A DNA stretch of 64,000 bases. It comes from Chlorokybus atmophyticus. Taxonomy: Eukaryota; Plantae; Mesostigma and Chlorokybus algae. The DNA is taken from the NCBI GenBank assembly GCA_009103225.1, contig RHPI01000638.1, positions 372,001 through 436,000 on the forward strand. Reading direction: 5' to 3'. Made by a program: the position numbers and the translations under genes. The notes under the pieces are model-generated. The model was not told the DNA's origin. It did no database searches and saw only the letters and a program-made list of their open reading frames with translations. Numbering within the stretch: position 1 is the stretch's first letter; every line of letters starts with the position of its first letter. This document shows positions 1 to 64,000 of this stretch, piece after piece.

Positions 1-123
1 TTTAAATGGTTGGTGGAAAACGTCATCAAGGTAGCTCTGGTTGGCCTTGCGTGTCTTCTGTTCCTGTGGCTGTTTCCTGGACGTCGGCGATTTGTCAGAT
101 TCATCATGAAGTGGCTCCGTTGA
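1..123 (+). CDS. 3' end of a paralog (copy E) of the unknown membrane-anchored family; gene starts before the window
   Basis: Frame 1 reads FKWLVENVIKVALVGLACLLFLWLFPGRRRFVRFIMKWLR-stop. It aligns with copy B (FKWLMEGIVKASLVGILCVLWLFPG). DNA 60-280 matches the reverse complement of ~15130-15400. Confidence 0.65.
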   Translation, partial: FKWLVENVIKVALVGLACLLFLWLFPGRRRFVRFIMKWLR

Positions 124-778
124 AGCAGCGCAGTGGTCTAGCCAAAGGGCTTTCTTGTTTCGGACTTGCGTGTAAGCAGAGAGGTACGCTTGTTTGAACT
201 GGAACCCATGTAGCAGCTTGTGATGAGCTGTAAGGTGGACCATGGACGTCATGTATGTGAGCGTGGTGTTTTTGTAGCTAGAACAGCCTGCTACCGGTAG
301 TGATTCCTCGCGCGCGCCCGCACACATACACCTCACGGCTGTCAGAAGGTCCTGAATGCGACCAGAATAATGTCATGGCTCTTGCTACTGGGCAATAACC
401 GAGTCTTGCCTGCGTACATGACAAGCTTTGATGGGCAATAGAACGATTGTAGTCACTGCTGACGCGGTGTTGCAAATCGTGCGCGCGAGTAGCCAGGTGA
501 TGCAATAGTGCAAATTGGGATGAGTGTGCGTATTGGCCCATATGCATGTACAATGTGTTTCAACCATCTTACATGTGTTCACCAGCATTTCAACCTTTTC
601 TATACAGCTCAGCACACGCAGCAACATGCAGCATGCATCCGGTACAGTATTTGCAAGCCTCTGAGAGGTATCAGCATCACAACGTGTGACAATGAGAAGC
701 CTTCACTACAAACGGTGGGTATATGTGTTTATGTCTTACACAATCCCTGCATCCTATGTTATACAAGTGGCAACCCGT

Positions 779-781
<3 letters not shown>

Positions 782-830
<49 letters not shown>
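782..830. repeat. (GA)n microsatellite running into an assembly gap
   Basis: Perfect GA dinucleotide run, followed by N at 831-1436. Confidence 0.95.
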
Positions 831-1436
831 NNNNNNNNNNNNNNNNNNNNNNNNNNNNNNNNNNNNNNNNNNNNNNNNNNNNNNNNNNNNNNNNNNNNNN
901 NNNNNNNNNNNNNNNNNNNNNNNNNNNNNNNNNNNNNNNNNNNNNNNNNNNNNNNNNNNNNNNNNNNNNNNNNNNNNNNNNNNNNNNNNNNNNNNNNNNN
1001 NNNNNNNNNNNNNNNNNNNNNNNNNNNNNNNNNNNNNNNNNNNNNNNNNNNNNNNNNNNNNNNNNNNNNNNNNNNNNNNNNNNNNNNNNNNNNNNNNNNN
1101 NNNNNNNNNNNNNNNNNNNNNNNNNNNNNNNNNNNNNNNNNNNNNNNNNNNNNNNNNNNNNNNNNNNNNNNNNNNNNNNNNNNNNNNNNNNNNNNNNNNN
1201 NNNNNNNNNNNNNNNNNNNNNNNNNNNNNNNNNNNNNNNNNNNNNNNNNNNNNNNNNNNNNNNNNNNNNNNNNNNNNNNNNNNNNNNNNNNNNNNNNNNN
1301 NNNNNNNNNNNNNNNNNNNNNNNNNNNNNNNNNNNNNNNNNNNNNNNNNNNNNNNNNNNNNNNNNNNNNNNNNNNNNNNNNNNNNNNNNNNNNNNNNNNN
1401 NNNNNNNNNNNNNNNNNNNNNNNNNNNNNNNNNNNN
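831..1436. other. Assembly gap (N run); further gaps at 17136-17308 and 58573-58676
   Basis: N characters; each gap is bordered by a microsatellite or a G/C homopolymer. Confidence 0.99.
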
Positions 1437-1444
1437 GGGGGGGG

Positions 1445-2400
1445 CTGCAGTTGCATCGCATGTGCGCGCATACATGCACATGCACACACATGCGCACGTG
1501 TGCTTCCCTGCCTTACCTTAGATGTCACGTTCACTGAGCGTCCGCATGCCATATAATATCATCTGAACTGAAAAACTCTCACTGCGTTCACAGTCAAGAT
1601 CTGCAAGTATTCCGCACCGCGTACGCTGGTTGTTTGTGCTCACTCGTCACAGTGTTCTTGTTGTGCAGACATGATGGTGCTACCGAGTGGCGTTGACGTG
1701 CATGCACACAAGCCACCAATTAGTTGAGTAAGGTCACATGTTGCAAGGGATGCCTCAGTCTGTTGCCTGGTCCAGTGAGTGTTCAGCGCAATGCTCATGG
1801 CGGGGAACATGAACTCACGCTGTGTTAGGCAAGCATCTTTACGCCGGCACACTAGATGCCAGCCTGCTGAGCAGGCTGACACCGTCTGTTCATTATGCAC
1901 GCTGCCATGTCAGCTTGCAGCAACACACCTCCTTTTTAACTTGAACGAGTTGACTGTTCACAATGAGCGGCAGCCATGGCATGGTAAGTGCTTAAGCTTG
2001 CGTGCAAAGGCAGTCCGTTTTTTTATGCGGGTCAGCTGGTCAGCAAGGAAAGCGGAGACTTGACTACTACCACTGGCTTCCAAATGCCTAGAATACGAAA
2101 ACCATATTGAAAATCAACAAGCACAGACAACGTTGAATTGGCTCATCAGGCAATCACAGAAGCACATGGTGTCGCACTTGATCAAGCCAGCTGCAGCCAC
2201 AGTCTTAGCCACCACCAGTTGGTTGGTTGCAACCAATCGGCGAGCTTGCAGCGGAGCGGAGGCGCCTTAGGCAGGGGCGGGGGGCCACTGCTAGGTACAT
2301 CGCTAGGCTCACCCCTCACACACACAAAGCTGAGCTCACACTCGCTGTCCCTCCGTGCCGCCTCCTCCTCTCTTCCCCCACGTCGCGTAACGCGCAAGTG
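1445..2400 (-). pseudogene. 5' fragment (A') of a C-type paralog, divergent from copy A, ending at the gap
   Basis: Reverse complement aligns with 13600-14560 and, more loosely, 18880-19640. It includes the segments ...VNSQLVQVKKE|gt and gtgcggaatacttgcag, matching copy C exons. Confidence 0.45.
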
Positions 2401-3624
2401 CACCAGCCCAGCACGGCCCGCGCTGCACGGGGCTGCCGGGTCCCTGCGAACCGTTGGGCGCGTCAACGAGTGTGGTGCGCATCCACAGTCCCTAACCACT
2501 AGGTACCCTAACCCCTGCTGTAGGGTACACGCTGGGGCATGATGTAGTACACCACCACCCAGGCTAGTGGCAGACGTCAATTTAACGGCGGTCAGACACC
2601 CCACCCCGCGCAGCTGAGCTCGCTGCCGGCTGCCGTGAGGTGGCGGTGGCGCTGCTGTTGTTGGTGGCGGTGGTGCCTACGGCCAAGCTCGGCGTAGGGA
2701 AGGGGAGGTGCGGAGGCTGCTGCGGCTGGAGGGGCGTGTGGACCCCTACTCTGGGCTTCGGGGCCCGCTAGCAGGTGTGATATGCATGCTACGCTACCTG
2801 CAGCGGACATGCTGTGGTGAATGTGCTTGGGTTGCTTATGCCAAGCCCACGTTGGCGACGACGTCAGTGCAATGTTACACAAAGAACACATTATTATTGG
2901 CATGCCAAGCACATTGGCTGGCCCACCTAGCCGCAAGCTCACCCAGTGGGAACTTGATAGCTGAAGCGCGGCTGGTAGCTGAAGCTAGCGTGCGCTTGCT
3001 GGTCATTTGCTGGTCGCGAGCAACTGATAGTATGCACGGGAAAAGCTTGACGCATGCCAGTGTTTAGAGTTGCAGCATGTGCCTAACCAGCCCTGCCGCT
3101 GTTCTCGTGGCCGGGGATGAACATGCACACAGTGACAGTTGCCTTGACTTTTTCCCTGCTCGCAAATATGTCTGCGTATACATCTTTTGGTGACGACGGC
3201 TGAGTGAGTGGGTGCAGAGAACGTGACGTAATCGCTACCCCTGAATTGGTTTTGTCTTTCAGATCATAAACACCAATTCAATGCACACACTCAGGTTCGA
3301 CATATTAACACAAGCGGACAACAGGTCCAGCTTGCGTGTGCAGTGTGGAACCGATGCACAGGCAATTCTTAGCATCTCAAATAACCACTCCAACCGCATG
3401 GTGACAATGGTTGACTGTTAACAACAGCAATTGCTGACGCTGCGCATGCCGCTTCCATGAATAGCTATAGCTTTTTGATGACATGCTGCTAGACGTCTCC
3501 ACGTGCAGTCTAATGCGTTCATGTGGACATGTGCGCAGGTCATATTGCCTCCGTCGATCGTGACAGCAACGATTGCTGTTGGACTGCAACTACTGAAGGC
3601 TAACGCTCAGTAGCTAACATGGCG

Positions 3625-5488
3625 ATGGCTGTGTCTGCGACACTGCTAGTACACAGTGAGTGCCAGTATGCAGGCTTCTGTGTGCATGTGCGAGCTCAAT
3701 GCAGGCGCTTTTGGTATCCGTGCATGCGTGCATCGGTCCGCGTGTGTGTACAGCCGCATGCGTGCTAGTGTTGAACTGCATTATGGGCAGGAGCTCACTT
3801 GCCAGCCTGCACTACCCATTTACCTTTCAGAGAGTCCAGGCGGTCTGTACCCATCAAGACCGGTACGTGCTTCCTCATGTCAGTGTTTGCTTCTTGTTAG
3901 CATTGTTCTTCAGGGCTGCCTGTTGGACTGTACGCTTACACAGTCTGCTCACACCTACACGCAAAAACAAGCCTCTGCAATGCAGGCTACATGCGGAAGT
4001 TTGCACCAGGAGTTGTACGAACAACCCGCTTGCAAACAAACTGCCAACAAGAGCGGGCGCGGCTACCACTTAGTACAAGCCCAGAAGGTATGCAGTCGCT
4101 GCAGTGGCTTTGTTGCTCGGTTTCAAAGACAACGCTCTTGTACAACTTGCTTTCATAGCAGGCGCTTTCCCTGACAGCTCCGCAAGTTCCAATGACTCTG
4201 CACTCGAGCAGCTCCCAGACGAACAACAGGCAAGTGAGCAATGATGCTTGATTCATAGTTGTGTGATTATGATGGGGTATTTGGAAACCAACACATGCGC
4301 ACTCATATTGTAACTGAATCATGTAGTTAAATCACACAGGTGAGCGAGCACTTCTGGCTCTTACCGGGAGGTGTATGCACAGCAATGCTGGTTCCATGCA
4401 AACTCCGCCCGCCACTGTCTGTTGAGCTGATGGAGGTTATCCGCAACTGCGCACCGGAAGCAAATGACAGCAGTGCAGACAGCGTCATTGCCTACGCAAA
4501 GCGAGCGCTGGAGATGGTCGCACAGGATGAAAAGTCCAGAAGATACCAGTCCAACTTTGAAGGACGGGCCCTGTTGTTCAATTACAATGGCAGGGCGGCG
4601 GAGAGTTTCTCTTGGGAAGACTTGGCATTAGCTGCGGGGGTAGCGCAGTTGTTCAAGGTGTGCAAGCGCGATTACCAGCTGACCAACTTCGGCAATGCGA
4701 AGAGTGTTGTGTTTGTGGGAGACTCTGCACGCGCACATGCGGCCGCATACGTGTATGGTGCGATCTACATTGCAGAACAGAATGCACGGAACCAGTGGCG
4801 TCAGGTGAGCATTGACAGCAGTGCAGATAAACATGAATGCATAGTATAACCAGAAGACAGGGGTGGCCGTTGGCGTCTGATGTTGTTCAGCTGCCGTTGC
4901 TGCACAATGATAGAATCCAACACATGCGTGCGTGTCTGACTTCTCTGAATGCCTCCCTGGTACACGCCTTTGCACAAGCGCGTGCATGTAGTGATCTGAG
5001 CAAAGGCGTGTAGCAGGGAGAGGGATACCTTAATCAACCATAACTTACATTGCTTTATGTGTGTTTGGCAGCAAAGGAGCAACAGCGTGGTGGGTGTGGG
5101 TGACGTCAAGTTGTATTCGAACTTAGCTGAATGCATGAGGCACTGGACGGTCACCGTGCTGAAGGGTATCGGCGCAACCGACATGATTGACGTCCTGCGC
5201 AAAATTGACGGCACTTTTTTCGAACTCAAGTACAAGACCCTCAGCACCGTCCATGATTTGGAAGAATTGTGCGACTCTCCGCCCAGACGCCAGTGGTGTG
5301 TCGAGAAGATCCGCGACAGAGCCTTGCAAGCCGCATTGGTGGCCGCTGTATGCGTCGCGCTGTTGCTGTTGTGTCAGCTTCTGACACAGCAGCTCGGCAT
5401 ATTTGTCGTCAAAGGCGCATTCCTGGTCTTTTTGCTTTGTCTTTCCTTGTTTTTGGTTTGTGTTTTTGTTTACATAGTACTTACTTGA
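3625..5488 (+). CDS. Copy A: intact unknown protein of about 360 aa with two C-terminal hydrophobic helices
   Basis: Exons 3625-3655, 3986-4087, 4162-4229, 4340-4804 and 5072-5488 splice in phase into one ORF (MAVSATLLVHSYMRKF...VSEHFWLLPG...VVFVGDSARAHAAAYVYGAIY...VGVGDVKLY...CMRHW...TM). Each exon has homologs in copies B, C or D. The start Met is chosen because it is conserved in A, B and D while upstream sequence carries stops and indels. Confidence 0.7.
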
Positions 5489-8400
5489 TGAAATTGTCCT
5501 TGGATATATGGCTTCAATAGCTCTTTTTGTTTTACCGTTGGCCCTTGAACTGATTGCTCTATATTATTTTAGACTATTTGTTTCTGTGATTAGCTTTGCA
5601 ACTTGTGCGTCATCACTCAGCAGATGTGTACGAAAGTTGAATGTGCTACGTGTGCACATGCGTGCAGGTAACCAATTAACTGTGAGCATGCATGCATGAC
5701 TAACGGGGATGGTTAGTCGGTAGGTAGGCTATAGTTGTTAGCTAGCCCGGTGGTTGTGTATGGTGATATCATTGATGAGTGTAGACAATGTGTTGCTGTT
5801 GGGCTGGCATGTAAACATGGAATGTGTGACCTTGCATGCACGAAATCCCCATTCCACCTTTTATACATAATAAGCATACGATAAAGAGTCGTGTTGTGAG
5901 ATGGACACTGAACGCCATTCCATAAGTGATGTATTATAATCCATTTCACCCTACTTGCATGTCTTATTGTTGGCGACAATAGCAACCACTAAAATGTTAC
6001 TTACCGCCTTTCGGTTTATTATTGCGCATATGCTATATGCACAACATTGTTGATGCATGCCGCATAGAGGTGTTTAACCTGATTGAACTCCATAGCGCAG
6101 CATGTGCTCAATAAAATTAAACATGGGAACACTGTCTCCCTCCCCACAGCCTTGTGTGTATAGAAAATCGAAGATGCTATCGCATCCATGCAATAATACA
6201 TCACACTACCATACCCCTTATATACACACGTTGAACATGATGTACAATGCACGCCAATAGCAAATGTACACATACTTTCTTACTACTTCACACATGTTCA
6301 AAAACCGGGCTGCCTACCCAAGCAACTCCATGACTACGCCCAGAATGTCATTCATGCAAGCACACATGCGCAATCATTACCTACACACAGCCATGGTGTC
6401 AACACCGACTTCATACATTGTCGAGGACGACAACACGACCCCCCCGCCGCCGCTACCGAACCCTCGACCACCCGCAACCCAAATCGCTGCGGCTTCACAT
6501 GTACTACATTAAAGCTAGTAGTCGTGGTGTACTTTGGGGGGGGGTTACGGTTTGTTCAAACACAGCATGCATAGCACTCCCTCATTGTTGGCTTGTGGTG
6601 TGTGGGGGGGGCATGCCATGAGCACTCGTTGCCATGCATAATTCACACACCTGTAAGGTCCCAATGAACACACTAGTCACAAGGCCTCACACACTGCAAG
6701 GCAGGGCAGGCTATACATGGTCTTTACATCTATGTACACCTACACATAAATGGCCGCTCTGCCCCAACACCACATATATCCTGTAGATGCCTCACTTGAT
6801 GCGGGGGATCCAGATTCCAAAGTTGCAAAAACGCAGCCTGAATGCGGGGAGGCAGGCAAGCAGAGCGCGTAGGGAGCACCGCGCTCGGGGGGGGGGGGGG
6901 GTCCTTGAGCAAGTAGCACCCCTCAAGGCACCTCACATGGATGCACCATGGGTAGTAATCCTATGAGAAGGGCACCACCGGCTTCCCGCATCATCCACCT
7001 AAATCGGACGAGAACGCAGCAAGGGGCCTAGCCAATTCAGTATAATGCGCACCATAATGTTATTAACACCATGCTGCATCACACAGCACTGTGTTCTACA
7101 CATACCTGCCCTGTTGACCATCATGATATAGCAAAACGGGGCGACCACCTTTGCGGTTGAGACACCACCACTCGCGTACGCACCGTGGGCGCCCTCCCTC
7201 CCGCACAAGAAGATGTTCCGTCCAAGGTTTGGTGACCTTGGTGATAAGGTCCACGCCAACAGATACATTAGCTGCATGTGCTACCGTGATGCGAAGAGTC
7301 TATCTGCGCCACACTGGGAACGAGACCCGCACTCACGATGCCAGCATCCGCTTTGTTGGGCCATGTGTAGCATTTCGGCATCACTAATGGGTTGGCCTTG
7401 CCCGCCGCCTCAATCAACAAAACCGTGTGTGCAATTAAGGCAACATTTCCTTCAGACTGCCACCTCAGCCATACAGAAGCAGCACTTAAACCGGATCAAC
7501 ACCAAGGTCAATTTTGGTCATCATCGATGAGTGAAGAGCTTCCCGCACGAATCAATGGACCGGATGTAAGAACACGAACGGTTACGGCAATTACAGGCGA
7601 TGTAATTGATACAATGGTAGGAGTACCAATGAGCATTCTCAACTATGCAGCTGGTAATGCAAGTCCCCATTGTTAGCTTTTCTGAGTGCATGCTTCTTGC
7701 TTGAACCTTTACAATAAGCATTTGGTTCTTGTTTCTTCTTTTTTGAGTGCGAGTGCTGTGAGAATGCATTGGTGTTGTGAGCATACTGCATGCCGTCCGA
7801 GAGTGCATATATAGCAATAATATTCTCGTCAACCTGCAACGGACCCAGTGCGACCATACCAAAAGCTGACCATATCCTCTCTACACCAGTAACATGTACG
7901 GTACTTTGCATTGCATGCTTACATCATCAATAATTATTAACTGCATACAGCGAGCATTGAGAGCGACTTAACACCAACTCCAAGTGAACTATTCTGTATT
8001 CATATACGAGATCACCATATTGTGAGTGCATGCATATGCATTAGTGTTTTCATATCTCGAGTCTTGACACCTACCAATAGGACAACCATTGACAGTTACA
8101 TTTTTATACATCATGATAATCTCACATCTCCTTAATGCATGGGCTCATAGGAAAGCTCGCTGTTCTAGCGTCAACATTCATTTTCAAACTTCGGGCACGT
8201 TGAGGTCCAGAACACACAGTGAGTGACATCGCCAATGCAAAGGGAGCACAAGTTCTTCATATGCATATTGTACAGTTACACACAACCCAGAAGCCTATGC
8301 GAGCCGTACACATATGTACAAAAGCTATACAGCTATACACTTGTATACAATGCAGAGTCTCTACTTTGACCAGCGCCAATCCACGACACTCTTGTGCTTT

Positions 8401-9249
8401 TAGAGCGGGTTGGTCTGCCAATGCATGTTGCTGCATCCGTGCTCGTGGCATGAGCGACCCCATACATGGCGTGCGTTCTTTTCCTAGCCTCACTGCGCTC
8501 GAGGAGGCCTCTTGCGCACAGGGCACCATCGCTGTACGGCGCCGCCCACCCAAAGCATAAGGTTATAAGCTCCCAGATGGGGCCCACTTTGTCACAACCA
8601 TCTCGGCCATGGTAGCAAAAGTCGCTGCCATGAGAGGAGGCATAGCGATTTTATGAATCATCATGAAGCACGGCGTTACACACCGAGTCCCCAGGTTCAT
8701 CTTTATGGTACGGGTGCAGCACCTGGCGGCCATGGTGACGGAAGGGGGTTAAAAACGTAGAGGGGAAGGGGACATTGTTATCATTGTAGTCCTCCTCCTA
8801 CGGCGGCGGCCAGCCCATAGGGATGTCGTAGCACAAGGGGTTTGCCTCCGCTGCACTGACAATAAGCCCACGCTCACGGCACTAGGTCTGCCGCCGCCGC
8901 CATCGTGGACAGGCCAACTCACATGCACAGGATCAAGCGCGTACAGCCTAAGGCATTGTTTCGTTGCCGTCATCTGAATTCCCGAGAGGCAACACTTGGA
9001 ACTCATCATAGAGTAGGTTATCGAGTACTAGCCTACACGACAGCTATCTGCACGACAAGGGGGACAATGCCACTGACTCATACAATGTTTCAAATGTGGT
9101 TGAAGATTCAACCTTCACATCATATGGTATGATGTAGCGGAGAGCACTAAAGCATAAAATGGTAGTAAGTGCCTGCACGATACTAGCCGCACTAGTCTCT
9201 TGTGCAAGAGGGATCGGATCTCTTTAGTCCACCACTATTCCGCTTCTCG

Positions 9250-9750
9250 TCAATGATGCCCACAAAGGATTGGTTTGAGTTGTTGGCATGTGCAGTAATT
9301 TGGAGGGATGCGGTTCAACCAAGTTGATGTGCTTGACAATAAGGTGTGGACAGGCACAGGACACAAGGGAAGGGTTGTTGCCGCAGGAGGCAATTTGATT
9401 TCATTGCAGTGCTGTGTAAAAAAGATATATATGCCACATTTACTGTGAGGCTCTGCATGATGTGCAGCTTGAAGCCGCCTACTGCATGGCATGTGCCGTG
9501 CTACCAAATTTCTCATGATAATCAGTGGTCAAGTTGTATGATAATTATTTGATAATTAGTTTTTAAGGGTACCACTAGTAGCTGTATGTTGATACATAAT
9601 GTATTGACATAATGTATGTGCACGTGTGCGTGTTTATATGTGCACGTGTACTCTTGCGCGTGTGCGCATATAATATGCGAGGTACTTTTTTGCGCGCGCA
9701 TGCCTCTGTGCGAGCAACAATGACTCGCAAACCACTCACTTCCAGTGCAT
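9250..9750 (+). repeat. Decayed dispersed repeat, copy 1
   Basis: ggaagggttgttgccgcaggaggc...tgtgtaaa...gcagcttgaagccgcct...gtgccgtgct recurs inverted at ~11000-11700 and direct at ~26340-26760. Confidence 0.65.
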
Positions 9751-10999
9751 TCATGATTGTGCAATTATACTGGTTGAAGCCATCGGGCTCAAGCTGCTCT
9801 ACAATGAGTATACTTTTATAGCAAGATGATCCACTCACTTCACTACTGTTAGAGTAAGTGGATCATTTACTACTATTAATACCAGCCTATTGCTACATAT
9901 ACTGGCTTCTCTTATAGGACATGCATGCATATTATGGAGTCTTGACTCAATGGGCTACCCGCACTCCTGTGGCATATGAGCATGAGCACTAGTGCATTGC
10001 GCCTGTTGCGCAGGTAATGAAGTCACTACTAAGTAGTATTGTGGTAACTTAGTTACCTCGTGACCATTGTGCCATTGGAGACTTAGTTGTGATCAGTGAT
10101 CATCACTTGCAAGTTACGAGTGACTAACGATCTCCGATAGCACAATGATAGTGACTTGAAGCACCCAAACATCAAACGTGAATTGCACGCGCTCCAAGAG
10201 TCTCCCCCTCCCCCTCTCTCCTTCCCGCCCTCCCTCTCTCCCTCTCTCGTGTGTGTCCTCCCTCCTCTCGTGTTTGTCTCAGGCGAACGATGTGCTTGTT
10301 CTGCAGTGCAAGTCTCAGCCCGATTGCCAACCGTAGGCGGCCTAGGGTCGGCAATGTCCTTCACATACTATTGTCACTGAGTTCAGCTTTGGCGTCCTTG
10401 GGCTGGGTGGCTTGGTTCAGCAACAATAGCAGGTGATGAGGTGCACCCCATGTGGGGTCACCGCACCACTGTACCGGTAGCTTGTGTAGCGAAGCTGCGC
10501 CGCACCTGCGCTGGTGTGACAGTCACACGAGCACACTGCAGCAGGTGTTGCGGCAGCACCAAGCAACATCATCATGAGTGCTCCCCGTGCCATCTTCGCC
10601 TGCTCGCGAGCAGCATTGGGTGTGTGAAGATGTAGTTTGAATCGCGCAACATGCACTATGTGCCGAGTGAGTGTTGTCAGCTTGCCCTTCAGGAGATGGC
10701 AATCGGCTTGCATCGCCAGCAGCAACTACTTCATTACATAAGTATGGGCGCAATCAGTACATGCATATGAAGCGTGTGTACTCCACCACGCTGAATTTGA
10801 TATTATAAGGCCCTCAAATGCGCCACGTGCCGCACCTGGGGGGGTCAACCTCGCGGAGAGCCTCTCCACGACTGAGTGGGCATCCTCGCAAGCATGCCCG
10901 CTCTCCGCGAGGTTGAACCCAGGAGAACCGTACCGTACCATGGTAATGTTTGAGCCAAAAGTATAATGTTGAGGTTTAAGTTGCAGGTTCAAGTTGTGT

Positions 11000-11700
11000 G
11001 CAGCCTGCTTGTCTCGTAAGACATTCGCGCATTGTGCCAACAATGGTAGATATACACCTACCATTGTTGGCACAATGCGCCAACAGTGTGCTCCACGACA
11101 TTGACGATTTTTTTGGACATTGCAGCGCTTGTTGAACCACCATACCTCGATCTTTATGCCAGTGGAGCAGGTTTGCATATGAGAGACACTCTCATTGTGA
11201 CGCGTATACCCGGGTGCTGGAGACTTCTCTTTAGCACACGCACACATGCTGACACACTTACATGTACAAACACACAATCAAGTTATGCCTTTGAATGCCT
11301 TGAAAAACAGTTTATACAACTTGAACTTCAAGATATTAGTACGGCACCGTGCCGTGGCATGTGACATGCCACGGCACAGGCTGCTTCAAGCTGCATATAC
11401 GGCATATGCACACATATGCACCTCTCTTCACACAGAACACTAACAAGCCTCCGGCAGCAATAGCCCCTTCTCTTCTGCCCTCTGCCGTTTTGAACTTGTC
11501 ATTCAATCCAAGTTGATAGTCACGCACCATCCGCAACTGATTGCAACAATCACTCTGCACAACCACGCCAGCAACTGAACCACAACCACCAACGAGGGGA
11601 ATGACTGGCGGAATGGATGCAGTGACTGGTATTGTGCAGGTACCTACCACGCCTTGTGGCTTAATGTTGCATTGCTTCAAGCAATGCAGCAATAAAGTTG
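11000..11700 (-). repeat. Decayed dispersed repeat, copy 2 (inverted)
   Basis: Reverse complement gagggcagaagagaaggggctattgctgccggaggc...tgtgtgaagagagg...gcagcttgaagcagcctg matches 9340-9500 and 26440-26600. Confidence 0.65.
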
Positions 11701-11869
11701 CCCCCCAACTGGACCAACTTTCAAGGCTGAAGTTCAGCCACATTCAGTACATTATATGTCCCAGTGCCAATGGGCCTTCCGGGAAAAGGGGCAAAAATTT
11801 TCCCAGGTGTACTGTAACTGAGCACATGTTGCAAACCACATTTCAAAGTCACTAAGCGCCCTACGCGGC

Positions 11870-13480
11870 ATGCAGCAACACATATGCATGGAGCAAGGTT
11901 AAGAACTCAAGGGCAAGAACTGCGCGAAGTTGAAATTGCTGCTGCTATTGTCAATGATAGCAGGCTAAACTGGCTTACAAAGCATCGCTTGTGGAATGGC
12001 TTATGATGTCCACCTGACAGCTCTTCGTCACGGGGTCATTGTGCATACACGCATCAAAAAACGAAGCTAACAAGAAATAAGCACTGACATGAGAAAGCAT
12101 TGACATGAGGAAGCACGTACCGTTCTTGATGGGTGCAGACCACCTGGAGACTCTGACAGGCAAATAAGTAGTGCAGGCCGGCAGGTGAGCTCCTGGCCAT
12201 GAAGCAGTTTAACACTAGCACACACATATAATAATGTACGCATGCACGCATGCAGAGCTAGCAACAAAGCGCCTGCATTGAAGCCAGCACATGCGCAAAG
12301 GCTCTCGAGTACTGGTACTCGCTGTGTACAAGTAGTGTCGACGACACAGCCATGGCCATGTCGGCTACTGAGAGACAGCCTTTGGTAGACGCGGTCCGAC
12401 AGAAACGGTCGGCGGAGGCAACATCACCTGCTCATGCGTGCGCGAGCACGCATTGGTTAAATGCACGTGGAAGCCAGCGGCCTGTCTCTGGAAAGCTAGT
12501 TGGACGCAGCACGCGCAGCGATCAGCAATCGCTGTCACTAACAGTCAACCATTGTCACCATCCGGTCCGCAATTGGACTTAAGATGTTCAGGTTCGATTC
12601 CACAATACACACGCAAGCTGGACTTGTTATGCGATAGTATTGTTACGGTGAACCTGAATGTGTTCAACTGAATCACAAGCACACAGGTTCAACCTGTGTT
12701 TATGTGTGTTTATGATCAGAATGAAACCAAACCACACCAGGGTAGCGATGTATGTCACATACTCTCTGTACCCGACTCAAGCCGTAGTCTTTAGAAGCTG
12801 ATATACAACTCAAACACATAGGTGCGAGCAGAAAAAATTCAAAGGGACTGTCATGTCAATGTGGAAAAACCAATGGAACAACGGAACAGGGCTGGTTACG
12901 CACATGCAACTCCATACTCACAATGCGTCAAGCTTCAAGCATGCTTCCTAGAACTGTAGCTCGCAATCATACAATGGCCGGCAAGCGCACGCTAGCTTCA
13001 GCTACAGCCGATCAAGCTGCCCACCGGGAGCTTGCAGCTATGTCACAGCTATGTCAGAGTGTGGGCCAGCCCATGTGTGCTTGTCGTGCTGGTAGCGAAT
13101 GTGTGCTTTCTTCTTCAACGACACAGTGGCTTGGCAACTTGCCGCCGATGTGGGCAAGGCATGAGCACGAAATTCAAGCACATGCAGCATCCCCGCTGCA
13201 AGTAGCAGCATGCGCACCACACCTAGTGACGGGCCTCCGGGTCCAGAACCGCGGTCCGCACACCCCTCCACCTGTAGCAGCACCCCCGCTTCTTCCTTCC
13301 GCCAAGCTTGGCCGTAGGCAGCAGCAACACCGCCACCACCACCGCAGCCTGCTGCAAGCTCAGCTGCGGGGTGGGGTGTCTGACTGTCGTCGAATTGACA
13401 TCTGCCTCTCGTAGTAGACAGGGCGGGTGGTGGTGGACCACGGTGTACAGTACACCACTGGTGATGATGTAATGCATCAT
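11870..13480 (-). pseudogene. Copy D: internally deleted paralog (5' exons joined directly to the 3' flank)
   Basis: 12060-13480 is an inverted match to A 2530-3900 and includes exon 2 (MAMAVSSTLLVH). 12005-12030 matches the copy E 3' flank (225-245). 11870-11935 matches the copy B 3' flank (15066-15127). The downstream coding exons are absent. Confidence 0.6.
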
Positions 13481-13599
13481 GGCCCAGCGCGTACTCCTAG
13501 CAGGGGTTAGGGTACCTAGTGGTTAGGGACAGTTGAGGTTGTCCTCTATGCGCCACATCCGTTGACACGCCCAAAAGTTTAACTGCTAGGGACCGGCAG

Positions 13600-14560
13600 C
13601 CGCGTGCTGGGCTGGGCATACGCGAGCAGGCGGCACGGAGGGACAGCGAGTGCAGTGAGTGAGCTTTGCTTTGTGCGTGTGTGGGATGCCTTAGCGGTGG
13701 CCCGCTGCTCCTAGCGCCTCCGTTGCAAGCTCTCTGGTGTTTTGCAACCAATCAACTGGTGGTGGCTGCAGCTGGCTTGAGGGTGCGACAAAGTGTGCTT
13801 CTGCGATGCCTGCTGCCGAGCAGAACAATGTCTCTTCCAAAATCTTGTAAGTTTTACATAGTAGTTGATTCCCGTGTACTGGGCATTTGAAGCCGATGGC
13901 AGTAGTCACGTCTCCGCTTTGCTTGGCTGACCAGCTGACCCGCTGATCCGCGTAGGCAACCGCACTGTCCGTAAGCGGACAGTGCGGATACACGCAAGCA
14001 CTCACATGCCACGGCTGCCGCTCGTTGTGAAGTCAAGCGCCAACTTGTTCAAATTAACAAGGAGGTTTGTGTTGCTGCAAGCTGGCATGGCAGCGTGCAT
14101 GTTGAACAAGCGGTGTCAGCCCTGCCCAGCAGGCTGGCATCTAGTGTCGTTGTATAGACGCTTGATCAACACAATGCAAGTTGAGGTTTCAGGCCAGGTG
14201 AGCATTGCGCTGAACACTCACTGGACCCGGCAATAGACTAAGGCAAACCTTGTAACATGTAGCCTGATTAATGAAGTTGTGCCCTGTGTGCATGCACACC
14301 AATGGCACTCAGTAGCACCATAATGATGATTGCACAACAAGAACAAGGTGACAAGTGAGCACAAACAGCCAGCGTGCTTGGTGCGGAGTACTTGCAGAGG
14401 CAAATTGTCACATGTCAATGCAGTGAGGGTTTTCGATTTTGGATATTATGATATGGCATGACTGCGATATCTGAGGTGAATTTAGGAGGTGCGTGCGCGC
14501 GCGCATGTGCATGTATGTGCACACACGCGCACACATACACGTGTGCGCAGGTGCAATGCA
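13600..14560 (+). pseudogene. 5' fragment (D') of a C-type paralog, divergent from copy D
   Basis: Aligns with 18880-19640 (ADSADTRKHSHATAAA...VKRQLVQINKE|gt versus TDSAAASKLTYATAAP...HLLIELGKE) and with the reverse complement of 1445-2400. Confidence 0.5.
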
Positions 14561-15286
14561 AATGCACAATCAACTCCCGTCAACTCGTGCATGTATGCAT
14601 CGAGAATACAGCAATCGTAGATCATCTGTGACAGAGAACTTGCTCGCACATGCGCTGATGCCTATTGACCACGGGGGAGGGGGGGGGAGGTGTGCGTTAA
14701 GTATGTGCGACATGCTCAACATACTACTAACATGATGTTGAGCATGCCATGGTCATAGTGGCGCTCATGATGTGCAGCGCAGCCATATAAGCGAGTCCTG
14801 CATGCGTGCATGACAAGCATGGGTGGGCAGTAGAGTCATATCACATCATGCAACAAGTTGGAAACTTGGTTGATGTCCGACATGGCAGAGTCTATGCATG
14901 TGTGCAACAGAGTTAAACACGTCTTGCATGGCTCAGTGCTGCAATGCTTGCGTCCCCATTGGGCTGTACGATGCAATGAGAATATCATGAAAGGTCGGTG
15001 TTTCCACATGTGTTGATAAGCACACGCTTCTCATTAAACTCAACAAGAGCTTAACAAGTGAGATACGGCAGCAACGTGCAATACAGAAGGTCAATGAGAG
15101 ACTCAGGGGCAACAACCGCGCGAAGTTTCCACTGCCTACTAAAACATCACGCTTACCTTTATACGTCCATGGTTTACCTCAAATCTCTTCACCATAGGGT
15201 GCTATTGTGCATGCGTACCTCTTCTCCGCTAACAGGCAAGTTCAAGACAAGAAAGCCCCTTAGCTAGACCACTGCGCTAATGCGAT

Positions 15287-17544
15287 TCAGCGGAGCCACT
15301 TCATGGTAAGTTTCATAAATGGTTCACGCCTGGAAACAGCCACAGTACACACAAAATACCAACCAAAGACGCCTTGACGATCCCTTCCATCAACCACTTG
15401 AATCTGGGTGGATTGTTGCAAACGGCTTCCAAGTCATGGTACGTTCTAAGGATGTTGAACGGCGTCCGCCAGAAGTTGCGAGTGCCCTTCCCGTCAGTGT
15501 TACGCAGGAGGATGTGCCGAAACCCTTCAGCACGGTTATCGCCCAGTGCCTCATGCATGTGTCTGAGTCTGAGTGCATCTTGACGTCACCCACACCCACA
15601 CGCTTCGGCTCTATTTCTGTACACACACAGCAGCACACACACGACCAAAGTGATGACTGTCCATGGAACACATGCATTTTGCACAGGTTGATGAACGCAC
15701 GCACATGCATGTGCACAGATGAACAGGCATGCGTCGGTATCTCCGGATCAAGGTGCAAAATGCATCAAACGACATTGGAATATTAGGCATGGGCAAAATT
15801 GTCTTAGTAAACATAACATGCAGCCTTTATGCTTCAAGTGTGTACAATGCTTGTGTTGCCCACCTCATTGTGCCACTTGTTCCATGCGTTGTACTGTGCA
15901 ACGTAGATCGCACCAAGTACGTATGCGGCCGCATGCGCGCGCGCAGAGTCTCCCGCAAACACAACACTCTTTGCAGTGCTAAACTTGGTCAGCTGATGGT
16001 CAGCTGATACACGCGCACGTGTGCACGTGAACAGCCGCGCTACCCCCGCCGCTACGGCAACGTCTTCATTTGACAAATACTTTGCCGCCTCGCCTGTGTC
16101 ATTCCGCCGCAAAAGCAGTAGCCGAGCACCATGCTTGGACCAGTATTCTCTGAAGTTGTCTTCCTGTTTGACCATCTCTAATGCTTGCTTTGCGAAGTCA
16201 ATAGCGCTGGCTGCACTGCTGTCGTTTGCCTCTGGTGTGCAGTTGCGGATGAACGGACATTGGTGGGCCAAGTTTGCAACCGACCAGCATTGCCGTGCAT
16301 GTGACTCCCGGTAGCAGCCAGAAGTGCTCGCTCACCTGTGTGTGTAGGCAGAGAATGTGTATGTGTGTGCGCGCGCGTGCGCGTGCGCGTCTGTGTGTGC
16401 GTGTGTGTGCTCACGTGCGTGCGTGTGCAGAAGGCTAAACGGGCCTTGAGCTCATGCGAGCTGCAGGAATACTTGGATCGCATGCACGTGCCTGTGCGTT
16501 TCTTTCTAATAAAGACATTAGCATACACGTAAGTACCAAATCTACACAACAAAAAACATTTGCCTGCTCTTCGTGTGCAGGCTGCTCAAGTGCAACGCCG
16601 TTGGAAGCTGCAGAGCTGTTTAGGAAAGCGCCTATTATGGTAGGGTAGCAATTGCTGAACGATAGCGCATTGATTAAACCAAGCAAAATGCATTTGTTGC
16701 ATGCCTTTTGCGCTTTTGCAAAGCGGTTGCAGCGCCCCTTTTTGGTTACTGTTTGTGTGCAAGCAGCTCACTCGCAAAGCCCTCCGTGCGGATTTCTGCA
16801 CGATGCTTGCACCACAGAGTTTGGGTGTGGGCGTGCTTGTCTGTCATAGTAGCTGCGTGCGTGTCCGTGTGTGCTTGTAGTACAGCATTCAGCAACTTTG
16901 AAGATGCTTGCAACAAACAAGCGCTAGCATGAGGAAGCACGTACCGGCGGTTCTGATGGGCGCAGACCACCGTGACTCTCTAACAAACAGACTGGCAGTG
17001 CACGCTGGCAGATGAGCTCCTGCCCATAACAGTTCAACGCAAGCACGCATGCGGTTGCGTATACAGGTGTACGCTTTTGTGTGCGCTTGTGTGCACACAT
17101 ATACCGACGCGCACATGCGCATGCCCCCCCCTCCCNNNNNNNNNNNNNNNNNNNNNNNNNNNNNNNNNNNNNNNNNNNNNNNNNNNNNNNNNNNNNNNNN
17201 NNNNNNNNNNNNNNNNNNNNNNNNNNNNNNNNNNNNNNNNNNNNNNNNNNNNNNNNNNNNNNNNNNNNNNNNNNNNNNNNNNNNNNNNNNNNNNNNNNNN
17301 NNNNNNNNCAAATTGGCAACCCAATACTGACAAGCAAATCGGTAGGGCACGCCGGCAGATGCTCCTGCTCATAGACTTGAAAAACTGGCAGTTTTGTACA
17401 AGCAATTATACGGTTGCGCACACATGTGTACACAAATGTGCATGTTCGCATATCTCAACGCGCACATGCATGTGCGCCGGCGCGCACGCACAGAATGCAG
17501 CTCGGACAATGACACTCACTGCATAGGGTCGCAGGATCTGCCAT
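15287..17544 (-). pseudogene. Copy B: frameshifted paralog of copy A
   Basis: Same exon series (MADPATLC; QKSARRALRVSCLHTN; GAFLNSSAASNG; VSEHFWLLPG; VGVGDVKMH). Has a ~14-nt deletion frameshift near 16260, a frameshift near 15510 and an AG>AA change at the exon 3 acceptor. Confidence 0.7.
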
Positions 17545-19179
17545 TGTGGTGTAGGCTATTGAGTGGTCGCCTCTGGTACACGCGGTCCAAGGATTGCCAC
17601 CTGTGCACACCTGTGCCAGCAAATGCGCTGGATGAGCACATGTGGAGAACAGCAAACCGAATTCAGACCCCCCTNTCCTTACGCTGCCAGACAGAGTGCC
17701 GCTCAGCCCATCTCAAGTCTACAACCTACGTTAAGGAAAAAGCCAGCTACAAAGAGTCATGGTAGCTACCTACAAGTACTGATGGTATGAGTCATAGTCA
17801 TGCTGCGTAAAAATGTCTATGTCTATTATGCTTGTTCCAGTAAATCATACCATACACATGAAGGACACATCTGCAACGAGCAGTAGCCGTGTCATATGCG
17901 TGCGTAAATCTGACATGCAGTTGGTCAGCAAATCATGTTGCTAGCATGCAGAAGTCAGCAAAGAAATGTGCCTGATCACCCCCAACCAGCAAAAACAGCG
18001 GCGCTGTCACATGCGTTTTCAGATAACTGCATGTGTGCGACCTGCTTCAAGAGTGTTTCATGAACGTCTAGACCGCTGCTCGCAGCAAGCCAATGGCCAG
18101 CGAACGCAGGCTAGCTTTGGCTACAGCCGCCCACCTGGTGAGCTTGCAGCTATGTGGGCCAGCCGACGTGCTTGTCGTGCAGGTGCCACCTGTGCTGCTC
18201 ATGCTTACCAAACAATGCGTTTTGTTTTTGAACAAACCAGAGGCTAAACAAGAGCAATGCAAGGCAAGCACAGAAGCACGCAACTCAAGCACATTGAGCA
18301 CAGCATAATTGCTAAAAGCAGCAGAAATGCCCATCACACCTGGTAACGGTCCCCGGCGCCCAGCGAAGGGGTCCACACCAGGCCACCGGCAGCAGCTCCG
18401 CCTCCCTCCGCCAGCCCTTAGGCCCACCACAGCAACACCAACGTGAACACCGACAATGACACCACCAACGCCAACGCCACCAACGCCGACACGTCCCAGC
18501 AGCAGCAGCAGCCCTCTAAATCAGCTCTGCTCAGCTCATCTCATGAGAGCCCTTTGAGCTGAGCCAATCAGCTGTGATCAGGCCCTTTGAGCTGATCAAG
18601 TCTTATGTCTCTGACATAAGCTCAAAGGGCCTGTCAGAGAGATGCTATGAGGGATAAGCACAATGGCGGGAAATGCACTGGCGTGAATGTCGGTGCCAGA
18701 GGTCGGATAGAAGGGCGCAAACGGGGCGCAGCGCAGTGTCTCAGCGTCGACATCATCGTAGTGACAAGATATCGACGACGGTCACCATAAAGGCGGGGCT
18801 TGGGGAGCTGCCCAGCAGTAGTCATTCATTTTGTTGTGTGTACAGTGTAGTGTGTAGTGTAGTGCTTAGGGCCGGGGCGGCGGAGGACAAAGAGGCGGTG
18901 GAGCGGCAAGGTGAAACCTGAGCTTTGTGGTGGAGCCTGGCTGACCGATGGCCCTCTTCTGCGAGGCGCCTCAGCTGCAAGCTCGCTTTGTGATCTTTGC
19001 TGATGGACTGCAACCAACCAACTGATTGCTGCTTGCGGATGCCCGGTCACTGCTGATATGGGTGGCTGAGCTAATTGGCTTTCTTGAGCGTGCGCAACGT
19101 GTGCGCTTCTATGGTGGTTGGATGTCTTCTGGTAGTTGTTTTGATTGTGTAGTACTCAGCCCTCTGTTTGCCTTTGCAG

Positions 19180-21298
19180 AACAGCGGCCAACAGACAGTG
19201 CCGCTGCATCCAAGCTCACGTACGCCACTGCTGCGCCCTCCGCTTAAACCATTTACTTATTGAGCTCGGCAAGGAGAGGTATGCTGCTACAAGTAGAAGG
19301 AGATTTGGTATGGCAGTCTGCATGTTGAGTGTTGTGCGTGTGCTTAGCCTGCTGTCAACTAGCGTGTCGTGTAAAAGGCGTTTCTTTCACACAGCACAAG
19401 GTCTCATACCATGAGCGCAGTGATCTGTTGTTATGATTGCGCCCAGCTTGAAAACGGGGTCGCACCTTCTTGCTAACACCGCATGCTTTCTTTACAATTT
19501 GCTTTAGTTTCCAGTGCTTGCGTGGCGGCCATGTGCACATGGGCGCAGACACAGACAAATGCACTCTCGCACCCACGGCTACAACTATGCACGGTGCAGG
19601 TACTGTGCGCAAGTACTTGCGGAGAGCTAAAAGTGAACATTTGGACGGACGCTACACGCTGAACTGCAGAATGATGGAGGATTCTACAGACGCGCCTGCT
19701 TTGAATGAAATGAAGCAGGCGCTGCAACTGCTCTGTGCAGGTGTGACGCCGCTGCACAATAATCTGATGAAACGCATGACTATTGGTTGAATGTGCTCCC
19801 TTCAGCAGGCGCGTCTTATCAGGATTCTGTAGCTTCGGACAACAATGCGTTCAAACAACCAGCAGCCGAACTTCAGTTGAGTGTAACACAGCAGGCAAGT
19901 GTGCATTGGTATATGTGTGAGTCAACGGCATTGACGGTTGTATTAAGAAGGATGTGCATATGCCCACGTACTTGCATCAAGCATGTACAACGCATTTTTT
20001 TCAAAACATGGTGTGCAAACGCACATAACAAGTACTCACACACAAATACACAGGTGAGCGAGCACTTTTGGCTGCTACCAGGAGTTGCATGCACTGCAAT
20101 GCTGGTGGAGTGCAAACTCGGACCATCAGTTTCCTTGCAGCTGTTGGAAGCCATCCGTAATTGTGCGCCAGTGCCAACGACATCAGCGCAGCGAGCCTCG
20201 TTGGCTACGCGAAGAGAGCTTTGGACGTGGTGAAAGATGAAGAAGGATCCAAGTACTACCAGTGCAAACATGGTGCACGCACGCTGTTGTTGAATTGGGA
20301 TGATAGAGACAGCTTGGCGGATTACCAGTCAGTTGAAGACGTTGCACTGGCTGCGGGGATAGCGCAGATGTTCCGCGTGTACACGCACGTGTACACTGTT
20401 GGCAAGCTGGCCAAATTCCGCGATGCGAAGAGTGTTGTGTATGCGGGAGACTCTGCACGCGAGCATGCGCCGGCATACGTGTACCGTGCCATCTACCTTG
20501 CAAAGTACAGTGCACAAACCTTGCAGTCCAATTGGTGCAATTCTGGTGCACAATACTACCACTTTGTTCTGGTAGCTTCCTACCACTGCTACAGAGCTTC
20601 CTCTGCTTATCGGGCTACTTTCTTTCACCTGCAGATATGCGTATCTTTGGATAGACCGCGACCCGCTTGAGTAGTTAAACCAAACATGTGAAGCACTCAG
20701 GTGAGCAACGGAAAGCAGTATACACATTTAGAGAACACATGCCACGTGTCCTGTATGGCTGATGACAAGAATGTCCATTGACTTCCTGCAATGTTCAATT
20801 ACTGCATGTTCAGGGTCACCCTGAATTCAGCAAGCTGCAAACACATGCGTGCCTATTGGACTGTACGAATGCACTTGCGAGCATCCATCAGCATGTGCAA
20901 AGATGCGTGTACCATGGAGAGAAGTAACATCTTTGTGTGTGCAGCTGCTGTGCGTTGCATAGGAGGAAGCGAGCAGAAGCTTTGTGAGTGTGGGTGGCGT
21001 CAAGTTGTACCACGACTTGGCAACATGCACCAGAAACTGAACCGTGGAAGTGCTCAAGGGCATCAGCGTATCTGACAGCCTCCTGGACATCATGCAGGGC
21101 ACCAACAACTTCATGTGGACACCGTTCAACACCTTGAACAGCCTTGACGACCTGACAACCGTTTGCAACTCCCCACCCAGACTCATGTAGTTGATGGCAA
21201 ACGTCATCGAGGCCGTCTGTGCCGTGACCGTGCTTGCCCTGGTGAGGTATCTGCTGTTGTGGTTGCTGTTTAAAGTGATCAGCCTGTGGTTCCGCTGA
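19180..21298 (+). pseudogene. Copy C: paralog with a frameshift and two premature stops, head-to-head with copy B
   Basis: VSEHFWLLPGVACTAMLVECKL... then a 1-nt deletion near 20170 into ANDISAASLVGYAKRAL...VVYAGDSAREHAPAYVYRAIY. The last exon has TGA (21038-21040) and TAG (21188-21190) at Trp positions and ends SLWFR-stop. 5' start uncertain. Confidence 0.7.
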
Positions 21299-21324
21299 TG
21301 AACTTCGTCTTACTAAAAGCAGTT

Positions 21325-21329
<5 letters not shown>

Positions 21330-21363
<34 letters not shown>

Positions 21364-24300
21364 CATGTACAAGAACCTTTGTATGGAAGCGGTGCCAGAT
21401 GGACAGTGGACGCCCACAGCTTGTTATTTCCGGAAGACCGTTCACCCTGCCTGTCATGGTGCATGGTTGTTACTGTCTGAGATGGTGCCACACCAGCACC
21501 TGAACCAGCAGTTTTTGAGGGTGCCCTATGTGAGCAGCAGCATACAGCAGCTGTCAACGACATTATCCTGCGCCGGGGCCTCAAGCAGTTGTTGCGCATG
21601 CGTATACATCACTGTTGTCAGCCCTCGCTTCAACACACTCTACTACTCCCTCATCTCTGCATGTCTGCTATCGCTCCATGCGCATCTGCATTGGCGAGAA
21701 CCATCATCAATGCATGCGCTTGTTATTGTGTGTTGTGGCGCTTGACGTCAGCAGTGCAGCATGAGAACTGCTGAGCGCGCTCAGTAGTAGACAATTCGGT
21801 AGATACCAATATGGGCTGGTAGCGCGCTTGTAGATGTACGCGTCGGAGGTGCTGTGCACGCAGTCGTTTGTCACAGTGTGGCTGAAACGCGGCGTGCGTG
21901 CGCCGCCTCGCACCCACCGCCCCGCTCAACCTCCGAGGTGGGAGAGTCTCCCACCCCTACGCCACCCTATGCAAAGGTAGGTAGGAGACGGTGGTGTTAA
22001 ACACTGTTGCGGCAACGTCGTCAACACCACCGTGATGACCGTCTCCAACTTACCTGTCTGGTTCGCAACGCTATTAGTGTTCACACACACGAACACCCAC
22101 TCACCCACCCAACCACACACGCACGCACGCACGCACGTGCGTGCGTGCGTGGGTGCACATACTCGCACGCAAGCAGGCACAGAGCCCATACTTTGGTAAC
22201 CAATGCGTGACTTGCTTGCACGTTTCTTGTTGCTGTTTTTGTACGAGAACTTGGCCCATGTCATGTCGCCAGTGGCAACACGGATGGTTGTGGACTTTCG
22301 CCCGCTGCGCGTGTGGCTGTTCGTGTGGTTCACCCATTTTGGATGTTCCTGCACGACGCGTGGTTCTTCTTCAAGCACAAGATTGCATGGCCACAAGGCC
22401 ATCTTGCGCTTCGTCCACGCTGGCTACCACGACCAAAATGCAATACGCACGCTTGTAACCAGTTTTCGTTCAGCACGCCAGGATGACTGACCCAAGATTC
22501 GCTTTCCTGTAAGAACAGTAGGCTGTCAGCCTTGGAATCAGTGATCCCACAGCAAATGGCACTACTGCAACATGCAACATTATAGCTATTGCTATGCTCT
22601 TTGGAACAGATGTGTCTGTGCAACGCACGCAAGTCTGCAGTTGATGTCGCATTCTGCTTATGGTGGCAGGCAGACTGCTAAAAATTGCATGATGTACTAA
22701 CATCGAGGGATACACCCATCGCGGTTGGGACTACTCGCGAGCTCTGGAGTTGTCGCTGCACACGGGGTTATATTACAGCCTCGTGCTGCTGTGGATGTAC
22801 CTCCATCACACGTGACACAACATCGCGTTCACGCACGCACGCATGCAGTTACGTGCCACTCACATGCAACCCAACGACCACTGCCCCGTGACACAACAGC
22901 CACCCAGGTGAGATCCTCTGGCCTTTGTCTTCCTGGTGGTGTTTGAGGTGGCAACGGACGTGACTGGTCACTGCGACTACTGGCCGCCAGTCGTGCAATG
23001 CCCGACTGGCTGTACTGCACTACCGGCGGCCTCAACGGAGGGTAGACGTAATTTTCCCTAATCATCATGTTCAACAAATTGGCAATTGGAAGAGACACAA
23101 ATTGTGATTGTGTGCAGGTGGGATTGACACCTGTTACTGCTGCGCGCCCCAACGATCATTACATCCACCACCTTGGCCCATGCTACAACAGTTCCCTCTA
23201 CTCTAATCACTGCTGAGAGACGTAACCGGCACATTCGCAGCATCATCATCAGTACTCACACTACAAATCGCTCAGTGGCTTATCAACTACCCAAATAACC
23301 AACATGCACGTTGATCCTATCCTTGGTTTATGGATTGGTTGACTATCGACCAATGACGTGGGCGCAATGAGGGCATCACCGCCTGTTGGCGATTGAGACA
23401 GGGACATATTTCTCAGCCACCGTGTCCTATCTCAAGGCTGTGCCCAGTGAGGCCAAGCCACGTGCATGAACTACTCGTTAGTAACCCGTGAATGGGGAGG
23501 CGACATGCACATGTGTTGAGATTGTTACGCGCATGCGCTAGTGTTACTCAGTGATTTGTACATCTGCTAGTTGTTAGGCCTAGGTGTGCTAGAGCCTGTT
23601 TTATCGGGTTCCTTTGCTAATGGCATTGGTGGATGGCATGCATACCATATTGTGTGGTCCCATGCATGTCCTAAAGCACCATATGAGACCGAGTTCATGC
23701 ACAGGTTGCATGAACTCGTTTTCTGCGGGACGATTTCAATGGTAATGGTTGCTAAAAGGCAGCCCAGCAAATTGAACACACGGCACCATCAATCCATGAT
23801 AGTACTGGGTTGAAAGCTGCACACATCATAATACTGTGTCCAAGCTGGAACAGCAGTACGACAGTTTGCTTGCCTGCCGGACCGCAGTGTGGTGTATGGT
23901 GCAGCATTACGATGTTGCAATAACAATGTGCACCTCACATGTATACTTTTTTGCATGTTCGTTTCATTGCGACAAGACAGAAAGGGTTGCGTGCATGGAA
24001 GTTGAAAGTTCTTGTGAAGAACCAGTGCGTGCATCCAACTCTATGCTTGCAGCAAGGCTCAGCTCAATGAGGTTGCCTTTACCGAGGGCGGCAGCGGCAA
24101 CCACGCCCATCTCCGAGCCGCCGCCCCGCGTGCTGTTGTCTATGGCACCGTTTCAAGTGTGGCATGCGTGGGTGCGGCAAACAGCATCACTACGGTTGCG
24201 TGGTTGCATGATGATGGCAACAAACTCATGTCGTGCTTGCAACCTGAACGACTTGCCATTGACTCACCCAGGACTACCTGCTAGTGCACAGTATCATAGA

Positions 24301-24615
24301 CTCGTGGGAGACGGCGAGCGTGCACTCACCCGAGCACACTCTACCACAAGCTCAAGGTGGGAGCTTGTGTGTGTCTGCTCATCTGAGCATCATAATTGAT
24401 CCTTGACACTAATCACGTTGTGGCGTGGTTTCATGACAAGTACAGGTTTAGACCCGAAGTGATGGGTTTCAATCAGCGCAACAATGGCGTAGAGGTGGAG
24501 TACACTGATGGCACGAAGGAAGGCTGCGACTTGTTTATTTGCGTGGATGGAGCAAAAGTCCACTTGTGAAACAGCCTTTGTTGCTTGAGGTAACGAGATG
24601 AAATTGCGCACGCAC
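21330..24615 (-). mobile_element. Probable decayed non-LTR (LINE-like) retrotransposon ORF2 relic with (GA)n tail
   Basis: Correctly ordered relic motifs on the minus strand: ...AIVALIETH (APE endonuclease DIxxLQETH-like, 24390-24611), RGGG (~24120), IMMCAAFN (GDFN-like, ~23810-23830) and GRAAVTGVN...LPIANLLNMMIRENYVYPP (RT domain 0-like, ~23050-23150). A microsatellite lies at the 3' end (21330-21360). No YADD-like core was found. Confidence 0.45.
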
Positions 24616-26339
24616 GCACGCTGGCGCGCAGGTAAAGGTAAGCACGCACTTACATGTATGCGCGAGCACGCACGTTGTTAATAGCAGCTGTGAATGCTGA
24701 GCGCTTGCAGGTGGCAGCAGAGTTTGCTCGCTATGTTGTGTGGAGTGGTTTGGTGGAGAGCCAAGCGCCTCCCGAGCTATCAAAAATGCCTGTGAAAAGC
24801 GGGCCAATCCGAGGATGTTGGCAGCGTTGCCACCAGCAGGCTACTCGCTATTGTTGGCTTGCTTGTTGTTAAGTGCACTGCCAAGCGCAGCACGAGACAG
24901 CCTCATCACGTTCAACACCAATCAGGGCCAGTTGTACAGCAATAGACAGGTAAGGAAGCACCTTTGACACTCGCACTGCTCGGCGCACTGTTTGCTAACT
25001 GAGTTTTACCATGAACCTGTACTGTGGCAGCTATTTTAAATCAAATGAGTCAACTGGTTCGAGACCAAAAAAGCGCAATACGGTACGTGCAGACAAGCAA
25101 CGTACATGCTGGCAAAACCTCCAACCGTACACAAGTATGTGGTTTTACATGACAAGCCATCGTGCATGGGCTGTAGAAAGTCTCTATGGAATCGTTCCTC
25201 GACAGCATTGCTGACAATGGCTTCGAAGCCTTGTGAGTGCCTCTTTGCAGTGGGCGCCATACTCAATCCAGCAGTAAGGTCAGCACGATTAACACGCATA
25301 TAAACTTTGTCCTTCATGTCTGGGACACATTTACCATGCACTTTTGACACTCTCACTCACACGGACACTCAGGGATATTGCCCGGAATGTCAATGCTGAT
25401 ATCGCAGACGTGCGGTTACTGGATGCGCTGGACATGCTGATATGAAGTAAGTGTTGAAGCACTTCGCAGCGTGGTTGTTTGCAGGAACAACCATTTGTGA
25501 TGAACACTCCTATCCGACCTTATTAGGGAGGGCTGAGGGGTGTCCTATAGGAGACCCTACTAGCTAGTGCCGTTGCACTTGCATTGTCTGCAGGCAGGTG
25601 TGCCCACTGACAGATACCGATTACATCATGTCACCGAGGACTTCGTCAAGCAGGTGCATGGCGTGAGCTTTTGACTCATGAGTCGGTGCAGAACACTTGT
25701 TGTAGACAACCATTGCTGACGAGCATACCATGCCGGTCGGTGCTGTTGAATCCGTGTTGCGACTTTTAGAAAGTATTTGCGGGGGAGCTGAAAACATGCA
25801 CCCATAGTATGCAATGGGATGCACCGCACCAAGCTATAATGGCATGCAATGCACCATATTGTATGCATACGCGCATGCGTGTGCCTATGTAACTTGAGGT
25901 GGCAACATGTTAACATCACAAACTTGCGCAAATGGTGACATAGGGTCATGGGTCATATTGTCACCTCCAACCAGGACCAGGCTGCGACGCGACTAAGGAA
26001 ACTACACACAGGTACTGAGACACCTGCACGTAATGCGCAGCGTATTTTACGCAATTGGAAAAACAACCGTGTTGATGAAAGAGCCTGTGAGCACTAGCAA
26101 CCAAGTATGCTAAGATGGCTACGCTGCCACTGAACTCTGCGAGAGTCTTTGAGCAGCAAGATGTTCATGATACACACACACACAAGTGTGTCTTATGCCA
26201 CTGCTAGCCTAGCACATGGTAGACAATTGCACAGCAATGTATTTGCTGACCGTCCCTTTGCGGTTACTTGAAAATAATTATGACTGCCCTCATACAGAAT
26301 TTGTGTAGAAGCAACCACTCCTCAATAAAAACTCCTCAC

Positions 26340-26760
26340 GCTGCAAAGTGAAGTTGCTTGTGTGCCACGCCAAGTGGTCGTGCAAAGTGATGGTTGCGGG
26401 CGGACGGTGCGTGACCAACAGTGGCAAAATTGGAATGGCAGAGGGCAGAAACGGAAGGGGATGTTGCCGCAGGAGGCTGTTAATGTTCTGTGTAAAGAGA
26501 GGCACTACATGCGCATATGCCGCAAACGCAATGTGCACATGCACATGCCGCATACGCAGTTCAAGCAGCCTGATGAGTGGCGTGTGCCGTGCTGCCGTCC
26601 GGATGGTCAAGTCGTATGCAGTTCCGTGTGTACTACATTGCTGCAAGTGTGCACGTGTACATGTGCAGATGTGCGCACGTATAAACATGCGTGAGTACGC
26701 AAAACTTGACGATGAGTGTGTGCGCGCTTGCACGCACATACGTGTATAATCAGCTTGTAA
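26340..26760 (+). repeat. Decayed dispersed repeat, copy 3
   Basis: gcagagggcagaaacggaaggggatgttgccgcaggaggctgttaatgttctgtgtaaagagagg matches copies 1 and 2. Confidence 0.65.
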
Positions 26761-27991
26761 TGATCATTAATACGAATTTGAAAAGCTCAGTGTCCACGGA
26801 GCATGAGCACTCTGCGCTTGACGATAGATTTTGCAAAGCTAAAACCCAACCAATTTATAAGATAACTTGTTAAAGACCAACAGACTGTGTATTGTGACAA
26901 CGTGCACATTTGGGCTAGAATTTATAAACCATTCAATAAGTTGCAACGTAAGGACTCCTGCAAGATCAAGGGTCAAGAGGGCTTGTGTATATTTACGTAA
27001 TTGCTTATGGATTATATAATGACTATGGTCCATGACGGCTCGCCAAAATTGATTATTTAATAAAATTACGTTTGTCTCTTAGATTTCACGTACCGTAATT
27101 AAGTGTTCATTTTTTACATGCAACTATTGATGTTGCACACAATATGTGATGTTTATTACGAACTAGGTGTGGCATTATTGTGGTAGTGCCACAAAATCTT
27201 TGTAAAACAAGTACCTCTAGCAGACAATTTATTGAACTGTTATGCATAGTCTCAGTAGTTATTGATCAGAATGCATAGTCTGGCGCGGTCCTGACGAAAT
27301 GAAAACCAATTTCTTGTCCTGCTGCATTTTAAAGATTTTGCGGCACCACGGTAAATCAACATGTATGATGCGAGATTATATTATGTATGTAGGACTGCTT
27401 GACTTAAATTAACGTACACGCTTGTACAATCATGTGTCATCGTGTATCATTGCCAACCGACAGCAGTTTTTTAAGACACATTGATGTAACAAGAACATGC
27501 AAAAAGTCATGGACAGTTTAATGGTATTATTGATGTCCGAGCACTCATATACCGAATTTCAAATGTACACTTCGTGACAATGGCTATCAACGTCTAGGTC
27601 ATATCGCTTACTTAAGTGCAATGTATTCCTTGGATGGCATTACCTAGATTGAACACTTCGGTCTCAATTAAGAACGCATAATAATCAATATCAATATTGT
27701 ATAACTTTTTAAAACACAAAAGTTATAAAAGTATCGATTTTTACGTGACAGTAACAACACTGACATATTATTGTTATAGCATGTATTATAGTAAATATAT
27801 CTTTGGAACCAGTTTCATGCTTGAAATCATGATGGTACCAACCCGTAGTATTCACCCTCCTGACCCTACATATCATGAACAAGAACAGTTGATGCTTATA
27901 CTCAGTATACTCATCTACCCTATATCCAGCCCAACCACAAGTGCATGCATATGGGCAAGGCGGGGCAGGCCAGGGCGGCGGCGAGCAGGTG

Positions 27992-29725
27992 ATGGAGGCG
28001 GTGGATGCGCTGCTGGCTGCCGGCGACCTGGACGCCATTGCGCCGCACCTTGACGACTTGGAGCTCCGCCTTGCCGCCCAGGCCGCAACTGGCGCCTCAC
28101 CGCAGGCGGACTGGCCCTGGGCGCTGCACCTTGTCGCCCACCTGCTTAGAAAAGATAGGTCGGTGCTTGAGGTTGTCTGTCATAACACAACTCAGCCGCA
28201 TGATGTTTGGCTTGCAGATGTTGCTGCGATCAGCAGCGGTAACTTCTGTTGTAGTTGTAGTTGTTGTAAATGTTGCTGCTGCTAGCAGCCTGTGAGACAG
28301 TTGTTAACAAATGAGACAAGCAAGGAACACGAGCATGGATGCTTGCATATGGTGGTGGTGCTGCGTGTGCTAAGTTGCTAGATTGATTGTAAATTTGCAA
28401 AGGGGTAGTGGGGTGTTACCGAATCCAATTGCCAGCTATTTGTTGAAAAGAACGCTTGCTGACAGTCAAGCATATGCTTTACATGCATGCATGCTCGCAC
28501 GGCGAGTCATCGTATGAGTCGCGGTTTGAGTTTGGCAATTGAAGTTGTTTCTATCCTGTGATCAATGAGTTGTTGAACAAACCTTCCACATTGCCAGTTT
28601 ACTGCAAGAGTGTAGTCCACCCCCTCCCGCTGCAAGCGCTTGCAAATACTGCAATTTGGTTTAGCCACTCAATCTCCACAGCATGACTTTGTCTCATTAC
28701 TGCAAATCTGCAGATGCGCTGCAAGGTTCTTGTGGCGACGCATGCCAGCTCAGTTGCGCGAGCGACCACGCGAAGGCTCACAGGTACACGCATGCAGGAT
28801 TATGCGCATGCCTTCCCCCCCCGCCCCCACCCACACACAACTTGACAAGGGGACTCACCCACAACGACACAAGTCTGCTCTTCAGTCTGATTCGCGTACA
28901 CAAACTCACTGTGGCAACGCCTGAGAAGGATTGTTATGCATCGTGTTGTTAGCTAATACATACATATCAGTTGCAGTGCGGGTTGCTAGACACTGCGCGC
29001 TCTGTGCAGCGTTAAGACCACATGCGCAACAACAACGGCATACATACTGCTGGCTGTGGTGTTCAGATCCAACTGGTAGGAGAAGTTGTGCGCGCGGCCT
29101 GGCGGCGTGACCGCGCCACTCTATTGCACGCCATTGCCTGCGCCCTGAGTACAGAGAAAGACGCTCGCTTGGCCATGCTATTACAAGCACTCGCTGGTAA
29201 GAACAGCAAAATCTGCATACCAGGTCTGATGTTGGGTTTCAGTCTGCAGTGTTGCTTGATTCTGCAATGGGCTTTCTGTTTTCCAGAATGCGAACGAAGC
29301 GCAGCATTTGAGTTGGCTTGCAGGGCGTACTCGACCATCAGCATAGACAACTGCTCGCGGATGCTGGCGTTGAGTCCAGAACAAGCTGTTGCATGTACGT
29401 ACGCAACCATATGTTGGCACGCTCTTTGGATGCCACATGCTTGCATACATTTATACTGTGTGTTGTCCATATATTGATATTGTGTATTGTGTATTGTGTG
29501 TACAGTGAACGGCCACACAGAGTGGTTGTGTGTGAACTGAAAGTCTGTGTTGTGCTTGCAGATGCTACAGAGCGTGGTTGGGTCACTGATGAGGCGGCGG
29601 GCATGCTGTTGGTGCGAATGCCCGCCAAAGATTGCTCGCAGCAGGTTAGGCTGGACAGGCACAATGAGGACATAGACGGCCTGCGGCACCTCACACAGTA
29701 TGTAGTGCACCTTGAACAGCCCTGA
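27992..29725 (+). CDS. CSN8: COP9 signalosome subunit 8 (PCI domain), about 5 exons
   Basis: MEAVDALLAAGDLDAIAPHLDDLEL...WPWALHLVAHLL; ARFLWRRMP; VRAAWRRD; FELACRAYSTISIDNCSRMLAL; RGWVTD...LRHLTQYVVHLEQP-stop. These are characteristic CSN8 motifs. Confidence 0.85.
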
Positions 29726-30650
29726 TTGCGTGTAGATAAACAAGGCCATTGGGAAAATGTTGTGTTGCTGTTGGTATGCTTGTTTGGCTTGCCTGTCACG
29801 TATGCCGCGCCACTTGATGGCAGACTGCGTGCCACTTTGATACATGGGTTGTTTGCATGCTGCTTCAGCAACTCTTTCGGCATATTGCCCGTACAACAGG
29901 CAACCGCGTGGTGGACTCTGCGTGAGCTAATATTGCAACATGCCACACACACTTCAAGAGAGTGCCTGCCGTACGGTAAGGTTTACCTGCTTTGTTATAA
30001 TTGCAACCAGCAAGCCGCGGTCATCCTTTGCATGTGCCAACCAGTGATAACATGACACTGCGTGAATTCCAAACAACAGTGAGCATCAGGTAAGCTGTAG
30101 GCGCATCATTAGGGTGGCAAGGATAGCCCTACCCCTCACAGTGAGAAGAGAAACTGCAAGCCACTAACAATTTGTTGGCATGCATGCAGCAAGCAGTGGC
30201 AATGCAGTGGAGTTGAATAATCTTGCCAAGTGCTACAATCTAAACCATTACTGTATGTACAAGGTTGGTGCGTTCACACATGCGCTCGGTTGGCACATTG
30301 CTTTGCACGCAGACCATGTTCGCGCAACTGGCATTGCGATGGGCCGATTTGAGAGTGTGCAGCATTAGTGAAAATCATCCAACTAGTACGGGTAGTAGTG
30401 CCTGCATGCAAAGGACATACCTGCAGTGCGCTCCTGCAGCTCAACAGTCAGCCATAAACAGTCAACTATGAATGGCCTGCTGCACTTGCAGTGGCAGTCT
30501 CTCAACGGGTGGTGTACAGTAGGGTAGCGGCAAATACAAAAAGAATGGGCTGGGCAACGCGCGCAGCAACTATGTATATAGGCGTCCCGAAGCTACAATG
30601 CAGCTACTTTGCACCTGAGCCACAAGCGCCTCAGCAGCCGCTCACGAACG

Positions 30651-33397
30651 TTACGAGCACGCGACCCGGCTGCCACCCGTGAAGTCGTTGGTATTATTCT
30701 GTTGCTGGCGAGGTCTGCCAGGGGAAGCCATCAACGAAGGTGAGGGCTCAGACACAGCTTGCTGATGTGGCTCGTGGTCTGGACTGGACTGTGTGCTTGT
30801 GTCCATGGCTTCGCGCGTGTCACCGGGTTGAGTAGATTGTGGTCTTTGTGCCAAGGGGGCAGTGGACACGGGTGCAACTGGCATAGTGTTAGGTGGCGAG
30901 CAGGGTAGGATGCCCGACGCAGCGGCTTGGAAATACCACGAGCGCCAAAGGTTGAGCTGCTGCGCAAAGAATTGTTCTGCCACGGCCGCAGCAGCCAGCG
31001 CGGGCTCACAATGAGCTGGTACATGCTGCTGCTGATGGGTTGAAGTTGGATGAGTGGCAGTGCCGGACTGTGCGTGGTTCAAACCACAAGTAAAGTGGCC
31101 AGGTGGAAACGGCATCGGTGGAAAGGGCAACTGGTAGGGGAATATGGGTGCAAGGGGCTGCTGTTGTTGTGTTCCAGCTGGCACCGTGGCTGGCAATGGG
31201 GGTGGTGCTGGAAGGACAACACCAGGTTGTGACTGTGGGTGGGAGGTCTGGCGTGAGGAGGGCGCGTCACACCGCAGCTGCTGCGCCACGGCTGTCTGCA
31301 CGGGAGGTGGCATGCTCGCCAGTGCTCTCACATAGTCACGCGGCCTCTTGACGTCGGCACCCTCGGGGTCGCTGTGTGCGAGACGCTTGATTGTGGTTGC
31401 AGGACGCTGCTTTACTGTCATTGCGCTTTGAGTGCCAAAAATGGGGTCTCGGAGTGCAGCAAAGTTGACTGCTCGGTTCTTTTCACTTAGCCACTCCTTT
31501 GCATCTGCAGTACGCCAGTACTGATAAGCCTAATGCTACTACAAGAGCAACCATGGGTCGAACAGCTTATCACTGCGGTTGGACACTTGTGACAGTACCT
31601 GCAGACTTAATCTGGTCTTCGATGCCCAACCACCTGTAAGCAGGCTTCCGAAGCGTGTGAATGTGTGTCTGCAGACATTGCAAGATGTCAATAAGTTGAC
31701 CGCAACTCAGCTCATATCCAGAGACAACCACGAATTTCAGGCGCATGGGAAGTTACCTTCTCTATCAGATGAAGGGACTGCAGTATGTTGGCAATGTCGT
31801 ACAGTCGCCTCACTTTGGCAGCTGCACGTAGTCAAGTTGCTATCAGCATGCCGCTACGTATGATGCAGGCAGATGGCAACAGCAGCTGTGCTAAGTACAG
31901 CACGGCACTAACTTACTCTTCAGTTTGGCATGATCAGTGCCACTGCCAATCAGCATGTTGGCAGCGCAGTCTAAGGAAACTACGAGTGTTTTGGATGCAA
32001 AGAACAGCTGTATGAACTTTTGACTGAGCACTCCTAGCGACTTTTCTTTCCGGCAGTCTGTACAGTTGAAAGATACTGGATCAGTACTGTACGTAATCGC
32101 TAACGCAGAGCAAGCTGCATGACAAGCGTACCTGGGGTTCTATGGGCATGTGCAGTGGTGCCTCCAGGTGTCGGTTCCCGATTTGTGATGTTGGCAAACT
32201 CAACTTGGGGCGTCTCCTGAGTGCATGGTTCTTCTTCGGAAGCAGGGGATTCCTGCATACGTAAAGCATGTAAGCATCAGCCAGGCTCGCAGTCAGCCCT
32301 TGGCTACTGGCGCAAGACTTACCGGCTGACTGTCTGGCCAGTTCTCCTTCTCCAATGTTAGGCTAGCCACAGACTTCTGCACACGCCATTGAGTTGAGCC
32401 ATTCATGGATGGGGAGTTTATGGATGCACAAACTGTTTGAGACTTACTTTCAGTCTGTCCAGTGCTTGCGGCAGGCGGGCAAAGCCATACCATACGTATT
32501 TATTCTTAGCTTTTCTTACAACCACCTGCGAAACAATATTCAGTCGCCTCAACTTATGAAGCCTTGTTTAGAGCATTCACAGGGTAAATCACGTACCTCA
32601 ACACTCTCCAATACATTGACAATGTCATATATCCTTCGCCGCTCCACGCCTGTATGATAAACAACAGCCATTCAGTCAGCCTTTTTGCATTGAACGCAAC
32701 ATTCAAGCTCTTTTGGCAGATGTGCCACAATTCAAGACACACAGCATACACTAAGCGCCACACAAGCTGAGGTGCTGCATGCATACTCACCAAGCCTGAT
32801 GGCTGCATCATCCAAGCAGATGTAGTCGTCCTTGGCGTCCCCGTACAAGTTGAGAAAGCTGCCAATATACGATTATGATTAGACGTGAGCAAACAACGTG
32901 CAGTGTGATTGATGAACCGACAACACAACACAACACAAATGGTGAGACACCGATGGCCAGCTTGAGACTTACTTCTCGCAAAGAAGCCCCAAGGACTTGT
33001 CTTTCCTGCTGTAAGTTTGCTCCAAGTTGCCAGGGCTTCCAGCATCATCCGTGCCAGCTAACGAGGGGGCATCTTCCTGCATCATGTTTGGGTCTCCAAC
33101 AACGCATCCTGGGGGAAATCCTGAGAGCTGCTCATAGTTGGAGCCCCGTGGCCGTGACGCCACTGGCTGTTTTTGTTGCACGGCCTGGAACAAGGTGCGC
33201 TCCGCTTCTTGGTTAGCAGCGTGCTGCGACAGCTGCGCCCGTAGGTCGGCAATGCCTTTGGAGGTGCCTGAAATCCCTCCAGACGACGATGCGCCACGAG
33301 CTTGTGCACCAGCAACCGGTTTGAATGCGTGCGGAGATGGGCGCTCTGCTGGAATCCCCCCTGAAGCATGGTTGACGCTCGGCCTTTTGGGGGTCAT
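30651..33397 (-). CDS. DEL1: Atypical E2F with duplicated DNA-binding domain (DEL/E2Fe, E2F7/8-like), about 9 exons; ends approximate
   Basis: DBD1: YSRKDKSLGLLCENFLNLY...[26 protein letters not shown]...KAKNKYVWYG. DBD2: RKEKSLGVLSQKFIQLF...AKVRRLYDIANILQSLHLIEK...RKPAYRWLG. Pro/Gln-rich C-terminus. Confidence 0.9.
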
Positions 33398-34028
33398 CGC
33401 TTGTATGCGTGCTTCTGTGCAGTGTTGCTGAGTCACTTCCTGCTGCGTACGATTGCTCAAAACCTAGTAGCTGCTGCCCTGCAGGCAACAAACCCAAGTG
33501 TTAGGCAGCTCTTGTGTGCAAGACACAACAGTTGCACTGGTAACATCCACCAACAGCATCCAGTTTGGGAGCCTCAAAACTAATGGAAAAGCTGCGTTGC
33601 AGTGACAAGAAGTCTGTGGGTTGCTAGATCCTGTGGCTTATGCACGAAGCTGAATAAGCACCATCAGCACCTAGCTGCGCCAAGGATGTGATCCGCCTCA
33701 AAGACTTGCCATGCACTGACACGATCTATTAAAAAAGACACTCAGATTCACAACCAAACATACAGGGCCAAACACCAATACACACACAGCATGTCCAGCT
33801 GGCTCTTGGCCACCATGCCACAGCACAGCGCACCTGTAGAATTTGTCGCCAGCAAGCGTGCACGCCAGGCAACGAGCGGAAACCTAGCTGGCCACTAAGA
33901 CTACGTTCACACGTCTTGTCTACAAGTGGTGCGTCTGCTCCTCCGCCGGTAGCAGCTCTGTGGCCACCGCCGACGACACCGCCGCCGCCAACAACTCCTC
34001 CGCAACGACAACAACGGGAAGAAAAATG

Positions 34029-34150
34029 CCGCCAAATGCACGCTTAGCTTTGATCAGCAGGCAAATTCGTGCCTGCATTTTTCGCGCGATTTGAATTTGC
34101 GCACTCCAACCAGAGGAAAAGTTGAACGTTTGTTGTCGCCGAGCGGGAAA
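34029..34150. promoter_or_regulatory. E2F-consensus site cluster plus CHR-like TTTGAA in the DEL / coiled-coil divergent promoter
   Basis: CCGCCAAA (34029-34036, reverse of TTTGGCGG), TTTCGCGC (34080-34087), TTTGAA (34090-34095) and GCGGGAAA (34143-34150). Confidence 0.6.
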
Positions 34151-35175
34151 CCGGGCGCGGCAACCGGATCGGGATCGGACAGCCTTGAGAAAGACGGAGT
34201 TGGCCGAACTGGAACACGCGCGCCCGTTGGGCGCTTTATTGTCGGATGCACTGACGTAAGGCGTTTCTATGCAGTCCATTAAAAAAACCTAATTTGGCCT
34301 GGCCTGATAAGCCTGGCCTGGTCCGGCCTGGCCTGGCCTGGAGGCTGGCGCGGGTAATGCTGGCGGAGTGGTGACGCAGCGGATGAGGGACTGACACGTA
34401 AGGTCTAGCAGCGTCGTCGTAGCTGTGTCTGTCGTCTTGGTTGTTGGTTGCTACCACCGCCCTATGGGGAATGTAGGGTTGTTAGTGTCAGGATGTCAAT
34501 GTCTGAATAAAAAGTATGTGTGTGGGTTGGTGTGCACTTGCCTTACTTGCTGCTACTACGCATTCGGAATCTTGAGGTCGAACGCTGCAAGCTAGTGGCG
34601 AGCTGGCACAGTTTAACAGCACTGCCTTTGGCGTTGTTTATCATAAGGGTGCAGTGCACAGAACGCCATTTGGGACACGAATCTACGGCAGGTTCTCAAT
34701 GCCTAGCACCGCAGTCAAGAAGACCTCGTGCAGCACGTCGTATTGTACAGTAGTCGTTCGAACCGAAAGCTGGAAGAGACATGTGGTCGCTTTGTGCAAT
34801 CATGTACCTCGAAGAGCTTGTATTCATGCCACATTGTGGCTTTTGACTACGATATACTGAGTCAGGACTTACTAGCGCATCTTGCTAGTGCTCTTGGTGG
34901 CGCAGTAGGCTCCTTTGCTGGATTATACCAACATGTGTAAGCCAATGTCAAGACATGAACGTATTGACATTTTGTAGGGGTCGCAGAGTTGTTCTTAGAC
35001 ATAACCGCAGCAGCTTGGTCACGCAGCCTGTTTCAGTGTCAATCAACAGCATAAGCAACAGCTTGGCAAGTTAAAGAGCAAGTTGGCAAAAGCAGGTGGC
35101 AATGGCGCCGAGTGCGGGTGGGGATTGAGGCACCTCCATCTGAGGTGTGCATAACGAGGACTTGTTCCGGGTACA

Positions 35176-38100
35176 ATGGCGCCTATGCACGGGAGACCAG
35201 TGAGCGCAGGTGCCACGCCGACGGGCGGCACCAGCAGCGCCAGTGCGTCTCCGGTGCTGGCACGCCTCCAGGCGCTCAGCACCCAGTGGGAGAAACTGGA
35301 GACCCGATCCGCACAACGGCAGGTGGGTGTCAGCGTTATATTCACGCCTGAACAGTGTATGCACACTCAGGTGCACAGAGGGCACGGACATGTGCACAGA
35401 TAGACAAGCACACGCGCACGCACACACTGGTGCACTCAAATGTCTGTGGCAGCTCGTATGCGCATGTTTACTTCGTGTGCGTCGTGCGCTACTACTGATA
35501 ACATGCATCCACACCCGCGCAAGCACTCACACACACACCTACCCTCTATAGCGGCACATGCAGCGCCGCATTGGTATGCATGTGTGTTTGTTAGTAAGTT
35601 TGGTTGTGAAGTACTGAGGTGAGGTGGGACCAGTGTCTCTCAAGACGAGTGTTTGACATTCTCATCCGCGCTGGAGAGGGCACCATGACCAAATGGTTGC
35701 ATTGTCATGCGTCACAACTTCATCTTCCAGCGGTGGCAGTAGTGTGCTTGTGTGCACGGGTCACTGTGCTTGAACCTGTCGTAGTGTTGACGTCATTCTT
35801 GACAAATTTACGGACTCTCTTTGCTATCAACATCGGCTGGCTGCCACGCCACTGGTTCCCGCCATAGCACACCATGCACACACACCCTGTGGTCGGTGTC
35901 TGGAAAGGCCCCGTTTGCGAACTTTCTGTTGGTTGCAGGCAGAGAAACAAGCATCATCTGCAAAGGCGCGGGCGCTGCTGAGTGAGGTGGATCACCGTGT
36001 GGTGGGCGAGAACGGCTACCACCATGCCCATGGCAATGGCAGCACCGCTCACTTTGCCTATGAAAATGGCCACTACACACCCTACCCGGAGACCAACGGC
36101 AATAGTGGTTTCTTCACTCCTCCACCTCGCATCCGCCAAACACAGTATCCCCACACACCCAACAACGGTGTCAACACGAATGGCGTCCACACTGCTTCCA
36201 GCAGCCCTACTGACCTCGTGGCGGAACATGCCTCTCGCCAATTCCTTCAACATGTATGAGCTGTTGATGCTGTCAATGGTGGCGGCGTTATGCCATGTCA
36301 TCAAGGACTTGTTACTACCATAATCATCAATCCCTCCAACAGTAATCCTTTCTATCCCCATGCATGCTCATACCTGTATGCAACTATGGTCTAAAGTCTG
36401 TTTGCACACACTCTCATTTGGTTTTGCTCCTCAGTTGGAGGCCGAGAGGCGTGTACACGCATCGGAGATTGCAGCGCTGCAGTCAGAATTGTCCCTGCTG
36501 GCCCGCCGCCGTGCTTCTGCCGCGACCGAGAGTGACGAGGCAGAGGCCCTCGCGGCCGAGGGCCGCCTCCGTGCAGATGCTGCTAGACGCGATGCTGAGG
36601 CCGCCGTCAAAGAGCTCGATCGGCTCAAGGTTGGCACAATCAAAATGTTGGCAGCAATCCTTCACAGCATGTTGCTGCTAATATACAAGTCATTCAAGTT
36701 GTTTTATTGGCGTGTTGGGTGACTCACACGCACTCAGTAATGTTAGCATAGTAGTCTTAGAGGCTCTTGACAGGCATGTGTGCTGCATGTGTTTGCAGTC
36801 TCAGGTGGTGTCTGTGCGTGAAGAATGGGAGTCTCTTCAGGCGCAGCGTGCGGCGTCCATCTCGGCAGCTGCCACACTTGACACCGACGAGCGCCGCGTC
36901 CGGGCCGCTGAGGCCGCCCTTGTGGCCCGTGAGCAGGCCGTTGCCGATCGAGAGGTGTGTTGTTGTGTCATTTCAACAACTGCTGGTTAGTCGACCTTCG
37001 CTAACACGCGTCACATTCAGAGGCGTGTTGCGACACTGGAGCGGGATGCAGCAGGAGCTGCGGAGGCGCTCGCGCGTGCTGAGGCTGCCCAGCGTGAGGC
37101 CGCCACCCTGGCCCGTGACGCACGCGAGCGCACTGCGCGCGTAGAGGAGCGCGAGCGGACCGTCGAGGTATGTCATGCGCTATATGGTTGTGTAAATATT
37201 GTTGCGTCAACGCGCTGGTAACCAATGAACAACTTGTGCTTGTGTGCACATGCATGGATATGCTCCGTACACATACACACTTGACTGCCTATGCGTACTG
37301 TTTGTGCATTTGCATGCACAAGAATCTTGTGCATTCATACCTATGCACAACATCAAGTTCAACACAATGCTTGACGAGAAGCATTTGTTTTGCAAAGGCG
37401 CGCCATGCCTCAGTGGAAAAGGAGGCTGCAACTCAGGTGCGAATTCAAACATTCAGCATGACCTGCAAGCGCAGTTCGTACTTGGGTTACGAGTAATAGT
37501 TCCATGGCGTGCAGCAAGAAGCCCTGCATGAGGCCAAGGTCCAGCTGGCACAGCTGCAGCACCAGCGGGAGCATGCCGAGGACGAGTTCGACCGGCTTGA
37601 GCGCCGCCTTCACGACATGGATGGCCTGCTGCGGGAGGTATGGCATTATAGTCATGTTGTTGTCACGTCTTTGTTACTTGAGTTCAGGCATAACAGTCGA
37701 TGCGTGCTCGCAGGCTGAAAGCAAGCATGAAGAACTCAAAGCAGCATGCCGGCACATTGAAGCAGGTGTGCAGTTGTGCCTGCTCATTACGAACTAGGAT
37801 GCGTCCGTTGATGTTTCAATTCGCAAGCAAGTCGCACTGTCATTTTTGGTGACTTGGCACCTACATTGCAGCACGCCAGGCTGCCGTAGAAGAAGAGAAT
37901 GCAGCGCGAGAGCGAGCACGACGAACAAAAGATGAAGCCGACCAGGTGAGTTGGTTGGTTAGCAATCATGAAGCCACTCACGAGCAATGCCCTGCACCGC
38001 CAGCCTTCTTGCAGGGTTCTGATGCATTCAACTGCAGGCTTTTGAACGTCAGCAGAGCAAGCTGCAAAACACAAAAGAGCAGGTGCGATTTCAACGTCTA

Positions 38101-41100
38101 TGCATGTCTTGCACTCAGCAGGGCAGGTCAACTATATGTATTCATGGGTGTGCACATAATCAAGACTGTTCTGTCAGCATATGCGCTCCTTGTTGTGCGG
38201 GCTAGCTAAAACATTGGCTTCTCCTCCGTGACTGCAGGTTGACGCCTCAGCAGCTGAGCTTGCAAGATTGACGCTGGATACAGAAAAGGCCCGCATGGCG
38301 CAGGTACAGGCTCAGAAGGGGCATAACTTGTTTACATGAACAAAACGCTCAGCACACATTTGTGTTGATATTGAGCAGGAGTCTATGATCTCTGAGGCGC
38401 AGCGGCAGAGAGCTGCACTGATTGAGGAGGCCGAGGCCATGGTGGCGCGTGCTCGCATGGATGCTGCACGTACCGAGAACGTCTTGCGCGAGCGTGCTGC
38501 GCAGGTGGAGTTGGCCCGTGCTGACTTTGAGGTATGCCAAGGAAGATGTGGTTTGGTTGACTTTCCTGTGCGGGGTGCTCAGGTTTGTACCCTGCGTGCA
38601 GAAAGAGAAGCACAAGCAGGAGGAAGTCTGGAAGGAGCAGCAGGAGCGACTTGCAGCAACACAGGAACGCGTCTCGCGTGACCTTCACAAGGTGCGTGCC
38701 AAGCAAAAGCTGCTGCCACACGTGTAGATGCTTGTGTGCAAGATGACAAACCACCCTCATTTCCGTTGCAGCTCCGCGAGGTGGAATCTGCTTTGCGCCA
38801 TCAGGAACTGGAAGGTTAGTGAAAGGTCACAGCTAGAGCTGTATGCGTGCGTGCGTGCGTGCGCAAGCGTGTGTGTGTGCCTACCAGCCGATTAACATTG
38901 CAGCCCCACTGACATTGTCTTGCACGCCAGTCTCTGAGGCTGCCAACGCGCTGGAGGTGCGGGCCCGCGACCTGGACCAGGCCGCAGCAGCGCAGGCCGA
39001 GCGTGCGGCAGCGCTGGCGGATGGCGAGGCCGCGCTGGAGGAGTACAAACGGGGGCTGCGTGCCGACGCACGCCGTACTCTCGCCGAGCGCGAGAGCCTG
39101 CTTGCCGAGTGGCAGGAGCGCCTCGCTGGAGAGGCCGAGCGCGCTGCCAGGGAGAGGCAAGAGCTGGAAGTGACCATGAAAAAGAGAGAAAAAGCAGGTG
39201 ACTTAGTGTGCGCCTTTCCCATTGACTGTGTTGTTGCTCTGGTTGGAGATGCCACCGTATTGTCCTGCCGGAATTGTGAAGCCTGTTGGTGATGGTTGAG
39301 TAATTTGTAGTGTCGGAGCGTGAGGTGGAGCTGTCAGCACGCGAGGCAGCCACAGCGCTTCTGGAGCAGCGGACAGTGCGCTTACGTGAGACCGAGGAGG
39401 CCTACAAGCATAAAGAGGAGGTGAATTCATCGTGCATCAATGCGTTGTGCTGACGAGCAGTGTCAGACTAACATGGGGACCATGCCAGGAGCTGAAGGCC
39501 CAGCTGGCCAGCTGTGAGAGAGAAACGCACAAGGCTGCAATGATGCAGGCAGAGGCCGCAGCCACAAAGGTACAGCGTATCATTGCAATACCATCGTTAT
39601 GTGGTGACTGCTCAGCTAAGTGTTAAATACACGCAGGCTGCATATGAGGAAGAGCACGATGCGCTGCAACGGCACGAGCACGAGGTGTCAATACGCGCCG
39701 AAGCTCTCAGAGTAAGTGGGTTGGGAGTGATTAGCGTGCGACTCGTGTGTATGTGCACCTATTTATGGTACTCCCGTTGTTGCACAGTCCCAACAGCAGA
39801 ACCTCCAGCAGCGTGAGGACGCCGTTAACGCGGCGGAGAAGGAGATTGCTGCCAGACGGGTGCAGCTGGAACATGCAGCAGAAGCTGTTGCAGCACGCGA
39901 GAAGGTGTGCACGCATTCGTGCCTCTACATCAGGTTCTAAGGGCTGACTCGTCGTGTCCAGGCAGCTGAAGACAGGTGGCGTTCCGCGGATGAGGCTCTT
40001 GCAGCGGTTTCCGCATGGGAGAGGCAGAAGGAGGTGGACGAGATGCGTCAAGCAAAGGTTGGCATGTGTGTCAACAGTGCTCGGTGACATAAAAGTCTAT
40101 CTGTCGTTGTAGGGATGCTTTAGCAACCTTTCTTTAGCAACCTTCTGTCAACACTATCACAAACCCTTACTTACACGTGCAGGAGCGCGAGCGCCTTGAT
40201 GCTGAACGAGTCCGTATTGATGCGGCAATTGCTGCGATTGATATTGAGCGCTGTCAGGTAAGAGCGAAGATGGCCAACAACAGCATTGAACAGGCTGTCA
40301 GCATCCTCGAGATTGTGACACTGGTATTGTGCAGATTGGCACGATGCGCCAAGCGCTGGAGGCCGCTGAGCGCGCTCTTGATGAGCATGAGGAGCGCATG
40401 CGTGCAACGTGGAGCACCGTGCGCTCTCACCATGCCACCCACACATCTCACGCTTCTCACACCCCCACGCACACCGCGACCTCGTCGCCCGTCCGCCAGC
40501 ACCCCTCCCCACTCTTCTTGGACGACGCACTCCTGCCGTTTAACCCGCCTCCCCTCACAGCAGACTCAAATGAGTTCCACGCGGCGCTCGTCAAGGAGCG
40601 CGCCGTGCTGTTGCAGAAGGAAGCCAGGCTGCAGCAGTGGGCAGCACGGCTTCAGCGCGAGGCCGAACGCCTTCACGTAAGTCCACATCTCCATCAGCAC
40701 ACTTGGCGGGGTGTTGTTCTCTGAGTATGTGGTCGCACACACATTTTACACAGAAAACATGTCTAGTCCAACAGATGAACCCACGCGGTTTGGGGTCACA
40801 TGCGTACTCTATGCATTGTTGCACACTGAGAGCCTAGTAGTGGCATCGGCTTCTGTATCTGTTGGAAGCACTTCTAAGACAATCTTACTGAAGTGGAGTG
40901 ATGGTTGCAGGGCTTGCAAGCAGAGCTGGTGACGCTGCAACGGGACTGCGATGCAGCGCGCGCGACACTTCAAGAGGAGCGGGCTCGCACGACTGAGGTG
41001 GAGGTTGAGCTCAGGGGCTGGGAGGAGGAGTTGCAGAAGGCTGCTGCGGTGAGTGCACACATGCACGTGCAGCAAGTTTACTCATGTGGGAGCAGTAACA

Positions 41101-44100
41101 GTCACAGTAAACATGTGCATCAACCAACGCCCTTCCCATACTCACAGGAGACCCAACAGCATGCACAAGAGCTTGATGCCACAGACCAGGAGCTTCATGA
41201 GCGCGAAGCCATGCACCAGCAGCGGTCAGATGAGCTGCGGGCACGCCTAGCAGAGGTACTGTTTGGACACGGTCATGCATCATCAAGTTAAGCGATGCCA
41301 GTGGTGCTGACGCACAATTGCACGAGACAGTGATATGCAGCCAGTTGTAGTCGATGCACCTACAAGCACTGTACGACATGCCATGGCCATCATACGCACG
41401 GGCACACAGAGGATACAGCAAGCAATATTTACAATCCTTGTGACTCGCACATCCACAGCATGCATCTTAGCTGTGCAACATCACAACGGCAGATGAATGA
41501 GCGAGAGACTCAGCTGCGCGAGCTCGAGCATGACTTGGAAGAGCAGAGTGCAGAGGTCGATGAGCGCTTGCGGGAGGCTGCGGCTGTAGAGAAGAACGCA
41601 CGCGCCATCAAGGATGCAGCCGAGGCTGCGGAGAAGGAGACGCGTGCTAAGCTTGTGCAGTGGGAGTGGGCCAAGGTATAACCTGTGGGTAATGCCCATT
41701 TGCAATATCACGTAAAACCCATTCAAACTGCTGCTCTGTTGTTTGCACATACAGCCAGTTGTAAGTTTCAGGCTGTGATGTCGTAAGTGCTGGCTGTTGT
41801 GCTATCTACCGAATAGTTTGTAGATATTGTGTATGTGATAAATGAGTACTACGACGTTACAACATTATGGTATGATTGTTGACTGATACTGTGCATGCAC
41901 AGGATCTTGATGCCAAGGACAGGGAGGTGCAGGTGCTCAAGAAGTCGGTTGAGGATATAGAGAAGAGAAAGAAGGAGGTACGAGTTTGTGGATCAAGTTG
42001 TTGCAGGTTACATGATGCTGAAACGCTGCCAATTGGCAGGCGGATGAGAAGGGGGCTGCTATTGCCATTGAGGCTGAGAAGCTGCAAGCACAGCGCGCAG
42101 AGATTGACGCCAAGCTGAAAAAGCTCGAACAGGTGTGTTTGCACCACAGAGTTGTTTTAAGCACGCTCTTCAGTGACTTCTCTTCTAGTGACTTGTCACA
42201 TCATGTGGAGCATATAGCAATTGACATGCTGTGTGCAGGATGTGGAGCTGGCAAACAGTGCGCGTTCTATGCACGCACAGGCTGTGCAACAGCTAGAAGC
42301 CGCCCGCAGGTACTGCACAATGTTGAATTGCTGCCAAAGAGCGCTGTGGTTGCTGCAACTCAAGTTCCTCACTTGCTAGGGCTGAGGAGAGTGCGTCACT
42401 GATCGAGAGGACCGCCCGCAGCTCCCAAGCGGACCTCGCAGACGCCCGTGCACGCGCCACAGAGGAGGACGCTGCGCGGCGCCGACGTGCTGAGGCCGCA
42501 GACGCTGCACTGTCCGAGCGGGAGGGCCGTGTCGAGGGTCGCGAGGTGCTTGTGGATTCTTTTGGTTTGATGCTGAGCATTTCTGCAAATCGCACTGCGC
42601 ACCACAGCACCGCACTGTACACCATGACACATTGTCTATTTTGCATTTTGGTTTGCGAGTGCTTACGTCCATACAAGTGCGTGTCGCTAGGTTGCTGTTA
42701 GGTCCAGAGAGCACAAGCTTGAGCGCGAGCTGGCGTCATTCCATGCGGAAGTTGAGCGCCACACCGCCCAAGCTCAGGTGCAACATTGCATCTGCTGGTT
42801 GTGTACACGTGCAACTGGTAAGTCCATGTGGCAAACATTGCATCTTGCATGCAGGCACAGCAAGCTGCTTTGGTCCAGCACGAACACGACCTCGCAACCC
42901 GCGAGGCCACACTGCGCCGCGAGCTCGCGAGGTTAGGAGCTGAGAGGGAGGGCCTGGAGGCCGAGAAGGACGAACTGGCCCGGAAGGAGTCACAGGTGCA
43001 GGATCGACCATGCATTTGAACTGACTGTGCACACGCTGTGTGGCCTTATTGTGGTGTCTGTGGATGAACAGCTGTTCCAACTCGAGAGGAGTCTTGCCGA
43101 CTTGCGTGCATCGCTGTCGGCAGACAAGAAGGCGCATGAGGAGGAGCTTGCAGATGCGCGCGCTGACATTGACACACAACAGAAGACCCTCAAGGAGCAG
43201 ATCAGGGATGCTGCGCATAGCCTCACCCAGCTGCAGAGCAAAGAAGAAACCTGCAGCAGACGGGAGGCCGAACTCAAGGATCTCGCCACTCAGCTGGTGA
43301 ACAACACACTCATCATGCATCTCTTTGTTCTAAAAACGAACAAACAAGTTCCAATCAGGTCTTTTGCTTTGCAGAGAGAAAGAGAGCTGAAAATGGAGGC
43401 AGCAGAGAAAACTTTGCAGGACCGTGAAGTGGAGGTGGCCAAATCAGCACAGGTGAGCGTGAACTATGCGCGTGTGTGTGTGCATGTGCGTGTGATGAAG
43501 ACCATGTGTTCATTTGCACATATTGCTCTGCAGGACACTGCACAGATGCAACAGGTTGTAGAAGCAGTGCGTCTTCGCAATGAGGAGGCTTTGCAGATGC
43601 TGTCGGCACAGCAGGAACAGCTGACGCAAGAGCGTGCTTCATTGGACAGCCTGGAGCGCGCTTGCTCAGAGACAGAGCGCAGGTTGGCTGCGCAGGAGGC
43701 GGCTGCAGACAAGCTCTCGGTTGAGATTGATGCCCGCGAGGAGAAAATAAATGCGAATGAGGTGAGGATGCGAGAGTGGGATGAACGCTTGCGCAACAGA
43801 GAGAAGAGTGTTGAACAGCGCGAGAACGCCGCTCGGGCACTGGAAGCTAGATTGAAGGAGCACTCCGCACAGCTCCAGGTATGTGTTTTGCGTAGCTGGT
43901 GTTGTGCTGTGGGACTCTGTTGTGTGTTGGCATGACAGCGACGCACTCGCATGCAACAGACACAACAGCAAGCACTGCAGCACGATGTGGAGTGTTTGGA
44001 GGAAGACCAGCGGGATCAGGACGCGCGGGCGGATGCTGTGGCGGAGGCTGAGACGCACCTCGCGCAACTGCTGAAGCAGACAGAAGCTGAGCTTGTAAGT

Positions 44101-47100
44101 GCCCGCCACGAGCACGAGGAGCTCAAAGCCCAACGCAAACAGGTCGCGTCAGCCCTCGCGGAGGCGCAAAAGCGAGAACGCAACACTCTGGAAACCCAAC
44201 ACATGGCAGAAGAAAGGCTCCGTGCTGCAGAAGAACGGCTCCAGTCTGTCGTGCAACGCGAAGAGCGCGCATTGTCCATGCAAGCGCAACTCTCTGAAGG
44301 TGCGTGCGTGTGTGTGCGCACGCACGTATGCGTGTGGCAGTGCGTGTAGCTACATTTATGTCTGTGTCTGTGTCTGAGTCTATCACATCACAGCCCGTGA
44401 AAGTTTGGTGCCTGCTCACTCTTGATTTGCAGAGCGCCAGCGTCTTGATGCAATGTCTGCGGAGCAAACGCGGTCTGCCCTCGCCGTTCAGCGTGCCCGG
44501 GATGCATGGGAGGGTGGGTCTAACGAGCGGGAGGCGGAGCTACTGCAGCTGAGCGCGCTGCGTGAGGAGGTGCATGCCGCCAGGCTCGCTGTCACCACTG
44601 ACAAAGATTACGTGGAAAAGAGGCAGAAAGAACTTGGAGAGGTGGAGCAGAGAGTCAAAGAGGTGTGCCCAATATGCAGTTGTGGATGCATCACAGGGGG
44701 ACTTTGTCATGTATGTGGCGCCTTCCTTGGCGGTCTCACTGATGGTGTGCTGGCTTTGCAGTGTTATGAAGCTATTGAAGCTTTGGTCGCAAAGGGTCTG
44801 CATGAGGCAGACCGAGTGCAATCAGCCTTCAAAGCGGACATTGCTGAGTTGGCGGACTTGGAAGCGTATCTGTCAGCAGACAGGGAGACGTGCTTGGCAG
44901 CTGTGTCCGAAGCCAGATCAGTTGCTGCGGAAGCTGCTCATAGCCGCGACGAAGCCGCGAAGGCACTGGCTGTAGCAGAGAAGAAGTGGACAGAAGCCAC
45001 CACTACTGCCAATGCCGCACGGGAAGCCAAAACCAAGCTTCATGAAGAAGTTGCTAGCTGGGAATGCGGAAATACCGCCAGGCGCCAAGAGCTTGCACTC
45101 ATTGAGAAGCAACGCAAGGAACTGGACGAAGCCTATACCAGCCTCAAACAGGTGCATCAGCAAACGCCACATTTGTTGGTGCTGCGGCAAACACTCTTGG
45201 CTGACTTTTGTTTGCTCTGCAGGAGCAAGACCAGGTAGCCAAACTAACAGTGCAGCTGAAGGCAAGGGAGAGAGCTATTCTGTCTCAAGAGGATGACGCA
45301 AGTGTCGCTGCAACCAATGTGCAGAACCAGCAAGCTCAGTTGACTAAAGCTATTGATGCGGCGATGAACCGTGAAGAGGCCGCACTGCGTTTGCAGCAAG
45401 ACTTGCATGCTAAAGCACGCGAGCTGGATGCTCGCGCAGAGCAGTTGGCTCAGGCGCAGGCAGAGGCAGCAAGAGTGCAAGAGAAGCAGGAAGCCAAACT
45501 GGCGCAGCGAGATGAGTGGCTACAGCAGCGTGAACGGGCGCTCGAGCTTCGCATGAAAGCCGTTGAAGAGATGCAAGGCTTAGCCGAAATGTCGCAGTCT
45601 GAGGGCCAACGCGTGGCAGGAAGACTGGCAGAGCAGCAGGCTGCATTGGATGCACGGGAAGCCAACATCCAGCTGCAGGAAGCCGATCTGCGACACCAGC
45701 TTTCGCTGCTGACGGACAGGGAAGCCGTTTGCATGCAGCGGGAAGGGGCGCTTGCACGCAGGGAGGAGAAGTCCAGGGAAGCCACTGAGGTTGCGATGAA
45801 GGAAGTGGCTTCTGCTAGGCGCAAGCTGAGCGAAGAGGAGATCGCTCTGAATGACAGGCATGCACAGCTCAAAGTTGTCCAGCAGGCGATTGAGAAGCGA
45901 GAAAGAGCGTGCGCAGAGCGAGAAAAAGCTGTTACCAGTTCCGCTGCTGCAGCTGCCGCAGCAGAAGCGGCCGCTGCACAGCGCCAGAGCGAGGTGGAGA
46001 AGCGAGATGCTCAGATGCGGCAGCTGCAGTCCGTTCTGAGCTCTCGCGAGGTACTAGAACACATCAGAGGCTCTCCTGTTGTAATGTCACTGTCACTGTT
46101 AGTGCTGCTGTCATTATCGATTGGTGCTGTCGTTGTTGTTGTTGTTGTTGGTTGCTGCTGCCCCTGTGCAGTGCATGACCATTGTGAATGGTAATAAGCT
46201 CCAGTGCAGGCGGCATGTGCTGAACGTGAGCGCGACCTTGCTACTCGCACTGCGCAACAAGCAGCGGAGACGAAGCGCATAAGCGACCGCGAGCGCCATC
46301 TTGCCAACAAGGAAAAGGAAGTGAAGGTCATGTTGGACCGCACGCATGCACTTCAAGAAACTGTGAAGTCCGCTCAAGAAGGCCTTCACCAGCGCGTAAG
46401 CATATTGCCGCCATATCATGTTGTTCTTAACAACCGAACAGTACTAACAAAGGTCTTTTCAGGAAGCGGAGTTGACGCAGCGAGAGAACTCCCTAACGGA
46501 AGCTAAAACACGTGCAGTAGCGGAAATGGAGGTAGCCAAGGCCGAGTCGGCTCAGCTGCGAGCCAGTCAGGAGCGCGCTGCGCGTCAACTCGGGGAGCGG
46601 GAAGCCGCGCTCAAGGAGCGATCGGAGGTCATACGCAAAAGGGAAGCTGAACTGCAGGCCTCTGTGGCTGCGGCTGAAGCCAAGGCGGCTGAGTTGCGCG
46701 AGCGTGAGCAGATATGTGTTGCACGAGAAGAAGCGCTTCAGCTTCAACAACGGTATGTGTGCATGCTCAAGTGATTAAATGAATATCGCACTGTCTTTGA
46801 GCGTGTGCGTACACTTGCATGTGTCTGGTGATGCATGATATGTGTACTTCATGGACTTCACACTTTGTGCCTGTAGATCATGCATGCTGTTGTCGAAGCT
46901 ACGTTGAGTACGTGAGTGATATAGCAACGGTTGTTTCTTGAACTGCAGGAAGGCGCAGGAAGCTTTGTCACTGCAGAAGCGGACTCTGGAGGAGTCGGCC
47001 AGGGCGCTGGCAAGGCGCGAGTCAGAGGCGAGGGCGTGGGAAGAGAGGCTTGCGCGGCAGCGTGACGAGCTGGCTCGACGGGAGCGAGCAGCCGCCGATA

Positions 47101-48468
47101 AGATACGCGAGGCTACGCAGGCTGTGTCTATGGCCAGCGCTGCACACACCTCCCTGCAGGTGAAATGATCACATGCATATAAAGTGGTTATGTGTGCATC
47201 CCATGAAAATCAATCAACGTGTAGTATTCACACATTGTATGTGTGAAGGCGCAAGTAGAGGCGGTAGCAGATGAAAGAAGACGCGAGCGCACAAGTTCAA
47301 GTGCAGAAGTGTTGGCATTGCGAGCAAGTATGGAGGGTTTGCAGGGCTTGCATCATGCGAACAACAACAACAGCACGCCGGTGCACTCGCCGGTCTCCAC
47401 GCCTCCTGGGAAGGAGTCACCCAACCATGAGGGCACGCCGCTGGAACTGCGCCGCCAGCTGGACGCGCTCCTGAGTTCGCTTGCGATGGCTGCAAATACA
47501 GGTGAAGAGCGGCTGCGGCGAGTAGAGGGCGTGTTGGCGTCCATGAGAGGTGGGGGCCAACAACAAGGGTACGACGCTGAGAGCGATGGCATTCGCTCTG
47601 CTCTTGCGGCACTCCGAAGACAACTCCAGGAGCTCGCTATTGAAGAGAGGGCTTTCAACGCAGAAGCACCAGGAGCTGTTACTCGCAGAGCCGCACAGGC
47701 ACTGATACAACGCATTGAGCAGGCTCAGGTACAGTGTGTGCATGCGCGCGCGCGTGTACTTGTTTGTGCATATAGCGTATTGCATGCACGCATGGTGTCA
47801 CTTATGCACTTGGTATGTGCACTTACCTTGTGTACTGTTCAGCGCCGGAGGTCGCTTTGGGAAGAGCAGTTGCAAGGGCAGCTGGGCGCGATTGCAGCCT
47901 TGCAAACCAACGCTGGCCGAATAAGCGCTCGAAGCACACCAATGCGACAGACGCCTCACCCCGCTACGATTACAACCACGCCTACCTCTGCTGCCAGGCC
48001 GCACGATAACAACACTGCCAGCAATGCCCTTGATGACAATGTGAGGCGCCGCATTCTCTCGTCTCCTGGTTGGTTGGACCCCTCATTGTCACAACCAAAC
48101 AGCCACGCGAACACGCCAGTTAGGGAACACGCTGCAGGGGACAATGACACGGATGAGCGGATGAAGTCGCTGCTAAAGGAGCGTCAAAAGCTTGTGGCAC
48201 AAGTTCAGGTGAGTGGGTTATCGCATGAGGGTTGTATCAGCATGAACTTCTTCTTGTTGTGCTGACATGGCTTTGCATTCACTCAGGAGCTTTCACAAAG
48301 GCATTACTCCAGTGCGCCAGATAATGAAGCCGAGCGGACCAGCGCAGATGTGGCTGCGGCCCGTGCGGTGATGGCGCATGTGGATGCAGCCCTTGCGGAG
48401 GACTCTGCAGAGGGAGGGCGCCTGAAGAGCGAGGTGAAGTTATGTAGTGAGAGTGTACAGAAAATCTG
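35176..48468 (+). CDS. Giant Ala/Glu/Arg/Gln-rich coiled-coil protein, roughly 44 exons and about 2600 aa by eye
   Basis: Chain of short GT-AG bounded exons with heptad-like E/R/A/Q content (for example ORFs 45208-46194, 43027-43935, 47243-48265). Low-complexity S/T/P/H/N termini. No catalytic motif seen; exact start and stop uncertain. Confidence 0.75.
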
Positions 48469-49112
48469 ACACAGAACCATGCTTGGTTCTGTATTAGATC
48501 ACCCTTATGTATGCCTATATGTATTTCCTAGCACGTTACAGACTATGTTCGAGTACACATAAACTTGCTTGGAAGTTGCTTCGAATGCCTTTGTTAGTAC
48601 ATCACAGTCTAGGACTCACAGACTGCCAGCTCCAGCATTACCTGCTACTTATGTGCTGCTACGAAGCGTGTAGCCAGTGGGCGGATGTCATGGTGTACAC
48701 AACGGCTCACATGCACAGGAGGATGCACAGTCACGCATGAGATGCATACTTATTACTAGAAGTTCTAGTCTAGTACTGACAACTTCACCCTAACAATGTC
48801 TAAGCACTCACACAAGCGAGAGATGTCGCTGCTCAAAAGCAGCGTGCTTCACCTGGTATCGCGCAGAAAATGCGCAAGAGAAGCTTGATTCCTTCTATTC
48901 CATGATGGCACACTGGCAATATCAGTGACAAGCTATGAATGTTGACTAGGACAGTAACACACTAATCAGCTGAATCTGCACAGGCTCCAGCCTGCCTAAC
49001 CTACACAAGTCACTTGCATGCAATTGCATGAAGCGAGCAGTGGGGAAATGTCATGCGTCCACAAAGTACCTCGTTCAATTTCTTGTGAAATGCAGCCTAT
49101 CACAACCAACGA

Positions 49113-52050
49113 CTAATCAGTAGGCTCAACAAAGTCCAGAAGGTTTCGAAGATGACTGCGCGCAAGCGCTGTGGCGTTCAGCACATGCAAGCGCGACATC
49201 TGTTCGGCAGGTTTCTCCAGCAGTCCGGATAGCGCCTCGGTAGACTTCTCAAGATCCTCCTGATAAAACTCAAAGCGCGTCTTCCGCTCTCCTCGGCCCA
49301 TGTAGTAACCAAAGACATACGTAAACTGCAGCGTGCGCCGACACTGCACAAAATGAACAGGGTTGAGCATTGCTGTCACCAAAACACTGCTTTTCATGAC
49401 AATATTGCATCGGTACTGATGCATGCTGCTTACATCCAGAAGCTGCGAGTAGGCGTCTTTGATGTAAGCCACATCAAGGTACGTGGTTCCTGGCTTTGAC
49501 TGCATGGCCTCCATCTTGGCTTTGCCGTATGCAGCAGCTGCCTCTAGTTCCCGCGACTTGGCGTGGTTGCTGTAGCGATGATAGTAATGCAAGTACCGCT
49601 CCAAAGCAATCTTGGAGGCGTCAGCGTGCTTGCGTTCCACACGGGTTGGGTCGTACCTACACACACAAGTAAATATACAAGTTTGTGGCGATACTCGCGT
49701 ACAGGATGTGTGCATGAGCGTATGGACGTGCACTCGCGCCGGAGTGTACAAGCTGAGTGACAATTAAAGAAGCTGAACAACATGAATGATTTTGATTGTC
49801 GGATGACTATGCACAAGAATTCTTTGGTGATAGCCAAGTAGGCTACCTGTTGCAGGCATAGTACCCTCCTGTCGACTCTCCATGCTCTTTCCATGGCTCT
49901 GCACAGACCCAGCAGAACTCATGCCGGCATTGCTTGCACACCTGGTAACATACACATAAGCACCCAACCAGCAGCACGAGTCACCAATGCTGAGATGCAA
50001 ACAGACATTCTCACCATGTGATTGCAGCCGCCATTCTTTTGTATCGCGCTTTTGCAGCTGGGGCATGTCAACGTGTTAGCCGCCAGCCAGTTGGCAGTTT
50101 CGCTGTCATCTTTGCACTTGATCAACCATTTTCTGAGCGTGTCACAGTTGACGGGCACATGCGACTCTTGATTGCATTTGTAGCAGAAGGAGAAGCCGCA
50201 CGCGCAGCGCACTGCAGTGTTATTGACACCTGTCAACCCTTTCACGGATATCGCACGACCACATGACGGTGCGGGACACCTGGCAAGATCACATAAACCG
50301 GTTGATAATGGCTTGAAGGAGGACGCAATAGGATCTCATATGCGTACAACAGCTTGTGTACCAGTGTAGTGAGGGATTGTTGTCCACATAAGAGCGCTCA
50401 AGGTAACCAGAGTATTTTTGCCACAGACCAGGTGTAAGGTGCCTGCAACATGAAGTGTGAAATGCTCAGACTTTCAGTGCATTCCAGCTATGTTAGTTCA
50501 TACCTGTGGACAACGTCTTCATCAACAAGGACGCTGCACTTATACGCTATACACGTCATGAATATACACGATGGACCTGCATACAAGTGTTTGTGTGAGG
50601 TTTCATTGCAAACAGCATAACTGGCTAACTGTGTGCCAAGGCACATGTAACAATACAACAACGCACCCTCCAGGACTTTGCCTTCAAGGTATTGCTCCCA
50701 GCAAGCGAAGCAGAAGCGATGGCCGCAGCCAAGCGCGGTGCTCAGTTCCAGCAGGCAGCTCTCTGTGCAGACCGGGCAGATGAACTCGGCACTGATTAAT
50801 GTATGGTCTTGCACTGCCGAAGATGATCCGCTGTCAGACGACGCCTCGGATAAGCTTGATGCCGTCCACTGCGACAGCTGGCGACTGTGGACACCGGCCT
50901 TCTGGCACACGCCCTCTGCGTCCTCTATGTATCTGCAAACAATTGTGTTGTTGCATTTCATGTACATACACTCATTGAAGTGGTGCGTACTGTGATGTGA
51001 CCAGTATGGCCATGTAACAGTGCAGCTCTGTTCTGGTGATAATAACGGTTTGTGTAGGATAGCAAAACAATAACTGTGGTCGTTGTGATAAGCATGCAAG
51101 CATACCGTTCAAGCAGCTGCTCTCGGTTCCATTTGAAGTGGCGCAATAGCGCTCCAGCTACTGAAGGCGGCAGGTTCAAGATCTCAGACACACATCGCAC
51201 CTCTTCTTGTCGATGTCTTTGCATCTGCACAAGGTGACAACATAAACCCGTTATAATCTATCAATGCACTGAGGTCAACACAATGACAGCATGCACGCGG
51301 GTCATGTGAGCCTTGTGTAAATGGCATAAAAGTGATTAACGACGGTGGAGCAACAACATCAACTGGCATTGATGACTACCAAGAGTAACAATGTTGGCGT
51401 TGATGGTGACAGGACAATCAACACAAGGCCACACAGTTACAGCTACAAACGCCGATCCTTAACAATGATAACGACGAAAGCAACTCACTTAGCGCCCCCT
51501 CCTGAGTGCGGTAAACTTCATTGTCACTTGCGTTCTGTGTTTAGTTGTGTTTTGCTAAATGTACGTCATGCTTACCTGAAAGCTCGAGTTGGGATGTCCT
51601 AGTAACGGCTATGGGAAATGAGTACAGTCGAGCGACTGCTGCCTCTGTAGTATAATGATAGTACTGTTTAAATGTTATTGTTGTTGATGCCTGTTTATCA
51701 CTGTTGTTGTTATTATCATTGCCATGTATGCCTTATTGCTACTATAGGTGACTGCTTGCCTTAACAAGGCCACGCCATGTTTGTACTGGACCGCACTCAG
51801 TGTTGATTTGGTGTTATGGTTAGACACAAGCATCCAACATTTCAAGCACAGAACATGCAGCAATGCTCACCATGTCGGCGTCAAGCACATCCACACTGAC
51901 GTCCTCCAACTTCCTCTGGAGCTCAGTATGGATTGGGGAGGCCACGAAGGAGAAATCGGCGTCATCGTCATCATCTCCATACGCCTCTTCCTCCTCTGCC
52001 TCACCGTCATCCGACTCAAACTCGTACTCAAACCCCCTAACTTCTGTCAT
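49113..52050 (-). CDS. ARI: ARIADNE-family RBR E3 ubiquitin ligase
   Basis: Acidic N-terminus; [16 protein letters not shown]; RING1 CPVC...[14 protein letters not shown]; IBR CPAPSC...[21 protein letters not shown]; RING2 [25 protein letters not shown]; Ariadne domain [12 protein letters not shown]...[14 protein letters not shown]...FEFYQEDLE. Confidence 0.93.
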
Positions 52051-52703
52051 TATCTTGTCTATCCTCTTGTCTGAAGAAAACAAGAAGTTTTCTCCAAGAT
52101 TCGGCTGAGCTTATGACAGTCAAACGTTCAATAATTCTAACCCCAGCAGGAAAGCATTCAGAAATTCCGCCTCTGTCTAATCTAAACGCTCTTGCCGCTG
52201 CAAATACACACAACACAACCTTCTAATGTTCGACAAGACAGCCAGTAGACAACGTTCCAACTGTGGAAAAGCACGGTTTTCACTTGCTGGCAGGCGATAT
52301 ATTGTGATTGCCTTGCAGCAGGCGAGCAAGGCAAGTCAGCTTGAACAGTGGTGGCGCTCACAACACGACGAGCTTTGCTAGGCCAAAACAGCCATCAGTG
52401 GGCGACAGGCGGACGAGTCGCAGATCTACGCCTGCACGACACCCCTACCACCCCCGCCCCCGCCACCGACGACGCCCGGCCTCCTGCACCGCCTGCCACG
52501 TGGCACCGCTGAAACAGCAGCAGCTGTCAAAGCGAGACCTAAAAGCGAAATCGCGGTGGTTTGGCAGCCTGCTCATGGATTAAGCGTAGCGAAATGGCAG
52601 TCGCTGTGAGTCAAGCTCTGTCACTGCCGGTTTTCACAGGCTGTGACAAATTGTGCAGCTTGTTGCTTTCGCTTCACGTCAAGCAGTAGCGACTTCTGCA
52701 TTA

Positions 52704-53031
52704 GCGGGAAAACGCAGTGGCGGGAAACACAGCTGTTTGATTTGGTTTTGCCGCCACCGCCGTCGCCGCAGTAGCAGCAGCAGCGGTGGATAGCTGCGAA
52801 TAGCATTGCTGTCGGGAGGGGGAGGCCAGAAGGCTAACTTGCATACGTAGCTGTCAAGCATGGAGACGGCGAGCGCCACCGCCATGGTGAACGGCGCCAT
52901 GCTAGCGCAGCATGTCGGCAAGAAGGTAAGCAACGCACGAGAGGGATATCGTTTGAAGCAATGCCTGTTTGAGGCCATGTTTGCTCTTGTACAAGGCGCC
53001 TGTGTGAGCATATGCTCTAGTTCGCGCGAAA
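52704..53031. promoter_or_regulatory. Four E2F-consensus sites around the RPA3 start
   Basis: GCGGGAAA at 52704-52711 and 52720-52727, TTTGCCGC at 52747-52754, and GCGCGAAA (reverse of TTTCGCGC) at 53024-53031 in intron 1. Confidence 0.65.
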
Positions 53032-53626
53032 GTTAATCAAATGATCACTGACGCAAGTACGCTAGTCATCAAGCATTCAAAGCGTTGGCGGTTGCACGTC
53101 ATGCCTTGTTTATCGTCCAAGACAGCAATTGCTGTCTTGGACGAAATTCAATCGACATGCTTGTTTTGGTTCAAGTCCAATGCTGGCATGTGTGTCCTTG
53201 TGTAGGTGAGGGTGGTTGTGAAGGTGAAGAGCTTTGATAACGGAAGATGTGCGTGCGAAGCGGCGGACGGGCAGGAGGTGTTTGTGCGCCTGGCGCCCGG
53301 CACAAGTCACTACGACACGCCGTTTGTGGAGATTCAGGGCACAGTGCAGGTGACTATCACTTGAAGCTTGCGTGCTTGTGTTGGTTGTGTGTTGCTTGAC
53401 CGGAATGGTCATGTGCTTGGCAGGACCCTCACACTGTCGAAGAGGAGTTTCACACTCCGTTTGGGCATAACTTTGGTGAGTTGCTTTCAAGTGCATGCCT
53501 GCACATATTGTCGTGCGCTAATGAGTATACTTTGATCACGTTTTCCAATGTGTTGATGCAGAATTGAGCACTTATAACAAGTTGCTGGAGCTGGCGAACA
53601 ACAACTATAAGCAGTTATTCCTATGA
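52860..53626 (+). CDS. RPA3: Replication protein A 14-kDa subunit, 4 exons
   Basis: METASATAMVNGAMLAQHVGKK|VRVVVKVKSFD...EAADGQEVFVRL...TPFVEIQGTVQ|DPHTVEEEFHTPFGHNF|ELSTYNKLLELANNNYKQLFL-stop. Matches the RPA14 OB-fold pattern. Confidence 0.85.
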
Positions 53627-55976
53627 TGATGGACCTGCAATTGTTGTCCTGCAGTTTTTGCATTGTATAGTACATTTGTTCAATAACACAGTAGTACCTC
53701 TGCCAGCTTTGGTATTGTTTGGATGCACAAGGCTGATCTGCAATGAGTGATCTGAGCAGTTCGAAAGAGTGTGACGACTTGAACACAAACACCAACCCAA
53801 CCACCCAACGCCACCACCGACGCCTAACCGTCAGCAGCGACACTGCGCAACGCAGGGCTGACAGTGCTGGCAGTCGCCCTGCATGCGTGTGGCAGAGGGA
53901 CACAGGGCAGAGGGGCGGGGCAGAGGGGCCCTGCCACATCAGCAGCGCCGAGGGTTGCGAGTCGCAGCGACCGCGGCCGATAAGAAGAGAAGGAGGAGCA
54001 GAGGGAGAGGCGGAGGAGGGACAGGAGCAGGAGGGGGAGGAAGACAGAAAGGGAGACAGAGGGGAGGGAGGAAGGGAGAGGGAGGGGAAGGAAACTCATG
54101 GGCTGGCTGCTGACTGCATTGCTACTGCTGCACCGCTACATCTGCTGACTACCGATGTTAACGCTGCCCTGGTCGTGTTGTACAGGTAATTACACGTGCA
54201 TGCATGTGTGTTGCACGGGGTATGGGCAGTAGTAAAGGTAGATAAGTAGTGAACTTGGACATCCCGGTGGTGAATGTAAGAGTGCGATGGTGTAGTGTGC
54301 GGACTGCATGCATGTTTGCTACATTCTCATGCATGCCACAATCCTTGCATACTATATTATACACTTCCAGCACTACATGACATGGTAAAATCATAGGGGT
54401 ACGTGCCTGATGCTCGTGTGTCCTTGGCAAGTCATGCACTGATCAATACTAAGCACCAGCTGAGTTTAGGACTGCGGCAACACTTGGACTTGCATGACCA
54501 TCTTGATAGTAGTGCAAATACTGTCCCAAAATGCATCTACCCTGTTGCCATCACGTTACCAACCTCCTTGAGGACTCGCACAAACTCATCAACACATACA
54601 TTGTTCCATCATTGCTACAAGGAGCCTTTCGTATAGACCACCTTTGAAGTAGTGACCATGTGTATATGAAGCCTCACTATCTATAACAAGGCGTTATCAT
54701 AACGCATCGGCTTCTTGTAATGGCAGGATCTTTACAACATAAGCTGTGTGATAATGTTATGCAATGACAACCGAGCATTACACCTGAACTACATTTGTTA
54801 GTGGTGCTTGCGAAAACCACTTGCGTAATCAGATGCGAGGCCTAAGTATTGGGAGTCAATTAGCCAATGTGCCCTTCAAGGTTATTGCTATGACGCTCAG
54901 CATAAGTAACAATTACTCGCAGAAGGAGGTAGACAAGTGTGTTATTGACTTTAAGAGGTGTAGTTGAGTGCAAGGTAGGGCTGGATTCCAACAACAAACC
55001 AATACCAATAATCATTACAATGTTGTGAATACTTTGTTGATCCAACAATATTTTGCTATAGCAAACACATCATGCTCTACTCTATATTATACATGCAACG
55101 ACGACCAAACCGTGAACAAAAAGTACGTAGAAGTTGCTGTATGGTACATGGTTAAGATTACGGTTATGACTACTTACCTCAACTTTGACCGTAAAACACT
55201 CTCAACTCAAACCCACCACCGTTATATGCAGCACGATTATTACACGTTTAGACATTTGTAATGTCAACTTAGCAAGTATGTTCATTATTAACATACTATT
55301 ATGTGTAAAACGTTACAAATATCGCGTTACAAAACACACAAAATGTTGACCGAACGAATAAAGAACGTTCCTGTAACAAATCCATTCGACGAATATGATT
55401 GTTCGGCCCCAAGCCTAGTGCAAGGCTGTATTGTCAACATCTTTAAAGTCCATCCACACTTAAGATTGCAATTTAATGCAACCTTCTCACCATTCGGAAA
55501 ACAAAAAGTAAGGCCTACATGAGCAACACATGTCTTATCTTTGGAAAATGGCTGACCACAGCCCCAATGGTAAAATCTTCAGAAGTGAATCATAAGGTAC
55601 GTATGAGTATGATCTGCATTCAGAAGCTGACTCAAGTTGCCCGCAACATATCACCTCTATTTTACCAGATACCAGTCAGGCAAGCCTTATATGCTTTCGA
55701 CAGCAAGAAATGATAATGATGAGCATGTATGAGCATGCAATGATTACCCTTTGTGTGCTTTTATGGGCCTCGCAGTCCTAATGAAGCGAAGATGATATTT
55801 GGGGAGCCGATAAGGCAGCGAACAGAATGCCCGCCACGTAGTGGGCTGCTGGCCAATAGTCTCAAGTTCATCTCGGTTAGACTTATGTATGCCGGTTAAC
55901 GGCAAACCAGGCAACCAAAGCCGAGGTTCTCAAGCTCACGGTGCCAGCTGGCACGACAGCAGCGGCGTTGGCGGCA

Positions 55977-58221
55977 ATGGCGGCGTCCGTATCGTCCTTC
56001 ACGTCCCAGGCGGTGTCCAGCGAGAGCAGCTCGCTGAAGACGTCGCCATTCCTGTCAGGGCAGAAGAAGCAACTTCGCCGCTCGGCGCCGAAGGCTGCCA
56101 GCAAGCAATGCGCCGCTTCTCTCCCCGTGCAGGCCTCCGCCGGCGGACCTTCCGCCTGGTTGGAGACCGCCAAGAAATCCGCTGTTGCCGCCGCCGCAGC
56201 TGCCACCCTCGCCTTGGCCCCCGTCCAGGACTTGGCTCTGGCCAATGAGGTCAGTGTTGGGGCCAGGCTACATGGCAGCATGCGTGGGCAGCCAGCTGTT
56301 CGCGTGTGCTTCAGCTTGCTTGCACACGAGCCAAGGGCTTCTGCTCTGGCTTCATGCTATTATCTGTTCAACAAACCAAGCACTAGCACCAGGCCTGCAC
56401 GTTGTTTCAGCTGGTGGATGCGCGCAGTGCCATACACCTTGGCGCTGGTCTGCTGTGTGTTAGTTCACGCAATGCAGTGTTGGTGTCCTCAGACGGCATG
56501 GCAAGACATTCATGCTCTTGCAACCCAACTGCCTATCGATTGAGTTGGTTCAGGGATCTCCTTGTCGCCAGGGCGTGTACACTTCAATATTGGTCAACAG
56601 ATCCGGATGTTGAGTTCTTCATAGGCTCAATGTATGCGAAGGTTGCATGCATTGTGTACATGGCGCTCCAATGCAATCATTGCAGAAAGCTTGCACATTG
56701 CACAAAACACGCACTCATGGGCAGCACATGTGTGCAAGTACGCCCTGTGTGACAACTTCTTGCCAGTTGCTGCGAGGGTGTACAAAACGATGCAGTGGTA
56801 TAAGGAGCGAATGTCCATTGTGTGTGTCCAGGTGGACATTCTTGCAGATCCCGTGCCAACCAAGGGTTACATCATTGATGATGCGCGCGTTGTTAACCGC
56901 ACCAGCGCTAAGGAGCTCAATGAAAAGCTGGCGTCTCTCGAAAAGGAGACCGGTTACCGTGTGAACATCGTCACAGTGCGCAAGCTGGAGTTCTCTGCGG
57001 ACGCTGTTGACTTTGCTGATCGCGTGTTGGAGAAGTGGTGAGTCGTGTGGGCAAGGGCTTGTAGGTCCTGTACACAATAAGTGTGGCGAGTACCATGTCA
57101 AGCTGTGGTATGTGCACCTGATCATGAAGAGCATGCATTGCAGAGCACCTTCATACATCTGTCACAGTGTGCGGCTACAGTATGTTGGCATAAGTCATAA
57201 GGAGCTACGTTACACATAGAAGCACACAACAGTCCAGGTTGTCTCGCAACACTCATACATGTCTTTGTTACTTGGCACGCATCAGTTCACAGTTGTATCG
57301 CACAGTATGCGTCAAAGTGTGAGATAGTTGCTAGATACCGCATCAGGTTCCTTGTAGCAGGTCTATTGGCAATTGGTGTTTGCTTATGCAGGCGCCGTAT
57401 TGCCTACAGTTCGTAGTTGTGATGGGCTGTAATCAGTGAGAGGCTTAATTAATGTACTGCCCGCAGTACATGCTGGTTAAGTCAGTCATTGCATCAAGCC
57501 TTCTGTCGTCTATGTCCTCATTGTGTCTGTCCGGCTTAGCCAAGGGGGGGCTTGCAAGTGCCGCGCATCGCTGTCGGCCAATTGGTTGCTGCAGACATTT
57601 ACTAGTCAAGCACCCACGACCTCTCTTGTTGCATGATTACGCATGACAAATCAGATTTACAACGCATTTGTGCACAGGTACCCCACTCCCGAGCTTGGTG
57701 ACAAGAAGTCTGTTCTGCTGTTGGTGACCACAGCAAAGGAGGGCGCCCTGACTGGCGGTCCATCTTTTAACGATGCCGTCGGCGATACCCTTTCGGACTC
57801 CATTGGCACCGACAACATCCCCATCTATTCTGCGGATGAGAAGTACAATGAAGCCCTGATGTAAGTGAATAGCTCAAAGATCATTAGCATAGTCATTGAC
57901 ATCAATGCTCATTACGATGGAGGCACCCTGTCACGGCATTCCACTTGCATATTGTCAGTTCAGCAATACTGACATGAGCTTCTTGGGTTGGATTTTTTGG
58001 GCAGTTCTTCCGTCAAGCGTATTGCGGCCAAGCTTGAGGGACAGGCTGACCCGGGTGCTCCGATAAAGAATGACGCCAGGCCAGCCAGCAATTTCAAGAC
58101 CAAGGAGGAGACAACTGAGAAGCGCGGCCAGTTCTCGTCTGTGGTCATTGGTCTGCTTGTGATTTCGTTCATTGTGCCTATGGTTCAGTACTATGCATAC
58201 GTTGCGAAGCCCAAAGATTAG
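55977..58221 (+). CDS. PSB32: Thylakoid lumen TPM-domain protein (TLP18.3/Psb32, PSII repair), 4 exons
   Basis: Bipartite transit peptide (...AAAAAATLALAPVQDLALA-NE); GYIIDDARVVNRTSAKELNEKLASLEKETGYRVNIVTVRKL; SVLLLVTTAKEGALTGGPSF; EKYNEA; C-terminal helix FSSVVIGLLVISFIVPMVQYYAY. Confidence 0.9.
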
Positions 58222-58779
58222 GTTACATACTCTACTGCCTACTGCAGCTAAGTTGTCTTTTATTGTACTACCCGCGTCCACACCATGCATCCCAGCCACA
58301 CAACTTACAATGTTTTAGCATGACAGTGAAAATGTTGCTTCGTGTTGGTGGCCTCCGCCATGTTGCTGGTTGGGAACCTTGCAAGCATTGCTGGGCTGTG
58401 TATAGGATATGCAAGGTGCAGTTGGCATGCGCATGCAAGCGCAACATCTAACACCAACACTACAATCACTGTATTGCGCATATTACACTAGCTGAGTTCA
58501 CCACCACTGGGCTATCACGGTACTCTATCACTGCCCACTTACCCTACCACTAGAGGCTTCCCCCCCCCCCCCNNNNNNNNNNNNNNNNNNNNNNNNNNNN
58601 NNNNNNNNNNNNNNNNNNNNNNNNNNNNNNNNNNNNNNNNNNNNNNNNNNNNNNNNNNNNNNNNNNNNNNNNNNNNCCCCCTCCATTAGACATGCAACTC
58701 TGATAAACTTTGCCACGCATGCGCAAACATGCAAACACTCCAGCCAGCATACAGGCAGCATTGTTTATCTATATGCACT

Positions 58780-61000
<2,221 letters not shown>

Positions 61001-61220
61001 AAGTGTACACGGAAACAATTGACCCTGGCCCGCATGTCTCAGCAGTCACAGCTGGGCAGCTAATGCTGAGGCATATACCAATATAAATCACAAGAATGGA
61101 CAGATACCAGCTCTTGCAGACAGCAACCGTTGCTGCTCTGAGTCAGTTCTAGACTCAACAGCTGCAACCTGCCAGAAGACACGTACAAACCTACACGAAT
61201 AGACAATCAACCTCACAACA

Positions 61221-63278
61221 CTACGATGGTTCTGGTTTTTCTCTCAAGTACTGTGGGACTACATTTAACAACAGGAAAATGAACAGGTTGTAGTGCCAGA
61301 AGGCAAAATTGGCTCCAGCCACAGCCTGTGCAAAAATGACAGTGTTGGTTTCCCTTACACGAAGCAGCTATGTTGGCCCGCAGATTACTGCAAGATGGCG
61401 AGCGCTTACCTGGTGAGGCCAGCCAAGGGCCCTGCTCGCCTGGAGCCACTTGTAGAGGGTGATGAGACGATATGAGTTGAAGGCAATGGGACAGAGAAGG
61501 CGCACCAATATCGCCATGTTGCGATGGTATTGGAGCTGCTCAAGCTGCACCTATTGACACAACAACATCAACATGTTAGGCGTACCCTTGGCAATAGTAT
61601 ACCTAGCAGACCACCAATGCATCACGATTGCACTGGCCATGCACTGCGAAATACCTGCACCAGCAGCAGGAACAAGTGTGGTGCTACGGCATATAGCGCA
61701 GCCCATCGGTCCATGGGTGAAAGAGGATTGAACACTACTAGTAGCACCGGAAATAATAGCCCCAACACAGCAGCCAAGCGCACATACACAATCATGGCTG
61801 CCTGACAGCACCAAAGGGTCAGTAACCCACAGATCACATATGCGCATAGTCAGATTGTCAGCTGCATACACCTCAGCAGGACAGCTGCATTGCCAAAGCC
61901 CGCTCACAGCATTGAGTGTTCACAGCAGGTACGTGTGCGATGTACTCTGTACAGCACTCACAGTAGGTTCCACCAGGCTGATGGGTTTCCTGTCACGGTT
62001 GGCGGCATTTCCATCAAATCGAAACCGATTGGCCAACAGAAGGTAAGCGCCTGTGGCGCCTGCAAACACCACGTGCTCCGCTGCTACAGCCTGCGCACAA
62101 GTGCCTAGTTGCGCCAACTTGGCGGCAGTAACACAAGCTGGCCCAGAGTTACACTGGACACTGATGCTTGAAACGGTGGATATGTGTTTGTTGGCCACTT
62201 TTCGTGTACCACATGGAGACAACTTAGCACAAACCCATGCATGGCTGCAGGCCATTGCATGCTGCTCACAGTTGGATCCGTATCAAAGCTCGAGGCAGTG
62301 TGTACCAACACAGATTTCTGTGTAACAGCTGGTTGTGGCAAAGCCACACTGCCCTAATCGCCCGATAGCAAGGTGGCATTTTAATTTGCAGCGTACCTGG
62401 AAAAGGAGAGGCAACGACACTGTGGCACCCGCAAGTGCAATCTGAAGAATCCATTTGAAAATGCCGGTCTGCATTGACGCGCAGAAATTAACAGATAGCA
62501 CGCAGCACTGTACTCCACCGGGAACATGACACGTGTCCATCAGTCCCACCACTAGTTAATTGTGTACATATACATTTTGGTATCAGGGAGACACGCATGC
62601 ACGGTCACGCACGCATGCATTGATAAGTGTTAAAGCGTATACATGGCCACAGCACATTCATGCACACCAAGGAGGCGTGCATGAAGCAACTGCAGCGCGC
62701 TGTGACAAAGCTGCTACTTTGTCACATGATGCCAAGGTCTTGACTACATGCACGCCAGCTTGGAAGCAAGTAAGAAAGGGTGAGCACGTTGAGGCAGCAT
62801 GCATAGTTGTTGAGAGGCAGTCTCACGCAGCTACTTTGGGGACCGAGTTCTGCAGCTGGCAATGACTGTGTGCGATTGTAGAATGACACGCCGAGTAATG
62901 TACTTAAGAAGGCAAGCATACCTGTGGCAGTGCGGCCATGCCACCACGTGTAGTCGAGCTGGTGCTTGCCTCCTCGGCACTGGCTGGAGAGGAGGAGGAG
63001 GAGGAGGAGGAAGAAGAAGACGAGGAGGAGGAGGCAGAAGAAGATGCTACTACACAGCGTTTTCGCAGTTTTGGCCGAGGCCTTTGCCTGCCTACGAACG
63101 CGGGACGGGCAATGCCAGCTGCTCCTGCTTCAGCACCAGGCCGTCTGCAAGAATAACAGGCAGCACCAGCACCAGCACCAGCAGCACCTGCACCTGCAGC
63201 AGCTGGGCCCCGCAGTGCGGCGGCGGTGCTGCAAGACGGCGCAAGGAGCAGCACCGGCGCCGGCCGAGCACCAACCAT
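61221..63278 (-). CDS. Plastid-targeted multi-pass membrane protein resembling an uncharacterised plant family (PHLFLL motif), about 6 exons
   Basis: Transit-like exon 1 (MVGARPAP...RKRCVVASSS); TGIFKWILQIALAG; EHVVFAGATGAYLLLANRF; VLGLLFPVLL...AVAPHLFLLLVQ; LVRLLCPIAFNSYRLITLYKWL; AVAGANFAFWHYNLFIFLLLNVVPQYLREKPEPS-stop. Canonical splice sites. Confidence 0.75.
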
Positions 63279-63465
63279 GTCCACGGCAACTGAACGCTTT
63301 AACAAGCACGCGTTTGTCCACGACGACGACAGCGCTGCTGCCGCCGCCAACCACCTCGGCTACCCTAAGGAATCCATTGATGCTGCAGCAGGCAAAGCAG
63401 CGATAAATCACGAAACGGAAGAAAGAGCAAAAAGTGAGTGGGAAGCAAGCTTAGAGCGAGGCAGC

Positions 63466-64000
63466 ATGGCGACCATGGGGGCGGCAGCGTCGATGGCGTC
63501 GTTGCCGCCGGAGTGCCTGGCTGCGGTGCTTGTGCGACTGGACGCCGTGTCGCTGCTGCGCCTCGAAGCCACCTGCAAGTGGCTCCGTCAGCAGGCGAGT
63601 TTTAGATTGGTTCCTTGTTTGCTTCCACCCTTTCGTCCCTTGCTTGCTTGCTTGTCAAGAAGCAGCTGTTGCTGAGCGTTAGCAAGTGGGTCTCTGGTGT
63701 TGATCACCAAGGCTGACAGTTCGCGTGCAGCTTGCGAGCGTGTGTTTTGTGCCAGGCGCTGCGGAAGTGTTGACTCGCCTAAGCTTGTTGCCAGGTGCAA
63801 GACAGTTCGCTATGGCGTACGCTGGCTGTGCACCACTTTGGCACAGCTGTGTTGGAAGGCAGGTACGACGCATTCTCAGCTGCATGTTCACAACTACAAC
63901 AATCGCAGATGAACTGGCATGCATGGCATCAATGTCGTTGGAGTTCTGTGCACAAGTCGTCTATAGTGGTAGAAGGCTTTGAAGTATGCTCAGCAAGCTT
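63466..64000 (+). CDS. F-box protein, 5' part (start could be 63277, 63466, 63475 or 63493)
   Basis: SLPPECLAAVLVRLDAVSLLRLEATCKWLRQ is an F-box consensus (LP.E....I...L....L......CK.W). Confidence 0.75.

What the first reader, a model, noticed from the sequence alone, without database searches (positions are those of the whole stretch)
1..21298. Array of head-to-head paralog pairs of an unrecognised gene family, copied as a cassette at least three times
Seen in the sequence: the sequence upstream of each B-type gene (A, D, B) is itself the 5' end of a C-type gene of the same family pointing the other way. The duplicated unit is therefore a divergent pair on one short spacer: A'<->A (1445-5488), D<->D' (11870-14560) and B<->C (15287-21298). 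The first cassette is inverted relative to the other two, and a further copy (E) ends at 123. Only A is demonstrably intact; the others are frameshifted, deleted or truncated. Inference: fast birth-and-death of a co-regulated pair is typical of conflict or recognition loci (self/non-self, toxin-antidote, immunity). I recognise no described family for this protein.
Basis: partly seen in the sequence, partly recalled or inferred. Interest (0 to 1): 0.8.

Follow-up and report, generated by a model that had tools for sequence, protein, structure and literature searches.

The report
Decaying algal DUF7168 gene cluster
This is an ordinary, locally duplicated and mostly decayed cluster of a gene family found only in the alga Chlorokybus, with one working, expressed gene for a membrane-anchored protein built on a bacterial or phage-type domain of unknown function (DUF7168); it is not a repeated cassette of head-to-head gene pairs.

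Summary
The paralog cluster is real. Window 1-21298 holds one intact gene (A), the 3' end of a second (E), and four broken pieces (D, B, B', C).

Spliced RNA contigs give A seven exons on the + strand. The 386-aa product is identical to JGI model Chrsp175S00138 of Chlorokybus atmophyticus.

The shared upstream sequence (A 1460-2774, D 14532-13223, B' about 19564-18340) always has the same orientation as the gene it precedes. It is each copy's own upstream region plus 5'UTR exon. It carries no family coding sequence or conserved ORF on the other strand.

The only real head-to-head junction is B'/C. It joins a 5' fragment (exons 1-3) to a 3' fragment (exons 4-7), which fits an inversion breaking a gene in intron 3.

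The flanks of gap 2 overlap homologously at 64% identity, so B' and B are different copies.

The family is not unrecognised. Its core matches Pfam DUF7168 above threshold and resembles bacterial DUF7168 models in shape. Only five proteins exist in the databases, all from Chlorokybus. The scan found the sister cluster earlier on another scaffold (s1-079098).

Birth-and-death evolution is confirmed. A conflict role is untested.

The parts
1..277 (+). Copy E: end of the last exon (open frame 1-120, stop 121-123, one TM-like segment) plus about 150 nt of 3' flank. The rest of E lies before the window. E is probably JGI model Chrsp175S00139 (P0002).
   Evidence: 1-277 matches B 15402-15136 at 70.5%; stop position; hydropathy. 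P0002 sits next to A on the scaffold and matches no window copy exactly.
831..1436 (.). Assembly gap 1, in intergenic DNA between E's 3' flank and A's upstream module. It is flanked by a (GA)n run on one side and a G/CA-rich run on the other.
1460..2643 (+). Upstream module of A (promoter region). It is homologous to D 14532-13339 and, more weakly, to B' about 19564-18492. It contains a separately assembled RNA contig at 2058-2447 whose strand is unknown.
   Evidence: homology; contig, depth 73.
2644..2774 (+). A exon 1, a non-coding 5'UTR exon. It is spliced to exon 2 across a 764-nt GT..AG intron.
3539..3655 (+). A exon 2. The ATG is at 3619.
3791..3862 (+). A exon 3.
3986..4087 (+). A exon 4.
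4162..4229 (+). A exon 5. The following intron is GC..AG.
4340..4804 (+). A exon 6, the conserved core with the DUF7168-like region (protein residues 94-248).
   Evidence: Pfam 27-29 bits against a cutoff of 25.5.
5072..5550 (+). A exon 7. It carries a second conserved block and two C-terminal TM-like segments. The stop ends at 5488 and the transcript is seen to about 5550.
12057..13338 (-). Copy D, a 5' fragment only: exon 1 at about 13338-13223, exon 2 with its ATG at 12359, exon 3 at 12190-12119, and about 48 nt of intron 3, after which homology ends.
13339..14540 (-). Upstream module of D. A low-depth RNA-run contig matches 13469-13560.
15136..17127 (-). Copy B, a pseudogene running from intron 2/exon 3 to exon 7 (stop at 15287-15289). 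It has a 14-nt deletion in exon 6 and frameshifts in exon 7. Its 5' part, if any, lies in gap 2.
17136..17308 (.). Assembly gap 2. Its flanks overlap in homology at 63.6% identity, so it separates two different copies.
17327..18491 (-). Copy B', the most diverged 5' fragment: exon 1 at about 18491-18340, an intron 1 of about 750 nt, exon 2 at about 17590-17480, and the start of exon 3, followed by the gap.
18492..19564 (-). Upstream module of B'. It is colinear with D_up in patches of 59-72% identity.
19650..21298 (+). Copy C, a 3' fragment and pseudogene covering exons 4-7. The exon 4 acceptor is lost, exon 6 has a 1-nt deletion, and exon 7 has two in-frame stops. It stands head-to-head with B'.

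Best explanation
Window 1-21298 is a local birth-and-death cluster of a Chlorokybus-only, intron-bearing gene family. The unit that was copied is a whole gene with its own upstream region: a module of about 1.1-1.2 kb, a 5'UTR exon, six coding exons and about 150 nt of 3' flank. It is not a divergent gene pair.

Shown:
- Gene A is intact, spliced and expressed.
- A encodes a 386-aa protein made of a low-complexity N-terminus, a DUF7168-like alpha/beta core, a second family-specific block and two C-terminal hydrophobic segments.
- D and B' are 5' fragments (upstream module plus exons 1-3).
- B is a frameshifted copy from exon 3 to exon 7.
- C is a 3' fragment (exons 4-7) with a frameshift and stop codons.
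- B' and B are different copies separated by an assembly gap.

Inferred:
- The array arose by tandem duplication followed by rearrangement.
- The single head-to-head junction (B'/C) arose when an inversion with one breakpoint in intron 3 split a + strand gene. Its 5' half is either B' (adjacent, and equally diverged) or D (truncated cleanly in intron 3).
- The protein is a tail-anchored membrane protein that exposes a domain inherited from a bacterial or phage DUF7168 gene. Its biochemical role is unknown.
For: Gene model
- Contigs from three runs in two studies give the joints 2774|3539, 3655|3791, 3862|3986, 4087|4162, 4229|4340 and 4804|5072. All are GT..AG or GC..AG on the + strand.
- The joined frame gives 386 aa.
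- That protein is 100% identical to P0001, Chrsp175S00138.

Duplicated unit
- A_up, D_up and B'_up align in the same orientation as their genes, and the exon 1 donor CAG|GTGTG is conserved.
- There are no family exons or conserved ORFs on the antisense strand.

Fragments and lesions.

Complementary fragments
- D ends about 48 nt into intron 3.
- C's exon 4 starts about 85 nt after the distal end of B'_up.
- A's intron 3 is 123 nt.

Past selection: codon-position differences are 3rd > 1st/2nd (0.32 against 0.22/0.19 for A-B), which suggests past purifying selection.

Family
- phmmer against 1.84 billion representatives gives 5 hits, all C. atmophyticus.
- Pfam DUF7168 scores 28.9 bits against a cutoff of 25.5 and is hit by 4 of 5 members.
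- The Atlas shape search ranks bacterial DUF2786/DUF7168 clusters first: TM 0.50/0.59 over 155 residues, and 0.38/0.70 over 106 residues.

Hydrophobic tail: residues 330-386.
Against: - The strand of the RNA contig at 2058-2447 is unknown. A non-coding divergent transcript from A's promoter is not excluded.
- The inversion is not proven. No breakpoint repeats or outgroup arrangement are available. A-C introns do not align while A-D and A-B introns do, so D+C is not clearly one gene. B' exon 3 runs into gap 2, so its true end is unseen.
- The runs are only guessed to be RNA, although spliced contigs show that cDNA is present.
- The DUF7168 match covers only profile positions 16-83 of 140.
- The AF2 model is mediocre (pLDDT 63.5, from a five-sequence alignment).
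- No PDB fold match is clear.
Confidence: 0.75

Rival explanations
1. The unit is a divergent pair of family paralogs (B-type and C-type) sharing a short bidirectional spacer, copied as a cassette three times. A' and D' are the 5' ends of C-type genes.
For: - The upstream block is homologous at A, D and B'.
- At B'/C a family 3' half does follow on the opposite strand.
- An unspliced RNA contig lies at 2058-2447 upstream of A.
Against: - 2644-2774 is spliced on the + strand as A's 5'UTR exon.
- Family coding matches are absent on the opposite strand at A_up and D_up, and beyond them at 124-830 and 14540-15136.
- Antisense ORFs are not conserved.
- C's exons 4-5 start only beyond the distal end of the module.
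- The JGI protein numbers of E and A are consecutive (2504, 2505), so no gene is annotated between them (this is an inference).
Confidence: 0.07
2. There was no inversion. D, B' and C are independent partial duplications, or retro- or repair-mediated fragment insertions, that happen to end or begin near intron 3.
For: - C is more diverged from A than D is, and A-C introns do not align.
- Similarity is mosaic: E is C-like in exon 6 but B-like at the 3' end. This shows repeated exchange, so simple histories are unsafe.
Against: - Two 5' fragments ending at exon 3 or intron 3 and one 3' fragment starting at exon 4 would be a coincidence.
- The residual intron pieces (about 48 nt plus at most about 85 nt) add up to roughly one intron 3.
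- The fragments keep their introns, so they are not retrocopies.
Confidence: 0.3
3. Part of the array is an assembly artefact. Tandem copies were collapsed or mis-joined at gap 2, and perhaps at gap 1, so the number and order of copies is wrong.
For: - The flanks of gap 2 carry the same gene segment at 64% identity.
- Gap 1 sits between simple repeats.
- Gap lengths are only estimates.
Against: - The copies differ by 20-40%, so they are true paralogs and not haplotigs or collapsed identical repeats.
- Gene A's model is independently confirmed by RNA contigs and by the JGI protein.
Confidence: 0.2
4. The unit is cargo of a transposable element.
For: - An earlier, untested note places a Plavaka-type transposon about 9.7 kb before the window.
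- The copies lie in both orientations.
Against: - The units have no terminal repeats and no other repeats appear in the 64-kb self-comparison.
- Only five protein clusters exist, on two scaffolds.
- There are no transposase-like hits.
- The copies are confined to one 21-kb stretch.
Confidence: 0.04

Closest known systems
Pfam DUF7168 (PF23771), usually paired with DUF2786 (PF10979), in bacterial, plasmid and phage proteins
   Same: - The core of the protein (residues about 178-249, including the conserved N-A-x3-F-x-G-x3-R-A-H-A-A-A stretch) matches the HMM above the gathering score.
- The predicted alpha/beta core superposes best on bacterial DUF7168 models.
   Different: - The host is eukaryotic and the gene has six introns.
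- No DUF2786 part is detected.
- Only half of the profile is matched.
- It carries an extra family-specific block and, in this cluster, C-terminal membrane anchors.
- Neither side has a known function, and no papers mention DUF7168.
The Chlorokybus Chrsp171 cluster (P0003-P0005; earlier scan finding s1-079098)
   Same: - Same family: 27-35% identity across the core, with the same invariant residues.
- Same species, also locally amplified.
   Different: - Those proteins have no C-terminal hydrophobic segments.
- They lie on another scaffold.
- This cluster is mostly pseudogenes.
Ordinary tandem or inverted gene clusters evolving by birth-and-death (for example plant NLR or receptor-kinase clusters)
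   Same: - Local copies in mixed orientation.
- Truncated and frameshifted members.
- Mosaic similarity suggesting gene conversion.
- One or a few working genes.
   Different: - No recognised immune or recognition domain.
- Very small family (five annotated proteins).
- No evidence of positive selection was obtainable.

Membership tests
Pfam DUF7168 (PF23771) | Sequence match to the family HMM at or above the gathering score (25.5 bits) | tested here: met
   - P0001 scores 28.9 bits (E 1e-6).
- Exon 6 alone scores 27.1-28.1 bits.
- 4 of 5 family members hit at E <= 0.1.
- The B pseudogene piece scores 14.8 bits.
- The match covers profile positions 16-83 of 140 only.
Pfam DUF7168 (PF23771) | Shared fold with family members | tested here: inconclusive
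   - The AF2 model has pLDDT 63.5 and pTM 0.70.
- The top ESM Atlas shape hits are DUF2786/DUF7168 clusters: TM 0.50/0.59 over 155 aligned residues (rmsd 3.6) and TM 0.38/0.70 over 106 aligned residues (rmsd 2.8).
- No solved structure is available for comparison.
DUF2786-DUF7168 two-domain architecture | An N-terminal DUF2786 domain | tested here: not met
   No PF10979 hit in any of the five proteins at E <= 0.1.
Divergent (head-to-head) gene-pair cassette | A second gene on the opposite strand starting in the shared spacer at every copy | tested here: not met
   - A's spacer holds A's own + strand 5'UTR exon.
- There are no opposite-strand family exons or conserved ORFs at A or D.
- Only B'/C is head-to-head, and both are fragments.
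Tandem or segmental gene cluster with birth-and-death | Several paralogs within one locus, including pseudogenes and fragments | tested here: met
   Six copies or fragments lie within 21.3 kb. One is intact and four carry frameshifts, stops or truncations.
Transposable element | Terminal repeats, a transposase, many dispersed copies | tested here: not met
   - The self-comparison shows no terminal repeats.
- Only five protein clusters exist, on two scaffolds.
- The whole genome DNA could not be searched.
Tail-anchored membrane protein | Hydrophobic segment(s) at the extreme C-terminus and no N-terminal signal peptide | tested here: inconclusive
   - Kyte-Doolittle maxima of 2.6-3.1 fall at residues 330-386 of A, and 2.4 in E's tail.
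- No signal or transit peptide predictor was available, and topology was not tested.

The most novel reading that the evidence does not exclude
A bacterial or phage DUF7168 gene entered the Chlorokybus lineage by horizontal transfer. It then gained introns and, in this cluster, a membrane anchor. It now turns over rapidly in two local clusters because it acts in a conflict, for example against viruses or mobile elements, which would explain the high pseudogene load.
Probability: 0.12. Interest if true: 0.6.

Novelty: new variant of a known kind. Interest (0 to 1): 0.3.

Why it matters
The locus matters mainly as a correction. Conserved sequence upstream of paralogs was read as a divergent partner gene, but it is the genes' own promoter and spliced 5'UTR exon. 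The locus is therefore a common decaying gene cluster and not a new kind of paired cassette.

The modest positive result is a second, membrane-anchored and expressed branch of a Chlorokybus-only family built on DUF7168. That domain is otherwise bacterial or phage and has no known function. If horizontal origin were shown, the alga would offer a eukaryotic handle on an uncharacterised prokaryotic domain.

Tried and rejected
- PDB fold searches by Foldseek and VIA-align wide gave nothing clear. Best Foldseek E was 0.015 with TM 0.25. Best Z was 5.8, with weak KH-like rows below Z 5. I draw no function from them.
- PHROGs gave only phrog_421 at E 0.015. NCBIfam gave nothing.
- Word-based protein searches with P0001 and with the five-sequence profile returned only the Chlorokybus proteins.
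- The look-up of encoding contigs for P0002 found no record, so E's DNA left of the window could not be read.
- Literature: no papers mention DUF7168. Five mention DUF2786 in passing, with nothing functional.
- I searched for a remnant of B' upstream sequence left of 12057, as some inversion models predict. Only chance-level matches appeared.
- The E-to-A and B-to-D spacers are not homologous beyond the 3' flank, so a single large inverted duplication of a two-gene block is not shown.
- ORFs in 5489-12075 and the long ORFs at 29-31 kb and 43-48 kb gave no Pfam hits.
- The joined (spliced) A protein was computed only inside local scripts, to check the frame and to map copies within the window. 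Database searches used exon 6 by reference, then the identical stored protein P0001.
Full report
WHAT IS THERE

The window is GC-moderate eukaryotic DNA with short introns.
- A (+) 1460-3900 is colinear and inverted with D 14536-12084 (68% over 2648 gapped columns).
- A 3736-5297 aligns with B (-) 17072-15393 through exons and introns at 65-66%.
- A exon 6 and exon 7 align with C (+) 20044-20515 and 20949-21191.
- Window 1-277 aligns with B's 3' end, 15402-15136, at 70.5%.
- tblastn of the A protein finds no further copy between 22 and 64 kb.

GENE A FROM RNA

Four public runs of the same organism were laid on 1437-6400 as contigs. Contigs from three runs in two studies skip six stretches. After the permitted shifts these are GT..AG introns, one of them GC..AG, all on the + strand.

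The exons are 2644-2774, 3539-3655, 3791-3862, 3986-4087, 4162-4229, 4340-4804 and 5072 to about 5550. The joined frame, computed only in a local script, opens at ATG 3619 and closes at 5488, giving 386 aa.

A phmmer search with exon 6 by reference against 1.84 billion representatives returned a 386-aa protein that is 100% identical to it. This is P0001, EukProt/JGI Chlorokybus atmophyticus Chrsp175S00138. Gene A is therefore intact, expressed and already modelled by JGI. Its first exon is a non-coding 5'UTR exon separated from exon 2 by a 764-nt intron.

WHY THE HEAD-TO-HEAD CASSETTE DOES NOT HOLD

Its counterparts in D (exon 1 about 13338-13223) and B' (about 18491-18340) have the same orientation as their genes and keep the donor CAG|GTGTG. 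The conserved block continues about 1.1-1.2 kb further upstream in all three: A to 1460, D to about 14540, B' to about 19564.

Nothing of the family is encoded on its opposite strand.
- tblastn with P0001 and with the C-like neighbour P0002 finds no hit in A_up or D_up, or in the DNA beyond them at 124-830 and 14540-15136.
- Antisense open frames are not conserved between the copies.
- The A_up/D_up alignment is full of indels that are not multiples of three.

C's own recognisable exons start only after the distal end of the B' module. The exon 4 equivalent lies at about 19650-19748 and the exon 5 equivalent at about 19805-19893. JGI numbers E and A consecutively (2504, 2505), so no gene is annotated between them (this is an inference).

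One observation remains open. A separate contig covers 2058-2447 at moderate depth, unspliced and of unknown strand. A low-depth contig from the same run matches D's upstream module at 13469-13560. This could be an upstream start, a promoter-associated RNA, or background.

THE COPIES

- D holds the upstream module, exon 1, exon 2 (ATG at 12359; 11 of its 12 encoded residues are identical to A) and exon 3 (12190-12119). It also holds about 48 nt of intron 3, after which homology stops near 12057.
- B runs from intron 2/exon 3 (17127) to its stop (15287-15289). It has a 14-nt deletion in exon 6 and frameshifting indels in exon 7.
- B' lies to the right of gap 2. It is a separate, more diverged 5' fragment, about 62% identical to A and D, holding the upstream module, exon 1, intron 1 (about 750 nt), exon 2 and the first about 45 nt of exon 3.
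- C holds exons 4-7. Its exon 4 acceptor is lost, exon 6 has a 1-nt deletion, and exon 7 has two in-frame stops.
- E is seen only as its last 41 codons and 3' flank.

Across exon 6, differences are commoner at third codon positions (0.32-0.38) than at first and second positions (0.19-0.28). This suggests the copies spent part of their history under purifying selection.

Similarity is mosaic. E is C-like in exon 6 (92% over the first 40 residues) but B-like at its 3' end. B, C and E share a short tail ending, while A has a longer one. This points to exchange between copies.

THE GAPS

Gap 1 lies between a (GA)n run and a G/CA-rich run in intergenic DNA. It affects no family exon, but it does hide whatever lies just beyond A's upstream module.

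The two flanks of gap 2 both contain the end of intron 2 and the start of exon 3, at 63.6% identity to each other. The letters on the two sides are therefore not continuous, and 'B' as one gene from 15287 to about 18490 is not supported. The gap may hide B's 5' part and B' exons 4-7, or it may mark a rearrangement.

ORIGIN OF THE ONE HEAD-TO-HEAD JUNCTION (INFERENCE)

Two 5' fragments end at exon 3 or intron 3, and the only 3' fragment starts at exon 4. D keeps about 48 nt of intron 3. At most about 85 nt separate the end of the B' module from C's exon 4. A's intron 3 is 123 nt.

An inversion with one breakpoint in intron 3 of a + strand gene would produce exactly the observed junction, with the distal end of an upstream module abutting exon 4. 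There are two candidate histories.
- The inverted piece is B' alone. B' is adjacent to C, and B' and C are the most diverged members of their respective halves.
- The inverted piece is the whole block from 12057 to about 19600. D would then be C's 5' half and the ancestral array would be all + strand.

I cannot decide between these two, nor fully exclude independent fragment duplications.

THE FAMILY

Only five protein clusters match, all from C. atmophyticus. They are P0001 (A) and P0002 (Chrsp175S00139, 63% identical, probably E) on this scaffold, and P0003-P0005 on Chrsp171 at 28-35% identity. Two word-based searches, one with a profile, added nothing.

Pfam DUF7168 is hit above its gathering score by A (28.9 against 25.5 bits) and at E <= 0.1 by four of the five proteins. 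No DUF2786 is found.

An AF2 model of the core (pLDDT 63.5, pTM 0.70, five-sequence alignment) is alpha/beta. Its best shape matches among ESM Atlas clusters are bacterial DUF2786/DUF7168 proteins: TM 0.50/0.59 over 155 residues and 0.38/0.70 over 106 residues. One such cluster also carries a SprT-like domain. PDB searches gave nothing clear.

A has two strongly hydrophobic C-terminal segments (residues 330-386) and E has one. The Chrsp171 paralogs have none.

This agrees with the earlier scan report on the Chrsp171 cluster (s1-079098). I checked the same claim independently on this cluster.

FUNCTION

My best guess is a tail-anchored membrane protein that displays a DUF7168-type domain. The domain's role is unknown in any organism, and no papers mention it.

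VERDICT

This is a real but ordinary birth-and-death cluster. The paired-cassette reading is not supported. The family is a eukaryotic, intron-bearing, membrane-anchored variant of DUF7168, restricted to Chlorokybus.

Noticed in passing
window 60599-60886 (next to the single N at 60887): A perfect 6-nt-period tandem array of about 290 nt, seen as a ladder of 100% self-matches. It lies in a region of strongly negative GC skew (-0.28).
   Followed up: no
window 38000-48300, + strand: A long stretch with sustained positive GC skew holding several 260-340-aa open frames (43027-43935, 44453-45238, 45208-46194, 47243-48265). It contains weak internal protein-level repeats, for example 45718-46116 against 46460-46858. 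None of the frames has a Pfam hit. It may be a large repetitive gene.
   Followed up: partly
window 2058-2447 and 13469-13560: RNA-run contigs cover the conserved upstream modules of A (depth 73) and D (low depth). They include motifs invariant in all three modules, for example CAGTTGGTTGGTTGCA at about 2218. Their strand and meaning are unknown.
   Followed up: partly
window 20690-20733 (C intron 6): This stretch encodes a peptide close to the C-terminal 14 residues of the JGI model P0002 (E). That model therefore ends in an intron-6-derived alternative exon and lacks the exon 7 whose end is visible at window 1-123. The JGI model of E may be incomplete.
   Followed up: partly
window 5546-12056: A 6.5-kb spacer between A and D with no family homology, no ORF over 183 aa and no Pfam-recognisable content. 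Its nature was not determined.
   Followed up: partly
window 3822 and 5298: There are two single-base differences between the assembly and the RNA contigs of two runs: A>G at 3822 in exon 3 and G>T at 5298 in exon 7. They may be strain differences or assembly errors.
   Followed up: no
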